Positions 1 to 60,381 of a stretch of DNA of 60,381 nucleotides are shown here, piece after piece (within the stretch, counting starts at the first letter, position 1; each line of letters begins with the position of its first letter). The stretch is from the NCBI GenBank assembly GCA_001783515.1, contig MFMN01000004.1, positions 1 through 60,381 of the forward strand. The letters are read 5' to 3'. The translations under genes and the position numbers were made by a program. The notes below the pieces were generated by a model. That model ran no database searches, was not told where the DNA came from, and saw nothing but the letters and a program-made list of their open reading frames with translations. The DNA comes from Candidatus Kaiserbacteria bacterium RIFCSPLOWO2_12_FULL_50_10. GTDB lineage: Bacteria; Patescibacteriota; Minisyncoccia; Phycocordibacterales; UBA918.

Positions 1-567
1 ATTTTGCGTCAAGATCCTGACATTATCATGGTGGGTGAAATGCGCGACTTGGAAGTGTCAGAAACCGTGGTGCATGCAGCGCTCACGGGGCACCTTGTAT
101 TCTCGACCTTGCACACCAACAGCGCAATCGGTGCCATTCCGCGCCTTATCGACATGGGCATTGAGCCGTCGATTATCGGGAGCTCATTTAACCTCATGCT
201 CGGGCAGCGCCTCACGCGAAGACTTTGTCCGCATTGCAAGAAGGTGCGCCAGGCAACCCCCGACGAACAAAAACTTATCATGCGCGTCCTCGGTACCGCA
301 CCCGCATCAACAGAAATCTACGATGCGGTTGGCTGCGACAAGTGTGGTATGAGTGGCTACAAGGGGCGTATCGGTATTTACGAAGCCGTTCGTATGACGC
401 ACGACCTTGTGCCCCACATTCGCAAGGGAATCAGCGAAGAAGAAATCATCGAACTCGTGAAGCCGCAAGGCATTCCGTCGATGCAGCAAGATGGGATGAT
501 GAAAGTGCTTGCCGGAGTAACCTCACTCGACGAGCTCGAACGTGTCGTTGACCTTTACGCAGCGTAG
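1..567 (+). CDS. pilB: Type IV pilus / T2SS assembly ATPase, PilB/GspE family (C-terminal part; 5' end outside window)
   Basis: ORF open from base 1 to TAG 565-567. It has [12 protein letters not shown] and [12 protein letters not shown] ATPase boxes and a CPHC...CDKC tetracysteine motif typical of GspE/PilB. Confidence 0.9.
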
Positions 568-601
568 GCTTGTCCACAGCACGTATTTCGTCAACGTGCG
601 C

Positions 602-607
602 TATACT
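602..607 (+). promoter_or_regulatory. -10 box TATACT, 6 nt before pilT ATG (predicted leaderless start)
   Basis: gcTATACTgctcctATG; no SD between box and ATG 614. Confidence 0.5.
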
Positions 608-613
608 GCTCCT

Positions 614-1684
614 ATGAATCCCGTCAACTATACGAACGTTCTGCACGACCTTTTAAATATAGTCGTGCATGAGAATGCATCCGATATTCACCTCTCTGTC
701 GGTGCACACCCAACGGTGCGCATCAATGGCACGCTCGTGCCTGTCGACAAACACCCCGTCCTTACTGAAGAAGACGTCCAAGGCATGCTCCGCGCGATGG
801 TGCAGCCTGCACAAGAGCAGCGTTTTGCCGAAACAAACGAGCTCGATATTGCCTACAGTATGCCGGACGGCTCGCGTTTTCGCGTCAATGCATTTGTCGC
901 GCAAGGCGCCGTCGGCATCGTCATGCGATACATCCCGAACGTCATTAAAAACTTTGATGAACTCGGTTTGCCGCCAGTCCTTGAAACATTCACCCAGCGC
1001 AAGCAAGGGCTCTTCCTTGTGGTAGGGCCAGTTGGGCAAGGGAAGACCTCAACGCTCGCTGCAATGATCGAGCGCATCAACGAGACCCGCAATGCGCACA
1101 TCATGACTATCGAGGATCCTGTTGAGTTTCTCTATGCGCCAAAGAAGGCACACATCAATCAACGTGAAGTGCGTGTTGACACCGTAGATTTCCCGTCGGG
1201 ACTCAATGCTGCGCTCCGCCAAGACATCAACGTGCTCTTGGTGGGTGAAATGCGCGGGCTCGAAGCAATCTCGACAACCATCACCGCCGCAGAAACAGGG
1301 CACCTCGTTTTTGCAACGCTCCACACGAACAGCGCCGCCCAAACCATCGACCGTATCATCGACTCATTCCCCGCAAATCAGCAGGATCAAATACGCCTCC
1401 AGCTCTCAACGTCGCTCATCGGTGTACTTTCGCAGCGCCTCTTGCCGCGCATACAGGGCGGACGCGTGCCAGTCTGTGAGCTTTTGGTAAACACCACCGC
1501 GGTTGCAAATCTTATTCGTGAGCGTCGCACCCACGAAATCCGCACTGCCATTGAAACAGGTTCAGAATTCGGCATGATCGACATGAATCGCGCGCTTGTT
1601 GACCTTGTGCATCATGGTGAGATTACCGTAGAAACAGCCTATGCTAATTCACCCGACCCACGTGTATTGGAGCGATTATTCTAG
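614..1684 (+). CDS. pilT: Twitching-motility retraction ATPase PilT
   Basis: 356 aa with Walker A GPVGQGKTST, LLVGEMRG and TGHLVFATLHTNSA boxes at PilT-like length. Start moved to ATG 614 from the GTG 542 given in the ORF track. Confidence 0.9.
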   Translation: MNPVNYTNVLHDLLNIVVHENASDIHLSVGAHPTVRINGTLVPVDKHPVLTEEDVQGMLRAMVQPAQEQRFAETNELDIAYSMPDGSRFRVNAFVAQGAVGIVMRYIPNVIKNFDELGLPPVLETFTQRKQGLFLVVGPVGQGKTSTLAAMIERINETRNAHIMTIEDPVEFLYAPKKAHINQREVRVDTVDFPSGLNAALRQDINVLLVGEMRGLEAISTTITAAETGHLVFATLHTNSAAQTIDRIIDSFPANQQDQIRLQLSTSLIGVLSQRLLPRIQGGRVPVCELLVNTTAVANLIRERRTHEIRTAIETGSEFGMIDMNRALVDLVHHGEITVETAYANSPDPRVLERLF

Positions 1685-1687
1685 CGG

Positions 1688-1807
1688 TTCTTCCAAAATG
1701 AGCGAATTTGCATTGACTTCACAGATGTTTCGTCCTCACCGTACCTAGGTACGGCTCCGGCGAAAATCTGCTCCAGTCAAAGCAACTTCATCTCATTTTG
1801 AAAGAAG
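1688..1807 (+). repeat. Family A long-hairpin repeat, copy A1 (pilT-pilC spacer)
   Basis: ttcttccaaaatgagcgaatttgcattgact...ccgtacctaggtacgg...agtcaaagcaacttcatctcattttgaaagaag. The arms are imperfect inverted repeats, and the element starts 4 nt after the pilT stop. Confidence 0.85.
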
Positions 1808-1847
1808 TACAAGGTAAGGGGTGAGAGAGACCACATTTTAAAATCAT

Positions 1848-3056
1848 ATGTTATTTGAATACAACGCAAAAGACGCACAAGGCGACGAGAAAAACGGCAC
1901 GATTGATTCGCTCAATATGGAGACCGCAATGAACACGCTCCGCATGCGCGGTGTTGGGGTGATTTCGATTGCGCCAATTGCTGAACAAAAAGGTGTGTTT
2001 GCACAACACATCACGATGTTTGACCGCGTCTCTATGAAGGAGCTTGTGATCACCTCACAGCAAATCTCAACACTCGCAAACGCACAAGTTTCCGCGCTGC
2101 GTATCTTTCAACTCCTCGCAATGCAGATACAGAACAAGTATTTTGCCGGCATTCTCGAAAACGTTGCAAAGGATTTGCAAAGCGGAAGCTCCATTTCCCG
2201 CGCGCTTGCACATTTCCCGCGCGTCTTTTCGCCTTTTTACGTAAACATCGTCAAAGCAGGCGAAGAATCAGGTACGCTTTCAAATTCTTTTTCTTACCTT
2301 GCCGAGTATCTCGACCGCAACTATGAAATCGTCTCAAAAGTTCGCGGCGCGCTCATTTACCCAATCTTCGTTATCTCGACCTTTTTCCTCGTGATGGCGC
2401 TCATGCTCACGCTCGTGATTCCAAAAATCACTGAGATTCTTCTTGAGGCTGGCGGCGAACTCCCGATTTATACAAAAATCGTGATCTGGATTTCGGACTT
2501 CATGCGCAACTATTTCGGGCTCATTGGCGTCGTCCTTATAGCGGGAGGCTTCTTCTTCTGGCGATGGTCAGAAACAGAAACAGGAAAGCGCGCCGTTGAT
2601 GAGGCAAAGCTCTCGATTCCGATCATCGGTAACTTGTATCACAAGCTCTACCTCACGCGCATTTGTGACAACCTTTCAACCATGCTCACCTCGGGGCTCA
2701 CCATGCTCCAATCGCTCGAAATCACCGCAGAGATTCTCGAAAACGTTGTGTATCGAGAAGCACTCGAGCATGTCATCATTGACGTACGTGCAGGGAAGTC
2801 GCTCTCAGATTCTATGAGCAGCCAAGAAATCCTCCCGCCAATTCTCGTACAAATGACGAAGGTCGGCGAAGAAACCGGCGCGCTCGGCGATATTCTCGTC
2901 ACACTCTCCGCGTTCTACCGCCGCGAAGTGCAAACAGCTGTTGCAGCCGTTATCTCGCTCATCGAGCCGGCTATGATTGTGCTTTTGGGATTGGGTGTGG
3001 GTGTCCTTATTGCATCGGTGCTGCTCCCAATCTACAACCTAACTGGAGCCTTCTAA
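1848..3056 (+). CDS. pilC: Type IV pilus assembly platform protein PilC (GspF family)
   Basis: 402 aa with two GspF-type repeats, three predicted TM segments, and pilB-pilT-pilC synteny. Confidence 0.9.
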   Translation: MLFEYNAKDAQGDEKNGTIDSLNMETAMNTLRMRGVGVISIAPIAEQKGVFAQHITMFDRVSMKELVITSQQISTLANAQVSALRIFQLLAMQIQNKYFAGILENVAKDLQSGSSISRALAHFPRVFSPFYVNIVKAGEESGTLSNSFSYLAEYLDRNYEIVSKVRGALIYPIFVISTFFLVMALMLTLVIPKITEILLEAGGELPIYTKIVIWISDFMRNYFGLIGVVLIAGGFFFWRWSETETGKRAVDEAKLSIPIIGNLYHKLYLTRICDNLSTMLTSGLTMLQSLEITAEILENVVYREALEHVIIDVRAGKSLSDSMSSQEILPPILVQMTKVGEETGALGDILVTLSAFYRREVQTAVAAVISLIEPAMIVLLGLGVGVLIASVLLPIYNLTGAF

Positions 3057-3058
3057 AA

Positions 3059-3177
3059 ATTCTTCCAAAATTGGTGAATTTGCATTGGTTTCAGCCGTTC
3101 GCTTCTCACCGTACTTGGGTACGGCTCCTGCGCTCGCTCCTTCCAACCAACGCAACTTCACTCAATTTTAAAAGAAT
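3059..3177 (+). repeat. Family A long-hairpin repeat, copy A2 (after pilC stop)
   Basis: attcttccaaaattggtgaatttgcattggtt...ccgtacttgggtacgg...aaccaacgcaacttcactcaattttaaaagaat; starts 3 nt after the stop. Confidence 0.85.
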
Positions 3178-3185
3178 TTACAGCA

Positions 3186-3290
3186 CGGCTTCTTCGCTTT
3201 CTTCTTCCGGCTGGCGCGCCTGCATCCCATTTTGAAAGAAATCGATTGCATTAGATAGTGTTGTGAACGAATCCGATTGCTTTATATTGC
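3186..3290. repeat. Scrambled partial copies of family A arms
   Basis: gcatcccattttgaaagaaatcg resembles the A 3' arm. gattgcattag and gaacgaatccgat resemble pieces of copy A4. Confidence 0.5.
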
Positions 3291-3321
3291 GTGGATTTAT
3301 GTAGGGAGTAATCTAAAACAA

Positions 3322-3357
3322 GACGTGTGACTTTTGTCAGGAAGGATGGGATCCAGG
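3322..3357. repeat. Solo terminal inverted repeat of family B element
   Basis: gacgtgtgacttttgtcaggaaggatgggatccagg matches the right ends of B1 (16517-16552) and B3; no partner left end nearby. Confidence 0.7.
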
Positions 3358-3420
3358 CGTTAGGGCGTGGGCGCCGGTCTACTAAAGGAACGTAAGTTAT
3401 TCGGCGCGCCTGCGCATGTA

Positions 3421-3449
3421 TTGACAATATCGAGATAATATGCCATTAT
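3421..3449 (+). promoter_or_regulatory. Sigma70-type promoter TTGACA-N17-CATTAT
   Basis: TTGACA 3421-3426 and CATTAT 3444-3449, upstream of ORF 3529. Confidence 0.55.
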
Positions 3450-3528
3450 ATTTGAGTTCGTTCCTTGGACTTTCGCAACACATTGCGAATGATTCTCATT
3501 TTCTATCACCTTCCCTAGGGAGTGTCTT

Positions 3529-3738
3529 ATGATCCGATTTAAAACCCTCGTTGCGTTTTTCGTCATTCTGTTTTTGGCAACTACTGTTGGAAAACAGATT
3601 CAGGTCCCCGGCGTTTCGGAGCTTGCAGTGAGCTTGACTGCCCTGGTGGTCTTTTGCGGGCTGTATGTCATGATGTCCGTCGACAAGATCGAGAGCGATC
3701 TCGACATCATCAAAAAGCAGCTCGAGTCCCGCAAGTAG
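3529..3738 (+). CDS. Small two-TM membrane protein, unknown function
   Basis: 69 aa with SD gggag 6 nt before the ATG, two hydrophobic helices, and its own terminator downstream. Confidence 0.6.
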   Translation: MIRFKTLVAFFVILFLATTVGKQIQVPGVSELAVSLTALVVFCGLYVMMSVDKIESDLDIIKKQLESRK

Positions 3739-3762
3739 CGCGACGAGTGAGCGTTCACAAAG

Positions 3763-3788
3763 CACCTCAGCAATGAGGTGTTTATTTT
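3763..3788 (+). terminator. Intrinsic terminator
   Basis: cacctca-gcaa-tgaggtg followed by tttatttt. Confidence 0.8.
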
Positions 3789-3855
3789 GTGCTGGTAGCG
3801 GGTAAAACTCTGTGGATGTAACAGGAAAAAAAAGGGGGTGCAGCGTTGGCTGATA

Positions 3856-3884
3856 TTGACAAAATGTACTATTATCTGTATAGT
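3856..3884 (+). promoter_or_regulatory. Sigma70-type promoter TTGACA-N17-TATAGT
   Basis: TTGACA 3856-3861 and TATAGT 3879-3884. Confidence 0.7.
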
Positions 3885-3935
3885 AGTACACGTTAGTCCT
3901 TCTTTTTTGTTCCAAACTTTCTACGGAGATCCATC

Positions 3936-4352
3936 ATGATCAAGTTTTTCATCGCTGTCCTCGTTGCCCTTGCCGTTGCTTCCCCAGCATCGGCGCAGAG
4001 TGCGGGGAAGTGGTCCGCTGTCGCTTTCTACGACATTCCTACGGACATCAAGTACAACTACGTCGCGCGAAATGTGAACGTTAGGACGGCACCCATGATT
4101 TGGCTCGATGTGAGCTCCTTCAAGAAGATGGCGCCTTCGAACCGTGTCTTTCTCAGTGGTCAGGACATGTGCCGGTATGGCGGTCCCCAGGGCACATCGT
4201 TCTATTTGAACTACTACTACTTCCTGGACGGGGTGGCCTATGGCACCTCCATCGACCTTGCGGATGAGGTCAGAACGATCTATGTCAAAAGGCCGAATGC
4301 CATTTGTGTAATCGAGGATAACAAGATCCTGATCAAGGTCTTCAAACAGTAA
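3936..4352 (+). CDS. Secreted protein, unknown function (signal peptide ...ASPASA/QS)
   Basis: 138 aa with SD ggag 7 nt before the ATG and an N-terminal signal peptide MIKFFIAVLVALAVASPASA. Confidence 0.7.
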   Translation: MIKFFIAVLVALAVASPASAQSAGKWSAVAFYDIPTDIKYNYVARNVNVRTAPMIWLDVSSFKKMAPSNRVFLSGQDMCRYGGPQGTSFYLNYYYFLDGVAYGTSIDLADEVRTIYVKRPNAICVIEDNKILIKVFKQ

Positions 4353-4376
4353 GTCGACCTCACGGCGACCGAAACC

Positions 4377-4402
4377 AAAAACGCGAGCATGCTCGCGTTT
4401 TT
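4377..4402 (+). terminator. Intrinsic terminator
   Basis: aaaaacgcgagc-at-gctcgcgttttt, a perfect palindrome with a T-run. Confidence 0.85.
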
Positions 4403-4433
4403 ACATGCCATACAAACCTGTGAACGGAGGAGC

Positions 4434-4462
4434 TTGACAAGACATGTATTATATGCAACAAT
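4434..4462 (+). promoter_or_regulatory. Sigma70-type promoter TTGACA-N17-AACAAT
   Basis: TTGACA 4434-4439 and a weak -10 at 4457-4462. Confidence 0.45.
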
Positions 4463-4525
4463 GTGCGTTGACAGTTGTTCTTTTCGTATCTGTCGCACCT
4501 CGCAACCTTCCTTTTGGAGAATGTC

Positions 4526-5056
4526 ATGACCACTGCTTCCTGCAAGTCTTCCTCGTCTTTTGTCCAGAACCTCGTCGTCTTTCTGATTCTCGGGCTGGCC
4601 AGCTATGCGGTCGTTCAGTCCGCTTCCCATCTCCGCTGGGGTAACTCCGCGGCGGCAAGGGTCGCGGACATGATCTACGGCCCTTCGGAGAAGGAGCTTC
4701 AGGCGCTCTTCCAAAAGGAGTACCTGGACAGCAACCCCGACCGCGCCGGACTGAAAATCACTTCCTTCAAAAAGGAGGTCGGTGAAAAAACAGGCCCGGA
4801 CAACGCCTTCTACGAGGCACGCTTCACCGCCGTGCTGGAATCCGACAAGGAGTTCTACGTCGCCCACTATCGCTTCGGCTATACGGGGATCCAGACGGAG
4901 CCGTGCGGAATCTGTGAGAAGGTGACTGTTCGCGATCGCGTTATCGCGCAAGGATACTACGAACTCCAGAAACGCGCCGACACCGGCTGGGAGCGTCATC
5001 AAGTCCCGGGGTACGACTACAACGGCCGCACTAACCTCACGGTTGCCCCGCGCTAA
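4526..5056 (+). CDS. N-terminally membrane-anchored protein, unknown function
   Basis: 176 aa from ATG 4526 with SD ggaga 5 nt upstream and one TM helix (FVQNLVVFLILGLASYAVV). The track start at 4475 was rejected. Confidence 0.65.
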   Translation: MTTASCKSSSSFVQNLVVFLILGLASYAVVQSASHLRWGNSAAARVADMIYGPSEKELQALFQKEYLDSNPDRAGLKITSFKKEVGEKTGPDNAFYEARFTAVLESDKEFYVAHYRFGYTGIQTEPCGICEKVTVRDRVIAQGYYELQKRADTGWERHQVPGYDYNGRTNLTVAPR

Positions 5057-5078
5057 CGACGGACTTGTTCCCCTTTTT

Positions 5079-5108
5079 GACCCTTCGCATTGCGGAGGGT
5101 CTTTCTTT
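5079..5108 (+). terminator. Intrinsic terminator
   Basis: gacccttcgca-t-tgcggagggtc followed by tttcttt. Confidence 0.85.
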
Positions 5109-5126
5109 GCTGGTGTGCGGAGTCGA

Positions 5127-5155
5127 TTGACATTGCGGTGGTTTCGTGGTTAGAT
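5127..5155 (+). promoter_or_regulatory. Sigma70-type promoter TTGACA-N17-TTAGAT
   Basis: TTGACA 5127-5132 and TTAGAT 5150-5155. Confidence 0.6.
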
Positions 5156-5204
5156 TTCGGTATCTTGTTTTTTTGTTGTGTAATCTCTTACTAGGAGTTT
5201 GAAC

Positions 5205-5939
5205 ATGGACGGTACAACGGATGTTGTGTTTCCGGGGATGGTTGTCGTGGAGACTCGTGAAAGCGAGGCGTACGACACCGAAATTGGCGTCGTCGTATAT
5301 GACGGTATTGAGTTCGAGACCGTGCGTCTTCGCTCGAAAAGCATGCCGCAAGGGCAGTTTGTGGTGAAGTCCGTCGTTCGCGACGGCGTCACGCTGTGGA
5401 GTCACGATGACTGTGGTTTTCGCGGCGTCGCACTTCTCGCGATGACGCATGACGGCCCGGTCATTGCGCTTTGCAGCAATTACCACGTGCAGCGCATTGT
5501 GCCCTTTGTGCACCGTGAACATCACGATGACATCGTGGACTTCGCAGAACTCAAGGGTGAGGCTGGGAAATTCCTCGACCTCAAAGTCTGGTATACGAAT
5601 AATGAGCGTCGCGCTCAAGTGTATGAGCGCGAAATCATTCGCCTCGGTGAAGCCGAGCGAAAGCAGCGCGCACACCAAGAGGACGAGGAAGCGCGGGCGG
5701 CAATGCTCGCTCGCATCTCGAAGCGCGGGTACATCTCGGTGAAAACCGACAAAGGTATGCCAGAGCGTGGTGTCCCTCTGGGGCAAAACGAGGACTGGAG
5801 TAAGTTCCCGCCGATGGTGCGCGCTATTCTTGTCGAGGATCTCAAGCGTCCTCACGAAACGGCCCTCGAGGTCTTCGAGGTGCGCAAAAGCGTTTGCGGC
5901 AAGACCGAGCGTCACCACGTCCAGCAAGTCGCGAGGTGA
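5205..5939 (+). CDS. Cytoplasmic protein, unknown function
   Basis: 244 aa from ATG 5205 with SD aggag 7 nt upstream; no TM segment or signal peptide. The antisense 304-aa ORF has no expression signals. Confidence 0.65.
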   Translation: MDGTTDVVFPGMVVVETRESEAYDTEIGVVVYDGIEFETVRLRSKSMPQGQFVVKSVVRDGVTLWSHDDCGFRGVALLAMTHDGPVIALCSNYHVQRIVPFVHREHHDDIVDFAELKGEAGKFLDLKVWYTNNERRAQVYEREIIRLGEAERKQRAHQEDEEARAAMLARISKRGYISVKTDKGMPERGVPLGQNEDWSKFPPMVRAILVEDLKRPHETALEVFEVRKSVCGKTERHHVQQVAR

Positions 5940-5966
5940 AGCCTTGCGCAATCAGTTCATTTTTTT

Positions 5967-5995
5967 GCGACGTCTCCGGGCGTCGCTTTTCTTTT
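5967..5995 (+). terminator. Intrinsic terminator
   Basis: gcgacg-tctccggg-cgtcgc followed by ttttctttt. Confidence 0.8.
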
Positions 5996-6048
5996 GGTAA
6001 AAATTAAGTATAGTAGAGAAATTACTACATACACATAAAAAAATTCAT

Positions 6049-7311
6049 ATGTTATTTGATATTAAAGCAATCAGCGCGGCTATCGACGCGTTTGAAGAAG
6101 AAAAGGGTATTGACCGCGCCACCATGATAGGCGCAATCGAGTCGGCGCTTGCGACCGCGTACAAGCGCGAGTATGGCAAGAAGGGACAGATTGTCCGTTC
6201 GCATCTCGACATGAACACCGGCGCAACGAAGTTTGAGCAAATCAAAACCGTCGTTGACGAATCAACCGTGCGCATGGACGAAGAAGAGGAAGAAGTGCCA
6301 GCGCACTTGCAGGGCGACCGCCCGCGTTTTGATCGCAACGAAGAGGTCGTGGAATACAATGACGACGGTACCGTAAAGGTTCCTCGCTATGAGCCAGAAC
6401 GTCACCTCCTTATCCAAGCAGCGCGCCTTATCAAGAAGGACGTACAGCTCGGCGACGAACTTGTGTTCCCCCTCGATGCACCAGACGACGAGTTTGGTCG
6501 CATTGCGGCGCAGGCGGCGAAGCAGGTCGTGTTCCAGAAGGTGCGCGAAGCAGAGCGCGGTATTGCACTTCGTGACTTCTCCAGCAAGGAAGGCGAAATC
6601 ATTACGGGGCAAGTGCAGCGTTTCGAGCGTGGCAATCTCTTCATTGAGCTTGGTCGCGTTGTTGCGATTATGCCCTACGCAGAGCAGATTCCCGGCGAGC
6701 GCTACAAAACAGGCGACCGTATCACGGCACTTGTACTCTCGGTTGAAGAAGGTCCGCGCGGTGTATCGATTAAGCTTTCTCGTGCGCATCCAGATTTCCT
6801 CGTGAAGCTCTTTATGCGTGAAGTGCCAGAGCTCGCATCGGGTGCGGTTGTGGTAAAGGCTATTGCGCGCGAAGCAGGACAGCGTTCGAAGATTGCTGTT
6901 GCGGCAGAAGACCCAGGGCTCGACCCGGTTGGTGCGCTTATCGGCCAGCGTGGCGTGCGCGTTTCAGCAGTCACGGGTGAACTTTCAGGCGAACGTGTTG
7001 ACGTTATCGAATACCAAGCTGACCCTATCGACATGATCGAGGCAGCACTCGCGCCCGCACGTGTTGAAGATATTGAGATTCTCGAAGAAAATGAAGAGGG
7101 CGCGGTGATTCACGGACATGCACGAGTTATCGTTGCGCCGGATCAGCAGTCACTCGCTATCGGTCGCTCAGGACAAAACGTCCGCCTTGCGGCAAAGCTC
7201 ATTAACTGGAAGATTGATATTGAGTCATCGGAACAAGAAGAGCCTGAAGAAGAAACTGGAGAAACAGAAATGCAGGAGGCTATCGACGATATTGTCGATG
7301 GAAAAGAATAA
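6049..7311 (+). CDS. nusA: Transcription termination/antitermination factor NusA
   Basis: 420 aa with an N-terminal NusA domain (IESALATAYKREYG), an S1 domain (GEIITGQVQRFERGNLFIELG), two KH domains (GQRGVRV, GRSGQNVRLA) and an acidic tail. Confidence 0.92.
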   Translation: MLFDIKAISAAIDAFEEEKGIDRATMIGAIESALATAYKREYGKKGQIVRSHLDMNTGATKFEQIKTVVDESTVRMDEEEEEVPAHLQGDRPRFDRNEEVVEYNDDGTVKVPRYEPERHLLIQAARLIKKDVQLGDELVFPLDAPDDEFGRIAAQAAKQVVFQKVREAERGIALRDFSSKEGEIITGQVQRFERGNLFIELGRVVAIMPYAEQIPGERYKTGDRITALVLSVEEGPRGVSIKLSRAHPDFLVKLFMREVPELASGAVVVKAIAREAGQRSKIAVAAEDPGLDPVGALIGQRGVRVSAVTGELSGERVDVIEYQADPIDMIEAALAPARVEDIEILEENEEGAVIHGHARVIVAPDQQSLAIGRSGQNVRLAAKLINWKIDIESSEQEEPEEETGETEMQEAIDDIVDGKE

Positions 7312-7339
7312 TTCCTTATACAAATCAGTAACTATACGT

Positions 7340-7861
7340 ATGAACCTACTACACGATATTGCGGCAGGGACCGCAGATGAAATGAATGTTATCATCGAAA
7401 TCCCAAAGTTTTCAAAGAACAAGTACGAAATCGACAAAAAGACCGGCATTATCGCGCTTGACCGCGTGATGCACTCGGCGCAGGATTACCCATTCGACTA
7501 CGGCTTCGTACCGCAGACACACTGGCACGATGGTGACGCGCTCGACGTCGTGGTACTCACGACCTACCCGCTCCACCCGGGCATTCTCGTCCGCGTACGG
7601 CCAGTCGCGATTATGGATATGGTTGACGGTGGCGAGAACGACAATAAAGTCATTGCCGTCCCCGTTGAAGACCCACGTTTTGACGGCGTAAAGGACCTTG
7701 TCGACGTCAATCCCCACACGCTCAAAGAAATCGAACACTTCTTTGCAACGTACAAAAAAGTACAGAACAAGAGTGTTGAGGTTGGCGGTTTCCGCAACGC
7801 ACAAGCAGCAAAGGAGGCTTTTGCTGAAGCATGCGCGCTCTATACGACAAAGCAAGCATAA
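7340..7861 (+). CDS. ppa: Inorganic pyrophosphatase, family I
   Basis: 173 aa from ATG 7340 with motifs EIPKFSKNKYEIDK, YPFDYGFVPQT and DGDALDVVVL. Confidence 0.92.
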   Translation: MNLLHDIAAGTADEMNVIIEIPKFSKNKYEIDKKTGIIALDRVMHSAQDYPFDYGFVPQTHWHDGDALDVVVLTTYPLHPGILVRVRPVAIMDMVDGGENDNKVIAVPVEDPRFDGVKDLVDVNPHTLKEIEHFFATYKKVQNKSVEVGGFRNAQAAKEAFAEACALYTTKQA

Positions 7862-7867
7862 TACGAT

Positions 7868-7892
7868 AACGCGGCACGAACGGTGCCGCGTT
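7868..7892 (+). terminator. Terminator-like hairpin after ppa
   Basis: aacgcggcac-gaacg-gtgccgcgtt; weak T tract. Confidence 0.5.
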
Positions 7893-7919
7893 ATATTATG
7901 CGAAATGCCAACTTAGCGG

Positions 7920-7925
7920 TATAGT
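7920..7925 (+). promoter_or_regulatory. -10 box TATAGT, 6 nt before ATG 7932 (leaderless)
   Basis: cggTATAGTtcctctATG. Confidence 0.5.
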
Positions 7926-7931
7926 TCCTCT

Positions 7932-9827
7932 ATGGCTGAGAAACAATTTGATATCAAAGAAGGAGGCGTCGATGCAGCGCGCGCGCGTTTGTATGAACGA
8001 GAAACACCGCAGGCAAGCGCGCCACTCGAGCGTTATACCCATGAAAAGTATAAGGTAGATGCAGAGGCGGCAAGGGCAGGTGATTGGGAAATCACGGAAG
8101 AAGCGCCTGTCGTAGAAGTGCCGGCTCCTGCAGCGCAGGAAGTTCGAGTGCCGAAGCGTTCATATCGTGTACTTGCGCTCACGTTTGGTGTTGTCTTTTT
8201 TGTGCTCTCGTCGGCAATCGCGGCACTGTATCTTGTGTTCGGAAACCAAGACATTTCAGGAAGCAACATTCGTATTTCGGTAGACGCACCGTATGCGGTC
8301 GGCGGCGGCAGCGAAGCGGCGATTGTGGTGTCGGTAACCAACCAAAATGAGACGCCGATTACTGATGTGCAGCTTATCGTTGAGTATCCCCAGGGCACAG
8401 AAATCGACGGCGAGCGTTCGCGAGAACTTGTGGTGAAGCGGTATGCTATGCAGACCGTGCAGAGCGGGGAAACCGTCAATACAAAACTGAACCCGCGAAT
8501 TTTCGGTGAAGAAAATGAAGGGAAAGACATTCGTGTGTCTGTCGAATATCGAGTCGAGGGTTCTGCGGCAACGTTTTATCGAGAAAGCGATCCGGTCCGT
8601 GTGCTCATTAGCTCGTCGCCAGTTTCGATTGTGCTCGACTCGGTAACCTCAATTACCGCCGGGCAAGAATACGTGCTCACGGCAACGCTTATTTCCAACA
8701 GCGACGCCGACCTTGAAGACCTCATCGTGCAAGCAAACTACCCGCGCACCTTTGAGGTAAAACTCACCGAGCCTGCAGCGATAGCAGGGCGCAATACGTG
8801 GCGCATTGAAAAGCTTGCGCCAGGAGAAGAAGCAAAAATAACTATCGTGGGTATCCTTTCCGGCGAGCGCGAAACGATTCAGGCGATCGATATTTCAGTC
8901 GGGCTCGCAAGTAAAGTTGACACGACGAAGCTCGCCTCAACACTTTCGACCGCACGAACCGAAGTGCTTATCGAAGCGCCGTTCCTTAACGTTACCCTTA
9001 CCGCTAACCGCGAAGATGCCGATACGGTCGCCTTTGCAATTGGGCAAGTGGTCCAAATGGAGGCGGTTATCACCAACACCCTCACGCAGCCGATTCACGA
9101 CATTGCCGTGCTCGCCAAAATTACAGGAACCGCAGCCGACCTTACCAAAGTGGATGCGGATACTGGCTACATAGATCTCGCCGGTGGTGTTATTACCTTT
9201 GATAAAGTTGAGGACAGTGCGCTTGCACGGCTTGACCCTGGCGCGTCGCACAAAATCAATTTCAACTTCACGCCGAAGGCAGACGTGCGTACTCCCGAGG
9301 CACTCGTCACCCTCGACGTTGCGGCAGCACGAAGCGACGCGGTGGGTGCGGCACGCGACATTTCCGCAGCAAAGCAGGTGACGATTCGGTTCATTTCGGC
9401 AATGTCGGCGTTCTCTGTTTCTGAACATGTGGGCGGTTCGTATCCGCCGCATGTCGGAAAGACGACCGAGTACCGTGCACTTATCTCGATACAAGGCGGC
9501 GGCAATGAGGTCAAAGATGCGGTCTTTACCGCTACGGTGCCACGTGGCGTCATAGTAGGAGCACTCCCCGCAGGCGTTTCGTTTAACGAAAGTTCGCGAA
9601 CGCTCACGTGGACAATTGGTAGCGTTGCGCCCAATGAGCCAAAGACGATTACCGTGCCGCTCTCGCATACGCCAACGGTGCTTGAGGTCGGCACTCGTCC
9701 TGCGCTCATGCAGTCGCAAACGCTCATGGGTATCGACCGCTTCACGCAGCAAAAAGTAACCATGACGCTCAGTACGCTTACTACCGCAACCGGCGACGAT
9801 GCTGGTTCTGGAGAAGTCGAGCGATAG
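7932..9827 (+). CDS. Type II membrane-anchored protein with repeated beta-sandwich-like extracellular segments, unknown function
   Basis: 631 aa with a single TM (VLALTFGVVFFVLSSAIAALYLVF) about 85 aa in, followed by V/T/S-rich beta-type sequence. Confidence 0.8.
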   Translation: MAEKQFDIKEGGVDAARARLYERETPQASAPLERYTHEKYKVDAEAARAGDWEITEEAPVVEVPAPAAQEVRVPKRSYRVLALTFGVVFFVLSSAIAALYLVFGNQDISGSNIRISVDAPYAVGGGSEAAIVVSVTNQNETPITDVQLIVEYPQGTEIDGERSRELVVKRYAMQTVQSGETVNTKLNPRIFGEENEGKDIRVSVEYRVEGSAATFYRESDPVRVLISSSPVSIVLDSVTSITAGQEYVLTATLISNSDADLEDLIVQANYPRTFEVKLTEPAAIAGRNTWRIEKLAPGEEAKITIVGILSGERETIQAIDISVGLASKVDTTKLASTLSTARTEVLIEAPFLNVTLTANREDADTVAFAIGQVVQMEAVITNTLTQPIHDIAVLAKITGTAADLTKVDADTGYIDLAGGVITFDKVEDSALARLDPGASHKINFNFTPKADVRTPEALVTLDVAAARSDAVGAARDISAAKQVTIRFISAMSAFSVSEHVGGSYPPHVGKTTEYRALISIQGGGNEVKDAVFTATVPRGVIVGALPAGVSFNESSRTLTWTIGSVAPNEPKTITVPLSHTPTVLEVGTRPALMQSQTLMGIDRFTQQKVTMTLSTLTTATGDDAGSGEVER

Positions 9828-9838
9828 ACGACAAGAAA

Positions 9839-9865
9839 GAGACGCCCGTCGGGGCGCCTCTTTTT
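9839..9865 (+). terminator. Intrinsic terminator
   Basis: gagacgccc-gtcg-gggcgcctc followed by ttttt. Confidence 0.7.
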
Positions 9866-9885
9866 GCGTTTTGATGCCAGGTATG

Positions 9886-9891
9886 TATAAT
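9886..9891 (+). promoter_or_regulatory. -10 box TATAAT, 6 nt before glyQS ATG (leaderless)
   Basis: tgTATAATcgccctATG. Confidence 0.55.
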
Positions 9892-9897
9892 CGCCCT

Positions 9898-11274
9898 ATG
9901 AAATACGATGCACAGACAATGGAGAAATTGGTCGCGCTTGCGAAGCGTCGAGGCTTTATGTATGCGGGTTCTGAAATCTACGGCGGACTCGCAGGTGCAT
10001 GGGACTACGGACCGCTTGGCGTCATGCTTAAGAACAACATCACGCAAACGTGGTGGAAGCAGTTCGTGACCGATCGAGAAGATATGTATGGCGTCGACGC
10101 TGCGATTTTGATGAATCCACGCGCATGGGTCGCCTCAGGACACGTTGCAGGATTTTCTGACCCGCTTGTCGAAGACCTCAAAACGCAGAAGCGCTACCGC
10201 GCCGACCACCTACTTGAAGAAGCGGGTGTGGTTGTGACGGGTATGAGTATTTCTGACATGGATACCGCAATTAAGGAGAAGGGAATCAAGAGCCCCGAAG
10301 GGAATCCGCTTGGAGAGGTTCGTCAGTTCAATATGATGCTCAAGACCTCTGTTGGTGCGATCGAAGATTCTTCGTCAGTTATTTACCTCCGTCCGGAAAC
10401 TGCGGGTGGTATGTTCGTGAACTTCAAAAACATTGTCGACACCATGGCGCCGAAAATGCCCTTCGGCCTCGCGCAGATTGGTAAGGCATTCCGTAATGAA
10501 ATTGCGCCGCGCGACTTTATTTTCCGAGTACGCGAACTTGAGCAGATGGAAGTTGAATACTTCGTGCATCCGTCTGACTGGGAGCGTGCCTTTGAAGAGT
10601 GGCGTCTGCAGATGCTCAAGTATATGGATGCCATCGGACTTCCGCGTGACATGGTGCATGAGCTTGAAGTTGCAGCGGAAGACCGCGCACATTATTCAAA
10701 GCGCACCATCGACTTTGAATTCGAGTTCCCCTTTGGATGCAAAGAACTCTACGGGCTCGCATACCGCACCGACTTCGACCTCCAGGCACACGCAGGCGAA
10801 TCGAAGCAGTCGCTCACGTACTTTGATGAAGCGACAAAAGAGCGTTTCGTGCCGCATGTTATCGAGCCATCACTTGGTGTCGGACGCACCATGCTTGCCG
10901 TGCTTGCGTCGGCATACCATGAAGAAGAAATGGATGGCGAAGCCCGTGTTGTTCTCAAACTCGCGAAAGATATCGCACCATACCGTGCGTGCGTCTCGCC
11001 GCTTCTTAAAAACAAACCAGAGCTCGTCGCAAAGTCTCGTGAAGTCTACACCGCACTCAAAAAGCAGTTCGGCAACATTGCCTTCGACGATAACGGCAAC
11101 ATCGGCAAGCGCTATCGTCGTCAGGACGAAATCGGTACGCCGTTCTGTATCGTTATCGACTTCGATACGCTTGGTGAAAACCCTGCAAACCTCGACACCG
11201 TCACCGTCCGCAACCGCGACACGGGCGCACAGGAACGTATCAAGATTTCAGAACTTGCAAACTATATTGCGTAG
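9898..11274 (+). CDS. glyQS: Glycine--tRNA ligase (class II, homodimeric GlyQS type)
   Basis: 458 aa from ATG 9898 with RGFMYAGSEIYGGLAGAWDYGPLG, FRNEIAPRDFIFRVREL and a C-terminal anticodon-binding domain. Confidence 0.92.
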   Translation: MKYDAQTMEKLVALAKRRGFMYAGSEIYGGLAGAWDYGPLGVMLKNNITQTWWKQFVTDREDMYGVDAAILMNPRAWVASGHVAGFSDPLVEDLKTQKRYRADHLLEEAGVVVTGMSISDMDTAIKEKGIKSPEGNPLGEVRQFNMMLKTSVGAIEDSSSVIYLRPETAGGMFVNFKNIVDTMAPKMPFGLAQIGKAFRNEIAPRDFIFRVRELEQMEVEYFVHPSDWERAFEEWRLQMLKYMDAIGLPRDMVHELEVAAEDRAHYSKRTIDFEFEFPFGCKELYGLAYRTDFDLQAHAGESKQSLTYFDEATKERFVPHVIEPSLGVGRTMLAVLASAYHEEEMDGEARVVLKLAKDIAPYRACVSPLLKNKPELVAKSREVYTALKKQFGNIAFDDNGNIGKRYRRQDEIGTPFCIVIDFDTLGENPANLDTVTVRNRDTGAQERIKISELANYIA

Positions 11275-11285
11275 CCCTCAAGCTT

Positions 11286-11355
11286 GTCATCCTCGGGATT
11301 CATGAAAGCAAGGAGGCTTTGCCGACTATGCTTTCAAAATACCCGGGGATCCAGG
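11286..11355 (-). mobile_element. Family C short MITE-like element (inverted orientation)
   Basis: gtcatcctcggg...ggggatccagg is the reverse complement of the cctggatccccgg...cccgaggatgac pattern. Confidence 0.75.
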
Positions 11356-11376
11356 CATGAGAACACTGCTCACCAT

Positions 11377-11493
11377 CCTGGATCCCCGGGCATTTGAAAA
11401 CAATATTCCTTCGGGTTCTTGAAAATATATTCGGCAAAGCCTCATTATTTTCATAGCCCCGGAGTCATTTGTTTCCTAAATCCCGAGGATGAC
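11377..11493 (+). mobile_element. Family C element with a second C-type core nested in its loop
   Basis: The outer element reads cctggatccccgggcatttgaaaacaatattc...tcatttgtttcctaaatcccgaggatgac. The inner piece gttcttgaaaatata...ttttcatagccccggag resembles the core of the copy at 27933. Confidence 0.7.
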
Positions 11494-11526
11494 TCTCCCT
11501 AGAGTGTACTGAAATAAATTAACTTT

Positions 11527-12924
11527 ATGAAAAACATCTACATCACCACCACACTTCCGTACGTGAACGCGGATCCGCACATCGGCTTTGGGCTTGAGAT
11601 TATTCGTGCGGACGCACTCGCTCGTGCGCATAGGCTTTCAGGTGACAGCGTATTTTTCACAACAGGCACCGACGAGCACGGGCAAAAGATTGCAGAGAAG
11701 GCAGATGCAGAAGGGAAAGGACGTCAGGAATATGTCGATTACTTCGCGGGGCAATTTGCAAAACTACGCGATGCGCTCGACCTTTCCTACGACAACTTCA
11801 TTCGTACTACATCGCCTGCACATAAAGCTGCCGCACAAGAAATGTGGAAGCGCTGCGCAGCAAACGGCGACATCTACAAGAAGAAATACACCGGACTCTA
11901 CTGCGTTGGTGATGAAATGTTCCTCAAAGACAGCGACCTCGTAAACGGTCGTTGCCCGAATCATCCCAACATGGATCCTCAGGAAGTCGAAGAAGAGAAT
12001 TACTTCTTTGCACTTTCGAAGTACCAGAACTACCTTGAAGAATACCTCGCGAAGCCTGGCGTTATTGAGCCAGAGTTCCGCCGCCTTGAAGCACTAAACT
12101 TTGTAAAAGCAGGACTCGAGGACTTCTCAATCTCACGCGAAGTTTCTCGCATGGATTGGGGGATTCCTGTTCCTGGCGACGACACGCAGGTTATGTACGT
12201 CTGGTTTGATGCGCTCACCAACTACATTTCAACTCTCGGTTGGCCAGAAGAAGGCGGCAACTTTAAAAAGTTTTGGATAGACGGCGAAACGCTCCAGCTT
12301 GCCGGTAAAGACCAAGTCCGCTTCCAGTCAATCATGTGGCAAGCAATGCTCAAGTCTGCAGGACTCCCCGCAACCGACCATGTCGACTATCACGGCTTCA
12401 TTAATAGTGGTGGACAAAAAATGTCAAAGTCACTCGGTAACGTTATTGCGCCGTTTGACCTCGTAGAGAAATACGGCACCGACGCAACGCGCTATATGCT
12501 CTTGCGTCACGTACATCCGTACGACGATACCGACATTACGTGGGAGCGTATGGACGAGTGGTACACGGCGAACCTCGTGAATGGTCTCGGCAATCTTGCC
12601 TCACGTATTATGAAAATGGCAGAGACACATGGTGTTGCACCAGCGCTTCCTCAAGTTTCACTTGAGGCGAATGACTTCCTCGACCTTGAAAAAGTATGGC
12701 ATACCATCAGCATGCTCGATGAAAAAATCGCTACCGAAGAGCCATTTAAAGTCATCAAAGTTGATGCAGAAAAAGGCAAAGCAATCATCGCAGAGCTCGT
12801 CATTGCACTTCACAAAGTCGCTCTGTCGCTCCAGGCGGCAACGCCGAAAACCGCAGCGGCAATCCTCAGCGCAATCAACACAAACACAAAACCAGAAAAT
12901 CTCTTCCCAAGACTTCCTGCGTAA
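11527..12924 (+). CDS. metG: Methionine--tRNA ligase (short form)
   Basis: 465 aa with a HIGH-type motif (ADPHIGF), KMSKS (KMSKSLGN) and TTTLPYVNADPHIG. Confidence 0.92.
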   Translation: MKNIYITTTLPYVNADPHIGFGLEIIRADALARAHRLSGDSVFFTTGTDEHGQKIAEKADAEGKGRQEYVDYFAGQFAKLRDALDLSYDNFIRTTSPAHKAAAQEMWKRCAANGDIYKKKYTGLYCVGDEMFLKDSDLVNGRCPNHPNMDPQEVEEENYFFALSKYQNYLEEYLAKPGVIEPEFRRLEALNFVKAGLEDFSISREVSRMDWGIPVPGDDTQVMYVWFDALTNYISTLGWPEEGGNFKKFWIDGETLQLAGKDQVRFQSIMWQAMLKSAGLPATDHVDYHGFINSGGQKMSKSLGNVIAPFDLVEKYGTDATRYMLLRHVHPYDDTDITWERMDEWYTANLVNGLGNLASRIMKMAETHGVAPALPQVSLEANDFLDLEKVWHTISMLDEKIATEEPFKVIKVDAEKGKAIIAELVIALHKVALSLQAATPKTAAAILSAINTNTKPENLFPRLPA

Positions 12925-12926
12925 CA

Positions 12927-12965
12927 AAAACTCTCGCATCTGTATGGTGCGAGAGTTTTATTTAT
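12927..12965 (+). terminator. Intrinsic terminator after metG
   Basis: aaaactctcgca-tctgtatgg-tgcgagagtttt followed by atttat. Confidence 0.8.
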
Positions 12966-13054
12966 CTGCAGTGTTGCAGAACACCACTAGCTCTGCTAGT
13001 GGATGAATGCAACCAAAAAATTAGTGCCGCCGGCGGGCGGCGCATGCATGCAGT

Positions 13055-13118
13055 AAACTCCCCGGTACCGCACGGAGTTGGGCGGGGGATACCCCGCACA
13101 ACTCCGTGCGGGGAGTTT
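13055..13118. terminator. Long bulged hairpin abutting the stop of the minus-strand gene
   Basis: aaactcccc(ggtac)cgcacggagttg...caactccgtgcg-gggagttt; about 21 bp of stem and only a short T tract. Confidence 0.45.
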
Positions 13119-13528
13119 CATGCCTGTTCGCGCGCTTTTTCTAGTTTTCTCTTAAGACTGAATTGGGTCGCAAAATTCAGCCGTGCTGATGCTTTTCGTG
13201 TTTCATCACCTGATTCAGCCGCAGCGGCAAGTTCCTTTGCTGCAGCCTCGTAGAGTGTCTTTGCTTCCAGCTCTATTTGTTTTCGATGCTCAGCCTCAGC
13301 AATTGCCTTTTTTCGCTGCTCAAGAGCAACACGAACGCTCTCGGTCGGTTCAAGAGGAGGGAGTTCTTTGACTGGCTCAGCCTTCTTTGAAGGACCAAGT
13401 TTGCGAAGAATTTCCTCACGCTCAGCATCGGTATACGGCTTCGAAACTGGCGGCATTGTCTCATGCCACTCTCGTTCCTTGTGTCTCATCTGTCCAGGGC
13501 GACCATTGGGTGCTAATTCAAAACTCAT
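13118..13528 (-). CDS. Charged coiled-coil protein, unknown function
   Basis: 136 aa from ATG 13528, K/E/A-rich, with a TATACT-N6-ATG start context. Confidence 0.6.
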   Translation of the reverse strand: MSFELAPNGRPGQMRHKEREWHETMPPVSKPYTDAEREEILRKLGPSKKAEPVKELPPLEPTESVRVALEQRKKAIAEAEHRKQIELEAKTLYEAAAKELAAAAESGDETRKASARLNFATQFSLKRKLEKAREQA

Positions 13529-13534
13529 ACAAAA

Positions 13535-13540
13535 AGTATA
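13535..13540 (-). promoter_or_regulatory. -10 box TATACT, 6 nt before ATG 13528 (leaderless)
   Basis: Minus strand reads cggTATACTttttgtATG. Confidence 0.5.
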
Positions 13541-13603
13541 CCGTAGTGTCAAAAAATTACCATGTGCATAACTACAAACATTGTGATATATTCAGCAAAA
13601 CGT

Positions 13604-16408
13604 ATGCACAAGAAATTTGACCATATCGCCATTGAAAAGAAGTGGCAAAAGTCGTGGAAAGACGCGAATTTGTACGCAGTTGGGAAGCGCGATCCGCAGA
13701 AAGAGAAACGGTATCTTCTCGTCGAACTTCCGTATCCATCGGGCGATTTGCACATTGGGCACTGGCACGCATTTGGCGTGCCCGACATTCTCGTGCGCCA
13801 CGAGCGTATGCAGGGCAAACAGGTGCTCTTCCCGCTCGGCTTCGATGCATTTGGTATGCCGGCTGAAAACGCGGCAATCAAGCGCGGACTCGACCCAAAG
13901 GAATGGACGTACAAAAACATGGACACGATGCGCGCACAGCTCGACCAAATGGGAAATGCGTTTTCGACCGACATGACCACCAATACTACCGACCCTGAAT
14001 ACTTCAAGTGGACACAGTGGATGTTCGGTGAATTCTTCAAAAAGGGAATCGCCTACCGTGGTGAAGGCGTGGTGAACTGGTGTCCACACGACCATACTAT
14101 TCTCGCGAATGAACAAGTGCAGAGTGACGATACGTGTGAGCGTTGTGGTACCAAAATCGAAAAGCGCACCATGGCAAGTTGGAAGCTTGCGATTACCAAG
14201 TATGCTGACCGTCTTATTGACGACCTCGACACAGTAGAGTGGCCACAGTATATCAAAGAGCTTCAGCGAAATTGGATTGGACGCTCAAAGGGAGCTGAGG
14301 TTCCGTTTGCACTCTCAGCAGGTGAAAGAGTGACCGTATTTACCACTCGTCCTGACACGCTCTATGGAGTTTCTTTCCTCGTGCTTGCACCGGAACATCC
14401 GCTCCTCACAGCTCTTCCGTGCACAAATAAGAAAGAAGTGCAAAAGTATATTGACGAAGCAACGCAAAAAGACGAAGTTGACCGCCTGAACGCCAATAAA
14501 GAAAAAACCGGCGTAAAACTCGAAGGGGTCAACGCAATCCACCCGCTCACAGGTGAAGCAGTGCCAGTATTCGTCGCTGACTACGTTCTCGGCAACTACG
14601 GCACCGGCGCCGTCATGGGCGTACCTGCACACGATGAACGTGATAATGCATTTGCGAAGAAATACGCCCTTGCTATTACCCCCGTTATTTCTCCAATAAC
14701 AGGTGTGCCACAGGAGAACCCTGAACACCGAAAGAGCATTGTAGCGATTGTCTATAATCCACGTACCGACACGTACATGACCATTAATTGGAAAGAGCAG
14801 CAGCAAACGCTCTTTATCGGTGGCGGTATCGAAGAAGGCGAAGATATAATTGCTACTGCGATACGCGAAATACAAGAAGAAACGCAATGTACGAACGTAG
14901 TGTATAAGGCGCAGACAATGCCGATTCATCATCATTATTTTGCATATGCAAAGAATGTTGCACGAGAAATCGATGCAGTTGGACTTCTCTTTGAACTTGC
15001 GGATGATGAAGAGACGTCAACACAGCTTGATGCTGCGGAAGAAGGAAAGTTTGAAGCGGTATGGAAAGATGCAAAAACCATTGAACGCGAAGTTGTGGAT
15101 GAGCTCCATCGAACCGTCTGGGATATGCTTGTATGCGGTAAGGTACATGCAGGTGCGGGCACTTTGATTAACTCGGGTGAGCATAACGGACTTTCGAGCG
15201 AAAATGCGAAAGCGGCAATCGTACAGGCTGCCGGAGGAAAAGAAACAAGCACGTACCGCTTACGCGATTGGTCTATTGGTCGTCAGCGCTATTGGGGTGT
15301 GCCGGTACCGATTGTGTATTCTCCAGAAGGAGTCGCGCATGAAGTGCCGCTCGAGCACTTGCCGTGGGAGCTTCCGACAGATGTTGATTTCCGTCCGACA
15401 GGTGAAGCACCGCTTGCGAAGTCACAGGAGCTTCGTGACCGCGTGACGAAGATTTTTGGTGAAGGATGGACGCCCGAAGTTGAAACGATGGATACCTTTG
15501 TGGACTCATCATGGTACTTCTTGCGCTATTTTGATGCACAAAACGGCGAAGCGCCGTCATCGCTCGCGGCACAAAAAGATTGGATGCCGGTTGACCTCTA
15601 CATGGGCGGCTCAGAACACACCACACTTCACCTCCTCTACTCACGCTTCTGGCAGAAGGTGCTCTTCGATATGGGGCTCGCGCAAGACAATGAGCCGTAT
15701 CGTCGTCGTATTAACCGCGGACTCATTCTCGGCCCCGATGGACAAAAGATGAGTAAGTCAAAAGGGAACGTGGTGAACCCTGATGAACATGTGCAGCGTG
15801 TGGGTGCTGATACGGTAAAGATGTATCTTGCGTTTATGGGTAACTATGGCGAAGCAGCCAACTACCCGTTTGACCTTGGTGGTATTGCGGGCATTCGCCG
15901 CTTTCTCGAGCGAGTCAATGGGCTCCGTGAACATGTACAAGAGGTGGAATCAAAAGACGTTACTCGACTTCTTCACAAAACCATTGCAAAAGTTTCGGAA
16001 GACATTCTCGAACTCAAATTCAATACCGCAATTTCTGCGCTCATGATATTTGTGAATGCAGTTGAAAAAGATGGCATATCACCGGAGTCATACGAGACAT
16101 TCCTTAAACTCATGGCGCCGTTTGCGCCGCATCTTACGGAAGAACTTTGGCATGAGCTCGGTAAAGACAGCTTCATTCATGCTGAGTCATTCCCGAAAGC
16201 TGATGCAACGCTCGCAAAAGACGATATGGTCACTATCGGTGTCCAGGTAGAAGGGAAGCGCCGTGGCGATATTACGATTGCGCCGGATGCGACAGAAGAA
16301 GAAGCGGTTGCTGCTGCACTCGGAAGTCCCGAAATTGCAAAATATGTGGAAGGCACTCCGAAGAAAGTAATCTACGTCGCCGGAAGAATTCTTAATATTA
16401 TCCCGTAG
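13604..16408 (+). CDS. leuS: Leucine--tRNA ligase with an extra Nudix-like insertion
   Basis: 934 aa from ATG 13604 with a HIGH-type motif (SGDLHIGH), a CP1 editing domain (TTRPDTLYG), KMSKS (KMSKSKGN) and RLRDWSIGRQRYWGVPVP. Confidence 0.93.
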   Translation: MHKKFDHIAIEKKWQKSWKDANLYAVGKRDPQKEKRYLLVELPYPSGDLHIGHWHAFGVPDILVRHERMQGKQVLFPLGFDAFGMPAENAAIKRGLDPKEWTYKNMDTMRAQLDQMGNAFSTDMTTNTTDPEYFKWTQWMFGEFFKKGIAYRGEGVVNWCPHDHTILANEQVQSDDTCERCGTKIEKRTMASWKLAITKYADRLIDDLDTVEWPQYIKELQRNWIGRSKGAEVPFALSAGERVTVFTTRPDTLYGVSFLVLAPEHPLLTALPCTNKKEVQKYIDEATQKDEVDRLNANKEKTGVKLEGVNAIHPLTGEAVPVFVADYVLGNYGTGAVMGVPAHDERDNAFAKKYALAITPVISPITGVPQENPEHRKSIVAIVYNPRTDTYMTINWKEQQQTLFIGGGIEEGEDIIATAIREIQEETQCTNVVYKAQTMPIHHHYFAYAKNVAREIDAVGLLFELADDEETSTQLDAAEEGKFEAVWKDAKTIEREVVDELHRTVWDMLVCGKVHAGAGTLINSGEHNGLSSENAKAAIVQAAGGKETSTYRLRDWSIGRQRYWGVPVPIVYSPEGVAHEVPLEHLPWELPTDVDFRPTGEAPLAKSQELRDRVTKIFGEGWTPEVETMDTFVDSSWYFLRYFDAQNGEAPSSLAAQKDWMPVDLYMGGSEHTTLHLLYSRFWQKVLFDMGLAQDNEPYRRRINRGLILGPDGQKMSKSKGNVVNPDEHVQRVGADTVKMYLAFMGNYGEAANYPFDLGGIAGIRRFLERVNGLREHVQEVESKDVTRLLHKTIAKVSEDILELKFNTAISALMIFVNAVEKDGISPESYETFLKLMAPFAPHLTEELWHELGKDSFIHAESFPKADATLAKDDMVTIGVQVEGKRRGDITIAPDATEEEAVAAALGSPEIAKYVEGTPKKVIYVAGRILNIIP
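14726..15145 (+). other. Nudix-box domain inserted in LeuRS (~140 aa)
   Basis: GGGIEEGEDIIATAIREIQEETQ fits the Nudix box Gx5Ex7REUxEExGU except for Q in place of the last G. It lies between VPAHDERDNAFAKKYALAITPVI and LINSGEHNGL, where E. coli LeuRS has only about 20 aa. Confidence 0.7.
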
Positions 16409-16418
16409 GAAGTATCCA

Positions 16419-16552
16419 GTCTGGATCCTTCCAGGATGACAAAAGTGACGAGTGTCGACATAGTGAGACGAGTAGTTAAATCCATGTTGATTTATGTATT
16501 TGTTTATCCAGAACATTACGTCTTGCTTTTGTCATCCAGAAGGGATCCAGAC
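16419..16552. mobile_element. Family B MITE-like element, copy B1 (leuS-ftsW spacer)
   Basis: Left end gtctggatccttccaggatgacaaaagtgacg; the right end reverse-complements to gtctggatcccttctggatgacaaaagcaagacg. Confidence 0.8.
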
Positions 16553-16563
16553 GTTAGAGCGCT

Positions 16564-17673
16564 ATGTTCAAAGACATTCTCAAACCCGCATATCTCATGA
16601 TTCTCCCCGCACTTCTTATTGCGGGTTTTGGGCTTTCGACACTCTATACCTTTCAGGGCGATAACTCATTCTTTACGAAGCAGGCGGTGGTGCTCGCCAT
16701 TGCGCTCCTCGTGTGTCTTTTTGCCTCAATTCCCGACTACCGTTTTATGCGCACGGGGCACGCCGTCGTGTGGATATACCTCTCCATGTGCGGACTCCTT
16801 GCGCTGACGTTCGTGCTCGGCTACACCGCGCTCGGTGCGCAGATGTCGTTTGACCTCGGCGCCTTTTCGCTGCAGCCGGTTGAATTCGCGCGCATTGCAC
16901 TCATTCTTGTTCTCGCAAAATACTTTTCCATGCGTCACGAACTCATTGGTGCATTTCGTCATATTTTTATCTCCGCCGTGTATCTCGGTGTTCCGTTTGT
17001 CCTCACGCTCCTTCAGCCTGACTTTGGCTCTGCAATGATTCTCGCCGCGGTGTGGTTTGGTATTGTGCTCGTCTCGGGTATCCGCACTCGACACATTGCT
17101 TTTGTGGGAAGTCTCGCTGTTGCTGGCGTTACCTACCTGTGGCTTTTTAAGTTTGCGGACTACCAAAAAGAGCGTATTTACAACTTCCTCGACCCGCTCG
17201 CCGACATTCAAGGCAGCGGCTACAACGCGTATCAAGCAACTATCGCCGCAGGTTCAGGGCAAATGATGGGCAAAGGAATTGGGTATGGGACCCAGTCCAA
17301 GCTCAATTATCTCCCCGAGCATCAAACCGACTTTATCTTCGCGTCGTTTGCCGAGGAGTGGGGGTTTGTTGGTTCAATGGTGTTGTTTGCTTTGTTTGCC
17401 TGGATTATCACCTTGCTTATTCGCGCGGCACGAAATGCGCCGACAAACTTTGAGCGCATTTTTGTTATCGGGTTTGCTATTTATCTCGTAGCGCAATTCA
17501 CGACGCATGTTGGTATGAACATTGGCGTGCTGCCGATTACGGGGCTCCCGCTTCCGTTTATGTCGTTTGGTGGCTCGCATCTCGTGTCGGAATTTCTTGC
17601 GCTCGGCATGGTTATTGGTATGACGAAACATCAGCGGCGCGTTGTTGCAGTGGAGCAAAGTGAGATTATCTGA
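16564..17673 (+). CDS. SEDS-family peptidoglycan polymerase (FtsW/RodA/SpoVE)
   Basis: 369 aa, about 9-10 TM segments, with motifs QPVEFARI, LLQPDFGSA, LPEHQTDFIFA and GLPLPFMSFGGS. Confidence 0.9.
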   Translation: MFKDILKPAYLMILPALLIAGFGLSTLYTFQGDNSFFTKQAVVLAIALLVCLFASIPDYRFMRTGHAVVWIYLSMCGLLALTFVLGYTALGAQMSFDLGAFSLQPVEFARIALILVLAKYFSMRHELIGAFRHIFISAVYLGVPFVLTLLQPDFGSAMILAAVWFGIVLVSGIRTRHIAFVGSLAVAGVTYLWLFKFADYQKERIYNFLDPLADIQGSGYNAYQATIAAGSGQMMGKGIGYGTQSKLNYLPEHQTDFIFASFAEEWGFVGSMVLFALFAWIITLLIRAARNAPTNFERIFVIGFAIYLVAQFTTHVGMNIGVLPITGLPLPFMSFGGSHLVSEFLALGMVIGMTKHQRRVVAVEQSEII

Positions 17674-17679
17674 TACAGT
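17674..17679 (+). promoter_or_regulatory. Extended -10 (TGaTACAGT), 7 nt before ATG 17687
   Basis: cTGaTACAGTgtcgggtATG, overlapping the 3' end of the SEDS gene. Confidence 0.4.
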
Positions 17680-17686
17680 GTCGGGT

Positions 17687-18265
17687 ATGACAACTTATTC
17701 TCCTCGCGTTGAACGCGCTATAAAACTCGCTGCATGGCTGCATCGCGACCAGGTCCGTAAAGGCCGGATTTCCTATCCATACATCACGCACCTTATGTCG
17801 CTCGCTATGATGCTTCGCGATTACACTGATGACGAAGACGTGATTATTGCCGCGCTCCTCCATGATGCTCTCGAAGACACGCCGTTCACGGAAGGCGAGC
17901 TCGAAACAGAATTTGGCGCACGCATCGCAGACATCGTGCGCGGCGTTTCCGAATGGACAGGCGACCCTGCCGCGAGGCCTCCGTTTGAAGAACGTCGACG
18001 CCGCTACATAGCGCAGTTGCACGCTGCGCCCCACGAATCGCTCCTCGTCTCCCTTGCAGACAAAATCCACAACCTTCGCTCGATGGTCGAAGAATACGAT
18101 GGTCGCCCTGACGAATTTCTTCGCGACTTTGGCACTATCGAGACACGTGTACATTTCTATGAAGAAATTAGTGCGCTCCTCCATGAACGTCTCCAGGACC
18201 ATCCGCTCCTTGCCTCGCTCGACGATGCGCTCACTGAATTTAAAACACTTGCCGTGCATCCATAA
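17687..18265 (+). CDS. HD-domain (p)ppGpp hydrolase-like protein (SpoT/Mesh1-type small alarmone hydrolase; no synthetase domain)
   Basis: 192 aa. HLMSLAMMLRD...AALLHDALEDT matches the RelA/SpoT HD hydrolase signature. Confidence 0.8.
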   Translation: MTTYSPRVERAIKLAAWLHRDQVRKGRISYPYITHLMSLAMMLRDYTDDEDVIIAALLHDALEDTPFTEGELETEFGARIADIVRGVSEWTGDPAARPPFEERRRRYIAQLHAAPHESLLVSLADKIHNLRSMVEEYDGRPDEFLRDFGTIETRVHFYEEISALLHERLQDHPLLASLDDALTEFKTLAVHP

Positions 18266-18269
18266 TATC

Positions 18270-18305
18270 AAAACAGCACGCTCCATGAATGGAGCGTGCT
18301 GTTTT
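18270..18305. terminator. Bidirectional intrinsic terminator (HD gene / trxB)
   Basis: aaaacagcacgctcca-tgaa-tggagcgtgctgtttt, with A and T tracts on either side. Confidence 0.9.
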
Positions 18306-18320
18306 AGAATGTGTCTGAAG

Positions 18321-19247
18321 TTAGGTTGTCTTGAGTGTGACGTAAATGTCCTCGAGTGCTTTTACGCCGTCGCCAGCAGAGATGTTGTTCTGATGGTAGC
18401 GGACGTTGGTGCAGTCGCCCGCAGCCCAGATACCGGGAACGGATGTCTTCTGTGTCCACGGGTCGATGGTGACATGGCCAATAGGGTCAGTGTCAACAAC
18501 GCTAATTGCGTAGCCGGTATTCGGCACGACACCGATTTCGACGAAGATACCTTCTGCCGGGAGAGTAATTTCCTCGCCTGATATTTTATCTTTGTAGCTG
18601 ATGCTCTTGGCGAATTTGTCGCCTTCGACTTTGGTTGGCACTGCGTTGAGAATCGCTTTCATCTTTGGGTTCGCAAGCACCTTTTCAACCGTTACCGGGT
18701 CAGCCTTAAACTCGGCGCTGCGGTGGAGCAAGGTAACCGACTTCGCATACGCAAGGAGTTGCGCGGCTGATTCGAAGCCAGCGTTGCCACCGCCGACAAC
18801 CACGACGTCCATACCAGCGAAGAGCGGGCCGTCGCATGAGGCGCAGTACGTGACGCCTTTGTGTTCGAAGGTGTCTGCGCCAGGAACGTCGAGCTTACGG
18901 CGTCCTGAGCCTGTTGCAATGAGGATTGCTTTTGCAGTGATTTTCTCACCGTTTTCAAGCACGACAGTGTGCGTGCCGGCACCTTTTTCAATTGCTGCAA
19001 CACCGCCGACTTTTACGGAGACGGTATTTTCGGGCATGCTCTTGAGGTGGTTTTCAAGCGCCTTGGCAAGTTCGGCACCAGCAATTGCTGGCGTGCCAAT
19101 CCAGTTGTAAATAGTCTCCGAGACAACGCTCTGCCCGCCCCATTCTTTGGTAACGAGGAGTGTTTTGAGTTGTTTGCGTGAAGCGTAGACGCCGGCGGAA
19201 ATTCCCGCAGGGCCGCCACCGAGGATAATGAGGTCGTAAGTTTCCAT
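18321..19247 (-). CDS. trxB: Thioredoxin-disulfide reductase
   Basis: 308 aa from ATG 19247 with GGGPAG FAD motif, CASC redox centre (CASCDG) and the GGGNAG NADPH motif. Confidence 0.92.
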   Translation of the reverse strand: METYDLIILGGGPAGISAGVYASRKQLKTLLVTKEWGGQSVVSETIYNWIGTPAIAGAELAKALENHLKSMPENTVSVKVGGVAAIEKGAGTHTVVLENGEKITAKAILIATGSGRRKLDVPGADTFEHKGVTYCASCDGPLFAGMDVVVVGGGNAGFESAAQLLAYAKSVTLLHRSAEFKADPVTVEKVLANPKMKAILNAVPTKVEGDKFAKSISYKDKISGEEITLPAEGIFVEIGVVPNTGYAISVVDTDPIGHVTIDPWTQKTSVPGIWAAGDCTNVRYHQNNISAGDGVKALEDIYVTLKTT

Positions 19248-19465
19248 AATGTGTATCAATACTTTATTTTGTACAGTAATGGCACGAGTATACCCTCCTG
19301 CAGGGGAATTGTCTAGTGCTCGTTTTCCACAGGTCGCTTTTTGGGGACGTAGGGTATACTGCTGCTACGGCCGGAATGCAGTGCTCACCTTACCTGACAT
19401 TCCGAATAATGTGGTTGCGTACTGAAACATACGCACTTTTATTTCCTCACCTCACCTCTATTCAT

Positions 19466-20503
19466 ATGTCCTCAATTCAAAAAGGCGGAAGCGCTGTTGA
19501 TATTAACAAGCGACGCATTATTAACGGCGCAGATGCCGACGTGATGCAGCTCTACCCGATGCGACACACCTTCGCATGGGATGCGTACCTTGCTGGCAAC
19601 GCGAACCATTGGCTGCCGACAGAAATTTCCATGCAGCTCGATATTGAGCAGTGGAAGTCAAAAACAGCGCTCACCGAAGATGAACGCAAGGCATTTGAAA
19701 CCGTGCTCGGCTTCTTTACCACGGCCGACTCTATCGCTGCAAACAACGTCGTGATGGGCTTCTATAAGCACACCACGTCGCCAGAATGTCGTATGTATAT
19801 GCTTCGCCAAGGATACGAAGAGGCAATCCACACCCATGCGTATCAGTACATTGTCGAGTCGCTCGGGATGGACGAATCTCGTATCTTCAACATGTACCGT
19901 GAGGTTGAAGCGATTTACAAAAAGGATGACTTCGTGCTCTCGTTCAACGAAGGTATTTTCGACCCCAACTTCAAAACAGGCACCTTCGAGAATGATCAAA
20001 AGTTTCTCGAAAACATCGTCGTCTTCTCGCTCATTATGGAAGGTATTTTCTTCTACTCATCGTTTGCGGTGATGTTTGGCTTCCAGCGTCTTGGCAAACT
20101 TACGGGTTCTGCTGAGCAGATTCAATACATCATGCGTGACGAATCACAGCACCTCAACTTCGGTATCAATTTGATAAACACGATTAAAAACGAACAGCCA
20201 GAGCTCTGGACTCCGGAGTTTCAGCAGCACTGTGTCGACCTTGTGAAGCGTGCGGTTGCCCTTGAATATGAATTCGCGACAACGGTTTTCCCGAAGGGCA
20301 TCTTCGGTATGAACGCCGACGGCTTCCGCGACTACATTCGCTATATCGCCGACAAGCGCCTTGGCATGATTGGACTTCCCGCACAGTACAATGTAGAAAA
20401 CCCATTCCCGTGGATGTCCGAAGCTATCGACCTCAACAAGGAAAAGAACTTCTTCGAAACAAGAGTCACCGAGTATAAAGTCGGCGGACAGCTTGAATGG
20501 TAG
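19466..20503 (+). CDS. nrdB: Ribonucleotide reductase class I beta subunit
   Basis: 345 aa from ATG 19466 with diiron/tyrosyl motif EEAIHTHAY and a second EESQHLNF-type ligand set (RDESQHL). Confidence 0.9.
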   Translation: MSSIQKGGSAVDINKRRIINGADADVMQLYPMRHTFAWDAYLAGNANHWLPTEISMQLDIEQWKSKTALTEDERKAFETVLGFFTTADSIAANNVVMGFYKHTTSPECRMYMLRQGYEEAIHTHAYQYIVESLGMDESRIFNMYREVEAIYKKDDFVLSFNEGIFDPNFKTGTFENDQKFLENIVVFSLIMEGIFFYSSFAVMFGFQRLGKLTGSAEQIQYIMRDESQHLNFGINLINTIKNEQPELWTPEFQQHCVDLVKRAVALEYEFATTVFPKGIFGMNADGFRDYIRYIADKRLGMIGLPAQYNVENPFPWMSEAIDLNKEKNFFETRVTEYKVGGQLEW

Positions 20504-20513
20504 AACAGTAGCT

Positions 20514-21371
20514 ATGAATATTTTTTCAGAGAAGCAAAAAGAAAATGGAGAGTTGACCGTTGCGGGCATGCTACCACCTGCGGAGCGTATTGTGTTTGAA
20601 AAACTTGCCGTCGGGCAGGATGCAGCTACGTTCTACCTATCCTCCTACTTTGATTGGCACAGGCTTCTTGCGCTGCAAAATGATGGGCAGTATCGTTTAT
20701 TGTTTTGGCGGATGCAGCCGAATGCGCACGAGGCAACCGATGTTCGTGTCTATACGGGTTCATACCACGCTATGCGTACGCCGCTTGGCGATGAAGGATT
20801 AAAGCTTGCGATAGGACTGCGCGGAGATTCTCTTGGAAGTGACGTTGACGACGAAGAGCTGATTCTGGTACGTAGCGGCGATGCAGAGCTCCTCCTTCGT
20901 GCGTCCGAACTGCATGATATTGCGGCAGATATTGCCGCAGAGGGCACCATGGGACGTAGCGAGTACTATTGGTATCGAGTATCGCCCTTTGACCTCTTTG
21001 TGCAAGAGCCACACGGCGGTCGTACCGCGATACCGTTTACAGACTTACCGCACGCCGTGCAGGATATGCTCTCGGCAAAGCCGCTGCTTGCAACTATCGT
21101 GAGTGTTGATGAACGGCTTACGGATGAAGATACTGTCATGTGCACCCTAGATATTGGTGAAGCAGAGGGGCTGCGCATGAACATGCCGCTCTACTCACCG
21201 CAAGGCAGCGGGAAGCACCTTAAAGGTTGGGTTTGGGAAATGACCCCGCACGCGTGTCGAGTTGGCATTGAGTATCACTGTGTCGCACCCCATTGTGTCG
21301 ACGAGGGCAATGTTGCAACCTTCCCAAGGGTTGGCGATACACTCACCTCGCTCGCTCCTTCTCCTGAATAA
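20514..21371 (+). CDS. Hypothetical protein directly downstream of nrdB
   Basis: 285 aa starting 8 nt after the nrdB stop; I recognise no motif. Confidence 0.7.
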   Translation: MNIFSEKQKENGELTVAGMLPPAERIVFEKLAVGQDAATFYLSSYFDWHRLLALQNDGQYRLLFWRMQPNAHEATDVRVYTGSYHAMRTPLGDEGLKLAIGLRGDSLGSDVDDEELILVRSGDAELLLRASELHDIAADIAAEGTMGRSEYYWYRVSPFDLFVQEPHGGRTAIPFTDLPHAVQDMLSAKPLLATIVSVDERLTDEDTVMCTLDIGEAEGLRMNMPLYSPQGSGKHLKGWVWEMTPHACRVGIEYHCVAPHCVDEGNVATFPRVGDTLTSLAPSPE

Positions 21372-21396
21372 AATTTGGGGAGCATGATACAGAAAC

Positions 21397-21427
21397 AAAA
21401 AGCGTTACCTTTGTGTCACGCTTTTTG
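21397..21427 (+). terminator. Intrinsic terminator
   Basis: aaaaagcgt-(12 nt)-acgcttttt. Confidence 0.65.
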
Positions 21428-21446
21428 TCTGATTCTTTACTTGGGG

Positions 21447-21452
21447 TAGAAT
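21447..21452 (+). promoter_or_regulatory. -10 box TAGAAT, 6 nt before ATG 21459 (leaderless)
   Basis: gggTAGAATagcggtATG. Confidence 0.5.
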
Positions 21453-21458
21453 AGCGGT

Positions 21459-21710
21459 ATGAAAAAATCTGTGCCAGCACATCGGGTTGCCCCGAAAGAT
21501 TTGAAGGCGGCGCTTGCTGCAGCACCTTCGGCGATGCGTGTGTGGGATACTATTACGCCGCTTGCAAAGAGCGAGTGGATTTGTTGGATTACTTCAGGTG
21601 CAAAAGCAGAGACACGAAGCATTCGTATCGAAAAGGGAATCGCAAAGCTCGAGAGTGGCATGCGTCGCCCATGCTGCTGGGCAGGCTGTCCACATCGAGG
21701 GGTCGCTTAA
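21459..21710 (+). CDS. YdeI/OmpD-associated (OmdA) family small protein
   Basis: 83 aa. WITSGAKAETRSIRIEKGIAKLESGMRRPCCWAGCPHR resembles the C-terminal signature of that family. Confidence 0.65.
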   Translation: MKKSVPAHRVAPKDLKAALAAAPSAMRVWDTITPLAKSEWICWITSGAKAETRSIRIEKGIAKLESGMRRPCCWAGCPHRGVA

Positions 21711-21712
21711 CT

Positions 21713-21744
21713 AAAAAACACCAGCATGTACGTTGGTGTTTTTT
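21713..21744. terminator. Bidirectional intrinsic terminator (ydeI-like / rnr)
   Basis: aaaaaacacca-gcatgtacgt-tggtgtttttt. Confidence 0.85.
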
Positions 21745-21751
21745 AGTTTCG

Positions 21752-23701
21752 TTAGCTTTTACGTTCCTCGACAAGTGCAAAGTCGAGCTGTTTGCCTTCG
21801 AGGTCGGCTTTGATGAGTTTGATTTTTACGGGGTCGCCGAGGCGGAATTTCTTGCCAGTGCGCTTGCCACGAATTTCGTACTTGCCGGGGACGTTTTCGA
21901 AGAAGTCGTTGCCGAGGGCATTGAGACGAATGAGGCCTTCCGCTTTTGATTCGTTGTCTTGTACGAAGAGTCCAAAGTCGGAAACGCCGGAGACTGAGCC
22001 GTTAAACTCTTGTCCGACGCGAGTTGTCATGTATTCAACTTGCTTGTACTTGATAGAGTCGCGTTCGATGCGGACAGCCTTCACTTCGCTTGCAGAGTTT
22101 TGCGTTGAAACTTTCTCGTAGTGTTCAATATCCTTTTTGCCGAGCTTCACGCCGTCAATGTGTGCACGGAGGAGGCGATGTACCATGAGGTCGGGGTAGC
22201 GGCGAATCGGCGAGGTGAAGTGTGTGTAGAATTTGAACGCGAGGCCGAAGTGGCCGATGTTGCTGGTTGAATAAATGGCTTTTGCCATGGAGCGGAGTGT
22301 GGCGATTTTAATCATTGCTTCCTCGGGCTTTCCTTCGATAGACGCAAGGAGCGCATTGATGTCCGTCGCTTTCACCATGCCCTTTTCGTGGTGGAGTTCG
22401 TAGCCGAGTGCTTTGAGGAAGGTAGCAAGCTCCTCGATACGTTCAACGTCTGGCGTGTCGTGGATGCGATACACGAAGACTGGTTCGTTGCCAGACTTCT
22501 TTGCAAGGTCGTTAATGTGCTTTGCAACCTGGGTGTTCGCAAGAAGCATGAAGTCTTCAATCATCATCATCGATTCGATGCGCGTTTTCACATACACGCG
22601 AACGGGACGTTTTTGTTCGTCGAGCTCGAAGCGGACTTCGTCGGTCTCAAAACCGATTGAGCCAGCAGCGAAGCGTGCCTTCCGCATGATGCGTGCAAGC
22701 TCGAAGAGCGCCGTGAGGTCTTCTACGTGGTCGCCCTGTTTTGTCTCGAATGCTTCCTGTGCCTCTTCGTAGCTGAAGCGGCGGTCGGAGTGAATGATGG
22801 TTTGCCCGTACCACTCGCCTACAATTTCAGCCTTCGGGGTCATTTCAAAGACGGCAGAAAACGCGAGGCGGTCTTCGTTCGGGCGGATTGAACAAAGGTC
22901 GTTCGAAAGCACCTCAGGAAGCATCGGGATAACGCGGTCAACCATATAGATAGACGTGCCGCGCTTTACGGCTTCTTTGTCGATGGCGCTGCCGGGCGTT
23001 ACATAGTGCGACACGTCTGCAATGTGGATGCCGATTTCGTAGTTACCGTTTTCGAGTTTGACAATCGAGAGCGCGTCGTCGAAGTCTTTAGCATCTTTTG
23101 GGTCGATGGTGAAGGTGAGGCGATCGCGCATGTCGCGGCGCTTTGGGTCTTTTTCTGCCTGGGCAAAAATTTCCTCTTTGCGCTTGTAAATGTCTTCGGA
23201 AGCGGCGGCTACTTCAGGAGGGAAGTCAGATGCGAAACCGCCCGCACGAATGAGTGCTTGCATTTCGGTTTCGTGTTCGCCATTTTTGCCGAGGACGTCG
23301 ATGATGGCGACTAACGGCTCCGTGTGGGCATCAACCCAGCGTACGAGCTTCACCGCAACTTTCATGCCAACTTGTTCGGGGGTCGCGTTTTCGATAACGG
23401 GATGCACGTGCATCATGTTGTTGTCGGCAATGAGTTTGAGTTTGCCTTCGAGGGAGTTCACGACACCGATGTATTCGGTGCGTCCGCGCTCTACGATACG
23501 AACGAGGTTTACTTCAGGTGCTTTTCCCGCAACTACAGGACGTCCAGAATGGACAACCTCAACCGTGTCGCCGTCAAGCGCAACGCCGGTCTCGCCGGGC
23601 GGAATCACCACGTCTTCTTTACCTTCTCCGAGACGCACAAAGCCAATGTTTTTCTTGCCGCGAATCTGCAGCGTGCCGATATAGGTCTCTTTTGTTTGCA
23701 T
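21752..23701 (-). CDS. rnr: Ribonuclease R (RNase II/VacB family 3'-5' exoribonuclease)
   Basis: 649 aa from ATG 23701 with cold-shock-like N-terminal domains, an RNB catalytic domain (TFTIDPKDAKDFDDALS; HFGLAFKFYTHFTSPIRRYPDL) and a C-terminal S1 domain. Confidence 0.92.
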   Translation of the reverse strand: MQTKETYIGTLQIRGKKNIGFVRLGEGKEDVVIPPGETGVALDGDTVEVVHSGRPVVAGKAPEVNLVRIVERGRTEYIGVVNSLEGKLKLIADNNMMHVHPVIENATPEQVGMKVAVKLVRWVDAHTEPLVAIIDVLGKNGEHETEMQALIRAGGFASDFPPEVAAASEDIYKRKEEIFAQAEKDPKRRDMRDRLTFTIDPKDAKDFDDALSIVKLENGNYEIGIHIADVSHYVTPGSAIDKEAVKRGTSIYMVDRVIPMLPEVLSNDLCSIRPNEDRLAFSAVFEMTPKAEIVGEWYGQTIIHSDRRFSYEEAQEAFETKQGDHVEDLTALFELARIMRKARFAAGSIGFETDEVRFELDEQKRPVRVYVKTRIESMMMIEDFMLLANTQVAKHINDLAKKSGNEPVFVYRIHDTPDVERIEELATFLKALGYELHHEKGMVKATDINALLASIEGKPEEAMIKIATLRSMAKAIYSTSNIGHFGLAFKFYTHFTSPIRRYPDLMVHRLLRAHIDGVKLGKKDIEHYEKVSTQNSASEVKAVRIERDSIKYKQVEYMTTRVGQEFNGSVSGVSDFGLFVQDNESKAEGLIRLNALGNDFFENVPGKYEIRGKRTGKKFRLGDPVKIKLIKADLEGKQLDFALVEERKS

Positions 23702-23707
23702 AGCGCT

Positions 23708-23713
23708 ACTGTA
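23708..23713 (-). promoter_or_regulatory. -10 box TACAGT, 6 nt before rnr ATG (leaderless)
   Basis: Minus strand reads gcTACAGTagcgctATG. Confidence 0.45.
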
Positions 23714-23730
23714 GCATAGAAATGGGTTAC

Positions 23731-23758
23731 TTGAAATGCGCGGGCAGTTTTGTATACT
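23731..23758 (+). promoter_or_regulatory. groES promoter TTGAAA-N16-TATACT
   Basis: TTGAAA 23731-23736 and TATACT 23753-23758, with a ~30-nt leader lacking an SD; no CIRCE inverted repeat seen. Confidence 0.55.
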
Positions 23759-23788
23759 GCGAGCATTACCCGTCATAAGTACAATACA

Positions 23789-24100
23789 ATGAAAAAAGAA
23801 CTAGGTATTATTCCGCTTGGCGACCGTGTGCTGCTGCGACCGTTTTCGGAAGGAGAGCTTTCGAACGCGTCGTCGCTGGGAATTATTCTTCCGCAGGACA
23901 GAGAAAAAGCACAGACAGGGCAAGGCGAAGTTATGGCAGTTGGCGCAGGGAAGATGCTTGAAAACGGCGAGAAGGTGGTGGTGCCCGTCAGTGTCGGCGA
24001 CCGCGTACTCTATAGTAAGTACAGTTACGAAGAAGTCTCCGCGAATGGTGTCGACTACCATATTCTTTCCGCAGACAATCTATTAGCAGTATTTAAATAA
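23789..24100 (+). CDS. groES: Co-chaperonin GroES
   Basis: 103 aa; IPLGDRVLLRP...GEVMAVGAG...VGDRVLYSKY. Confidence 0.93.
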   Translation: MKKELGIIPLGDRVLLRPFSEGELSNASSLGIILPQDREKAQTGQGEVMAVGAGKMLENGEKVVVPVSVGDRVLYSKYSYEEVSANGVDYHILSADNLLAVFK

Positions 24101-24112
24101 GTTGCTCGAACG

Positions 24113-24245
24113 CCTGGATCCTTCCAGGATGACAAAAGTAACGGACTTTGATTAAGAGCGATGGGTAGTTAAAGCTGGCGTGGATTTAACTCATAATTAA
24201 TCAAAAACAAAGCCCGTCACTTTTGTCATTCAGAAGGAATCCAGG
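24113..24245. mobile_element. Family B MITE-like element, copy B2, inside the groES-groEL spacer
   Basis: Left end cctggatccttccaggatgacaaaagtaacgg; the right end reverse-complements to cctggattccttctgaatgacaaaagtgacgg. There is an internal agttaaa...tttaact hairpin. Confidence 0.85.
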
Positions 24246-24275
24246 AGCCTGACACTTTATGTAATTTAAAACATT

Positions 24276-25913
24276 ATGGCAAAACAAATATTGTACGGAA
24301 CAGAAGCAAAGCAGCGACTCCAGCGCGGTATTGATGCGGTGGCAAACGCAGTGAAGGTGACCATTGGTCCGCGCGGACGCAATGTTATGCTCGATAAAGG
24401 GTACGGCGGACCGACGATTACAAACGACGGCGTGTCCATCGCGAAGGATATTACCTTGCGCGACAAGTTCGAAAACATGGGCGCAGAAATGATTAAGGAG
24501 GTTGCAAGTAAGGTGAACGACCTTGCTGGCGACGGCACCACGACGGCGACTATTTTGACGCAGGCACTCATTGCCGAAGGTCTCAAAGAAACCTCGTTCG
24601 GACGCTCGCCACTCGTGATTCGTCGCGGTATGGAAATCGCGCGCGATGACGTTATTGCTGCGCTCAAAAAAGCAGCGAAACCAATCCGTAATAGTGAAGA
24701 GATTGTACAAGTTGCAACCATCTCCGCAGAAAACGCAGCGCTCGGCGCAAAGATTGCGGAGACGATAGAAAAAGTTGGCAAGGACGGCGTCGTTACCGTG
24801 CAGGAATCGCAATCATTTGATATCGAAACCGAAATCACGGAAGGTATGCAGTTCGACAAAGGCTACGTGTCGCCGTACATGGTGACAAACCCTGAGCGCA
24901 TGGAGGCAGAATACAAAGACACGCCAATCCTCATTACCGACCAGAAAATCTCGGCACTCAAAGACATTTTGCCGCTTCTTGAAAAGATTGCGCAGAGTGG
25001 ACGTAAAGAACTTATTATTATTGCCGAAGACATTGAAGGCGAAGCGCTTACGACGTTTGTGCTTAATAAACTCCGTGGCGGTTTCTCCGTGCTCGGCATC
25101 AAAGCGCCGGGGTTTGGAGACCGAAAGAAGGACGTGCTCCATGACCTTGCGATTGTGACTGGTGCGACGGTGGTAAGTGCGGAAGTTGGACTTTCGCTCG
25201 AGCAGGTAGAGCTTGCGCACCTCGGACAAGCCTCGCGTGTTGTGTCGACAAAGGACACGACAACCATCGTCGACGGCAAAGGCACGAAGGCGGCAATCAA
25301 GGAACGTGTTGCCGCAATTCGCGCACAACTTGCGCAGGCTTCATCGAAGTATGATAAAGAAAAACTTGCAGAACGCCTTGCAAAACTTACGGGTGGCGTT
25401 GCGGTGATTCGTGTCGGTGCCGCAACAGAAGCGGAAATGAAATACTTGAAGCTCAAAGTAGAAGATGCGGTTGCAGCGACAAAGGCAGCGATTGATGAGG
25501 GTATTGTCTCAGGTGGCGGCACGTCGCTCGCCAAGGCGGCTGCTACCGCACGCAAAGCACTCACAAAGCGTGATGATATTTCTGAAGAAGAGCTCGTCGG
25601 CTACCACATTGTGCTTCGCGCGCTCGAAGCACCACTCCGACAGATTGCAGAAAACGCAGGCATGCTCGACGGTGCGGTGGTGCTTCGTGAAGTGCAAAAA
25701 CTAGGCGGCAATGCTGGCTACAACGCGCAGACCGGCGAAATCGTAGACGACATGATTGCTGCAGGCATCATTGACCCGGTAAAGGTTGAGCGTGCGGGCG
25801 TTGAGTACTCAGTCTCCGCCGCAGGTATTTTCCTCACCACCGAATGCGTGATAGCGGACGAGCCGGAAGAGAAACAAGAACAAGGAAACGCTGGTATGGG
25901 CGGCATGTACTAA
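24276..25913 (+). CDS. groEL: Chaperonin GroEL
   Basis: 545 aa with AGDGTTTATIL, a GGM-type tail (AGMGGMY) and full-length Cpn60 similarity. Confidence 0.95.
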   Translation: MAKQILYGTEAKQRLQRGIDAVANAVKVTIGPRGRNVMLDKGYGGPTITNDGVSIAKDITLRDKFENMGAEMIKEVASKVNDLAGDGTTTATILTQALIAEGLKETSFGRSPLVIRRGMEIARDDVIAALKKAAKPIRNSEEIVQVATISAENAALGAKIAETIEKVGKDGVVTVQESQSFDIETEITEGMQFDKGYVSPYMVTNPERMEAEYKDTPILITDQKISALKDILPLLEKIAQSGRKELIIIAEDIEGEALTTFVLNKLRGGFSVLGIKAPGFGDRKKDVLHDLAIVTGATVVSAEVGLSLEQVELAHLGQASRVVSTKDTTTIVDGKGTKAAIKERVAAIRAQLAQASSKYDKEKLAERLAKLTGGVAVIRVGAATEAEMKYLKLKVEDAVAATKAAIDEGIVSGGGTSLAKAAATARKALTKRDDISEEELVGYHIVLRALEAPLRQIAENAGMLDGAVVLREVQKLGGNAGYNAQTGEIVDDMIAAGIIDPVKVERAGVEYSVSAAGIFLTTECVIADEPEEKQEQGNAGMGGMY

Positions 25914-25973
25914 AGGTTCGATCTGCTCAAAAATAGGAAACAGAATGGCTGAGTGAATAATATCCGACCGTGC

Positions 25974-26010
25974 GTAAAAGAATATCGCCGAGGTGGCGAT
26001 ATTCTTTTAC
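25974..26010 (+). terminator. Terminator-like hairpin after groEL
   Basis: gtaaaagaatatcgcc-gaggt-ggcgatattcttttac. Confidence 0.5.
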
Positions 26011-26024
26011 GCAGATCAGACATT

Positions 26025-26056
26025 AAAAAAGCGAGCGCGGGGCTCGCTTTTGTTTT
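26025..26056. terminator. Bidirectional intrinsic terminator
   Basis: aaaaaagcgagc-gcggg-gctcgcttttgtttt. Confidence 0.85.
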
Positions 26057-26076
26057 GCGTTGCGGAGTACGCTTCG

Positions 26077-26403
26077 TCAGTGACAGACGACAGCTTCGCA
26101 TTTCGCCGCTTCGTGTTCTGCCTCGGCGATCCTCTCAAGCGTGGTGTAATCGCGCTTCATTTTGATGCCGGCGCAAACAAGCGTCGAGAGTGCACTCTCC
26201 ATGCTCACACAAGGGACGGACACAAATGCCTTGTTGTTTTTCCGGTCAACATGCGCGGACGCATGGTGGCGACGAGAAAGGGTATCGAGCGCTCTTGCAT
26301 GAAGGTTTTTTCCTTCGAGGATCACCACAAGGCGCGCATCGGGAGCGTGCCGCTCGCGAGGCGACAGGGGAATCAGTGCAATACCAGTTGTCGGGACGGT
26401 CAT
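26077..26403 (-). CDS. Hypothetical small protein
   Basis: 108 aa from ATG 26403 with SD ggaga 7 nt upstream and a terminator just downstream. Preferred over the overlapping + strand ORF 25993-26481, which lacks signals. Confidence 0.5.
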   Translation of the reverse strand: MTVPTTGIALIPLSPRERHAPDARLVVILEGKNLHARALDTLSRRHHASAHVDRKNNKAFVSVPCVSMESALSTLVCAGIKMKRDYTTLERIAEAEHEAAKCEAVVCH

Positions 26404-26508
26404 TCGCGTATCTCCAAAATAAAAGAGCAACCTCACATGAGGCTCATCTACAGTATCACGAAGAATTCCGGCGTCAAGTAAGTTCTTGCGTAACGGTACG
26501 CTCTATGG

Positions 26509-26654
26509 TATATATGTCAGCAACAGGCCAAAGACAGATGGTCCTATCTCGCACGAGTAGGGTAATTGCTTCGCGCATCCATCCGAGGTTGTATCTCGTA
26601 TTGTATTCTTACAAACAGGTACGCTCCTCTAATGGCGCGTGCCTGTTATTTATT
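26509..26654 (+). promoter_or_regulatory. Putative rplJ promoter plus ~145-nt leader with attenuator hairpin (L10-leader-like)
   Basis: ggTATATA at 26509-26514. Stem acaggtacgc/gcgtgcctgt (26614-26646) is followed by tatttatt, 15 nt before the rplJ ATG. Confidence 0.45.
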
Positions 26655-26668
26655 ACTAACAATCCAGT

Positions 26669-27160
26669 ATGGCAATTACCAAATCAAAAAAGGAAGCCAT
26701 TGTTGGAAAGTTTGGTGACGTTGCGAAAGAGGCACAGTCAATCGTATTTGTAAACTTCAACGGCCTCACGGTAGGTGAAGTGACAAAAATGCGTGCTGAC
26801 CTCCGCGCAAAGGGTGTGGGCTACTTCGTTTCGAAGAAGACTCTCATCGAGCGTTCGCTTACGCCTGCATACGAAGGAACCATGCCATCACTCGATGGTC
26901 AGGTAGCCGTCGCATGGAGCGCAGACCCGCTCGCTTCCGCACAGGAAGTCCTCGCGTTCACGAAGGAGTTTAAAGATAAGCTCTCAATCCTCGGCGGCGT
27001 TTTTGAAGGAAACTTCAAGAACAAGGCAGAGATGAGTGAGATTGCATCTATCCCACCACTCCAGACACTTCGTGGTATGTTCGTCAACGTTATCAACTCT
27101 CCAATTCAGGGGCTTGCTATTGCACTCGATGCGATCGCGAAAAAGAAAGAGACTGCATAG
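26669..27160 (+). CDS. rplJ: 50S ribosomal protein L10
   Basis: 163 aa, directly upstream of L7/L12; FVNFNGLTVGEVTKMRADLR. Confidence 0.92.
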   Translation: MAITKSKKEAIVGKFGDVAKEAQSIVFVNFNGLTVGEVTKMRADLRAKGVGYFVSKKTLIERSLTPAYEGTMPSLDGQVAVAWSADPLASAQEVLAFTKEFKDKLSILGGVFEGNFKNKAEMSEIASIPPLQTLRGMFVNVINSPIQGLAIALDAIAKKKETA

Positions 27161-27190
27161 TCCTTTCGCCATTAATCAATTCATATATTT

Positions 27191-27598
27191 ATGTCAGAAG
27201 TAGAAAACACAGCAGCTGCAACAGAATTTGTTGTTCCTGCAGAGTTCAAGGACATCGTTGAGAAAATCGAAACGATGTCAGTACTCGACCTCCACAAGCT
27301 CGTGAAGGTATTCGAAGAAAAGTTCGGTGTATCAGCAGCAGCAACTGCAGTTGTTGCAGGTCCTGCAGCAGGTGCAGCTGAAGAGCAGTCAGAATTCGCG
27401 GTAGAACTTACCGACGCTGGCGCAACAAAGATTGCCGTTATTAAGGCAGTTAAGGAAGCTCTCGCACTTGGCCTCAAGGAAGCTAAGGACCTCGTTGACG
27501 CAGCACCGTCTGTTGTTAAGGAAGGTATGAAGAAGGCTGATGCTGAAGTGCTTAAGGCAGCTCTCGAAGCAGCAGGCGCTAAGGTCACCCTTAAATAA
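27191..27598 (+). CDS. rplL: 50S ribosomal protein L7/L12
   Basis: 135 aa with an Ala-rich hinge and C-terminal [24 protein letters not shown]...AGAKVTLK. Confidence 0.95.
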
Positions 27599-27604
27599 TT
27601 CACT

Positions 27605-27731
27605 CGGATTCTTCCAAAATGAGCGAATTTGCATTGGCTTCACAGATGTTTCGTCCTCACCGTACTTGGGTACGGCTCCGGCGAAAATCTGCTCCAGCCA
27701 ACGCAACTTCATCTCATTTAGAAAGAATCCG
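27605..27731 (+). repeat. Family A long-hairpin repeat, copy A3 (after rplL stop)
   Basis: cggattcttccaaaatgagcgaatttgcattggct...ccgtacttgggtacgg...agccaacgcaacttcatctcatttagaaagaatccg. Confidence 0.9.
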
Positions 27732-27754
27732 CATTGCTCAAAATTGAGTAGAGA

Positions 27755-27791
27755 AAAATCGCAGCACCTCGGTGGTGCGATTTTTTTGTTT
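27755..27791 (+). terminator. Intrinsic terminator of the rplJL unit, downstream of copy A3
   Basis: aaaaatcgcagcacc-tc-ggtggtgcgatttttttgtttt. Confidence 0.85.
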
Positions 27792-27932
27792 TCATGAATT
27801 ATTCTCCTACCTTTAAAGAAATCCGCAAACCTCATGATGTGGTCACCCTCGGAATGTTGAAAGTAAACGAAGCGTGAGCGGAGTATTACTTTCACATATC
27901 CGGGGAGTAAGGTGACGAGCAATGTTCTTAAG

Positions 27933-28003
27933 CCTGGATCCCCGGGTTCTTAGAAAATATACTACGCTATCGCTCTGTTATTTTCTTAAGCCCCGAGGAT
28001 GAC
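27933..28003 (+). mobile_element. Family C short MITE-like element
   Basis: cctggatccccgggttcttagaaaatatac...ttattttcttaagccccgaggatgac. Confidence 0.8.
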
Positions 28004-28036
28004 AATCGGGGGTACTCACTAATAACTAACTTGTGC

Positions 28037-28042
28037 TATACT
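28037..28042 (+). promoter_or_regulatory. Extended -10 (TGcTATACT), 6 nt before ATG 28049 (leaderless)
   Basis: tTGcTATACTcgtgccATG. Confidence 0.55.
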
Positions 28043-28048
28043 CGTGCC

Positions 28049-28726
28049 ATGTTTCTTTCAGACACTGTGGTGGTAGATATTGTGCCGGCGATTATTCCGA
28101 CAAGTAGCGAAGACCTTCAAGGCAAACTTTCGTGTGCGAGTGCATTTGCAAGCGACGTACAGATCGACATTGTCGACGGCGTCTATGCAAAGCCGGCTTC
28201 GTGGCCGTTTGCAGAGAACTCACTCGGAGAACTCGCAGGCTTTCAGCGCCCAGCACTCAATGTCGAGCTTGATCTCATGATCAAAAACCCGCTCGAGCAT
28301 CTCGATGCGCTCATGGCATTAAAGCCGACGCGCGTGGTGGTACACATTGAGTCAATCGACGACCTCGATGCCATTATCGCGCACAGCAAGACGCACGACT
28401 ACATCCTCGGCATCGGCGTCAGTCTCGATACGCCCATTAAGTACATCGAAACGCTCGATGCCTCAGACATTGGCTATTTCCAAATTATGGGCATTGCAAC
28501 GATTGGCTCACAAGGGCAGCCATTCGATGAGCGTGTGCTCACCAAAATTCGCGAAGTGCAAGGATGCTGCGCGGAACACCCCGTCTCCATAGATGGTGCC
28601 GTGAACAAAGAAACATTGCCGCGACTCTACACCGCGGGCGCATCACGCTTTGTGGTCGGCTCAGCTATCTGGAATGCCGAGAATCCAGCCGCTGCGTACG
28701 AAGCGCTCAAGACTATCACCATATAA
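28049..28726 (+). CDS. Ribulose-phosphate 3-epimerase family protein
   Basis: 225 aa TIM-barrel pattern: IVPAIIP...DVQIDIVDG...ELDLMIKNP...VVVHIES...IMGIATIGSQGQPF...VSIDGAVN...VVGSAIW. Confidence 0.65.
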   Translation: MFLSDTVVVDIVPAIIPTSSEDLQGKLSCASAFASDVQIDIVDGVYAKPASWPFAENSLGELAGFQRPALNVELDLMIKNPLEHLDALMALKPTRVVVHIESIDDLDAIIAHSKTHDYILGIGVSLDTPIKYIETLDASDIGYFQIMGIATIGSQGQPFDERVLTKIREVQGCCAEHPVSIDGAVNKETLPRLYTAGASRFVVGSAIWNAENPAAAYEALKTITI

Positions 28727-28761
28727 ACACCACTTCCGCAAGACACGCGAAGTGGTGTTTT
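28725..28761 (+). terminator. Intrinsic terminator
   Basis: aaacaccacttc-(12 nt)-gaagtggtgtttt. Confidence 0.75.
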
Positions 28762-28780
28762 GTCATATACTTGCATGCGT

Positions 28781-30331
28781 ATGCATAAAGAAGAAAAACA
28801 GAAATGGTATAAGAATAAGGACCTCACCACAGGTCTTATCTGGTTGGGTCTAGGGCTTATTCTTACAGTTGGGACATTCGTATCGGCTGAATCGGGCGGT
28901 CGTTTTGTTATCGCAATAGGTCCACTTATATACGGCGTTTACCGTTTGTCCAAAGCAAATACTTCATTCGGTATCCGTGCCTTCCATGCGTTTGTCGTCG
29001 TCGCCCTTATCGGCACGCTTGGCTATTTCACGTACGGCGCCATTACCGGCACAAATTCGTACGCGTTTAAACGAGGGCTCGATATAGCCGGTGGTACCCA
29101 GCTTACCTACGTCGCGAATACCGACGGAGTCGACCCTGCAGAAGCAAAAGAACTTATGGATGTCTTGCGCGACGTTATCGAAAAGCGCATCAACGTCTTC
29201 GGTGTTTCTGAACCGCTCGTGTACACCGAAACAGGGAGTAAGCTGTCTGACGGCCCGGCATATCGACTTGTTGTCGAGCTTCCCGGCGTGACGAATATTG
29301 ACGACGCCGTTGCACAAATCGGCGCAACACCGCACCTTGAATTCAAACTCGTCTCACAAGACAAGGATGTTCTCGCTGCACAGCAAAAATTTAACGAAGG
29401 GAAGTACACGGAGCTTACCGAGGAAGAATTTGCCATGCTCGACAAAGTGTTTGCCGTCACGGGACTTACGGGGCGCTATGTCACGAGTGCGCAGGTTGCC
29501 TTCAGCCAAGGGCAAGGCGGACTCAGCGAGCCTGTCGTTAACCTTACCTTCAACGACGAAGGCTCGAAACTTTTTGCAGACATCACGGGCGCACACGTCG
29601 GTGAACAGCTCGCTATTTTCCTTGACGGGCAGCTTCTTTCCGCGCCGACCATTAACGAACAAATCGCCGGTGGCACCGCAGTAGTTTCGGGCAACTTTAC
29701 GCTCCAGGGCGCAAAGGATCTCGCCAATAGCCTTGCCTTTGGTTCACTTCCGATTGCTATCGAACTTGCGTCAACCCAGATTATCGATGCGACACTTGGC
29801 GCGGCAGTTATCAATGACGGCGTACGGGCAGGGCTCATTGGCTTCGGTCTCATCGCGCTTCTTCTGGTGCTCTGGTATCGCGCAACGGGTATTGTGTCGG
29901 TTGCGGCACTCGCGGCATACGTTGCCATTATGCTTGCACTTACTTTGACGATTCCGGTCACGCTCACCGCAGCAGGTATTGCTGGTCTCGTGCTCTCTAT
30001 TGGTATCGCTATTGATGCGAACGTACTTATCTTTGAACGCTTCAAAGAAGAATTCCGTGCGGGTGCCTCGGTGCATGACGCGCTCCAGGTCTCCTTCACG
30101 CGCGCATGGCCGGCAATCCGCGACGGCAACGTCACGACACTCTTCGCTGCGGTGGTGCTCTACTGGTTCGGTACTTCGTTTGTGCAGGGCTTCGCCTTCA
30201 TGCTTATTCTCGGGACGCTCGTGTCCATAGTTTCTGCAATGCTTATCACCCGCGCGTTCGCACGACTCTTGCCAGACATTCACGTGCATGACAAGACGTT
30301 TATCAGTAAGCTCCTTAATATCGGCGCATAA
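28781..30331 (+). CDS. secD: Protein translocase subunit SecD (start uncertain: 28760, 28775 or 28781)
   Basis: GLDIAGGTQLTY, a periplasmic domain, and a C-terminal 6-TM bundle with IDANVLIFERFKEE. TATACT at 28766-28771 sits just upstream. Confidence 0.88.
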   Translation: MHKEEKQKWYKNKDLTTGLIWLGLGLILTVGTFVSAESGGRFVIAIGPLIYGVYRLSKANTSFGIRAFHAFVVVALIGTLGYFTYGAITGTNSYAFKRGLDIAGGTQLTYVANTDGVDPAEAKELMDVLRDVIEKRINVFGVSEPLVYTETGSKLSDGPAYRLVVELPGVTNIDDAVAQIGATPHLEFKLVSQDKDVLAAQQKFNEGKYTELTEEEFAMLDKVFAVTGLTGRYVTSAQVAFSQGQGGLSEPVVNLTFNDEGSKLFADITGAHVGEQLAIFLDGQLLSAPTINEQIAGGTAVVSGNFTLQGAKDLANSLAFGSLPIAIELASTQIIDATLGAAVINDGVRAGLIGFGLIALLLVLWYRATGIVSVAALAAYVAIMLALTLTIPVTLTAAGIAGLVLSIGIAIDANVLIFERFKEEFRAGASVHDALQVSFTRAWPAIRDGNVTTLFAAVVLYWFGTSFVQGFAFMLILGTLVSIVSAMLITRAFARLLPDIHVHDKTFISKLLNIGA

Positions 30332-30336
30332 TTTCT

Positions 30337-31296
30337 TTGTCTATGATTTCTCGTTTTCTCAAACACTATCTCATCGCGTTTGTCGCAATCATGATTGTCT
30401 CTGTCGGCATTCTTGTCGCCTACACTCCTCGCATTGGACTCGAATTTACGGGCGGTGCGCTTACGGAAGTGCGCTACGAAGTGGCACCAAGCCTTGAGGC
30501 ACTCTACGCATTGCTTGATACACTGCCGCTTGCAAAGCCACTCGAAAGCTACGCGCTTCGCGAAACAACGTTTAACGACGGCAAGGCGGGTATTATGCTC
30601 CGCACCCGCGAACTCGTCGAAGCAGAACGTATCGCCATTCATGGCGCGCTCGTCGCCTCTGACGCATCATCAACCGTAACACGCTACACCGCCGTCGGCT
30701 CGGTGGTGGGTCAGGAACTTATCGACAAAGCATGGTGGGCAATCGCGGCGATTATTCTCTCGATTGTGCTCTATGTCGCGTTCGCATTCCGCGGCACGCC
30801 GGGGAACTTCAAGAGCAGTCTCTTTGGTATCGTTACCGTGGCAGTGCTCGTGCATGACCTTGTGGTTCCGAGCGCAGCGCTTGCTATCCTTGGGCAAACT
30901 GCCGGCGCAGAAATCGACACGCTCTTTGTGATTGCGCTCCTCGCCATTCTCGGCTACTCCGTCAATGACACGGTTGTTATCTTTGACCGTGTTCGCGAAG
31001 AGCTCCAGCGCGATGCACAGAAGAAAGTAGCGCGCACTCTTGCAGAAATTGTGGATACCGCAACCAAGCTCACGCTCGGACGTTCACTCAACACCTCAAT
31101 GACGGTTGTCTTCGTGCTTGCAGCACTCTACGTGTTCGGTGCGCCGGTCACGGCAACCTTCTCGCTCATCATGCTTATCGGTGTCCTCGCGGGAACGTAC
31201 TCGTCGATCTTTATCGCCACGCCACTTCTTATTGCGCTCGCACCAAAATTCATGCGTCCACAAGAAGATGACGCAGCGCCTACGCCGAGCGTATGA
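30337..31296 (+). CDS. secF: Protein translocase subunit SecF
   Basis: 319 aa starting 5 nt after the secD stop, with GLEFTGG and YSVNDTVVIFDRVRE. Confidence 0.9.
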   Translation: MSMISRFLKHYLIAFVAIMIVSVGILVAYTPRIGLEFTGGALTEVRYEVAPSLEALYALLDTLPLAKPLESYALRETTFNDGKAGIMLRTRELVEAERIAIHGALVASDASSTVTRYTAVGSVVGQELIDKAWWAIAAIILSIVLYVAFAFRGTPGNFKSSLFGIVTVAVLVHDLVVPSAALAILGQTAGAEIDTLFVIALLAILGYSVNDTVVIFDRVREELQRDAQKKVARTLAEIVDTATKLTLGRSLNTSMTVVFVLAALYVFGAPVTATFSLIMLIGVLAGTYSSIFIATPLLIALAPKFMRPQEDDAAPTPSV

Positions 31297-31832
31297 TAAT
31301 CGGCATTACCGGTTCATTCGGCGCAGGGAAGGGCGAGGTGGTTGAATACCTCAAAGCTGCCCACGGATTTTCGCACCACTCAGCAAGCGGATTTATTACC
31401 GAAGAAGTTGTGCGGCGAGAGCTGCCGCTTAATCGTGACAGCATGACGCTTGTTGCGAATGAGCTTCGTGCGCAGCATGGCGCAAGCTATGTTGTCGACA
31501 GTCTCTATGCGCGTGCGCAGGCAGCAGGCGGTAACGTCGTCATCGAAAGTCTTCGTGCGCCTGCCGAAGTTGCCCGCATTCGCGAACTCGGCGGCTTCGT
31601 TATCGGTGTCGACGCTCCCGCGCAGCTTCGCTATGACCGCGCCGTGAAGCGCGGCAGTGAAAAAGACGCTGTTACCTTCGAGTACTTCCTCGCGCAAGAG
31701 AGGCGTGAGCAAAATCCGGGCGACCCCACCAAACAAAACATCTTCGAAGCACTCAAGCTTTCCGACATTGTCATCCAAAACGACGACACTCTCGAAACCC
31801 TCGCAGAAAGAATCGAAGCAGCACTACCCTAG
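31293..31832 (+). CDS. P-loop nucleotide kinase (dephospho-CoA kinase / dNMP kinase-like)
   Basis: 179 aa with Walker A GITGSFGAGKG and an ATGA overlap with the secF stop. Confidence 0.6.
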   Translation: MIIGITGSFGAGKGEVVEYLKAAHGFSHHSASGFITEEVVRRELPLNRDSMTLVANELRAQHGASYVVDSLYARAQAAGGNVVIESLRAPAEVARIRELGGFVIGVDAPAQLRYDRAVKRGSEKDAVTFEYFLAQERREQNPGDPTKQNIFEALKLSDIVIQNDDTLETLAERIEAALP

Positions 31833-31845
31833 CGGTGGTGTTTTT
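31822..31845 (+). terminator. Intrinsic terminator overlapping the kinase stop codon
   Basis: cactacc-ctagc-ggtggtg followed by ttttt. Confidence 0.6.
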
Positions 31846-31876
31846 GTTTCTCTAGAAGAGACGCGGTGGAGTTTTT

Positions 31877-32237
31877 TATAATCTGTGCTAGACTCGAATT
31901 GGAGCCAGCAACCCTTACAAGGAAGCTGGACGTCCGACGTCTCGTTCTTTCAACCCACTCAGGAGATTCGCATGGAGAAAACCATGGACAACCGCCGTCC
32001 GATCCACGACCGCAAGCCGCGGATCATCACCGCCGCCATCTGATCGCACCGCTTGGTCAAAGGCAGCATCGTTCCATTCGTGCACTACGAGTGGTCTCAC
32101 AACGCGTCCGAAAGGATACCGCAATGTCCGAAATGGCTCTCGCCTGAATCGCCGCGCCCCAATCTCCCGCCTCCTCAAGAGGAGGCGCCCCCCCAACCAA
32201 CACCCATCGGGTGGGCCGCACGACCGTGCGGCTTTTT
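31877..32237 (+). other. Orphan GC-rich unit: TATAAT, SD plus 23-codon basic sORF (31972-32043), structured tail, strong terminator
   Basis: TATAAT 31877-31882. aggag-N6-ATG encodes MEKTMDNRRPIHDRKPRIITAAI. Hairpin cgcctcctc-aa-gaggaggcg, then terminator gccgcac-gacc-gtgcggc-ttttt (32215-32237). Confidence 0.4.
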
Positions 32238-32274
32238 ACGTGTCTCCACACTTTGTATTTTCTGCATCCTGTCG

Positions 32275-32280
32275 CATAAT
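32275..32280 (+). promoter_or_regulatory. -10 box CATAAT, 6 nt before ATG 32287 (leaderless)
   Basis: cgCATAATaggcgcATG. Confidence 0.45.
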
Positions 32281-32286
32281 AGGCGC

Positions 32287-34545
32287 ATGTCAAAACCATA
32301 CATGTTCACGGCGCTCATTGCACTTATGTTCGTGCTTATTGTGAGTATCGTCCTCCGCTACACCGGCGCAGCTGACGTGTCAACATCCGCAGAAATTGAG
32401 AATACCGCACCAACCGTCGATACCATCCGCTTCTCGACAAGCGCATACGGCGCCGACGACCTCTCGACAAGCGGTATTCTCCCGAACATCGGCGCAGACC
32501 GCACCATTCACATCAACGGTCAAATCACCGACCTCAACGGAGAGAGCGACATCGCCTCGTCAACTCTTTCCCTGATGTTCTATCACAGCGCCGCCACAGC
32601 AGGCTGTACCGAGGACAAAAACGACTGCTACTTCGTCGCGACCTGTGATGCGAATTACACGAGCGGCGACGACACACAAATAGCATACGACTGTCCTGTC
32701 TCGCTCGCCTACTGGGTGGATGCGACTGACAGTGCATCAATCTACGAACCAAACACTTGGCTCGCGGATGTCTTCGTTGAGGATGTGGCAGGTTTGGCGA
32801 ATACCAATACCGCAACCATCGAAGTGAACTCACTTCTTGCGCTCAACCTTCCTGATGGCATCGACTACGGTACCCGCGCGCTCGGCGAGCAGTCATCAAG
32901 TACCACGAACGTCGAAACTGTCCTCACGCAGCGCGGCAACACCAAGGCAGACGTCGAAGTTCTCGGCACCACCATGAGCTGTTCCGCACTCGGTACACTA
33001 CCTATCGACGCACAAGCCTGGTCACTCACCGATACTGACTACGCATCAGGAACAACTCTCACTGGTTCTTTTGTGCCGACACTCCGCAACATCAATCTCC
33101 GCACCGACGACGCAAACGAACTCACCGCAAGCCTCTACTGGAACATCGCGATTCCTGCATCAGGCGTGAAGGGAACATGTACAGGTTCGAATACCATCGT
33201 GATTGTGGCGCAGCCGATCGAACAGGCGCTTCTTCTTGACGGTCGTCTTCAGAATGTGCACTACACAACAGGCACTCGTTCAGGCTTTACCGGCAGCACC
33301 GGAAACTTCATTATTGAAGCAGGAGAAACCTACACGTTCTCAATTGGTGGCGTCACGATTGGTACTATTTCCTATGACAGTATCCCGACCGACCGCTTTG
33401 TATTTCTTCAAGACTTGCTCGGGCTCGCGCGCACCAATACAACAGACACAGGACTCGTGAAGCGCGCGCAGTTTATTCAGTCGCTCGCTACAGAAACGAA
33501 CCTCACGGGAGCTACGGTACTCACCATCCCTACAACGGCACATACACGACTCGGGGAACCTATTGACTTTAGCTCCGTCAGCGATGCTACTCTTCAAGCT
33601 AAGATTGACATTGTCCACAGTGGCAGAACACTGCGCACAGCCACGCAGGCACAAGAGCACATGAACGACACCCTTACCTATGAAGGAGTCGCAAGTAGCT
33701 ACACGGTTACTGCGGTACAGGGCGCAAACACGACGATCTCACCAGCAAGTAGAACCGTCGCAAGCGGCAATACGACAAGCTTCACCGTTTCCGCAAACTC
33801 GGGCTACACGCTCTCGGTTTCTGGCTGTGGCGGCACACTCTCAGGCGCAACCTACACAACAGGAGCTATTACTGCAAATTGTACGGTAACAACAAGCGCA
33901 ACAGCGCAAGAGGGCACCATCACCCAGTATGGCACCGTTGCCTACGCGGGTGGTCCGTATGACCAGCTCGGCACCACCAGAAACCAAGGCGGTTATTACC
34001 GAACGGTAACCATCGGTACGCAAACTTGGTTTAAGGAAAACTTGAACCTCGGCACGATGATTACTGGCACCACAAACCAAACCAACAACAGCACTCTCGA
34101 AAAATATTGCTATAGCAATAGCACCACACGATGTGCGAATGATGGCGCGCTCTATCAGTGGAATGAAGCGATGCAATACAGCACAACCGAAGGCGCACAG
34201 GGTATTTGCCCGAACGGTTGGCATATTCCTACCGACGCAGAGTGGAAGACACTCGAAATCTTCCTTGGTATGACGCAGGCGCAAGCAGATGCGACAGGCA
34301 ACCGAGGTACTGACCAAGGTACGAAACTCAAAGTTTCTGGCAGCTCAGGCTTCGACGCCGTTCTTGCAGGCTATCGTGATGGCGCTGGCGCGTTTAACCA
34401 TCAAGCTGCAGGAACACTCATCTGGTCGTCGACAATCTCTGGCGCCAACGCCTGGAGACGAAGTGTCTACACGGGTAATACCACCGTTATTCGCTACACC
34501 GACAGTCAGCAGAACGGCTTCTCCGTCCGTTGTCTCCAAGACTAA
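32287..34545 (+). CDS. Membrane-anchored surface protein with C-terminal Fibrobacter-succinogenes-major-paralogous (FISUMP, TIGR02145-like) domain
   Basis: 752 aa from ATG 32287 with an N-terminal anchor (FTALIALMFVLIVSIVL). The C-terminus has TIGTQTWFKENLN...GALYQWNEAM...ICPNGWHIPTDAEWKTLE...GFSVRCLQD. Confidence 0.8.
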   Translation: MSKPYMFTALIALMFVLIVSIVLRYTGAADVSTSAEIENTAPTVDTIRFSTSAYGADDLSTSGILPNIGADRTIHINGQITDLNGESDIASSTLSLMFYHSAATAGCTEDKNDCYFVATCDANYTSGDDTQIAYDCPVSLAYWVDATDSASIYEPNTWLADVFVEDVAGLANTNTATIEVNSLLALNLPDGIDYGTRALGEQSSSTTNVETVLTQRGNTKADVEVLGTTMSCSALGTLPIDAQAWSLTDTDYASGTTLTGSFVPTLRNINLRTDDANELTASLYWNIAIPASGVKGTCTGSNTIVIVAQPIEQALLLDGRLQNVHYTTGTRSGFTGSTGNFIIEAGETYTFSIGGVTIGTISYDSIPTDRFVFLQDLLGLARTNTTDTGLVKRAQFIQSLATETNLTGATVLTIPTTAHTRLGEPIDFSSVSDATLQAKIDIVHSGRTLRTATQAQEHMNDTLTYEGVASSYTVTAVQGANTTISPASRTVASGNTTSFTVSANSGYTLSVSGCGGTLSGATYTTGAITANCTVTTSATAQEGTITQYGTVAYAGGPYDQLGTTRNQGGYYRTVTIGTQTWFKENLNLGTMITGTTNQTNNSTLEKYCYSNSTTRCANDGALYQWNEAMQYSTTEGAQGICPNGWHIPTDAEWKTLEIFLGMTQAQADATGNRGTDQGTKLKVSGSSGFDAVLAGYRDGAGAFNHQAAGTLIWSSTISGANAWRRSVYTGNTTVIRYTDSQQNGFSVRCLQD

Positions 34546-34552
34546 TCATCCC

Positions 34553-34582
34553 AAAACATCACCGAAAGCGGTGGTGTTTTTT
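34553..34582 (+). terminator. Intrinsic terminator
   Basis: aaaacatcaccg-aaag-cggtggtgtttttt. Confidence 0.8.
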
Positions 34583-34668
34583 GTGGAAGGGGAGTACAGC
34601 TGCATCCCCTTTGACTTTTCAAAAAGGGAGGAGTACACTTTGCGCTTCGTCAGAGTAACAATATCACC

Positions 34669-36750
34669 ATGATTGAAAGCATTCTTGCCCTTATCCTCAT
34701 GTTTCTCGTTGCATCGGGAACAGGAGTCCTCGCCGAGCGCATTCGCGTTCCGTATACGGTTCTTCTCGTGCCGGTCGGCGTGCTTTTGCTTCTTGCCTCG
34801 CAGATTCCCGCACTGCAGTTTATCGGCTCAATCAAGCTCACGCCGGAGCTTCTCTTTTACGCATTCCTTCCGGTGCTTATTTTTGAGTCCGCGTATAACA
34901 TCAACTGGAAGCAACTCATTCGCAACAAATGGTCAATCACACTCCTCTCGGTCGTGTCGCTCATTGTCTCGACTGCGCTTATTGCCGTTGCCTTTAAGTT
35001 TGGCCTCGAGCTCATCGGTTGGCACATTCCGTGGCAAGTCGTCATCCTCTTCGGCGCGCTTATCTCCGCAACCGACCCAGTGGCCGTACTTGCACTCTTC
35101 AAGGAGTACGGTGCGCCAAAGCGCCTCTCGCTCATTTTTGAAGGCGAATCACTCTTTAACGACGGTACCGCACTCGCGCTCTACCTCGTCCTCATCGCCG
35201 CATTTACGACAACGCACGAAGTATCGCTCCCGGCAATGATTGGAAACGGAAGCCTCCTCTTCGTCTCGATGGTTGTGCTTGGTGGTGCGCTCGGTGCACT
35301 CTTCGGGTTTATCTTCGCAAAGCTCATCGAAAAAATCCGTGACGATTCTTCACTTGAACTCACACTCGCCTTGGTGATGGCGCACGCTACCTTCATTAGT
35401 GCCGAACTCATTTCTCACTGGATGATGCATACCATGCACTGGTCAATCGGTATCTCTCCCGTCATTGCAACAACGTTTGGTGCAATCACCATGGGGAACT
35501 GGGGCCGCTACAAACTTTCGTCACAGGTGCATGAGTTCGTCGAACACACCCTCGGCTACCTCGGCTTCCTCATCAACTCAATCATCTTCATCCTCATCGG
35601 GTTCGTCTTTGTGGATATTATGCACGAGGTTGATATGGCGACACTTCTCGTACCGGGACTTATCGCAATTGCCGTAGTTGTGGTTGCACGCGCACTCTCG
35701 GTCTATCCGCTCATACAACTCTTTAACAAGACAAAGCTCGAGGAGCATATCCCGCTCCAGTGGCAGCACCTCCTCTCGTGGGGCTCGCTCCGTGGCGCGA
35801 TCGCGATTGCTATCATGCTTTCTATCCCGAAGGACTGGGTGCCTGCGGGCTGGGAGTATAGCTTCACGCCACAGGCATTTATCGCCGGCGTCACCATCAT
35901 TTGTATCTACTTCACGCTCTTTATCAAAGCAACAACCATCGGCACTATTCTTGAGCGGTTCCAGCTCACGAAGATGACGGCAATTGAATATGCAGGGTAT
36001 CTCCTCGCGCGTATGCGTATTGCCGACAAGGCGCTCTCAGAATCTGACCGCTTTGTGCGCCGCGGCTACATCGACGACACCATTGCGTCGCATGCACGCA
36101 AAGGCTATGAGCGATGGAAAACACGAGCGATTGCACACATGCAAACCGTGTGCGCAGAATATCCAAAGACGCCAACGCTCGCGCTGCATCTGCATGTTGC
36201 CGGTACGGAATCAAAGATTCTGCATCGCCTCTACCACTATCGCGAAGTGAACGAGCTTGTGTATCGTCGTCTTATTGGCGAAGTGGAAGAGCGTATTCTC
36301 GACCTCGAAGAATCCATTGTTCCTGAAATCACGACGAGTTGCGAACCTGTCTTTACGTGGTTCGACAAGGTAGAGTCGCGCATGAGTCGTCTCGACGAGC
36401 TCCGCAATCACTACCTCTTCGCCCGCGCACGCATCATCGCATCCGACAAGGTTATCATGGCGCTTGAGAACGCACTGCAGGAAAATACGCTCTTTGCCGA
36501 GGCGGATGTGCAAGCACTCCGTGCCGTGTATGAAGCGCGACTTGCCGAGGCTCGGGCACACATGCACTCTCTCGCAGAAAGTGCGCCAGCACTCGTAGAC
36601 GGGCTTCGTCTCGAACATCTCGAAGACGGACTCCTCAAAGCAAAAGAACGCGAACTCGAAGAAATCATCGCCGAAGGCGCCGTCGCGCCAAAGGCCGCAC
36701 TAAAACTCCAAGAACGCATCGCCATCCACCGCGCCCACCGCGAGGGATAA
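34669..36750 (+). CDS. CPA1-family Na+/H+ (cation:proton) antiporter with long cytoplasmic C-terminal domain
   Basis: 693 aa, about 12 TM segments, with the ATDPVAV motif (ISATDPVAVLALFKE) and a ~270-aa helical tail. Confidence 0.85.
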   Translation: MIESILALILMFLVASGTGVLAERIRVPYTVLLVPVGVLLLLASQIPALQFIGSIKLTPELLFYAFLPVLIFESAYNINWKQLIRNKWSITLLSVVSLIVSTALIAVAFKFGLELIGWHIPWQVVILFGALISATDPVAVLALFKEYGAPKRLSLIFEGESLFNDGTALALYLVLIAAFTTTHEVSLPAMIGNGSLLFVSMVVLGGALGALFGFIFAKLIEKIRDDSSLELTLALVMAHATFISAELISHWMMHTMHWSIGISPVIATTFGAITMGNWGRYKLSSQVHEFVEHTLGYLGFLINSIIFILIGFVFVDIMHEVDMATLLVPGLIAIAVVVVARALSVYPLIQLFNKTKLEEHIPLQWQHLLSWGSLRGAIAIAIMLSIPKDWVPAGWEYSFTPQAFIAGVTIICIYFTLFIKATTIGTILERFQLTKMTAIEYAGYLLARMRIADKALSESDRFVRRGYIDDTIASHARKGYERWKTRAIAHMQTVCAEYPKTPTLALHLHVAGTESKILHRLYHYREVNELVYRRLIGEVEERILDLEESIVPEITTSCEPVFTWFDKVESRMSRLDELRNHYLFARARIIASDKVIMALENALQENTLFAEADVQALRAVYEARLAEARAHMHSLAESAPALVDGLRLEHLEDGLLKAKERELEEIIAEGAVAPKAALKLQERIAIHRAHREG

Positions 36751-36912
36751 AAAACTATACGTCTCGTTTTCGAGTGAGACACAGAAAAATCCCCTCCATT
36801 AATGGAGGGGATTTTTCTGAGACCGCGAAGAAAGATTGACAAAAAGGATATACTGTATCCGAACCACCCATCCACAGAAAACTTTATCTTTTCTTTAACT
36901 CGAATAAGTATA

Positions 36913-37263
36913 ATGATGACATTACAAAAAACAACTAAGAACATGTTACTTACAACCAAAAGAAAAGCAATTATACATACGATGCTCGTAGCAGCCCTTC
37001 TGCTCAGTGTCCCCTCGGTCACAAGCGCCGGCGCAAAACCTATAAATGACGGAAAAGAAAAAGTTTTCAAAATGAAGACTCTCGAAGGGGAAGAGCTACG
37101 TGTGTTCAATGAGAAAAAACGCAAAAAAAGAGAAAAACTCCACCTGCGCTGGGAGCAGCAAGCAGCGGAGATGGAGCTACAGCTTAGTGAGATGCGCGCG
37201 CATAGCGCGGTATCAACTCCAGAGTCGATTATTCGGCGCGAAGAAGTTAAAAATAATCCTTAA
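36913..37263 (+). CDS. Small secreted K/E-rich protein, translationally coupled (TAATG) to the giant ORF
   Basis: 116 aa from ATG 36913 with signal-like IIHTMLVAALLLSVPSVTSA. Its stop TAA 37261-37263 shares one base with ATG 37263. Confidence 0.5.
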   Translation: MMTLQKTTKNMLLTTKRKAIIHTMLVAALLLSVPSVTSAGAKPINDGKEKVFKMKTLEGEELRVFNEKKRKKREKLHLRWEQQAAEMELQLSEMRAHSAVSTPESIIRREEVKNNP

Positions 37264-40200
37264 TGTTTATGAATATTTTTTTCCGCGTGTTCTTATATGT
37301 CTGCATACTAACGGCAGCAGGCGTTGCGCCACTTGCATACGCTGACACCTACGTAAATAGTCCAGTTGTTGAAGATACTTTATGGCCTCTTGAATTTAGC
37401 CCCTATATTGTTGATGACGTGACTATCGTACAAGGTGCAACACTCACTATTGAACCGGGGGTTATTGTAAAAGTTGCAAAAGGGAAGATAGCATTTGATA
37501 TCGAGGGCGAACTCGTTGCAGGATCTTCCACAGAACCGGGACGTGTTGTTATCACCTCGATCAATGACAATACGTTTGGCGGCACCGCTGCGGGAAGTAC
37601 AGGAGCGCCAAAGGCTGAAGACTGGCTCCGTATTGTGGTGAATCAGGGTGCTTCTGCGCAGTTTTACAATACGGACATAAAGTACGGTGCAGGCAAGCTA
37701 GCATACGTGAACACACTTATCTATAACGACGGAGGTTCTGTTGCCGTGAGAAACAGCACACTTGCTTTTGCACCTTCTGGCATTATTGTGCAATATGGGA
37801 CTACTTCATCGCTTGTCCTTGAAGACAGTATAGTAAGCTCTGGTCCCTCGTTTGGGTACAATCCTGTTCATGTGGGCGGAGGAAGCGCTGTTGTTCGAAG
37901 GAATACTATTACTGCAAACGAGGGGGTCGGGTTTTGGGGTAGCTCACTTACATTTGGAGACAATACCTTCTCGGTAAAGTATCACGATCAGGGGAATGCG
38001 CTCTATCATTTTTCATCAACACCTCTCATAAACGAAGGAGGAAACAGCGGGGAAGGGTCAATCCATATTAACTATGGAAAGGGCTGGCAGAACGACTGGT
38101 CTCTTCCGCAGGACGGTCTCTCGTATCATTTTGGTGCAGATATGGTTGTGCCGAGTGGTGTACATGCATCCATTGCGAGCGGAGTACGTGCAAGAGTAGG
38201 CAATAGCATTGTGGTTGCAGGAGAATTGCAGCTTGGTACTCAAGGTGCCTCTGAGGAAGTCCTTTTGACCTCAATGTATGATGATGCTGGCATGGGCCGA
38301 GAATTTTCAAGCAAAGAACCTGCACGAGGGAACTGGCGGGGTATTTCGGTTAGCCCCGGAGGAACACTCAGCGCCTATGCAAGCACCATTAAGTATGCGG
38401 GGAAGGATAAGGATCAGAATATTATAGATGAATGTGAGTATCTTCTCGTTGAATTGGGTGTGACTGATTCACAGTGTGAGGACGAGTATTGGTGGAAAGC
38501 GGCAATTCGCAATGATGGCGGCATGGTATTTCTCGATGATGTTACCGTTGCAGAGAGTGTCACCAACGGGATTCGAACGGAATCAGGGGTGACCGCAATC
38601 ACGTACAGCACCTCAACGGATAATACACTCTCGGGTGTCTTGACAAATGGTGGAGACACAAACGTTGCTTACTCGTCGCTTGTGAATAACGGTCGGTATG
38701 CCATAGAAAACACCGACGAAACATCCGCGCTCGTAGCGACAGATAACTGGTATGGTGACAGCAGTGGACCATATGAACCTTCCGCGAACCCCTCAGGAAC
38801 GGGTGCTGAAGTAAGTCAAAACGTGAGTTACAACCCTTGGCTGAGCGAGCCTGCTCCGTATGGTTACACATCGGGAGGTGGAGGAGGTTCATCAGGCGAA
38901 GACTCTGAGATGATTACTCTGGAGGAAGACACCACTTGGTCTCTCGCAGAAAGCCCGTATGTACTCAGCAGCGATGTGCTTATTGCCGAAGGCGCAACAC
39001 TCACCATTGAGCCCGGTGTTGTTGTTAAGAGTGCTCGGAAGCAGGACGGGTCGCTCAGCGGTTTGTATGTATACGGAACACTTCAAGCTATCGGCTCTGA
39101 GCAAGATAAAATCTACTTTACTTCAGCACAGGACGACCTCGGAGGCGATTCAAATGATGACGGAGCAGAATCATCTCCAAGTGCTGGAGACTGGCTTGGT
39201 ATTGAGCTGTATGAAAATGGGGTGGCGCAGCTTGCGTATACGCACGTACAGTATGCAGGCGTAGGAATTTCTCTGTATGCAAGCACCACAAGCACCATTG
39301 CAAGCAGCACCTTTCGAGCAAATGAATCCAGCGGACTTGAGCACTATGAGGGTGTCACGAATATCTCACATTCAAATTTCCTCGACAATGGAACATTCGG
39401 CATACATGCCAGTGGACAAGGTGTCGTAAATGTGACAGGCAGCACCTTCGCAAACAACACCAACGGAACGCTTGATATTGATACGTTAAGCGCTGTGCAA
39501 GTGAATGAATCAGGAAATATCGGTCTAAACGTGCCAACATTCGTGACTGAGTACACCATTGCAACAAGCACTGTATGGACCGCAGCACATAGCCCTTATG
39601 TGCTCACAGAAAGTCTTACAATTAACCAAAATGCTACACTTACCATAGAACCAGGCGTAATCGTTAAAAATGGACTTGATCACACTATTGACATCTATGG
39701 CACACTGAACGCGGTTGGCACATCAGATAACAAAATCTATTTCACATCGCTAGAAGATGATATTGGTGGAGATACAAATAACGACAGCAATCAAACACTG
39801 CCTGCGCCAGGACAGTGGGGTGGCATTACAGTGAATTATTCTGGAATATTAAGAATAATTGATGCTGAGGTCAGCTATGCCGATGTTGGTATTGCTCAAC
39901 ACGGTAGTTCTACTATTTCAGACAATATCATTAGATCAGCATCTAATATGGGTATTATCCATGAATCTGGGACAACAACTATATCTGGCACGAGTATAGT
40001 CGGAGAGAGTGTGAGTGACATGGTTGCTTTGGGGGAAGGAGAGATTCGTATTAATTCCGATTTCTATAATAATGGTGAGTTTGGTTTTTCAACATCTATA
40101 AGTAATATAAATACTGACCTTAAGGCATACTTAGTTGATGATAGTGATGTAATTTTGGCAGAAATTCTAGGAGGTGTAGTTACAAATGATATGGTTCTCC

Positions 40201-43200
40201 CAAAGATTAATGTGCCATATCTTATTGATAGCCTTACAATTCAGGAGGGCAGTAAGCTTACAGTTCAACCTGGAACGGTCATTAAGGCGTTGCCATCTAA
40301 TATAAACGGGGCGTACACGTTGTTTGTTAATGGCGTATTAAGTGCAGTGGGTACCGAGCAGAATAAAATTTACTTCACCTCGTTTGAGGACGATGTTGGC
40401 GGTGATACAAATAACGATGGGAATGCAACAACTCCAGTAGAGAATCAATGGAAAGGGATTCGGATGTATGAGGATGCATCATCTGCAGTTCTCAACCACG
40501 CTGTGGTGCGTCACGCCTTGGTTGCATTATACATGGCGGACAATCCAGGAGTGCTCACTGTTCGAAACAGTACCTTCGAATCAAACCTTTGGGGAATGCT
40601 AGGTATTCAAGATGATGGTGATGCCACCATTAGAAATTCAAATGTTGTTAACGATAATGCTCTCTATGGAGTGAACCTATATAATAACGCATCATCCACT
40701 GTTGATGCTCGCAGTAACTGGTGGGGAAGCGCTTCAGGACCATACCATGCTACACTAAATCCTGACGGAACAGGAAATGTTGTCACGGGTAACGTTATCT
40801 TCACTCCCTGGCTTACTGCTCCTGCAACAGGGGATTATGTCTCAGAATCACCGGCAACGACAACACCTCCAGTAGCAACAACAACCGCGACAACCACGCC
40901 AACCTGTACTGAAAACTGCTACTCAAATGTCCTGTTCCTTCCGGGGATTATGGGGAGTGACTTGTACAAGAGTGACGGCACTCAGTGCTGGGTGCAAGAC
41001 ATGAATCATATCGGCGACACAGACTACGATTGTGTACGTATGCTTGATGCAAATACCCCGAATACAGCAGGAGTAGTTACCCGCGGTGTTGCAGAATATG
41101 CCTCAAATAAACCATATGAGGAGATCGAAGCCAGCATGGCAGCGTGGCAAACTGAACTCGGCATAACAGCAACAACTACACCGTACGACTGGCGATATGA
41201 CTTTAACCATATAGTGCGTTCAGGAACTCTGACAGCAAACGGTATTGACTACAACACAGAGATTGCCAACGGAACACCTGGATACATAGAGGCGCAGCTC
41301 CGTAGTCTTGCCTCATCGTCAAAAACAGGAAAAGTTACCGTCGTTGCCCATTCAATGGGTGGACTTGTTGCAAAAGAACTTATGGATAAAATAGGTTCTG
41401 CAGACACAGCAAATCTTGTTGATCAAGTAATCCTGGTCGCAACACCACAACTCGGAACACCGAAAGCGGCGGGTGCACTGCTGCATGGTGCAGGCATGGC
41501 GCTCGGACCTGACTATTGGACAATCCTCACCGAAGCACAGGCACGTGGACTTTCGAAAGATATGCAAGGCAGTTATAATCTGCTTCCAAGTAATGAATAC
41601 TTCGCAAGTGTTTCTGACCCAGTGCTTATTATGAGTACGACTACAAACAGATATATGTGGACGCCGGGTGGCGACTACATAGGAGCAACAACCCTTTCTG
41701 GAGACAGTACACTGGCAAATAGGTATGGTGCGACAGTTACAAGTGTGTCTGCACAGTCTGGCTTTATGACTGACAGTTCACGCGAAGCCCCAACGTTTAG
41801 TAATGTTGCTATTCCTGAAATAGCAAACAGTACGTATACGTCTCGTGCAAACACTGTGCATAATTCACTTGATGCGTGGACGCCACCTGCAGGGGTGAAG
41901 CTTATTGCCGTTGCAGGCTGGGGACTTGAGACCTTTCACCAGTTTACCTATGCACGAAATGTTGAAGAATCTTGTGATGGCGGTATATGCACCACGACTC
42001 GTGAATACCTTACGGTATCGCCAGATACCACTATTGATGGTGATGCGACAGTGGTGGTGCCAAGTGCTTTGTATTCTAGTGGGAGTTCGAATGTTGAGAG
42101 GTTTTGGTTGGATTTAAATGTTCCTCTGAAGGAGCATTCAGATATATTAGCCGCTGATTCACTCCGAACACTCATAAAAAACAAACTCACCGCAACAAAT
42201 CAATCATTGCCATATATCTACACTTCTGCAGCAAACCTTCCTGCTACTACCACAAAGCGTCTTCAGTTCGTGCTCCACTCCCCGCTCACTCTCGGCTACC
42301 GGGACATCAACGGCAACTACACCGGACTTAAGGAAGACGGTACCGTAGAATACACTATCCCCGGAGCACGATACGAACGCTTTGGAGAAGTACAGTGGCT
42401 ATCCGTTCCTGCAGATATCGGTGGCGGACTCGAAATGGTCGGAACAGATGATGGAATATTTACGCTTGAAGTGCGAGAAAAGCACGGAAACGAACTCAAA
42501 AAGCAGGTAAACTTTGCCTATGTAGATACCAAGAAAGGAATGAGGGTGACGTTGCCGTTTGCACAGAAGGAGAAGAAGGTGCAAAATGTAAAAATGCAGA
42601 ATATATCTGAAATTGATACGGAAACAGTCACCGAATACCTCGAAATTACTGTTGATAGACATGATGGAAAGTTAGAAAGAATACAGACAAGGGAAAAGAA
42701 GTTGAAAGAAAGAAAGCAAGACATTAGAGAAGCAACAACAACTCCGAAAGTCATTAGTCCTGGTGTTGCTACAACAGCACCAGAAGCCGTGACAGGCATT
42801 GAAGAATCATTAGTTGAAGAAACCTCTAGTAGTACTTCTGATGTTCCGAATCAGGACATGTCAACCACAACGGAGACTGTTAATCTAGAGGAGATTGCAA
42901 CATCAACAACCCCTATTGAAACAGATAGACAAGGAACGAGCACATTGCCAGTTTCTTCTGGATTACCACATTCGATCCTATTCCTCGCATATACCCTACC
43001 TTTATTGCGGAGGAGAAAGATAGAAATTAGTGAGATTAAAAAAAACCTGACGATAGTATTGTTTCTACTCTCTCTTCCATATATATATATATCATGGAAA
43101 ATTTATCTTTCTGGAATAGATATGTCCTTTTCATGGCTTCTCGGTATTGACAGAAATTTACACCCTACACTTGCTGAAACTGTTGAGTGGACACTCATGG

Positions 43201-43451
43201 CTCCTCTTATTATGTTCTTCTCTTTCGTCCCATTCTACTTCACCTCCGATAAAATATACAAAATCTGGCTCTGGTGGAATGCAGCACATGTTATCTTTCT
43301 AATAGTGAATGTCGTTGGCTATAACCCCCATGCATTTATGTTTGCAGATATAGGCTTCACCTTCCAGTACCGTCTCTACGTCGCTGGCTCGCTATTGCTG
43401 TTGTGCGCAGGCATAATACTTGGCATAATCCATAGATTCAAAAAATCATAA
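37263..43451 (+). CDS. Giant secreted protein (2062 aa): signal peptide, parallel beta-helix repeat modules, LCAT-like alpha/beta hydrolase, sorting-signal-like anchor, polytopic C-terminal extension
   Basis: Signal peptide ...APLAYA/DT. Four TLTIEPGV(I/V)VK...KIYFTS..DD.GGD.NNDG modules and two NWWG...GP....P.G.G..V...V...PWL motifs. Hydrolase motifs FLPGIMGS, PYDWRY and AHSMGG. Confidence 0.9.
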   Translation: MFMNIFFRVFLYVCILTAAGVAPLAYADTYVNSPVVEDTLWPLEFSPYIVDDVTIVQGATLTIEPGVIVKVAKGKIAFDIEGELVAGSSTEPGRVVITSINDNTFGGTAAGSTGAPKAEDWLRIVVNQGASAQFYNTDIKYGAGKLAYVNTLIYNDGGSVAVRNSTLAFAPSGIIVQYGTTSSLVLEDSIVSSGPSFGYNPVHVGGGSAVVRRNTITANEGVGFWGSSLTFGDNTFSVKYHDQGNALYHFSSTPLINEGGNSGEGSIHINYGKGWQNDWSLPQDGLSYHFGADMVVPSGVHASIASGVRARVGNSIVVAGELQLGTQGASEEVLLTSMYDDAGMGREFSSKEPARGNWRGISVSPGGTLSAYASTIKYAGKDKDQNIIDECEYLLVELGVTDSQCEDEYWWKAAIRNDGGMVFLDDVTVAESVTNGIRTESGVTAITYSTSTDNTLSGVLTNGGDTNVAYSSLVNNGRYAIENTDETSALVATDNWYGDSSGPYEPSANPSGTGAEVSQNVSYNPWLSEPAPYGYTSGGGGGSSGEDSEMITLEEDTTWSLAESPYVLSSDVLIAEGATLTIEPGVVVKSARKQDGSLSGLYVYGTLQAIGSEQDKIYFTSAQDDLGGDSNDDGAESSPSAGDWLGIELYENGVAQLAYTHVQYAGVGISLYASTTSTIASSTFRANESSGLEHYEGVTNISHSNFLDNGTFGIHASGQGVVNVTGSTFANNTNGTLDIDTLSAVQVNESGNIGLNVPTFVTEYTIATSTVWTAAHSPYVLTESLTINQNATLTIEPGVIVKNGLDHTIDIYGTLNAVGTSDNKIYFTSLEDDIGGDTNNDSNQTLPAPGQWGGITVNYSGILRIIDAEVSYADVGIAQHGSSTISDNIIRSASNMGIIHESGTTTISGTSIVGESVSDMVALGEGEIRINSDFYNNGEFGFSTSISNINTDLKAYLVDDSDVILAEILGGVVTNDMVLPKINVPYLIDSLTIQEGSKLTVQPGTVIKALPSNINGAYTLFVNGVLSAVGTEQNKIYFTSFEDDVGGDTNNDGNATTPVENQWKGIRMYEDASSAVLNHAVVRHALVALYMADNPGVLTVRNSTFESNLWGMLGIQDDGDATIRNSNVVNDNALYGVNLYNNASSTVDARSNWWGSASGPYHATLNPDGTGNVVTGNVIFTPWLTAPATGDYVSESPATTTPPVATTTATTTPTCTENCYSNVLFLPGIMGSDLYKSDGTQCWVQDMNHIGDTDYDCVRMLDANTPNTAGVVTRGVAEYASNKPYEEIEASMAAWQTELGITATTTPYDWRYDFNHIVRSGTLTANGIDYNTEIANGTPGYIEAQLRSLASSSKTGKVTVVAHSMGGLVAKELMDKIGSADTANLVDQVILVATPQLGTPKAAGALLHGAGMALGPDYWTILTEAQARGLSKDMQGSYNLLPSNEYFASVSDPVLIMSTTTNRYMWTPGGDYIGATTLSGDSTLANRYGATVTSVSAQSGFMTDSSREAPTFSNVAIPEIANSTYTSRANTVHNSLDAWTPPAGVKLIAVAGWGLETFHQFTYARNVEESCDGGICTTTREYLTVSPDTTIDGDATVVVPSALYSSGSSNVERFWLDLNVPLKEHSDILAADSLRTLIKNKLTATNQSLPYIYTSAANLPATTTKRLQFVLHSPLTLGYRDINGNYTGLKEDGTVEYTIPGARYERFGEVQWLSVPADIGGGLEMVGTDDGIFTLEVREKHGNELKKQVNFAYVDTKKGMRVTLPFAQKEKKVQNVKMQNISEIDTETVTEYLEITVDRHDGKLERIQTREKKLKERKQDIREATTTPKVISPGVATTAPEAVTGIEESLVEETSSSTSDVPNQDMSTTTETVNLEEIATSTTPIETDRQGTSTLPVSSGLPHSILFLAYTLPLLRRRKIEISEIKKNLTIVLFLLSLPYIYISWKIYLSGIDMSFSWLLGIDRNLHPTLAETVEWTLMAPLIMFFSFVPFYFTSDKIYKIWLWWNAAHVIFLIVNVVGYNPHAFMFADIGFTFQYRLYVAGSLLLLCAGIILGIIHRFKKS
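37374..40535 (+). repeat. Four diverged copies of a ~110-aa beta-helix module inside the giant ORF
   Basis: Modules start near 37374, 38925, 39565 and 40175. Each has SPY(I/V)(V/L/I), ATLT(I/V)(E/Q)PG, a G(T/E/V)L.A.G segment, KIYFTS (VVITS in module 1), DD.GGD.N.D and W.GI. Confidence 0.8.
40917..41520 (+). other. LCAT/PGAP1-like alpha/beta-hydrolase (lipase/acyltransferase) domain of the giant ORF
   Basis: FLPGIMGSDLY, YDWR (41184-41195) and the nucleophile elbow AHSMGG (41346-41363; Ser codon 41352-41354). Confidence 0.75.
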
Positions 43452-43615
43452 TCTCCTCAATACTCATAACTTTCCTCCTCCAAGGCCCCCACCCCTCGGC
43501 TATCGCGACGCAGACAGCAATCATTCGGGCGCAGCGACAGACTAAAAATTGAGCTTAGCACCCTAGGTTCGCAAGACAGACGCAATGGAGAAGTAAAGGA
43601 GATATGAGTCCGAAG
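43452..43615 (+). pseudogene. Degenerate duplicate of an internal segment of the giant ORF (homologous to ~42210-42445), with stop codons
   Basis: aactttcctcctccaagg...ctcggctatcgcgacgcagacagcaatcattcggg...cgcaatggagaagtaaaggag corresponds to aaccttcctgctactacc...ctcggctaccgggacatcaacggcaactacaccgg...cgctttggagaagtacagtgg. Confidence 0.65.
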
Positions 43616-43644
43616 AAACAGGATGCGTCAGCGTCCTGTTTTTT
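43616..43644 (+). terminator. Intrinsic terminator
   Basis: aaacaggatgc-gtca-gcgtcctgtttttt. Confidence 0.85.
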
Positions 43645-43763
43645 GTGTTGTTTTGAGCAGATGATGCGGGTTTACTCGCTGGTTATCCACAGATAGTTTT
43701 CTTTTGGGGTGGGGTATACTTGGGGGTACATTACCTATTTAGTATTATTTAATTTTAGAAATT

Positions 43764-46760
43764 ATGAACGTTCTACGAAACATCCTTGCGCTCACACTTA
43801 TGCTTAGTGCGACCCTTGGCACCAGTGCTTTTGCAGCAAATGCGGAAAGTATTGATCCGCGATTCCCGAATGATCACGTCATCGACGTTTCTTCAGACGA
43901 GGCGGTTGCGAATCTCACTCCTGAGGAAATCGCTGCTATCGAGGAAGAGTTTGGTCCGCTCGCACCAGTTGCCGCAAACGCTGGTCCTGCGTGTTTTGAC
44001 TATTACCGCTTTAACTCGGTGCAGGTCATCGCCGGTGCAGAGCAGCAAGACCTTGTGCCGGGCATCCCGCTTGCACTCGTTGGCTCGATTGTCAACGAAA
44101 ATGCGTATCCACTGAGCGATGTGCAGGTGTACGCAAAGGTATTCAAGCTAGATAGCGCACGCACAGAAGCGAACGTGCTCGCAAACGGAAATCCTGTTGT
44201 AGATTTCGTCCAAGTTGCTGACGACGTCACGCTTCCCGCAAACGGCGAGCTTCCCTTTAGCTACAGCTACAAGCTGCCCCATGCAATGGAGGCAGGGAAG
44301 TATCGTATCGCGTTCTTTGTGACCGTTGCCGAGCGCTACAACATGCTCGGACTCACCTTCACCGACGACGTGATTGGTAACGTCACTGATTTTTCTGTCA
44401 CCGCAGCAACGAGCCCGGTACCTGCATTTGATAAGGATTCCGTAACACTTAACGGCACGCCATATAACTTCGCAAGTTTCCCACCAATCTTCGAGAAGGA
44501 CGAGCAGGTTGTGATGACTGCAAAACTCGTGAACCCGCTCGCTGAGGAGGTTTCTGTTACGCTCACGCATAAGCTCTATAGTTGGGATGCTCTTCGCGAG
44601 GAAACTGTCCGCGATAGCGTGACGGAAGTCGTGAAGCTCAAGCCTCGCGAGGTACGAACGGTGTCATACACGGCAACCGCTGCCGACTCGACATCGTACC
44701 TCATGACAACCGCAACCTACAAGGATGCAAAGTCTATCATTGCGCCACGCTTTGGACGCAGTGGTCTTGAGGATATGCGTATCAACTTCCCGGGTATTAC
44801 AAGCTACCCGCTCCAGGCTGGTGTCGAAAATACGCTCTTCTCATGCGTGCATGCAATTGATACAACCGTGAAGGATGCAACCCTTACCCTTACCCTCACA
44901 AGCCCTGAAGGCGCAGTGCTCCACACGTACACCTACTCAGGCGCGGTTACTGGCGCAATGATGGCTGCTGCGGACAAATTTACACCAACAGCAAACTACA
45001 CCGACTTCGACCTCACGGCAACACTTACGAAAAACGGCACTGTTGTCGAATCGGTAACCATTCCGTATCGCTGCGCGGTCCTCGATGCCTCACTCTGTCC
45101 CGAGCCAGAAGCGCCGGCGCCTGTCGTTGAAATTCCTCTCAATACTATGATTATCATCGGACTCATCGTTCTCGCGCTTGTCTTGGGGCTCCTCCTTATC
45201 TGGGGATTGCGCAGGAAAAGCGCACCGACAACACTCATGTGTCTTATCGGTGTCGTCGGTATTGGTGTGCTCTCACTGCACGTAAGTTCAGGTTTGGCGC
45301 TTGAAGTACATACCTCACAGCACGCATTTACCACAAACTACCTTGCGCAGTCATCAACGCATAAGTCGGTGATTACCCAGTCAGCACCAGTTGCCGTCAA
45401 TCGTGTCTTTGGTAATGCGTACCTGGTGAATGTTGTCTCTGCAAATGCTATCTACCGCGCAACGGTGTCCCAGCCAGAAGGTACGGTGATTCAGAATTCT
45501 GCAATTGCCGTTGGACATCCTCGCACGAACGAAGAAACAAGTTGGTATCAAACAGGGTCGCGTGGCGACACGCCGTACGGCTGCTGGTCTGATATGCGCT
45601 GGGGACGTTGGAATTGTACGAACGAGCTCATCTTCTCACAGCCAACCCTGGGGCGACGCCAATTTGGGAACGTATTTAACGTACCGTCGGTAACGGTACA
45701 GGGAACGGGCTCAATAAGTTGTAGCGGCAACAACTGTACGGCAAGCGGCCTTGGTGCAGGAACTATTCGCCTTGACTATGCACAAAACGTTTCGACGGCA
45801 TCGCTCTATCTCCCTAAGAGCGACAGGAAATTCATTGTTGCGTATATCCCACTTCCTGCAAAGACGATTGTCTTTAACTACAATGTCGTTACGCCAAACC
45901 AGCCACCAACAACACCTGTAGTTACCTCGTCACAGTGCGGAGCAAGTATTGTCGAAGGAACGAGTGTAAATCTCTCTATGCGTGCAACCGATCCAAATAA
46001 CGATCAGCTTCGCTATCAGATTGCATGGTTAGGTGGTGGTGTAGTGAATGAAAACGTTCCTGCAAGTGGCTATGTACCAAGCGGCACCGAAGGAAAAGCG
46101 TCACGTGTCTTCGACACAGCAGGTACCTACCCGATTCAAACTCGTGCACAAGACAACCGAGGCGGCGTCTCTGCATGGAGTAACTGTACCGTAACAGTGA
46201 CCGCTGCTCCTGTGGCGCCAACGCCGTCAGCCTCAGTTCCGCCAACAGTAACCCTTACGGCAAGTGTAGATAATGATTCATTTACGGAAGCAAACCGGAC
46301 CATAGATGTTGGCGACGTTGTACGTCTCCAGTGGGATGGAGAGGATGCAGATACTTGTACCTCATCTGATTTCACCACAGGGGGCGCAGTGGACGGCATT
46401 GATCCAAATGTTGTTGAGCCAACGCTCGGCACAAGTAAGGTCTACACCGTTACGTGTACTCGCGGTTCAGAAACAGCCTCCGACACTCTTACCATTACCG
46501 CTCGCGGCAACGCACCAACACTTACCCCGAACGACCTCGTGGTGAAGGCAGGAGGACGCACCGTGATCGCGTACGACCTCAAGGGTAATACAGAGTGTAC
46601 CTTTAGCAGTGCCGACACCGCCTTCAGTGGACTTTCGGTAACTCAAAACGGCACTAAACAAACAGGCGCTCTCAGTAGTGCGACACGATACATCCTCACC
46701 TGTGAAGGTGGCATCGCAACCGCCATCATCAATGTGACAGGAACTATCATCGAACAATAG
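43764..46760 (+). CDS. Large surface protein (998 aa): signal peptide, central TM hairpin, PKD/Ig-like C-terminal domains
   Basis: Signal peptide ...GTSAFA/AN. Two mid-protein TM segments, IIIGLIVLALVLGLLLIWGL-RRK and LMCLIGVVGIGVLSL. Motif DPNNDQLRYQIAW...GTYPIQTRAQDNRGGVSAWSN. Confidence 0.85.
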   Translation: MNVLRNILALTLMLSATLGTSAFAANAESIDPRFPNDHVIDVSSDEAVANLTPEEIAAIEEEFGPLAPVAANAGPACFDYYRFNSVQVIAGAEQQDLVPGIPLALVGSIVNENAYPLSDVQVYAKVFKLDSARTEANVLANGNPVVDFVQVADDVTLPANGELPFSYSYKLPHAMEAGKYRIAFFVTVAERYNMLGLTFTDDVIGNVTDFSVTAATSPVPAFDKDSVTLNGTPYNFASFPPIFEKDEQVVMTAKLVNPLAEEVSVTLTHKLYSWDALREETVRDSVTEVVKLKPREVRTVSYTATAADSTSYLMTTATYKDAKSIIAPRFGRSGLEDMRINFPGITSYPLQAGVENTLFSCVHAIDTTVKDATLTLTLTSPEGAVLHTYTYSGAVTGAMMAAADKFTPTANYTDFDLTATLTKNGTVVESVTIPYRCAVLDASLCPEPEAPAPVVEIPLNTMIIIGLIVLALVLGLLLIWGLRRKSAPTTLMCLIGVVGIGVLSLHVSSGLALEVHTSQHAFTTNYLAQSSTHKSVITQSAPVAVNRVFGNAYLVNVVSANAIYRATVSQPEGTVIQNSAIAVGHPRTNEETSWYQTGSRGDTPYGCWSDMRWGRWNCTNELIFSQPTLGRRQFGNVFNVPSVTVQGTGSISCSGNNCTASGLGAGTIRLDYAQNVSTASLYLPKSDRKFIVAYIPLPAKTIVFNYNVVTPNQPPTTPVVTSSQCGASIVEGTSVNLSMRATDPNNDQLRYQIAWLGGGVVNENVPASGYVPSGTEGKASRVFDTAGTYPIQTRAQDNRGGVSAWSNCTVTVTAAPVAPTPSASVPPTVTLTASVDNDSFTEANRTIDVGDVVRLQWDGEDADTCTSSDFTTGGAVDGIDPNVVEPTLGTSKVYTVTCTRGSETASDTLTITARGNAPTLTPNDLVVKAGGRTVIAYDLKGNTECTFSSADTAFSGLSVTQNGTKQTGALSSATRYILTCEGGIATAIINVTGTIIEQ

Positions 46761-46765
46761 TCGTC

Positions 46766-46791
46766 AAAAACCCCATATTTGCGGGGTTTTT
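46766..46791 (+). terminator. Intrinsic terminator
   Basis: aaaaacccc-atatttgc-ggggttttt. Confidence 0.75.
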
Positions 46792-46852
46792 GCGTGTCGA
46801 CGCGCCCACGTTCCGTACTGGCGTCAAGTGGCACGGCGCACTTATTTCATGG

Positions 46853-46858
46853 TATACT
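46853..46858 (+). promoter_or_regulatory. Extended -10 (TGgTATACT), 6 nt before ATG 46865 (leaderless)
   Basis: caTGgTATACTtttgccATG. Confidence 0.55.
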
Positions 46859-46864
46859 TTTGCC

Positions 46865-47473
46865 ATGATAATTACGTACCACGGCGGTGAGTGTTTGAAG
46901 TTTTCACAAGGCGACACAACGCTTGTGCTGAACCCTCACGACAAAAAGTCATCATTTGGCGGCGTGCGATTTGGCGCAAATGTTGTGGCGGTCTCGCTGC
47001 ACCATCCAGATTTTAATGCGACGGAGAGTATTACCGGAAATCCATTCGTTATCGACACTCCGGGTGAATACGAAGTCGGCGAGGTTGGCGTTCGTGGCTA
47101 CGGTATCCTCGTAAATTACGACGGCGAGCCCCGCTACAACACCATCTACCAAATCCACTTCGAAGGCATCAATATCGTGCATCTTGGCGCACTCCAAGAT
47201 GTCGACATTGACCCAAAGATTCTCGGCGAATTCGGCGATATCGACATCCTTATTCTCCCTATTGGTGGCGGTGATGTCCTGCAAGTCCCTGCAGCGGCAA
47301 AGCTTGCAACGAAGCTCGAGGCACACGCGGTGATTCCTGTCCACTACGACAAAGCAGCACTTACTGCGTTCCTCAAAGAGCTCGATAGCGCCGCACAGCC
47401 GCTTGAAAAGTTCACCATTAAGAAAAAAGATCTTGAGGCACTGCAAGGGGAAGTCGTTGTACTCAGTGCCTAA
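46865..47473 (+). CDS. MBL-fold-like metal-dependent hydrolase (UPF0173-like), degenerate metal motif
   Basis: 202 aa. MIITYHGGECLKF...LNPHD...SLHHPDF...LILPIGG...IPVHY; family assignment is tentative. Confidence 0.5.
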   Translation: MIITYHGGECLKFSQGDTTLVLNPHDKKSSFGGVRFGANVVAVSLHHPDFNATESITGNPFVIDTPGEYEVGEVGVRGYGILVNYDGEPRYNTIYQIHFEGINIVHLGALQDVDIDPKILGEFGDIDILILPIGGGDVLQVPAAAKLATKLEAHAVIPVHYDKAALTAFLKELDSAAQPLEKFTIKKKDLEALQGEVVVLSA

Positions 47474-47475
47474 TG

Positions 47476-47544
47476 CCTGGATCCCCGGATATTTGAAAAC
47501 AATATTCGCTCGCGCTCATTTGTTTTCTAAATTCCGAGGATGAC
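47476..47544 (+). mobile_element. Family C short MITE-like element
   Basis: cctggatccccggatatttgaaaacaatattc...tcatttgttttctaaattccgaggatgac; starts 3 nt after the stop. Confidence 0.8.
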
Positions 47545-47556
47545 ACACTACGTTAC

Positions 47557-47952
47557 ATGTTTAAAAGTCTTCAAAAAAAACCATTGCACACTCGCGCCCA
47601 TGTAGCGTTCATGGTGGCATTTCTTGTGGTGACGGTCGTCGCGGCGCTCTGGGTTATGACGCTGCCGACAAAGTTTGCAAACATACGCGAAGCAAACGAG
47701 CAGGTTGCCGCCGTGCGAGACGCCGCGCAAGACGCAGAAGACAAGCGCACCGAGCAAGAAGCAGCAGCAATCCTCAGCGGATTCGTAGCCTCCTCAACAG
47801 AAGTCTATAAAGACCTCGGCGCACAGCTCGAAGACCTCGGAGGAAAAACTTCCGAGAGCGGAGAAGAGACGGCAACCTCCTCAGAAGCATTGTCGCAAGA
47901 AGTGGCAACAACATCAGCATCAAGCACTATCATTATCAGAGAATTACCTTAA
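47557..47952 (+). CDS. Membrane-anchored acidic protein, unknown function
   Basis: 131 aa with one TM (VAFMVAFLVVTVVAALWVM). Its stop lies 3 nt before the gyrA ATG. Confidence 0.6.
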   Translation: MFKSLQKKPLHTRAHVAFMVAFLVVTVVAALWVMTLPTKFANIREANEQVAAVRDAAQDAEDKRTEQEAAAILSGFVASSTEVYKDLGAQLEDLGGKTSESGEETATSSEALSQEVATTSASSTIIIRELP

Positions 47953-47955
47953 GTT

Positions 47956-50427
47956 ATGGCAAAGAAAACAGTAGCACCGGAAGTCCCGGTAGCAGTACGT
48001 GGCGTCCAGCCGCACAACATCACCGACGAAATGCGCAAGTCGTACATCGACTACGCTATGACGGTTATTACCGGGCGCGCACTTCCTGATGCGCGCGATG
48101 GCCTTAAGCCCGTGCATCGTCGCATTCTCTACGCAATGCGCCTCAACGGACTCACTGCGTCAGCTCGTTTCCGCAAGTCGGCAACGGTGGTTGGTGATGT
48201 GCTTGGCTCATTCCACCCGCACGGCGACGCGTCGGTGTATGATGCAATGGTCAAAATGGCGCAGGATTTCTCTATGCGCTATCCGCTTGTGCTCGGGCAG
48301 GGAAACTTCGGTTCAATCGACGGCGACAACGCTGCGGCGTATCGTTATACCGAAGCAAAAATGGCAAAACTCGCCGAAGAAATGCTTCGCGACCTTGAAA
48401 AGGATACGGTAGACTGGAATCCAAACTTCGACGGCACCAAAAAAGAGCCATCAGTACTTCCCGCTGCCGTGCCAAATCTTCTCCTCAACGGCGTGCTTGG
48501 TATTGCCGTAGGTATGGCGACAAACATTCCGCCACACAACCTCAAGGAGCTTGTCGATGCAACGACGCATCTTATCGAAAACCCAGACGCGACCGTGCAT
48601 GACCTCTTGCAGTTCGTGAAAGGCCCTGACTTCCCGCTCGGCGCAATTGCGTTTAACCAGAAAGATATTGCCCACGCCTATACCAATGGACGCGGCGGCG
48701 TCACGGTGCGTGGCCAAGCAGAGATTGTCGAAGATAAGCGAGGGAACTATGCAATTATCATTACCTCGATTCCGTACCGTGTGATTAAGGCAACGATGAT
48801 TGAACGCATCGCTGACCTTGTGCGCGACAAAAAAATCGAAGGCATTCGCGACCTCCGTGACGAATCGACAACCGACATCCGTGTCGTTATCGAACTCAAG
48901 CAAGGCGCAAATCCGCAAACGGTTCTCAACAAGCTCTACAAGCTCACCCAGCTCGAAGAAGCCTTCCACTACAACATGGTTGCGCTTGTTGATGGCGTGC
49001 CGCAGACACTTTCGCTCAAGGGGCTTCTTGAAGAATTCGTGAAGCATCGCGAGGTTATTGTGAAGCGCCGTACCGCGTACGACCTCGCGAAGGCACAAGA
49101 CCGCGAACATATCTTGCTCGGACTCAAGCTCGCCCTCGACCATATCGACGAAATCATTAAAACCATTCGCGCAGCGAAAGACGTGCCAACAGCGCACGCA
49201 GCCCTCATGAAGCAGTTCAAGTTTTCACCCGTGCAGGCACAGGCGATTCTCGATATGCGTCTGCAGAAGCTTGCCGGTCTTGAGCGCAAGAAGGTTGAAG
49301 ACGAACTCAGGGAAGTGCAGAAGCTCATTAAGGAGCTCACCGCAATTCTTAAGAGTCGCACAAAGATGCTTGCTATTATTAAGGAAGAGCTCGTTGCCAT
49401 CGGCGATAAGTTCGGCGATGAACGTCGCACTAAAATCGTAAAGGGCGGTGTAAAGGAAATCTCCGAAGAAGACCTTGTGCCCGACGAAGAAAGCGTTCTT
49501 GTGCTCACCCAAGGTGGCTACGTGAAGCGCACGAATCCGTCGGAGTATCGTACCCAAAAGCGTGGCGGCGTGGGCGTTATCGACCTTTCAACGAAGGAAG
49601 AAGATGCGGTTATTAAGCTCCTCACCTCGTCAGCGCACAGCGACATTCTCTTCTTTACCTCAGCAGGTAAGGTGTATCGCACCAAGATGTATGAGATTCC
49701 TGAAGGAAAGCGTGCGACGAAGGGCAAGGCAATGGCGAACTTCATCCCTATCAGTGGCGATGAACGTGTCACCTCAATTCTCGCGGTACGTAAGGACGAC
49801 TGGAATGGCGATTGGTCACTTATGATGACGACGCGTAACGGCGTTGTGAAAAAGTCAGATGCAGGAGAGTTCAAGGACGTTCGCCGCTCAGGACTTATCG
49901 CCATGGGGCTTAAGGGAGATGACGAACTTATTTCTGCACAATTCGTGGGCAAGGGCGATACCATCTCGCTCATTACCGCAGGTGCGCAATCAATCCGTTT
50001 TGCAGAAAGCGATGTGCGCGAAATGGGTCGTGCGGCCGGTGGGGTGACCGGTATGAAAATCGCAAAGGGCGACCATATCGTATCGGCCGAAGTTATCCGT
50101 GCCGACGCTGAAAAGAATTCGTCAATCCTTATCGTCATGGAAAAGGGCTTTGGAAAAATGACCGAAGTTTCTGAATACAAAGTACAAGGACGCGCCGGCA
50201 GCGGTATCCGCACCGCAAAGGTTACCGAAAAAACAGGTAAGATTATCGGTGCCCAAATCATAACAGAAGCCGACAAGGATGGCGGCGAGCTCATTGTCAT
50301 GTCGAAGAAAGGGCAGGTCATTAAAACGCCACTTAAGTCAATTTCGACACTTTCTCGAGATACGCAAGGAGTTACTATTATGAAGATGCATGCAGGTGAC
50401 TCCATCGCCTCAATTGTCTCCTTTTAA
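47956..50427 (+). CDS. gyrA: DNA gyrase subunit A
   Basis: 823 aa with [19 protein letters not shown], the active-site region AAYRYTE (QRDR-like segment) and a C-terminal beta-pinwheel. Confidence 0.95.
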
Positions 50428-50555
50428 CTGATTCACTCAAAATGGGCGAATTTGCATTAGTTTCAGAAGTTTTTAACACTCACCGTATGTTAAATACGGC
50501 TCGGTCAAAAACTTCTTCCAACTAACGCAACTTCATCCCATTTAGAGCGAATCAG
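50428..50555 (+). repeat. Family A long-hairpin repeat, copy A4 (after gyrA stop)
   Basis: ctgattcactcaaaatgggcgaatttgcattagtt...ccgtatgttaaatacgg...aactaacgcaacttcatcccatttagagcgaatcag; starts 1 nt after the stop. Confidence 0.85.
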
Positions 50556-50585
50556 GTTGCTTACGATTACATGACCAAAAAACAG

Positions 50586-50622
50586 CAGGCGCAACTGCAC
50601 TCAATTTAGAACGAATCCGATC
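50586..50622 (+). repeat. Solo 3' arm of family A
   Basis: caggcgcaactgcactcaatttagaacgaatccgatcg resembles the A 3' arm. Confidence 0.55.
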
Positions 50623-50686
50623 GTCTTAAGACTGCGTGAACAAAGAACAGCTAGAAAGGCTGTTTTTTGATTTCTGGAAAACAGGG

Positions 50687-50692
50687 TATACT
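50687..50692 (+). promoter_or_regulatory. -10 box TATACT, 6 nt before ATG 50699 (leaderless)
   Basis: gggTATACTgtgcgtATG. Confidence 0.5.
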
Positions 50693-50698
50693 GTGCGT

Positions 50699-53176
50699 AT
50701 GAATTTGAATGGAGGTTTAGGCGCGCGGCGGATCAGCTCGTTCGCAGAGTTACGCGTAAAGGCGCAGGAGCAGCAGGATGCGCTCAAAAGCGTAGCGCCA
50801 GTTATTTCGTCACCGCTTATGCGCGCGCCGACACTTACCGAAACGGTGTCGCCGCAGGGTGAGCCTGCACAAAGCACAGCAGAAGCGCCGCGTATTATGT
50901 CGCCGCTACGGAGCGAGGCTGTTTCTGCGGAGCCTGTTATGGCAGCCGAAACAACAACAGAAGACGTTGTCGTTCCTGCTTCAGAAAGTGAGCCAGTTGT
51001 TGCAGAAGAGGCACCTGTTGCAGCGCCGGAAGTTGCACCCGATATATCAGTGACACCAGTAGAAGTTCCAGAAGCGGCGGAGGTAGTGGATGCAGAAAAA
51101 GAGGTGGAAACGGAAACTGAAGGAGTAACATTCGAAACCCTTGTCGCAAGCGCCTATCAGGTAGACGCACCAGAGTTTTCTCGTGCGGCAGAGCAGCTTG
51201 CACTGAGTCTTACGGGGCGGCTTGATCGCCATGCGTACTACCTCGATAGGCTTCGCATAGCCGCAGAAGGGAATGCGCGTCGTCAGCGTGAAGTAGAAAT
51301 GTTCCAAGCTCGCGCAGAGCTCCAAACCTCGCTCGGCGATAGTGTACGAAGTTTCTTATACATGCTCGCGGGAAGTACTGGCGAAGCGCTCCCTAAGCCA
51401 GAAGTACTTGCCACGCAGCGTAAAATCGCAACCGAGCTTGCGGGCTATCTAGAAAAAGACAGCGAACGCATCGCTGCACGGCTTAGTGAATGGGAGTCGT
51501 CAGAACCAGTAAAAAAAGGAGAGCTCATTGCTCCAAAGGAAGTGGCAGAGGTGCCGCCGGTCGCCGAAGCGACTCCCGAAGAACTTCCGAAAGGTCCTGA
51601 AGATGTCGCCTACGAAAGTCTTACGGGGGATTGGAAGACAATACGCGAAACGTATGAAGAAGGGGAGCGCTCATACCACGAAGCGCTTCGCGCCGAGCTT
51701 GCTGCACAGGCAAAAAGCTGGAACCCGCTCAAATCAATTCCGTATGCCGCACGAAAGATGTTTGGTTTCAACCAGAAACTTTCTGGAGAACTCGAGAAAC
51801 GAAAAACAGAATCGACCGCAAACGCAATACTCTATCGTGACGCCTCAAACGCGCTTGCTGTAGCAAAGCGAGATGCGCTCATGCATAAATTTGAAGGCGT
51901 AGCTGCTCCCGAGGAAAAAATGCAGACACTTCTCCAGCGTCACGAACGCATGCTTGGGCGGAAGCTCGTGCTTTCGCGTGCGAAGGAGCAACTTGCCGCA
52001 ATGCAAGAAGCGCCATCGCTCGCCGAGCATCCACGTATGCAGAAAGCTCTTGAGGTTCTGCAGAACAATAAGTGGAAGGTTATGGCAGGCAGCGTTGGCA
52101 TCGCTGCGCTTACCGGGGGACTTCTTCCGGTGCTTGCTGCTCTAGGCACAGGCGTTGCCGTGCGTGCCGGACTTGGCGAAAAAATAAAGTCGCTTCTTGA
52201 GCGGAGCAAAAACCGTGCGAGCGCAGAGAACGTTACTGCGCAGTGGCGGGAGCGACTTGGTTACCTCTCGTATGACGAGCTTCTTGCAACAGCAGAGCGT
52301 GCGCTCGAAAAAGTGGCAATGGCAGAAAAGCATGCAAGCTACACCAATCTTGCAGCATTCGGTGCCGCAGCAGTAGCGGGAGGTGCATTTGCTGGTGCGG
52401 GGCCAAACCTTGCAGACTATGCGGAGCATATGCCGCTTGAGAACTCCGTGCAAGCTGTTGTGGCTCCTGAGGCGCCTGTCACACTTCCTACTCCCGAAGT
52501 AAGTGCTCCTGCAGAGATTGTGCTCGCGCCAGAAGCTGTCGCTACTCCGGAGTACGTACCTACTGCTCCAGTAGAAGTAGCAGAAGTGCCGCCAGTAGAA
52601 GTCGCCCCCGCAGTGGCGCCGCTTCCTGAACCTGTACACATGGAGGCGCAAGAGGTACCTAGTGCTTCTTCCGAGATTGAGGTCGCACCAGCCCCTGTTC
52701 CTGAGAGTGTGGTGACTACAGAGTACGGTGTGCCAGTACAGGCTGAGGGTGGCTACCTCACGACTGCAGGTGCAGGAGAAGAAGTTGCAAACAGCGTACC
52801 GGTCGCCGAAGCGATGCCGGTTGCGCCGCAGCCTGCTCTTGAAGGAACACCACTTTCTCCAGCAGTTGCGGAGACCATCAAGAACATCGAAACCTTCAAT
52901 GTGGAAAAGCCAGGCTTCCTCGGTATGTTTAGTTCGAATGAGCTGCAGACAACGGGTGGTGAAGTGTATGCCACTATGAAGGACCTTACCCTCGACGATA
53001 TTGCAAAAATTTATCAAGATCCTGTCACTCGGGCTGAAGTATTTCCGAATGGGGTGAGTCCAGAATCCCTTGAACGATGGGTGACGTGGATTCAAGAACA
53101 TAACACACAGGAAACGCCTGCGTATGTGAATCTCAAACTCGAAGACTTTGTAACCACAGTGCACCGAGCACACTAA
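50699..53176 (+). CDS. Large P/E/V/A-rich low-complexity protein with central TM segments, unknown function
   Basis: 825 aa from ATG 50699 with PEVAP/VEVPE-type low-complexity blocks at both ends and hydrophobic segments GSVGIAALTGGLLPVLAALGTGVAV and LAAFGAAAVAGGAFAGAG. Confidence 0.75.
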   Translation: MNLNGGLGARRISSFAELRVKAQEQQDALKSVAPVISSPLMRAPTLTETVSPQGEPAQSTAEAPRIMSPLRSEAVSAEPVMAAETTTEDVVVPASESEPVVAEEAPVAAPEVAPDISVTPVEVPEAAEVVDAEKEVETETEGVTFETLVASAYQVDAPEFSRAAEQLALSLTGRLDRHAYYLDRLRIAAEGNARRQREVEMFQARAELQTSLGDSVRSFLYMLAGSTGEALPKPEVLATQRKIATELAGYLEKDSERIAARLSEWESSEPVKKGELIAPKEVAEVPPVAEATPEELPKGPEDVAYESLTGDWKTIRETYEEGERSYHEALRAELAAQAKSWNPLKSIPYAARKMFGFNQKLSGELEKRKTESTANAILYRDASNALAVAKRDALMHKFEGVAAPEEKMQTLLQRHERMLGRKLVLSRAKEQLAAMQEAPSLAEHPRMQKALEVLQNNKWKVMAGSVGIAALTGGLLPVLAALGTGVAVRAGLGEKIKSLLERSKNRASAENVTAQWRERLGYLSYDELLATAERALEKVAMAEKHASYTNLAAFGAAAVAGGAFAGAGPNLADYAEHMPLENSVQAVVAPEAPVTLPTPEVSAPAEIVLAPEAVATPEYVPTAPVEVAEVPPVEVAPAVAPLPEPVHMEAQEVPSASSEIEVAPAPVPESVVTTEYGVPVQAEGGYLTTAGAGEEVANSVPVAEAMPVAPQPALEGTPLSPAVAETIKNIETFNVEKPGFLGMFSSNELQTTGGEVYATMKDLTLDDIAKIYQDPVTRAEVFPNGVSPESLERWVTWIQEHNTQETPAYVNLKLEDFVTTVHRAH

Positions 53177-53188
53177 TCTATTCATCCT

Positions 53189-53470
53189 ATGCAAGACGAT
53201 ACAACAAACCCGATCACTGACCTTGTCGATGACTCTGACGAAGAGCTCGATTTCGCGCAGGAAGCAGGCATGGTTATCCTCGAGAGCGCCATCACCCGCT
53301 TCGTACTCGAAGCGGACGACGAAGAAGTACAGGCGCTTGAGACAATTCTCAGTGCCCACGACATCGCTACCGATGCACTCCCGAAGCTCGTCGAGAATAT
53401 TCCACGCTTTGCCGATATTCTCAGCGAAGAAATGGAAGGCTTTCAAAAACAGGCTGACGAAATCGTATAA
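53189..53470 (+). CDS. Small acidic protein, unknown function
   Basis: 93 aa, D/E-rich, starting 12 nt after the previous stop and followed by a strong terminator. Confidence 0.55.
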   Translation: MQDDTTNPITDLVDDSDEELDFAQEAGMVILESAITRFVLEADDEEVQALETILSAHDIATDALPKLVENIPRFADILSEEMEGFQKQADEIV

Positions 53471-53486
53471 CCTTGAAGACAAAAAG

Positions 53487-53509
53487 AAAATGCCCCGAGG
53501 GGCATTTTT
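53487..53509. terminator. Bidirectional intrinsic terminator
   Basis: aaaatgcccc-ga-ggggcattttt. Confidence 0.8.
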
Positions 53510-53544
53510 GAATGGGTGCAGGCCGAGGACCTGCGCGACGGTGG

Positions 53545-54069
53545 TCAGTTCAGAGCTTCCCAGAGTCGTTTGAGAAGCGTGAGACTCCCCTTGAGGAACA
53601 CCTTGCCGTACGAGAAGATCTCGTGCGGGAAGATGTCGCGCCATGGACGGCCAGATTTCCAGACATACACAATTTTGGTGTTTTCAACACCGTTAAAAAT
53701 GCATGTCAGTTTCATTCTCCACACCTGGGTCGGGTCGCTGACCAAGTAATGGTGAACGATCCCGTAGCCTTGCTCCCTGGCGAATTTCTCCGCCTCGGCA
53801 ACCGATCGTAACGTGTCGTCCCAGGTACCCCAGGTTTCGTTGAGATGCCTCGCGGTGGAGGAACCTTTCGAGTAGAAGTTGTCGTACCAGTAGGTTGCAC
53901 AAACTGCACCGAGTCCTTTTGCTTGAGGAAAGCAAAGGAATACCGACGGCAGCTTTTGATTGGCCGCGTAGTAGTAGGCCTCAAACATTCGCGCCTCTGT
54001 CACGTGGCACCCAGGAGGGTATCCACATGACGGTACGATAAAGTTGTGAAGAACTTTTTGATTGCGCAC
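53545..54069 (-). CDS. Hypothetical protein (own promoter, SD and terminator; next to tRNA-Lys)
   Basis: 174 aa from GTG 54069 with SD aggagg 5 nt upstream; W/Y/C-rich, no motif I recognise. Confidence 0.65.
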   Translation of the reverse strand: MRNQKVLHNFIVPSCGYPPGCHVTEARMFEAYYYAANQKLPSVFLCFPQAKGLGAVCATYWYDNFYSKGSSTARHLNETWGTWDDTLRSVAEAEKFAREQGYGIVHHYLVSDPTQVWRMKLTCIFNGVENTKIVYVWKSGRPWRDIFPHEIFSYGKVFLKGSLTLLKRLWEALN

Positions 54070-54112
54070 GGCAACCTCCTATAAAAAGTGAAAGGGGAAC
54101 GAGTCGCGTAAA

Positions 54113-54140
54113 ATAATAGCATGTAGATGCTATTTGTCAA
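54113..54140 (-). promoter_or_regulatory. Sigma70-type promoter TTGACA-N16-TATTAT
   Basis: Minus strand reads TTGACAaatagcatctacatgcTATTAT. Confidence 0.65.
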
Positions 54141-54152
54141 TACTTTCAAAGT

Positions 54153-54283
54153 CTCGATTCCTTCTGAATGACAAAAGTAACGGCTAGTGTTCTAAAGAAA
54201 TAAATAGTTAAACCCACGTGGATTTAACTATTTAGTATTCAAAAACACTGCATGTACCTTTTGTCATCCTGACGGGATCCAGG
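54153..54283. mobile_element. Family B MITE-like element, copy B3
   Basis: ctcgattccttctgaatgacaaaagtaacgg...accttttgtcatcctgacgggatccagg, with internal tagttaaacccacgtggatttaacta hairpin. Confidence 0.8.
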
Positions 54284-54312
54284 CGTCAAAGCATAAGACG
54301 TAATCGTTCAAT

Positions 54313-54353
54313 GTATGTAATTTGTCCGTCCAACTCCATTCGAGCAACGCCGG
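54313..54353 (-). pseudogene. Degenerate duplicate of the tRNA-Lys 3' part plus its 3' flank
   Basis: gtatgtaatttgtccgtccaactccattcgagcaacgccgg corresponds to gtatgtaattttgtccgtccagttggattcgaaccaacgaccg at 54384-54427. Confidence 0.7.
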
Positions 54354-54396
54354 TGTAAAGGCCATGAAAGGTTGTCGTGCACCGTATGTAATTTTG

Positions 54397-54469
54397 TCCG
54401 TCCAGTTGGATTCGAACCAACGACCGTCGGCTTAAAAGGCCGCTGCTCTACCGACTGAGCTATGGACGG
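54397..54469 (-). tRNA. tRNA-Lys (anticodon UUU)
   Basis: The minus strand folds as a cloverleaf: acceptor CCGTCCA/TGGACGG, D arm GCTC-AGTCGGTA-GAGC, anticodon loop CTTTTAA, T arm GTTGG-TTCGAAT-CCAAC, discriminator A. CCA is not encoded. Confidence 0.9.
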
Positions 54470-54524
54470 ATATTTCCGCTTTGGTGCGAGAAATATAGCA
54501 CATTAGAGGAAAAAGTCTACGTTT

Positions 54525-55541
54525 TTACTTCCCCTGTCCATAAATACTACGGAGCTTTTGTACATGTTCTTCATATGTTTCCGAACAGTGGAATTTAGTG
54601 CGGGTTTGATGGAAGTAGAAAAGGCAGTCTGTTATCGCGGGGTTAAGGGCAAGGAGGACGGTGTCGCGCGTTGGGTTCGAGATTGGCTCAGGCGGAAGCC
54701 CTTTGTTTTTGTAGGTGTTGAAGGGCGAATTAATCGCTTTGTCGGCAGCACGCGGTGTTGGCCACCATGATGCGGCGGTGCCGCGCGAATACTGGAGCGT
54801 TGCATCGAGCTGCAGCGCCATGTCGACAAAGAGCCTGTTCCAAATAACGCCAGAGATGATGCGTCCGTCTTCTAGGTTGTATGCCTCACGCTCAATAAGT
54901 GAGGCGATAATGAGTGCGTCTTTCAGTGGCACACTCGGTTCCTCAATGCCTTCGTATCGTCCTAAAATCTCGGTCGCAAATCTGTCGATAACCATCTGTG
55001 CAACAATAGCGGGGCGTGCTTTCTTGGGAACGATGTATGAGCCAGGATAAAATTGTCCGTCGATGGTGTCCGTATACGCTGCGGCAACTTGTGTCAGGAA
55101 TACGTCACGGTCGGCTTTTGACCACCCGAGTACATAGCCGATGTCGCGAGCTGCTTCCTCCTTGCGTTGCCCTGCGTAAATCACCACCACCTTGCTTGCG
55201 GGCATGGTAATCGAAAGCGCAGAGTCTTGCGCGACGGCACCAATCCACTTCGTAACGGGGTTGTCGGTAAGGAGTGAACGGATCGGCTCGGCAGTACCGT
55301 CGCTTGCGATGAATGTTTCGAATGCGTTGTCGCTGCGAATAGAGCGGCGCATCGGGTCGACAGAAATAGGAAAGGCGCTTTTGGTGCGGTCGTCAATAAG
55401 CGACGAAGCATCAAAGGTCATGGCAATATACGCCGTAAGCGTTGCAAAGGGAAGTGCGATAGCGAGAACAAGAAAGTATACCGCACGAACAACCCATATG
55501 TATCGCCGAGGAATAATTTCGAACCAAATAACGCGTCGCAT
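54525..55541 (-). CDS. mltG: Endolytic murein transglycosylase MltG (YceG family)
   Basis: 338 aa from ATG 55541 with an N-terminal TM, and ASLIEREA, GVIWNRL, LQLDATLQY and SPFNTYKNKGLPPEPISNP. Confidence 0.88.
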   Translation of the reverse strand: MRRVIWFEIIPRRYIWVVRAVYFLVLAIALPFATLTAYIAMTFDASSLIDDRTKSAFPISVDPMRRSIRSDNAFETFIASDGTAEPIRSLLTDNPVTKWIGAVAQDSALSITMPASKVVVIYAGQRKEEAARDIGYVLGWSKADRDVFLTQVAAAYTDTIDGQFYPGSYIVPKKARPAIVAQMVIDRFATEILGRYEGIEEPSVPLKDALIIASLIEREAYNLEDGRIISGVIWNRLFVDMALQLDATLQYSRGTAASWWPTPRAADKAINSPFNTYKNKGLPPEPISNPTRDTVLLALNPAITDCLFYFHQTRTKFHCSETYEEHVQKLRSIYGQGK

Positions 55542-55548
55542 AGGGCGA

Positions 55549-58500
55549 TTATACCACGGGAGCGGTAAATGACTTGAGTGCATCAAGGATAATCGACTTC
55601 TCGTCGTTGCGCACGGAAACCTTACCTTTCACGGCAATAACAGAACCAGGCACAAGAAGTGTCCCCTGCGTCTCGTACAGTTTAGGGAACATCACGAGCT
55701 CGATGCTGTCCTTACGATTGACGAGCTTAATGAACGCCATTTTGTCACCTTTTTTGGTGAGGAGTGGTCGAACCATTTCAATCATGCCTGCTGTCTTTAC
55801 CTCTTGGTCTTCTTTCCATTCGCGAAGCACGCGCCCGATTGAAGGATAGGTACGGAGCTGTGCTGCGTAGTCGTCGACGGGGTGGCCGTTAATGTAAATC
55901 CCGATGAGCTCCTTTTCCCAGGCAAGCTTTTGCGATTTTGGCACGTCGGGCACTCGCTCGAGGACAAGGTCGCTTGCAAAACCGCCCATGAGTGCAAAGA
56001 GGTCGTCTTGCGCAGATTCCTTTTTCTGCATTTCTGCTTTGTTGAATTCAAGCATCTTCTCCATATTGTGGAGCAGTGTACCGCGCTCTTCGAGGCTGTC
56101 GAATGCGCCAGCCATGGTGAGTGCCTCCATGGATTTTTTGTTGATACCTCTATCAACAACGCGCCGCAGGAAGTCGCTCATCGAGGTAAATGTACCGCCA
56201 TGCTCGCGTTCGGCAAGAAGTGTTTGTGCGATACCTTCGCCGAAGCCTTTGATTGCAGAGAGTCCGAAACGAATGTGTGCGGGATTTTCCGCTTCGTCTT
56301 TGACAATCGCAAAGCCAGGGCGGCTTTCGTTTACGTCTGGCGGCAGGACATGTACACCCATGCGTTCACATTCGTGAATCACGTCAGTGATGGTCTCCAT
56401 GTTGCCCGATTCCGCGGTGAGGACGGCGGTCATGTACTCGACGGGGTAATTCGCCTTCATGTAGGCGGTTTGGTACGCGACGCGACCATACGACGCCGCG
56501 TGCGCCTTGTTGAAACCGTACGCCGCGAACGGCTCGATAAGAAGCCAGAGCGCTTCTGCATTCGCCTCGGAGAGTTTGCCGTACTCAAGAAAGCCCTTAA
56601 AGAGCTTCTCTTTTTCTGCCGCCATAACTTCGGGAACCTTTTTACCCATCGCCTTACGAAGCTTGTCGGCATCGAGCCACGAATACCCTGCGAGTTTAAT
56701 CGCAATCATCATCACGTCATCCTGATAGGTAATCACACCGAACGAACGCTCAAGAATTTCTTTGAGCCTTGGGTCGAGATACGTGACGAGCATCGGGTTA
56801 TGCTTGCGTTCGATGTATTGCGGAATACATTCCATCGGGCCAGGACGGTACAGTGCCACCATCGCGTTGATGTCGTGAATGGTTGATGGCTTGAGTTGCT
56901 TCAAGAATGCGGTCATCCCCGAGCCGTTGAGCTGGAAAAGACCCATCGTCTCACCTTTTGCAAGAATGGCGAAGGTCTTCTCGTCGTCAACCCGAATGTT
57001 TTCGATATCGATGTCGATGCCTCGCGTCTCCCTTACCAGCTTCGTTGCGTCCGCAAGAATAGCAAGGTTGCGAATACCGAGAAAGTCAAACTTGAGAAGG
57101 CCGACACCGTCCTCGCCGACGGAGTTTGATTCGTACTGCGTAATGAGCTTACCTGTTTTGGTGTCGGGCTGTACGGGTGTAAATTCCGTTAAGGGGAGCG
57201 GCGAAATCACTACGCCCGCCGCATGCACGCCGAGCTGCCTCGCGCGACCCTCGATTTTCTTTGCAAGGTCGACGATTTCGCGTACGGCGGCATCTTCCTT
57301 GTACATTTTTGCAAAGTCCGGCTCAATGTCGAGCGCTTTGTCGATGGTCATCTTTGAACCCTGCGAACCAACGGGAATGATTTTTGAAATCTGGTCGCCG
57401 AGCGAGTAGGGATGCCCGAGTACGCGCGCGATGTCGCGCACTGCCGCCTTCGCCATCATGGTGCCGAAGGTACAGATTTGCGCAACGTGGTCGCGGCCGT
57501 ACTTGTCGCGCGCATAGCTGATGATTTCATCGCGACGGTTGTCGGCGTAGTCCATGTCGATGTCGGGAGCAGACGGACGTTCAGGGTTGAGGAAACGTTC
57601 AAAGGGAAGGTTGTATTCGAGCGGGTCTACGTTGGTAATGCCGAGCACGTAGGTTGCAAAGGATCCCGCAACAGAACCACGAATAGTGGTAAGAATGCCG
57701 CGCTCGCGCGCTTCGCGCAAAAGGTCGCCAACGGCGAGGAAGTATTTTGCGTAGCCTTTCTTTTTAATAACGTCGAGCTCGTAGTCGAGACGCTTCAGCG
57801 CATCTGCATTGTCAGGTAAGTAGCCGCGCCACTTGTAGCCTTCGTACGCGGCGTCACGAAGTTCGTCATCTGGCTCCTTGCCAGACTCAATAATAAAGTT
57901 CGGAAAGTGCCAGACTTCGCCCGGCGTCATGGTGTAGCCGCACATGTCGGCGATTTTGAGCGTGTTCGCAAGTGCTTCAGGCTCGTCTGCAAAGTACTCA
58001 CACGCTTGAGTTTGCGAGATAAACGAGAAGTCTTCGTGCTCGCCCTCACCGTCGTCCATCATGTCGAGAATACCGCCCGACTGAATTTTAATCATGGCTT
58101 CGCGCGCGCGGTGGTCTTCTTTTTTGAGGTAGTACACGTCGTGTGCTGCCATAATCTGCACGCCATGTTCCTTGGCGAGCTCTTTGATTCTCGCTTGCGT
58201 TTCCATGTGTCCAGTAATTTCGGGATGGTGGGTTATCTCCATGTAGAGGTCGTCGCCAAAAACACCCTTATACCAATCAAGCGACGCGTGTGCGCGTTCG
58301 TCGAGATGATCTTTCAGTGCCGAAACGGGCTCACTCGAAAAAGAGGGAAGGATACACACCAGGTTTTCTTTGTACTTTTCAATGAGCGCATGATCAATGC
58401 GTGGCTTGTAGTAGAAGCCGCGCATAAAACTCTCCGTCACCATTTTGATAAGGTGCACATATCCCTCATTATTCTTCGCAAGGAAAATCACACGATTCCT

Positions 58501-58782
58501 AGGTTTGTCAAGGGAGCCCTCCCGGTCTTCCATCGTGCGTGGCGCCACAAACGCCTCAAGCCCGATAATAGGCTTCACGCCAGAACCCATCGTCGCCTTA
58601 TAAAAATCAACCGCACCGTAGAGTGCGCCCAAGTCTGTCAGTGCAAGCGCCGTCTGCCCGTCAGCCTTCGCTGCAGCAACGAGCTCCTTCGGCTTTGGAA
58701 TAGCATTGAGCAAAGAATAATGCGAGTGCACATGCAAATGCACAAAAGAGGCCTTCGGCTTCTCAGTAGATTCAGAATCCAT
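55549..58782 (-). CDS. dnaE: DNA polymerase III alpha subunit
   Basis: 1077 aa from ATG 58782 with PHP domain FVHLHVHSHYSLL, a palm/fingers core (PDIDMDY, QICTFGTM) and a C-terminal OB fold. Confidence 0.95.
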   Translation of the reverse strand: MDSESTEKPKASFVHLHVHSHYSLLNAIPKPKELVAAAKADGQTALALTDLGALYGAVDFYKATMGSGVKPIIGLEAFVAPRTMEDREGSLDKPRNRVIFLAKNNEGYVHLIKMVTESFMRGFYYKPRIDHALIEKYKENLVCILPSFSSEPVSALKDHLDERAHASLDWYKGVFGDDLYMEITHHPEITGHMETQARIKELAKEHGVQIMAAHDVYYLKKEDHRAREAMIKIQSGGILDMMDDGEGEHEDFSFISQTQACEYFADEPEALANTLKIADMCGYTMTPGEVWHFPNFIIESGKEPDDELRDAAYEGYKWRGYLPDNADALKRLDYELDVIKKKGYAKYFLAVGDLLREARERGILTTIRGSVAGSFATYVLGITNVDPLEYNLPFERFLNPERPSAPDIDMDYADNRRDEIISYARDKYGRDHVAQICTFGTMMAKAAVRDIARVLGHPYSLGDQISKIIPVGSQGSKMTIDKALDIEPDFAKMYKEDAAVREIVDLAKKIEGRARQLGVHAAGVVISPLPLTEFTPVQPDTKTGKLITQYESNSVGEDGVGLLKFDFLGIRNLAILADATKLVRETRGIDIDIENIRVDDEKTFAILAKGETMGLFQLNGSGMTAFLKQLKPSTIHDINAMVALYRPGPMECIPQYIERKHNPMLVTYLDPRLKEILERSFGVITYQDDVMMIAIKLAGYSWLDADKLRKAMGKKVPEVMAAEKEKLFKGFLEYGKLSEANAEALWLLIEPFAAYGFNKAHAASYGRVAYQTAYMKANYPVEYMTAVLTAESGNMETITDVIHECERMGVHVLPPDVNESRPGFAIVKDEAENPAHIRFGLSAIKGFGEGIAQTLLAEREHGGTFTSMSDFLRRVVDRGINKKSMEALTMAGAFDSLEERGTLLHNMEKMLEFNKAEMQKKESAQDDLFALMGGFASDLVLERVPDVPKSQKLAWEKELIGIYINGHPVDDYAAQLRTYPSIGRVLREWKEDQEVKTAGMIEMVRPLLTKKGDKMAFIKLVNRKDSIELVMFPKLYETQGTLLVPGSVIAVKGKVSVRNDEKSIILDALKSFTAPVV

Positions 58783-58788
58783 GTGCAC

Positions 58789-58794
58789 AGTATA
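58789..58794 (-). promoter_or_regulatory. Extended -10 (TGaTATACT), 6 nt before dnaE ATG (leaderless)
   Basis: Minus strand reads cgTGaTATACTgtgcacATG. Confidence 0.55.
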
Positions 58795-58860
58795 TCACGA
58801 TCGCAAGCGCCAAAGTTGTTGCGTTGCCGTTCTCGCAATGGTATAACCTAGCAAACCCTC

Positions 58861-58943
58861 GCTGGGGTGGCGGAATGGTAGACGCGCACGACTCAAAATC
58901 GTGTTCTCGTAAGGGAGTGAGGGTTCGAGTCCCTCGCCCAGCA
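58861..58943 (+). tRNA. tRNA-Leu (anticodon CAA), type II long variable arm
   Basis: GCTGGGG-TG-GCGG-AATGGTAGA-CGC, anticodon stem CACGA/TCGTG with loop CTCAAAA, a long variable arm, and T arm GAGGG-TTCGAGT-CCCTC. TGgTATAAC lies 13 nt upstream; CCA is not encoded. Confidence 0.88.
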
Positions 58944-58980
58944 CAAAAAAAGAGCCCCGCACATGGTGTGCGGGGTTTTT
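58944..58980. terminator. Bidirectional intrinsic terminator
   Basis: aaaaaaagag-ccccgcac-atggt-gtgcgggg-ttttt. Confidence 0.9.
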
Positions 58981-58993
58981 GGTGTCCCTATGC

Positions 58994-59722
58994 TCATGGC
59001 TGAGGTTTGGGGACGAAAATGTGGAAGTGGGCGCCGCGGGCTTCGAGGATGAAGAGAATGCGGCTCTCTTTCATGTCTGTCATAAGCTCGTTCGCAATCC
59101 AGCTGCGTTCGGAGACGCTGAGGGTGCGTGTGCTTATGTCGAACGCTGCACCTGTTGCGTGGGTGCCACATACGAGCGGCTCATTGCAGTGCGCTGGCGT
59201 TGCACCACGTCGCGCGAGCGACTTCTGGAGCTCGACAGGTCGCGTCAATGACGTGACCCGAAGCGTGATGCCTTCTGCTCCGGCGCGACGCGCGAGGTTG
59301 GTCAGGTACGCATGTGCCCAAACGCGCAAGACGCGACGTTCGACAGGAAGTCCTTCTGGCCATGCAATATGAAGACTTTCAACCGCGTGCAGCGTTCCTT
59401 CGGCAACAGCGCGGGCTATGTCTTTTTGCGTTTCGAACCGAGGCAGATCGTCGTACGCAGCGAGGCAGATTTCGTGCGAAAGTTTCTCAAGCGAGCCGTG
59501 CAGGGTTGTTGCCTCGGTAAAAAGCGTGAAGATTTCCGCACGGGCGCCGTCCACATAGCGACGCATAATGCAGTCAGTAACGAATTCGCGTACGCGAATA
59601 TCCTTCTGCACTTGCACGAGGCGCATGAGCTGTGCGTAGGAACTTCGTTTGTGTGGCGCTTTGTGTGCGTCCGCATATCCCATGAAAAGGAGCGAGAACA
59701 GGAGTACAAGAAGTGAATGCAT
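58994..59722 (-). CDS. Secreted protein, possibly peptidase M15 / DD- or LD-carboxypeptidase-like fold
   Basis: 242 aa from ATG 59722 with SD ggagg 8 nt upstream and signal peptide MHSLLVLLFSLLFMGYADA. SLTRPVELQ...THATGAAFDIS...GAHFHIFV loosely resembles VanY/M15 metal-site motifs. Confidence 0.45.
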   Translation of the reverse strand: MHSLLVLLFSLLFMGYADAHKAPHKRSSYAQLMRLVQVQKDIRVREFVTDCIMRRYVDGARAEIFTLFTEATTLHGSLEKLSHEICLAAYDDLPRFETQKDIARAVAEGTLHAVESLHIAWPEGLPVERRVLRVWAHAYLTNLARRAGAEGITLRVTSLTRPVELQKSLARRGATPAHCNEPLVCGTHATGAAFDISTRTLSVSERSWIANELMTDMKESRILFILEARGAHFHIFVPKPQP

Positions 59723-59872
59723 GATAGATTCCTCCATGAACAAGAATGAGCAAGATAGAGAAATGGTGCACGCGTTCGAGGTCGTGCGCAAGTTGACATA
59801 CTTCAGAATACGTGGCTTTTGACGGAATCAGTACATGTGGCATGCCATATGGACGAAAAGATGTTCTTGCGG

Positions 59873-59878
59873 TATAGT
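59873..59878 (+). promoter_or_regulatory. -10 box TATAGT, 8 nt before rpoD ATG
   Basis: cggTATAGTgcggtattATG. Confidence 0.45.
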
Positions 59879-59886
59879 GCGGTATT

Positions 59887-60381
59887 ATGGCAACCAAGAA
59901 ATCATCAAAGGTAGCATCCTCGAAAGCGAGCGGCCCCGTGAAGAAAACGGTCGCGAAGAAATCAGTGGCGAAAAAGACCCCCGTAAAAAAAGCGGTTCCT
60001 AAAAAAACCGTAGCAAAGAAAGCAGTTGTCAAAAAAGTTACTGCATCAAAAACCCCTGTCAAGAAGGCGGCTTCCTCGAAAGCGGTCGCTAAAAAAACCT
60101 CTACAAAAAAACCCGTGACCACAACAACATCTACCAAAAAAACAACCACTAAGAAGACGCCTGCTTCTCCAGAAAAGAAGGTGCCGGCGTTTGCCGTGCG
60201 TCTTACGCGAGATGAAATGACTGCACGTGCACGCGAGCTGACCGAAATCGGTCGCAAGCGCGGTTATGTGACCCACGAAGAAATCCTGCAACGATTCCCA
60301 ACTATTGAGCGAGATGTGCCATTCCTCGAAGAACTGTACGAGAAGTTTGCTATTATGGGCGTTGATGTTATCGAAAATGCG
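59887..60381 (+). CDS. rpoD: RNA polymerase primary sigma factor, N-terminal part (3' end outside window), with ~95-aa Lys-rich N-terminal tail
   Basis: My own translation; the ORF is absent from the track because it has no stop in the window. It reads MATKKSSKVASSKASGPVKKTVAKKSVAKK...KKVPAFAVRLTRDEMTARARELTEIGRKRGYVTHEEILQRFPTIERDVPFLEELYEKFAIMGVDVIENA, and the last 60 aa look like sigma70 region 1.1. Confidence 0.75.
   Translation, partial: MATKKSSKVASSKASGPVKKTVAKKSVAKKTPVKKAVPKKTVAKKAVVKKVTASKTPVKKAASSKAVAKKTSTKKPVTTTTSTKKTTTKKTPASPEKKVPAFAVRLTRDEMTARARELTEIGRKRGYVTHEEILQRFPTIERDVPFLEELYEKFAIMGVDVIENA

Follow-up and report, generated by a model that had tools for sequence, protein, structure and literature searches.

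A predicted surface-tethered LCAT/LPLA2-type hydrolase with beta-helix modules and a probable fused membrane partner in a Kaiserbacteria bacterium

What might an exported protein of 2062 residues that joins beta-helix modules to a lipase-like alpha/beta-hydrolase do at the surface of a small-genome bacterium? The window, i.e., the whole stretch of 60,381 nucleotides analysed, encodes such a protein at 37263..43451 (plus strand, as for all features below unless stated), and a sequence-only reading had proposed that it contacts a host and harvests its lipids. The observation behind that proposal was confirmed as a whole, and its interpretation was supported in part: the enzyme, its export and the beta-helix stood, but the uniqueness of the domain order, the stalk and a three-gene block did not. 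The suspected small-genome organism was indeed a CPR bacterium; the source is Kaiserbacteria (Patescibacteria/CPR), with GyrA clustering at 90% identity or above with that of Candidatus Kaiserbacteria RIFCSPHIGHO2_02_FULL_49_34. Contigs encoding the protein reach 652,728 bp.

The ORF was intact and open for 2062 codons, and 24 contigs from NCBI, JGI, ENA and Logan assemblies encoded the identical 2062-residue product. Its DNA was 100% identical in all 10 contigs compared; every copy derives from one clonal population. The sole truncated record, P0001 (1278 aa, from a read-level protein assembly), ended in an aberrant tail, GHLSSSFQYR, whose coding sequence lies within the window, on the minus strand; the record is therefore a fold-back chimera and no sign of a split gene.

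The enzymatic part, an LCAT/LPLA2-fold alpha/beta-hydrolase (40905..42242; residues ~1215–1660), was delimited using Pfam, conservation, AF2, Foldseek and profile alignment. It starts with a CxxxC motif, and the FLPGIMGS (residue 1225), PYDWRY (1307) and AHSMGG (1362) motifs reported earlier were all located in the translation. As to the proposed LCAT/PGAP1 relationship, Pfam LCAT (PF02450) matched residues 1286–1598 with 50.4 bits (cut-off 21, E 2.6e-13), whereas the PGAP1 match (21.1 bits) fell under its cut-off of 24.3. An AF2 model of the hydrolase together with the following beta-sandwich (pLDDT 89.4, pTM 0.91) gave significant lipase-family hits in Foldseek, with LPLA2 on top (E 1e-12, TM 0.64–0.69 on target), followed by LCAT (E 1e-10 to 1e-8) and then Tle4; BlEst2 and family I.5 lipases were further lipid-acting matches, and cell-wall-degrading esterases matched more weakly. 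Profile alignment paired AHSMG with LPLA2 Ser165 and DGDxTV with LPLA2 Asp327. Conservation and this alignment point to Ser1364 (nt 41352–41354), Asp1594 (nt 42042–42044) and His1625 (nt 42135–42137) as the candidate triad, with an Asp-to-His spacing of 31 residues; all three residues, as well as YDWR and FLPG, were invariant in 60 homologues of 23–52% identity. Together, these results support an LCAT/LPLA2-type serine hydrolase with a conserved candidate Ser-Asp-His triad and a well-supported predicted fold. Its probable substrate and reaction type we infer from fold similarity at 14–17% identity.

The hydrolase is followed by a beta-sandwich domain carrying the conserved motif RLxFxLHSPL (42243..42560; residues ~1661–1766), recognised from AF2, homologous loci and conserved columns; residues 461–562 of the AF2 model were all-beta. 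The two domains were joined in 80 of 80 homologous loci. Matches with E<=1e-30 numbered 2,917 representatives. At least 333 homologues were recorded, and every one that carried a name belonged to Patescibacteria; the GTDB species representatives contained 545 matching stretches. Judged from these matches, hydrolase plus beta-sandwich is a very large, previously uncharacterised Patescibacteria family. The earlier remark that no characterised protein with this domain order was known does not translate into uniqueness, as proteins combining a beta-helix with an LCAT-like domain recurred elsewhere in Patescibacteria (P0002–P0008, plus 15–25 of 80 related loci). The beta-helix was absent from most family members, and the conserved core comprises the hydrolase and beta-sandwich, the stalk excluded. 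Since only a minority carries the beta-helix, host contact through it is no general feature of the family.

In the focal protein, pairwise BLASTP and MAFFT revealed five head modules (residues ~30–150, 270–385, 548–665, 762–870 and 968–1085) where four of ~110 aa had been described; their pairwise E-values ranged from 1e-39 to 6e-6, the second module being the most diverged. Modules 1 and 2 form array 1 (37344..38867), which ends in the cap NWYG...GP...PWL (residues 495–527; NWYG at 495, PWL at 525) and was defined by module alignments, motifs and Pfam Beta_helix. Modules 3–5 form array 2 (38904..40832), which was defined by module alignments, motifs and AF2 and ends in NWWG...GP...PWL (1152–1184; NWWG at 1152, PWL at 1182). 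Both previously noted caps are therefore present, but the first reads NWYG rather than NWWG. TLTIEPGV occurred at residues 60, 579 and 792, KLTVQPGT at 998, and KIYFTS at 616, 824 and 1035. Pfam Beta_helix (PF13229) matched four stretches of the protein with 50.0 bits (cut-off 25.9). The AF2 model of residues 546–1205 (pLDDT 76.8) contained three all-beta solenoid modules of ~200 residues each, discrete and separated by low-confidence linkers, a picture at odds with the long beta-helical stalk envisaged before. Matches of this fold were weak (E about 1e-3, TM 0.3 or less) and included Ag43, AlgG, GH87, PL6 lyases, RbmB and phage tailspikes. We regard the modules as right-handed and as probably adhesin-like or glycan-binding. 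A Thr/Pro-rich linker (40833..40904; residues ~1191–1214), seen in the translation and a composition scan, connects them to the hydrolase.

The cleavable signal peptide described earlier was of Sec type by inspection (37263..37343; residues 1–27): the N-terminus MFMNIFFRVFLYVCILTAAGVAPLAYA, followed by Asp at an AYA-D cleavage-type site, is strongly hydrophobic, and a hydropathy scan showed no second stretch of this kind up to residue 1900. At the other end, beyond the beta-sandwich, translation and composition indicated a charged helix and then a Thr/Ser/Glu-rich spacer (42561..42953; residues ~1767–1897), which had no homologue at the 80 homologous loci. The translation continues with a short hydrophobic anchor helix, LPHSILFLAYTLPLL, and an RRRK stop-transfer sequence (42954..43019; residues ~1898–1919), the RRRK codons being CGGAGGAGAAAG, which resembles a Shine-Dalgarno sequence. 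According to the hydropathy scan, the last ~165 residues, which the earlier reading had passed over, were membrane-spanning, and by direct reading the charge distribution obeyed the positive-inside rule. A few family members, e.g., L031 and L037, had a similar hydrophobic tail with a basic end; the tail was clear in only 5 of 76. These features argue well for surface placement of a protein that is presumably Sec-exported and membrane-tethered.

Related loci offered a clue to the C-terminal region. A gene for a four-helix membrane protein of ~135 residues, which matches no known family, adjoined the 3′ side of the hydrolase gene in 67 of 73 related loci (92%) and shared that gene's strand in 69 of the 73; it was tandemly duplicated in at least five loci. 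The focal protein itself ends in a four-helix membrane domain (43020..43448; residues 1920–2062), assigned by the small-partner HMM, shuffles, hhalign and position. With this HMM the C-terminus scored 21.1 bits, a value that none of 500 composition-matched shuffles reached (maximum 16.2, z = 5.9); among 340 other proteins, only the focal protein and its fragment scored 12–16 bits, the rest 1.7 or less. The hhalign comparison gave P = 0.005–0.008. The alignment was co-linear over helices 2–4 with the invariant Trp matched, at 9–21% identity, and length, four-helix layout and charge pattern were common to both. Two sequence features mark the junction preceding the domain: GGAGGAG, which is Shine-Dalgarno-like, and KKNL, a start motif resembling the KKN(L/V) N-termini of the standalone proteins. 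We consider residues 1920–2062 to be probably a fused in-frame, diverged copy of the small membrane partner. It is rather unlikely that they are instead a polytopic anchor without kinship to that partner, or former intergenic or neighbouring sequence that is now translated, with the hydrolase among the ~5% of loci lacking a partner. That view draws on the failure of the HMM match under HMMER default filters, an hhalign probability of 3–5%, the absence of the small-partner family's conserved Cys pair, the low identity, the lack of any homologue of the 143 residues among 5.8 billion proteins, and the finding of no other fusion in ~300 other family proteins or 80 loci. Against it stand the score, above all shuffles and every non-family natural sequence tested, the co-linear alignment with its matched Trp, the shared length, layout and charge pattern, the junction's apparent relics of a ribosome-binding site and N-terminus, and the exact coincidence with the position of the partner gene. 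Sequence similarity to the partner was weak yet specific, and position and topology agreed with it. The fusion may be functional; as all copies of the ORF come from one clonal population, it could also reflect the recent loss of a stop codon, perhaps a neutral event.

The immediate neighbourhood was less conserved than had been supposed. The upstream small ORF (36802..37263; 153 aa from the first ATG, 93–153 aa by gene callers) does overlap the focal ORF through TAATG at 37261–37265; it encodes a hydrophobic signal/anchor segment and then a K/E-rich helix, and had no Pfam or NCBIfam match. Neither this ORF nor the downstream 998-residue protein was near any of the 80 homologous loci, and an intrinsic-terminator-like hairpin (43613..43654; 14 pairs plus a T run, 162 nt past the focal stop codon) is predicted to close the transcription unit ahead of the 998-residue gene, so the suggested three-gene block dissolves. 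The latter protein was only weakly PKD-like (14.2 bits, cut-off 23.5, E 0.045). A FISUMP-domain surface protein was found as Fib_succ_major at 32053–34545; type IV pilus motor genes were also present (two T2SSE ATPases and one T2SSF at 4–3056), but ~34 kb away.

Domain anatomy, fold, conserved candidate triad, export signal, family size and two-gene linkage are shown by the analysis. The reading that we favour, with a probability of about 55%, is that the protein is a membrane-tethered phospholipase A or transacylase working on host membrane lipid. From the far end inward, five beta-helix modules, the Thr-rich linker, hydrolase, beta-sandwich, spacer, anchor helix and four-helix domain would succeed one another. 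The beta-helix modules would grip the surface of a neighbouring (host) cell, and the hydrolase would strip or transfer acyl chains of its membrane glycerolipids, freeing at the contact site lysolipids and fatty acids usable by a cell thought unable to make lipids. The membrane partner would hold the enzyme at the membrane of the producing cell; protecting this membrane and taking over the products are possible further tasks. The lipid-harvesting role, the direction of lipid flow and the partner's part we infer. A published study (PMC7242380) reports that CPR bacteria have no lipid synthesis and show enrichment in lysolipids, which a phospholipase A could generate.

The immunity proteins of membrane-acting bacteriocins are usually small polytopic membrane proteins, and the small gene directly 3′ of the hydrolase on the same strand would suit such a role. 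The hydrolase could accordingly be an antibacterial, membrane-destroying phospholipase that kills neighbours as type VI Tle effectors do, with the four-helix protein as its immunity protein and lipid gain incidental, a reading with which the domain anatomy is compatible. Tle4, solved with its immunity protein Tli4 (4r1d), was among the top fold matches and, in the sequence-profile comparison, ranked first in the PDB (E 1.6e-5), with shared motifs. The tandem copies of the small gene, which resemble immunity genes more than anchors, were counted against our favoured reading. We nevertheless find a killing function unlikely: a covalent toxin-immunity fusion would be unusual and a docking partner fits the focal protein better, a Sec signal peptide is present with no type VI genes seen within the window, and so large a family, in organisms for which an absence of lipid synthesis is reported, suggests a role in core physiology. 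Killing and feeding are compatible in an epibiotic parasite, and this alternative therefore overlaps with the favoured one.

Enzymes of the LCAT/LPLA2 family act both as hydrolases and as acyltransferases, and Pfam and fold place the focal enzyme among them. It might thus act with its partner on the producer's own outer leaflet, re-acylating scavenged lysolipids by transacylation or trimming diacyl lipids to lysolipids against curvature stress in tiny cells. The tether to the producer's membrane, the conserved membrane partner and the report of abundant lysolipids in CPR cells (PMC7242380) are in keeping with this; but the evidence does not separate acyl donor from acceptor, a ~130-residue spacer and 1200 residues of outward beta-helix suggest reach beyond that membrane, and many family members have no anchor of their own, making self-directed remodelling improbable. 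We think it more improbable still that the protein de-esterifies a host-surface polymer (acetylated or acylated cell-wall polysaccharide, polyester or teichoic-acid ester) while the beta-helix binds or cuts glycan, as in polysaccharide lyases and epimerases. GxSxG-elbow alpha/beta-hydrolases span many substrates, and the fold matches included glycan-active beta-helix proteins (AlgG, PL6 alginate lyases, GH87 glucanase, RbmB, phage tailspikes) and, further down, cell-wall-degrading esterases; yet the beta-helix matches were weak, the beta-helix is missing from most of the family, Pfam assigns the enzyme specifically to LCAT, and lipid-acting enzymes (LPLA2, LCAT, Tle4, BlEst2, family I.5 lipases) lead by several orders of magnitude.

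If the phospholipase A or transacylase reading is true, the protein represents a candidate route by which host-dependent groundwater CPR bacteria take lipids from neighbouring cells, in line with published work on lipid dependence in CPR bacteria (PMC7242380, PMC11665869). The focal hydrolase shares (V/L)(I/L)F(I/L)PGIMG(T/S) and HSMGGL with the type VI phospholipase effector Tle4, and a secreted phospholipase has been proposed to serve the same lipid-acquiring purpose in Vampirococcus (PMC8080830).

By the criteria of sequence, profile, and modeled fold, the hydrolase domain of the 2062-residue ORF at 37263-43451 (forward strand) is assigned to the LCAT/LPLA2 family, and its activity is predicted. 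Residues 1286-1598 matched the Pfam LCAT model (PF02450) at 50.4 bits (cut-off, 21; E = 2.6e-13), covering profile positions 66-352 of 392. The sequence-only reading had called the domain an LCAT- or PGAP1-like lipase. The LCAT half of this description stood, and the PGAP1 half fell away, as PF07819 scored 21.1 bits, below its cut-off of 24.3, in a match confined to about 50 residues around the nucleophile elbow. A direct PDB search with the single hydrolase sequence returned only noise, and profile and fold searches were needed. The best sequence-level PDB match was the Pseudomonas type VI phospholipase effector Tle4 (E = 1.6e-5), which has the FxPGIMG(S/T) and HSMGGL motifs in common with the hydrolase; in the profile-versus-PDB sequence search, PYDWR, AHSMG, and DGDxTV aligned with the same motifs of lysosomal phospholipase A2 (LPLA2). 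Fold comparison of an AF2 model (pLDDT 89.4, pTM 0.91), built from an alignment of 60 sequences, agreed with the LCAT call: Foldseek ranked LPLA2 first among PDB entries (E = 9e-13, target TM 0.64-0.69), followed by LCAT (E = 1e-10 to 2e-8), then Tle4 (E = 1.3e-9), and then Bacillus lipases. The LPLA2 and LCAT matches had a probability of 1.00 and a target TM of up to 0.69 over about 470 columns.

The invariant residues of the 60-sequence alignment include FLPG (1227-1228), Y1308/W1310/R1311, H1363/S1364/G1366/G1367, G1593/D1594, and H1625. Among these, Ser1364 lies in AHSMGG (1362-1367) and was aligned on LPLA2 Ser165 in the profile-versus-PDB search, and Asp1594, in DGDATV (starting at 1592), was aligned on LPLA2 Asp327. 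His1625 follows Asp1594 by 31 residues, the expectation for the LCAT family being about 32; judging from this spacing and the whole-domain Foldseek match, it is the probable equivalent of LPLA2 His359. S1364/D1594/H1625 is thus the candidate catalytic triad.

A search with residues 1205-1770 returned at least 333 homologues; among the 120 matches listed, identity was 31-50% over 78-99% of the query, and the named organisms were all Patescibacteria (CPR; Kaiser-, Nomura-, Morani-, Pace-, and Minisyncoccia). Relatives are encoded by 545 stretches in GTDB species representatives, and nearly all of the 80 best of these 545 bear CPR titles; automated labels such as "Bdellovibrionales" or "Saccharibacteria" on some relatives are probably unreliable. 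An exhaustive profile search of 50%-identity cluster representatives gave 2,917 members at E ≤ 1e-30 and 5,931 at E ≤ 1e-10. The focal protein was 23-52% identical to 59 family members over 566 residues, with invariant columns in common, and displayed the family's features, namely a CxxxC-SNVLFLPG start and a hydrolase co-linear with a beta-sandwich bearing the motif RLxFxLHSPL. This beta-sandwich (residues ~1661-1766) accompanied the hydrolase in all 80 homologous loci. The hydrolase-plus-beta-sandwich family is unnamed; some members appear at NCBI as "lipase/acyltransferase domain-containing protein." In loci L011-L090, the hydrolases end in a few recurrent types of C-terminus, such as a ...PGMVVP...G.V.V.Y domain, a ...QQYIYNWSTKGL..GYWYR...VGLR domain, and an amphipathic ...AVYNGLH.LW..L...F helix.

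The focal protein beyond the beta-sandwich consists of a charged helix and then a spacer rich in Thr, Ser, and Glu; a short hydrophobic helix comes next, with RRRK after it, and the last ~143 residues contain four hydrophobic helices. This membrane-spanning C-terminal end was absent from the sequence-only reading. An LPXTG-type sorting signal was considered for the "LPHS...RRRK" stretch and rejected, since the segment LPVSSGLPHSILFLAYTLPLLRRRK has no LPXTG and is not terminal, 143 residues following it.

ORF clustering in the 80 homologous loci revealed exactly one conserved neighbor, a protein of 125-160 residues encoded directly downstream on the same strand. A profile search located this partner gene in 69 of the 73 loci with enough downstream sequence, adjoining the hydrolase gene in 67 of the 73, and at least five loci carried it in two copies. 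In L090, a typical two-gene locus on the Kaiserbacteria chromosome OY969413.1, the hydrolase gene lies at 6864-10160 and the partner gene at 10163-10588 (locus coordinates). The next most frequent neighbors (ABC ATPase, GT4, epimerase, FAD oxidase, and TspO) each occurred in no more than 10 of the 80 loci. Four helices are predicted in the partner proteins. Their first outside loop bears a Cys pair and their second is rich in Gly, helix 2 is followed by a conserved ...Y(K/R)M(R/K)(D/E)EVF(R/Q)AW... segment, and the proteins matched nothing in Pfam or NCBIfam. The hydrolase family is huge, its named members among the matches listed are all CPR, and it is tightly linked to this one small membrane protein.

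No separate partner gene follows the focal ORF; instead, the ORF runs on with a four-helix segment of the same length and in the same place. We consider it likely, at roughly four in five, that this C-terminal segment is a diverged member of the partner family, i.e., that the focal gene is a fusion. The segment agrees with the family in position, length (~130-150 residues), helix number, and charge pattern, and MAFFT aligned it co-linearly with the family, with the invariant Trp matched and the Cys pair missing. With composition correction off, the partner-family HMM scored the segment at 21.1 bits, a value reached by none of 500 shuffled sequences (maximum 16.2, z = 5.9), and the segment outscored all non-family ORFs of the loci and of the window. 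When 340 other proteins were scored with this HMM, only the focal protein and its fragment gave a signal (12-16 bits versus 1.7 or less). Conversely, the segment had no match to the partner-family profile under default HMMER filters, and hhalign gave P = 0.005-0.008, yet a probability of 3-5%. No homologue of the C-terminal domain was found among 5.8 billion proteins, nor a match in Pfam or NCBIfam, and no other fused family member was found. The closest homologue among the matches listed (50% identity; locus L091, GCA_018060865.1, JAGOVH010000014.1 1-13280, labeled Candidatus Moranbacteria at NCBI) has its beta-helix part called as a separate gene upstream of the hydrolase, and its hydrolase gene is followed by one for a 203-residue membrane-anchored beta-sandwich paralogue, where the four-helix gene would otherwise be expected. 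This homologue was considered as a bridge to the fusion and discarded, since P0216 (a cluster mate of P0067, the closest homologous protein) has the downstream beta-sandwich paralogue and not a four-helix gene.

The junction where the membrane domain joins the hydrolase part, which includes LPLLRRRKIEISEIKKNLTIV, is also suggestive of a fusion. RRRK is encoded by CGGAGGAGAAAG, a Shine-Dalgarno-like string, and the EIKKNLTIVLF that follows RRRK resembles the N-termini of standalone partner proteins, e.g., MTKKNVLLISF. The predicted topology fits as well: the extra anchor helix would put the chain on the cytoplasmic side, the predicted location of the standalone N-terminus. Within the junction (43009-43086), the Shine-Dalgarno-like GGAGGAG that encodes RRRK is accompanied by an A8 run (43043-43050) and a (TA)7 run (43071-43086). 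Removal of one A from the A8 run would produce an immediate in-frame TGA (...EIKKT-stop). Both tracts are of a slippage-prone kind, and they sit at the precise point on which a switch between the fused and the unfused form would have to act; across the assembled contigs, neither was seen to vary in length.

The reading frame comprises 2062 open codons and is intact wherever it was compared. The exact 2062-residue product was present in 24 contigs across NCBI (GCA_001781255.1), JGI, ENA, and Logan assemblies, and the ORF DNA was identical in 10 of 10 contigs compared, none of which split it by a stop codon. Since these copies all come from one clonal population, they rule out a sequencing error but lend the reading frame no independent evolutionary support. 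An apparent exception, the 1278-residue record P0001 (SRR3990167_5646805), which had suggested a split ORF, is a shortened product of read-level protein assembly: its tail, GHLSSSFQYR, is read from the minus strand of this locus, identifying it as a fold-back chimera and not a split gene. Because P0001 represents the 90% cluster of the focal protein in the big protein collection, searches of that collection miss the C-terminal 800 residues of the real protein.

The N-terminal features described in the sequence-only reading were largely borne out. The N-terminus (MFMNIFFRVFLYVCILTAAGVAPLAYA, followed by D) was a typical export signal by inspection and hydropathy, and the quoted motifs were found in their reported positions, apart from two corrections. 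Both module arrays end in NW(Y/W)G...GP...PWL, so that two caps are indeed present, but the first reads NWYG and not NWWG. Head modules number five and not four; they start near residues 30, 270, 548, 762, and 968, forming two arrays that each have a terminal cap, and the second has diverged furthest (E = 1e-39 to 6e-6 in pairwise comparisons of modules). Within the N-terminal 1200 residues, the Beta_helix model PF13229 matched four stretches at 50.0 bits (cut-off, 25.9), and AF2 modeled residues 546-1205 (pLDDT 76.8) as three all-beta solenoid modules with short regular strands and low-confidence linkers between them. The proposed beta-helical stalk was therefore confirmed as to its fold by Pfam and AF2; as to its shape, the model suggests beads on a string rather than one long stalk. 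Fold matches of these modules were weak (Ag43 adhesins, AlgG, GH87 glucanase, PL6 lyases, RbmB, and phage tailspikes), and no catalytic signature of a lyase or epimerase family was identified in the beta-helix region. The "TLTIEPG...FTS..DD.GGDTN.DG" head module and the "NWWG..GP" cap also appear across many phyla, in large surface proteins whose effector domains differ widely, which marks them as a generic extracellular module.

The upstream ORF overlaps the focal ATG through its stop codon (TAATG, 37261-37265), as previously described; the suggestion that this ORF, the focal ORF, and the 998-residue gene downstream (43764-46760) form a syntenic three-gene block did not survive comparison with the 80 loci, where neither the upstream ORF nor the 998-residue protein was found near homologues. 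In tblastn searches of these loci, the upstream ORF and the 998-residue, Fib_succ_major, 846-residue, and 131-residue proteins gave a single marginal hit. In addition, a strong terminator-like hairpin (43613-43654, comprising a hairpin at 43613-43644 and a T run) separates the focal ORF from the 998-residue gene. The 312-nt spacer between the two (43452-43763) also holds a possible 32-codon ORF, with its ATG at 43605 and AAGGAG before it, that overlaps the hairpin; Rfam matches in the window comprised two tRNAs and nothing else. The 998-residue protein had been described as PKD-like, a label for which the only match, in its C-terminal half, was sub-threshold; the protein begins with a signal peptide, contains a pair of neighboring hydrophobic helices near its middle (about residues 460-510), and could be assigned to no family. 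Type IV pilus genes do lie in the same window, but 34 kb from the focal ORF, and a linkage between them and the hydrolase was rejected since T2SSE/T2SSF occurred near the hydrolase in only 2 of the 80 loci and in L091. The type IV pilus cluster that surrounds the L091 hydrolase gene includes T2SSE, T2SSF, a prepilin peptidase, and two pilin-like genes.

The source organism is a CPR/Patescibacteria bacterium with a small genome, represented in the Rifle aquifer data sets; the longest contig that encodes the focal protein measures 652,728 bp. The window carries housekeeping genes (SecDF, GyrA, DnaE, LeuRS, MetRS, GroEL, FtsW, and NusA), and two of its proteins, GyrA and ribonucleotide reductase, fall into the same clusters (at least 90% identity) as those of Candidatus Kaiserbacteria bacterium RIFCSPHIGHO2_02_FULL_49_34. 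In a sister Kaiserbacteria genome (L092-L094; GyrA at least 90% identical), the interval from L7/L12 to Lactamase_B_3/GyrA, compared with window positions 27000-47500, contains entirely different genes: those for an AI-2E transporter, a Kelch protein, RNase HII, ScpB, a PBP, MraY, and FtsW. This places the focal gene in a variable region that has been rearranged; close relatives thus differ in the arrangement of the segment with the genes for SecDF, Fib_succ_major, the Na/H exchanger, the focal protein, and the 998-residue protein. The G+C content of the focal ORF (0.44-0.49) is lower than that of its flanks (0.52-0.55). Elsewhere in the window, the leucyl-tRNA synthetase (13562-16408; 948 residues) has a NUDIX match (E = 1.8e-8, residues 389-507) inserted just after its editing domain, which is unusual for this enzyme. 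Two ORFs had no Pfam match, one at 50636-53176 (846 residues) and one at 5037-5951 on the reverse strand (304 residues); the former is conserved beside gyrA in the sister genome (846-856 residues).

The focal protein is exported and membrane-tethered, and it carries an LCAT/LPLA2-fold hydrolase with a conserved candidate triad. The explanation that we favor is a surface phospholipase A or transacylase acting on host lipid. The hydrolase would deacylate or transacylate glycerophospholipids in the membrane of a neighboring cell, the beta-helix modules would serve adhesion, and the partner would dock the enzyme on the membrane of the producer, possibly also protecting this membrane or receiving the products. 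Docking is an attractive role for the partner because a clear hydrophobic tail was present in 5 of 76 family members, most having no membrane anchor of their own, and the apparent fusion in the focal genome supports a physical association of hydrolase and partner. Acquisition of host lipid also fits what has been reported for CPR cells. They are described as having no fatty-acid or phospholipid synthesis and yet ordinary acyl-lipid membranes rich in lysolipids, which could come from phospholipase A action (PMC7242380); the mechanisms of lipid uptake and breakdown in CPR are described as still unidentified (PMC11665869); and a passage on Vampirococcus proposes that a secreted phospholipase acquires host lipid (PMC8080830).

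The main rival explanation is that hydrolase and partner are a toxin and its immunity protein. The resemblance of the hydrolase to Tle4 and the duplication of the small gene in some loci speak for it. For an epibiotic parasite, this explanation overlaps with feeding on the lipids of the host. Remodeling of the producer's own membrane and a non-lipid esterase activity are both less likely than action on host lipid. A bolder form of the favored host-lipid explanation, which we consider rather unlikely in its entirety, is that the hydrolase/four-helix pair is the missing lipid-acquisition system of Patescibacteria. The surface transacylase would strip acyl chains or lysolipids from the host, the partner would take them in or shield the producer's own bilayer, the fusion would be a natural "Rosetta stone" joining two proteins of one physical unit, and the A8 and (TA)7 tracts might switch between fused and unfused forms.

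The enzyme fold and the idea of CPR phospholipases acting on hosts are already known. In a limited literature search, we found no description of how large this LCAT-like family is or of its association with CPR, nor of the beta-sandwich that always accompanies the hydrolase, the near-universal pairing with a four-helix protein, or the natural fusion; a similarly limited search for Patescibacteria and LCAT returned only unrelated gut-microbiome papers. CPR/Patescibacteria account for much of bacterial diversity. The family is a concrete candidate for lipid acquisition: extracytoplasmic, of LCAT/LPLA2 fold, with an invariant candidate triad, thousands of members, and a partner almost always present. 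Phospholipase A action would yield lysolipids directly, and the apparent fusion suggests a testable physical association of the two proteins. If the pair is instead a toxin and its immunity protein, epibionts would have in it a widespread antibacterial weapon that depends on Sec; under either reading, a large set of CPR surface proteins now labeled "hypothetical" would gain a role. The family turns the open question of Patescibacteria lipid supply into specific experiments.

Among known systems, LPLA2 (PLA2G15; 4x90, 4x97) and LCAT (5txf, 4xwg) gave the best fold matches (E = 1e-12 to 1e-8, target TM 0.58-0.69), and the focal hydrolase has the same motif order, PG...(Y)DWR...AHSMG...DGDxTV...H. 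Known LCAT/LPLA2 members are hydrolases or transacylases that act on membrane glycerophospholipids. In contrast to these eukaryotic enzymes, the focal hydrolase is bacterial (CPR), with an identity of only 14-17%; it lies within a 2062-residue surface protein behind beta-helix modules and ahead of an obligatory beta-sandwich, is tethered to the membrane, has a four-helix membrane protein as its partner or fused to it, and lacks any sterol or ceramide context. Tle4/TplE (4r1d, with the immunity protein Tli4) is likewise a bacterial phospholipase of related fold that is used on the membranes of other cells and encoded beside a cognate small protein. Tle4, which lacks a signal peptide, is delivered by type VI secretion, and Tli4 is soluble and periplasmic; the focal protein, unlike Tle4, has a Sec signal, and its partner is a polytopic membrane protein that is apparently fused to it in the focal genome. 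No type VI genes were seen among the annotated neighbors or in the rest of the window.

Secreted Bacillus lipases (BlEst2, 6wpx; family I.5, 5ce5 and 4fdm) share a related alpha/beta core (Foldseek E = 1e-6 to 3e-4), but the match is much weaker (target TM 0.36-0.39 for the three entries), and these lipases are single-domain secreted enzymes without adhesin modules, beta-sandwich, or membrane partner. The N-terminal 1200 residues model as beta-solenoids with weak matches to beta-helix proteins (Ag43, AlgG, PL6 lyases, and tailspikes; PF13229); unlike Ag43-type proteins, the focal protein is no autotransporter and has five short, flexibly linked modules instead of one continuous helix. The secreted phospholipase of Vampirococcus lugosii (PMC8080830) comes from a single Absconditabacteria gene; the passage on it names no family and describes no LCAT-like family, beta-sandwich, or membrane partner. 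The role proposed there is the same, in that host phospholipid would be degraded and lipid supplied to a lipid-auxotrophic CPR bacterium.
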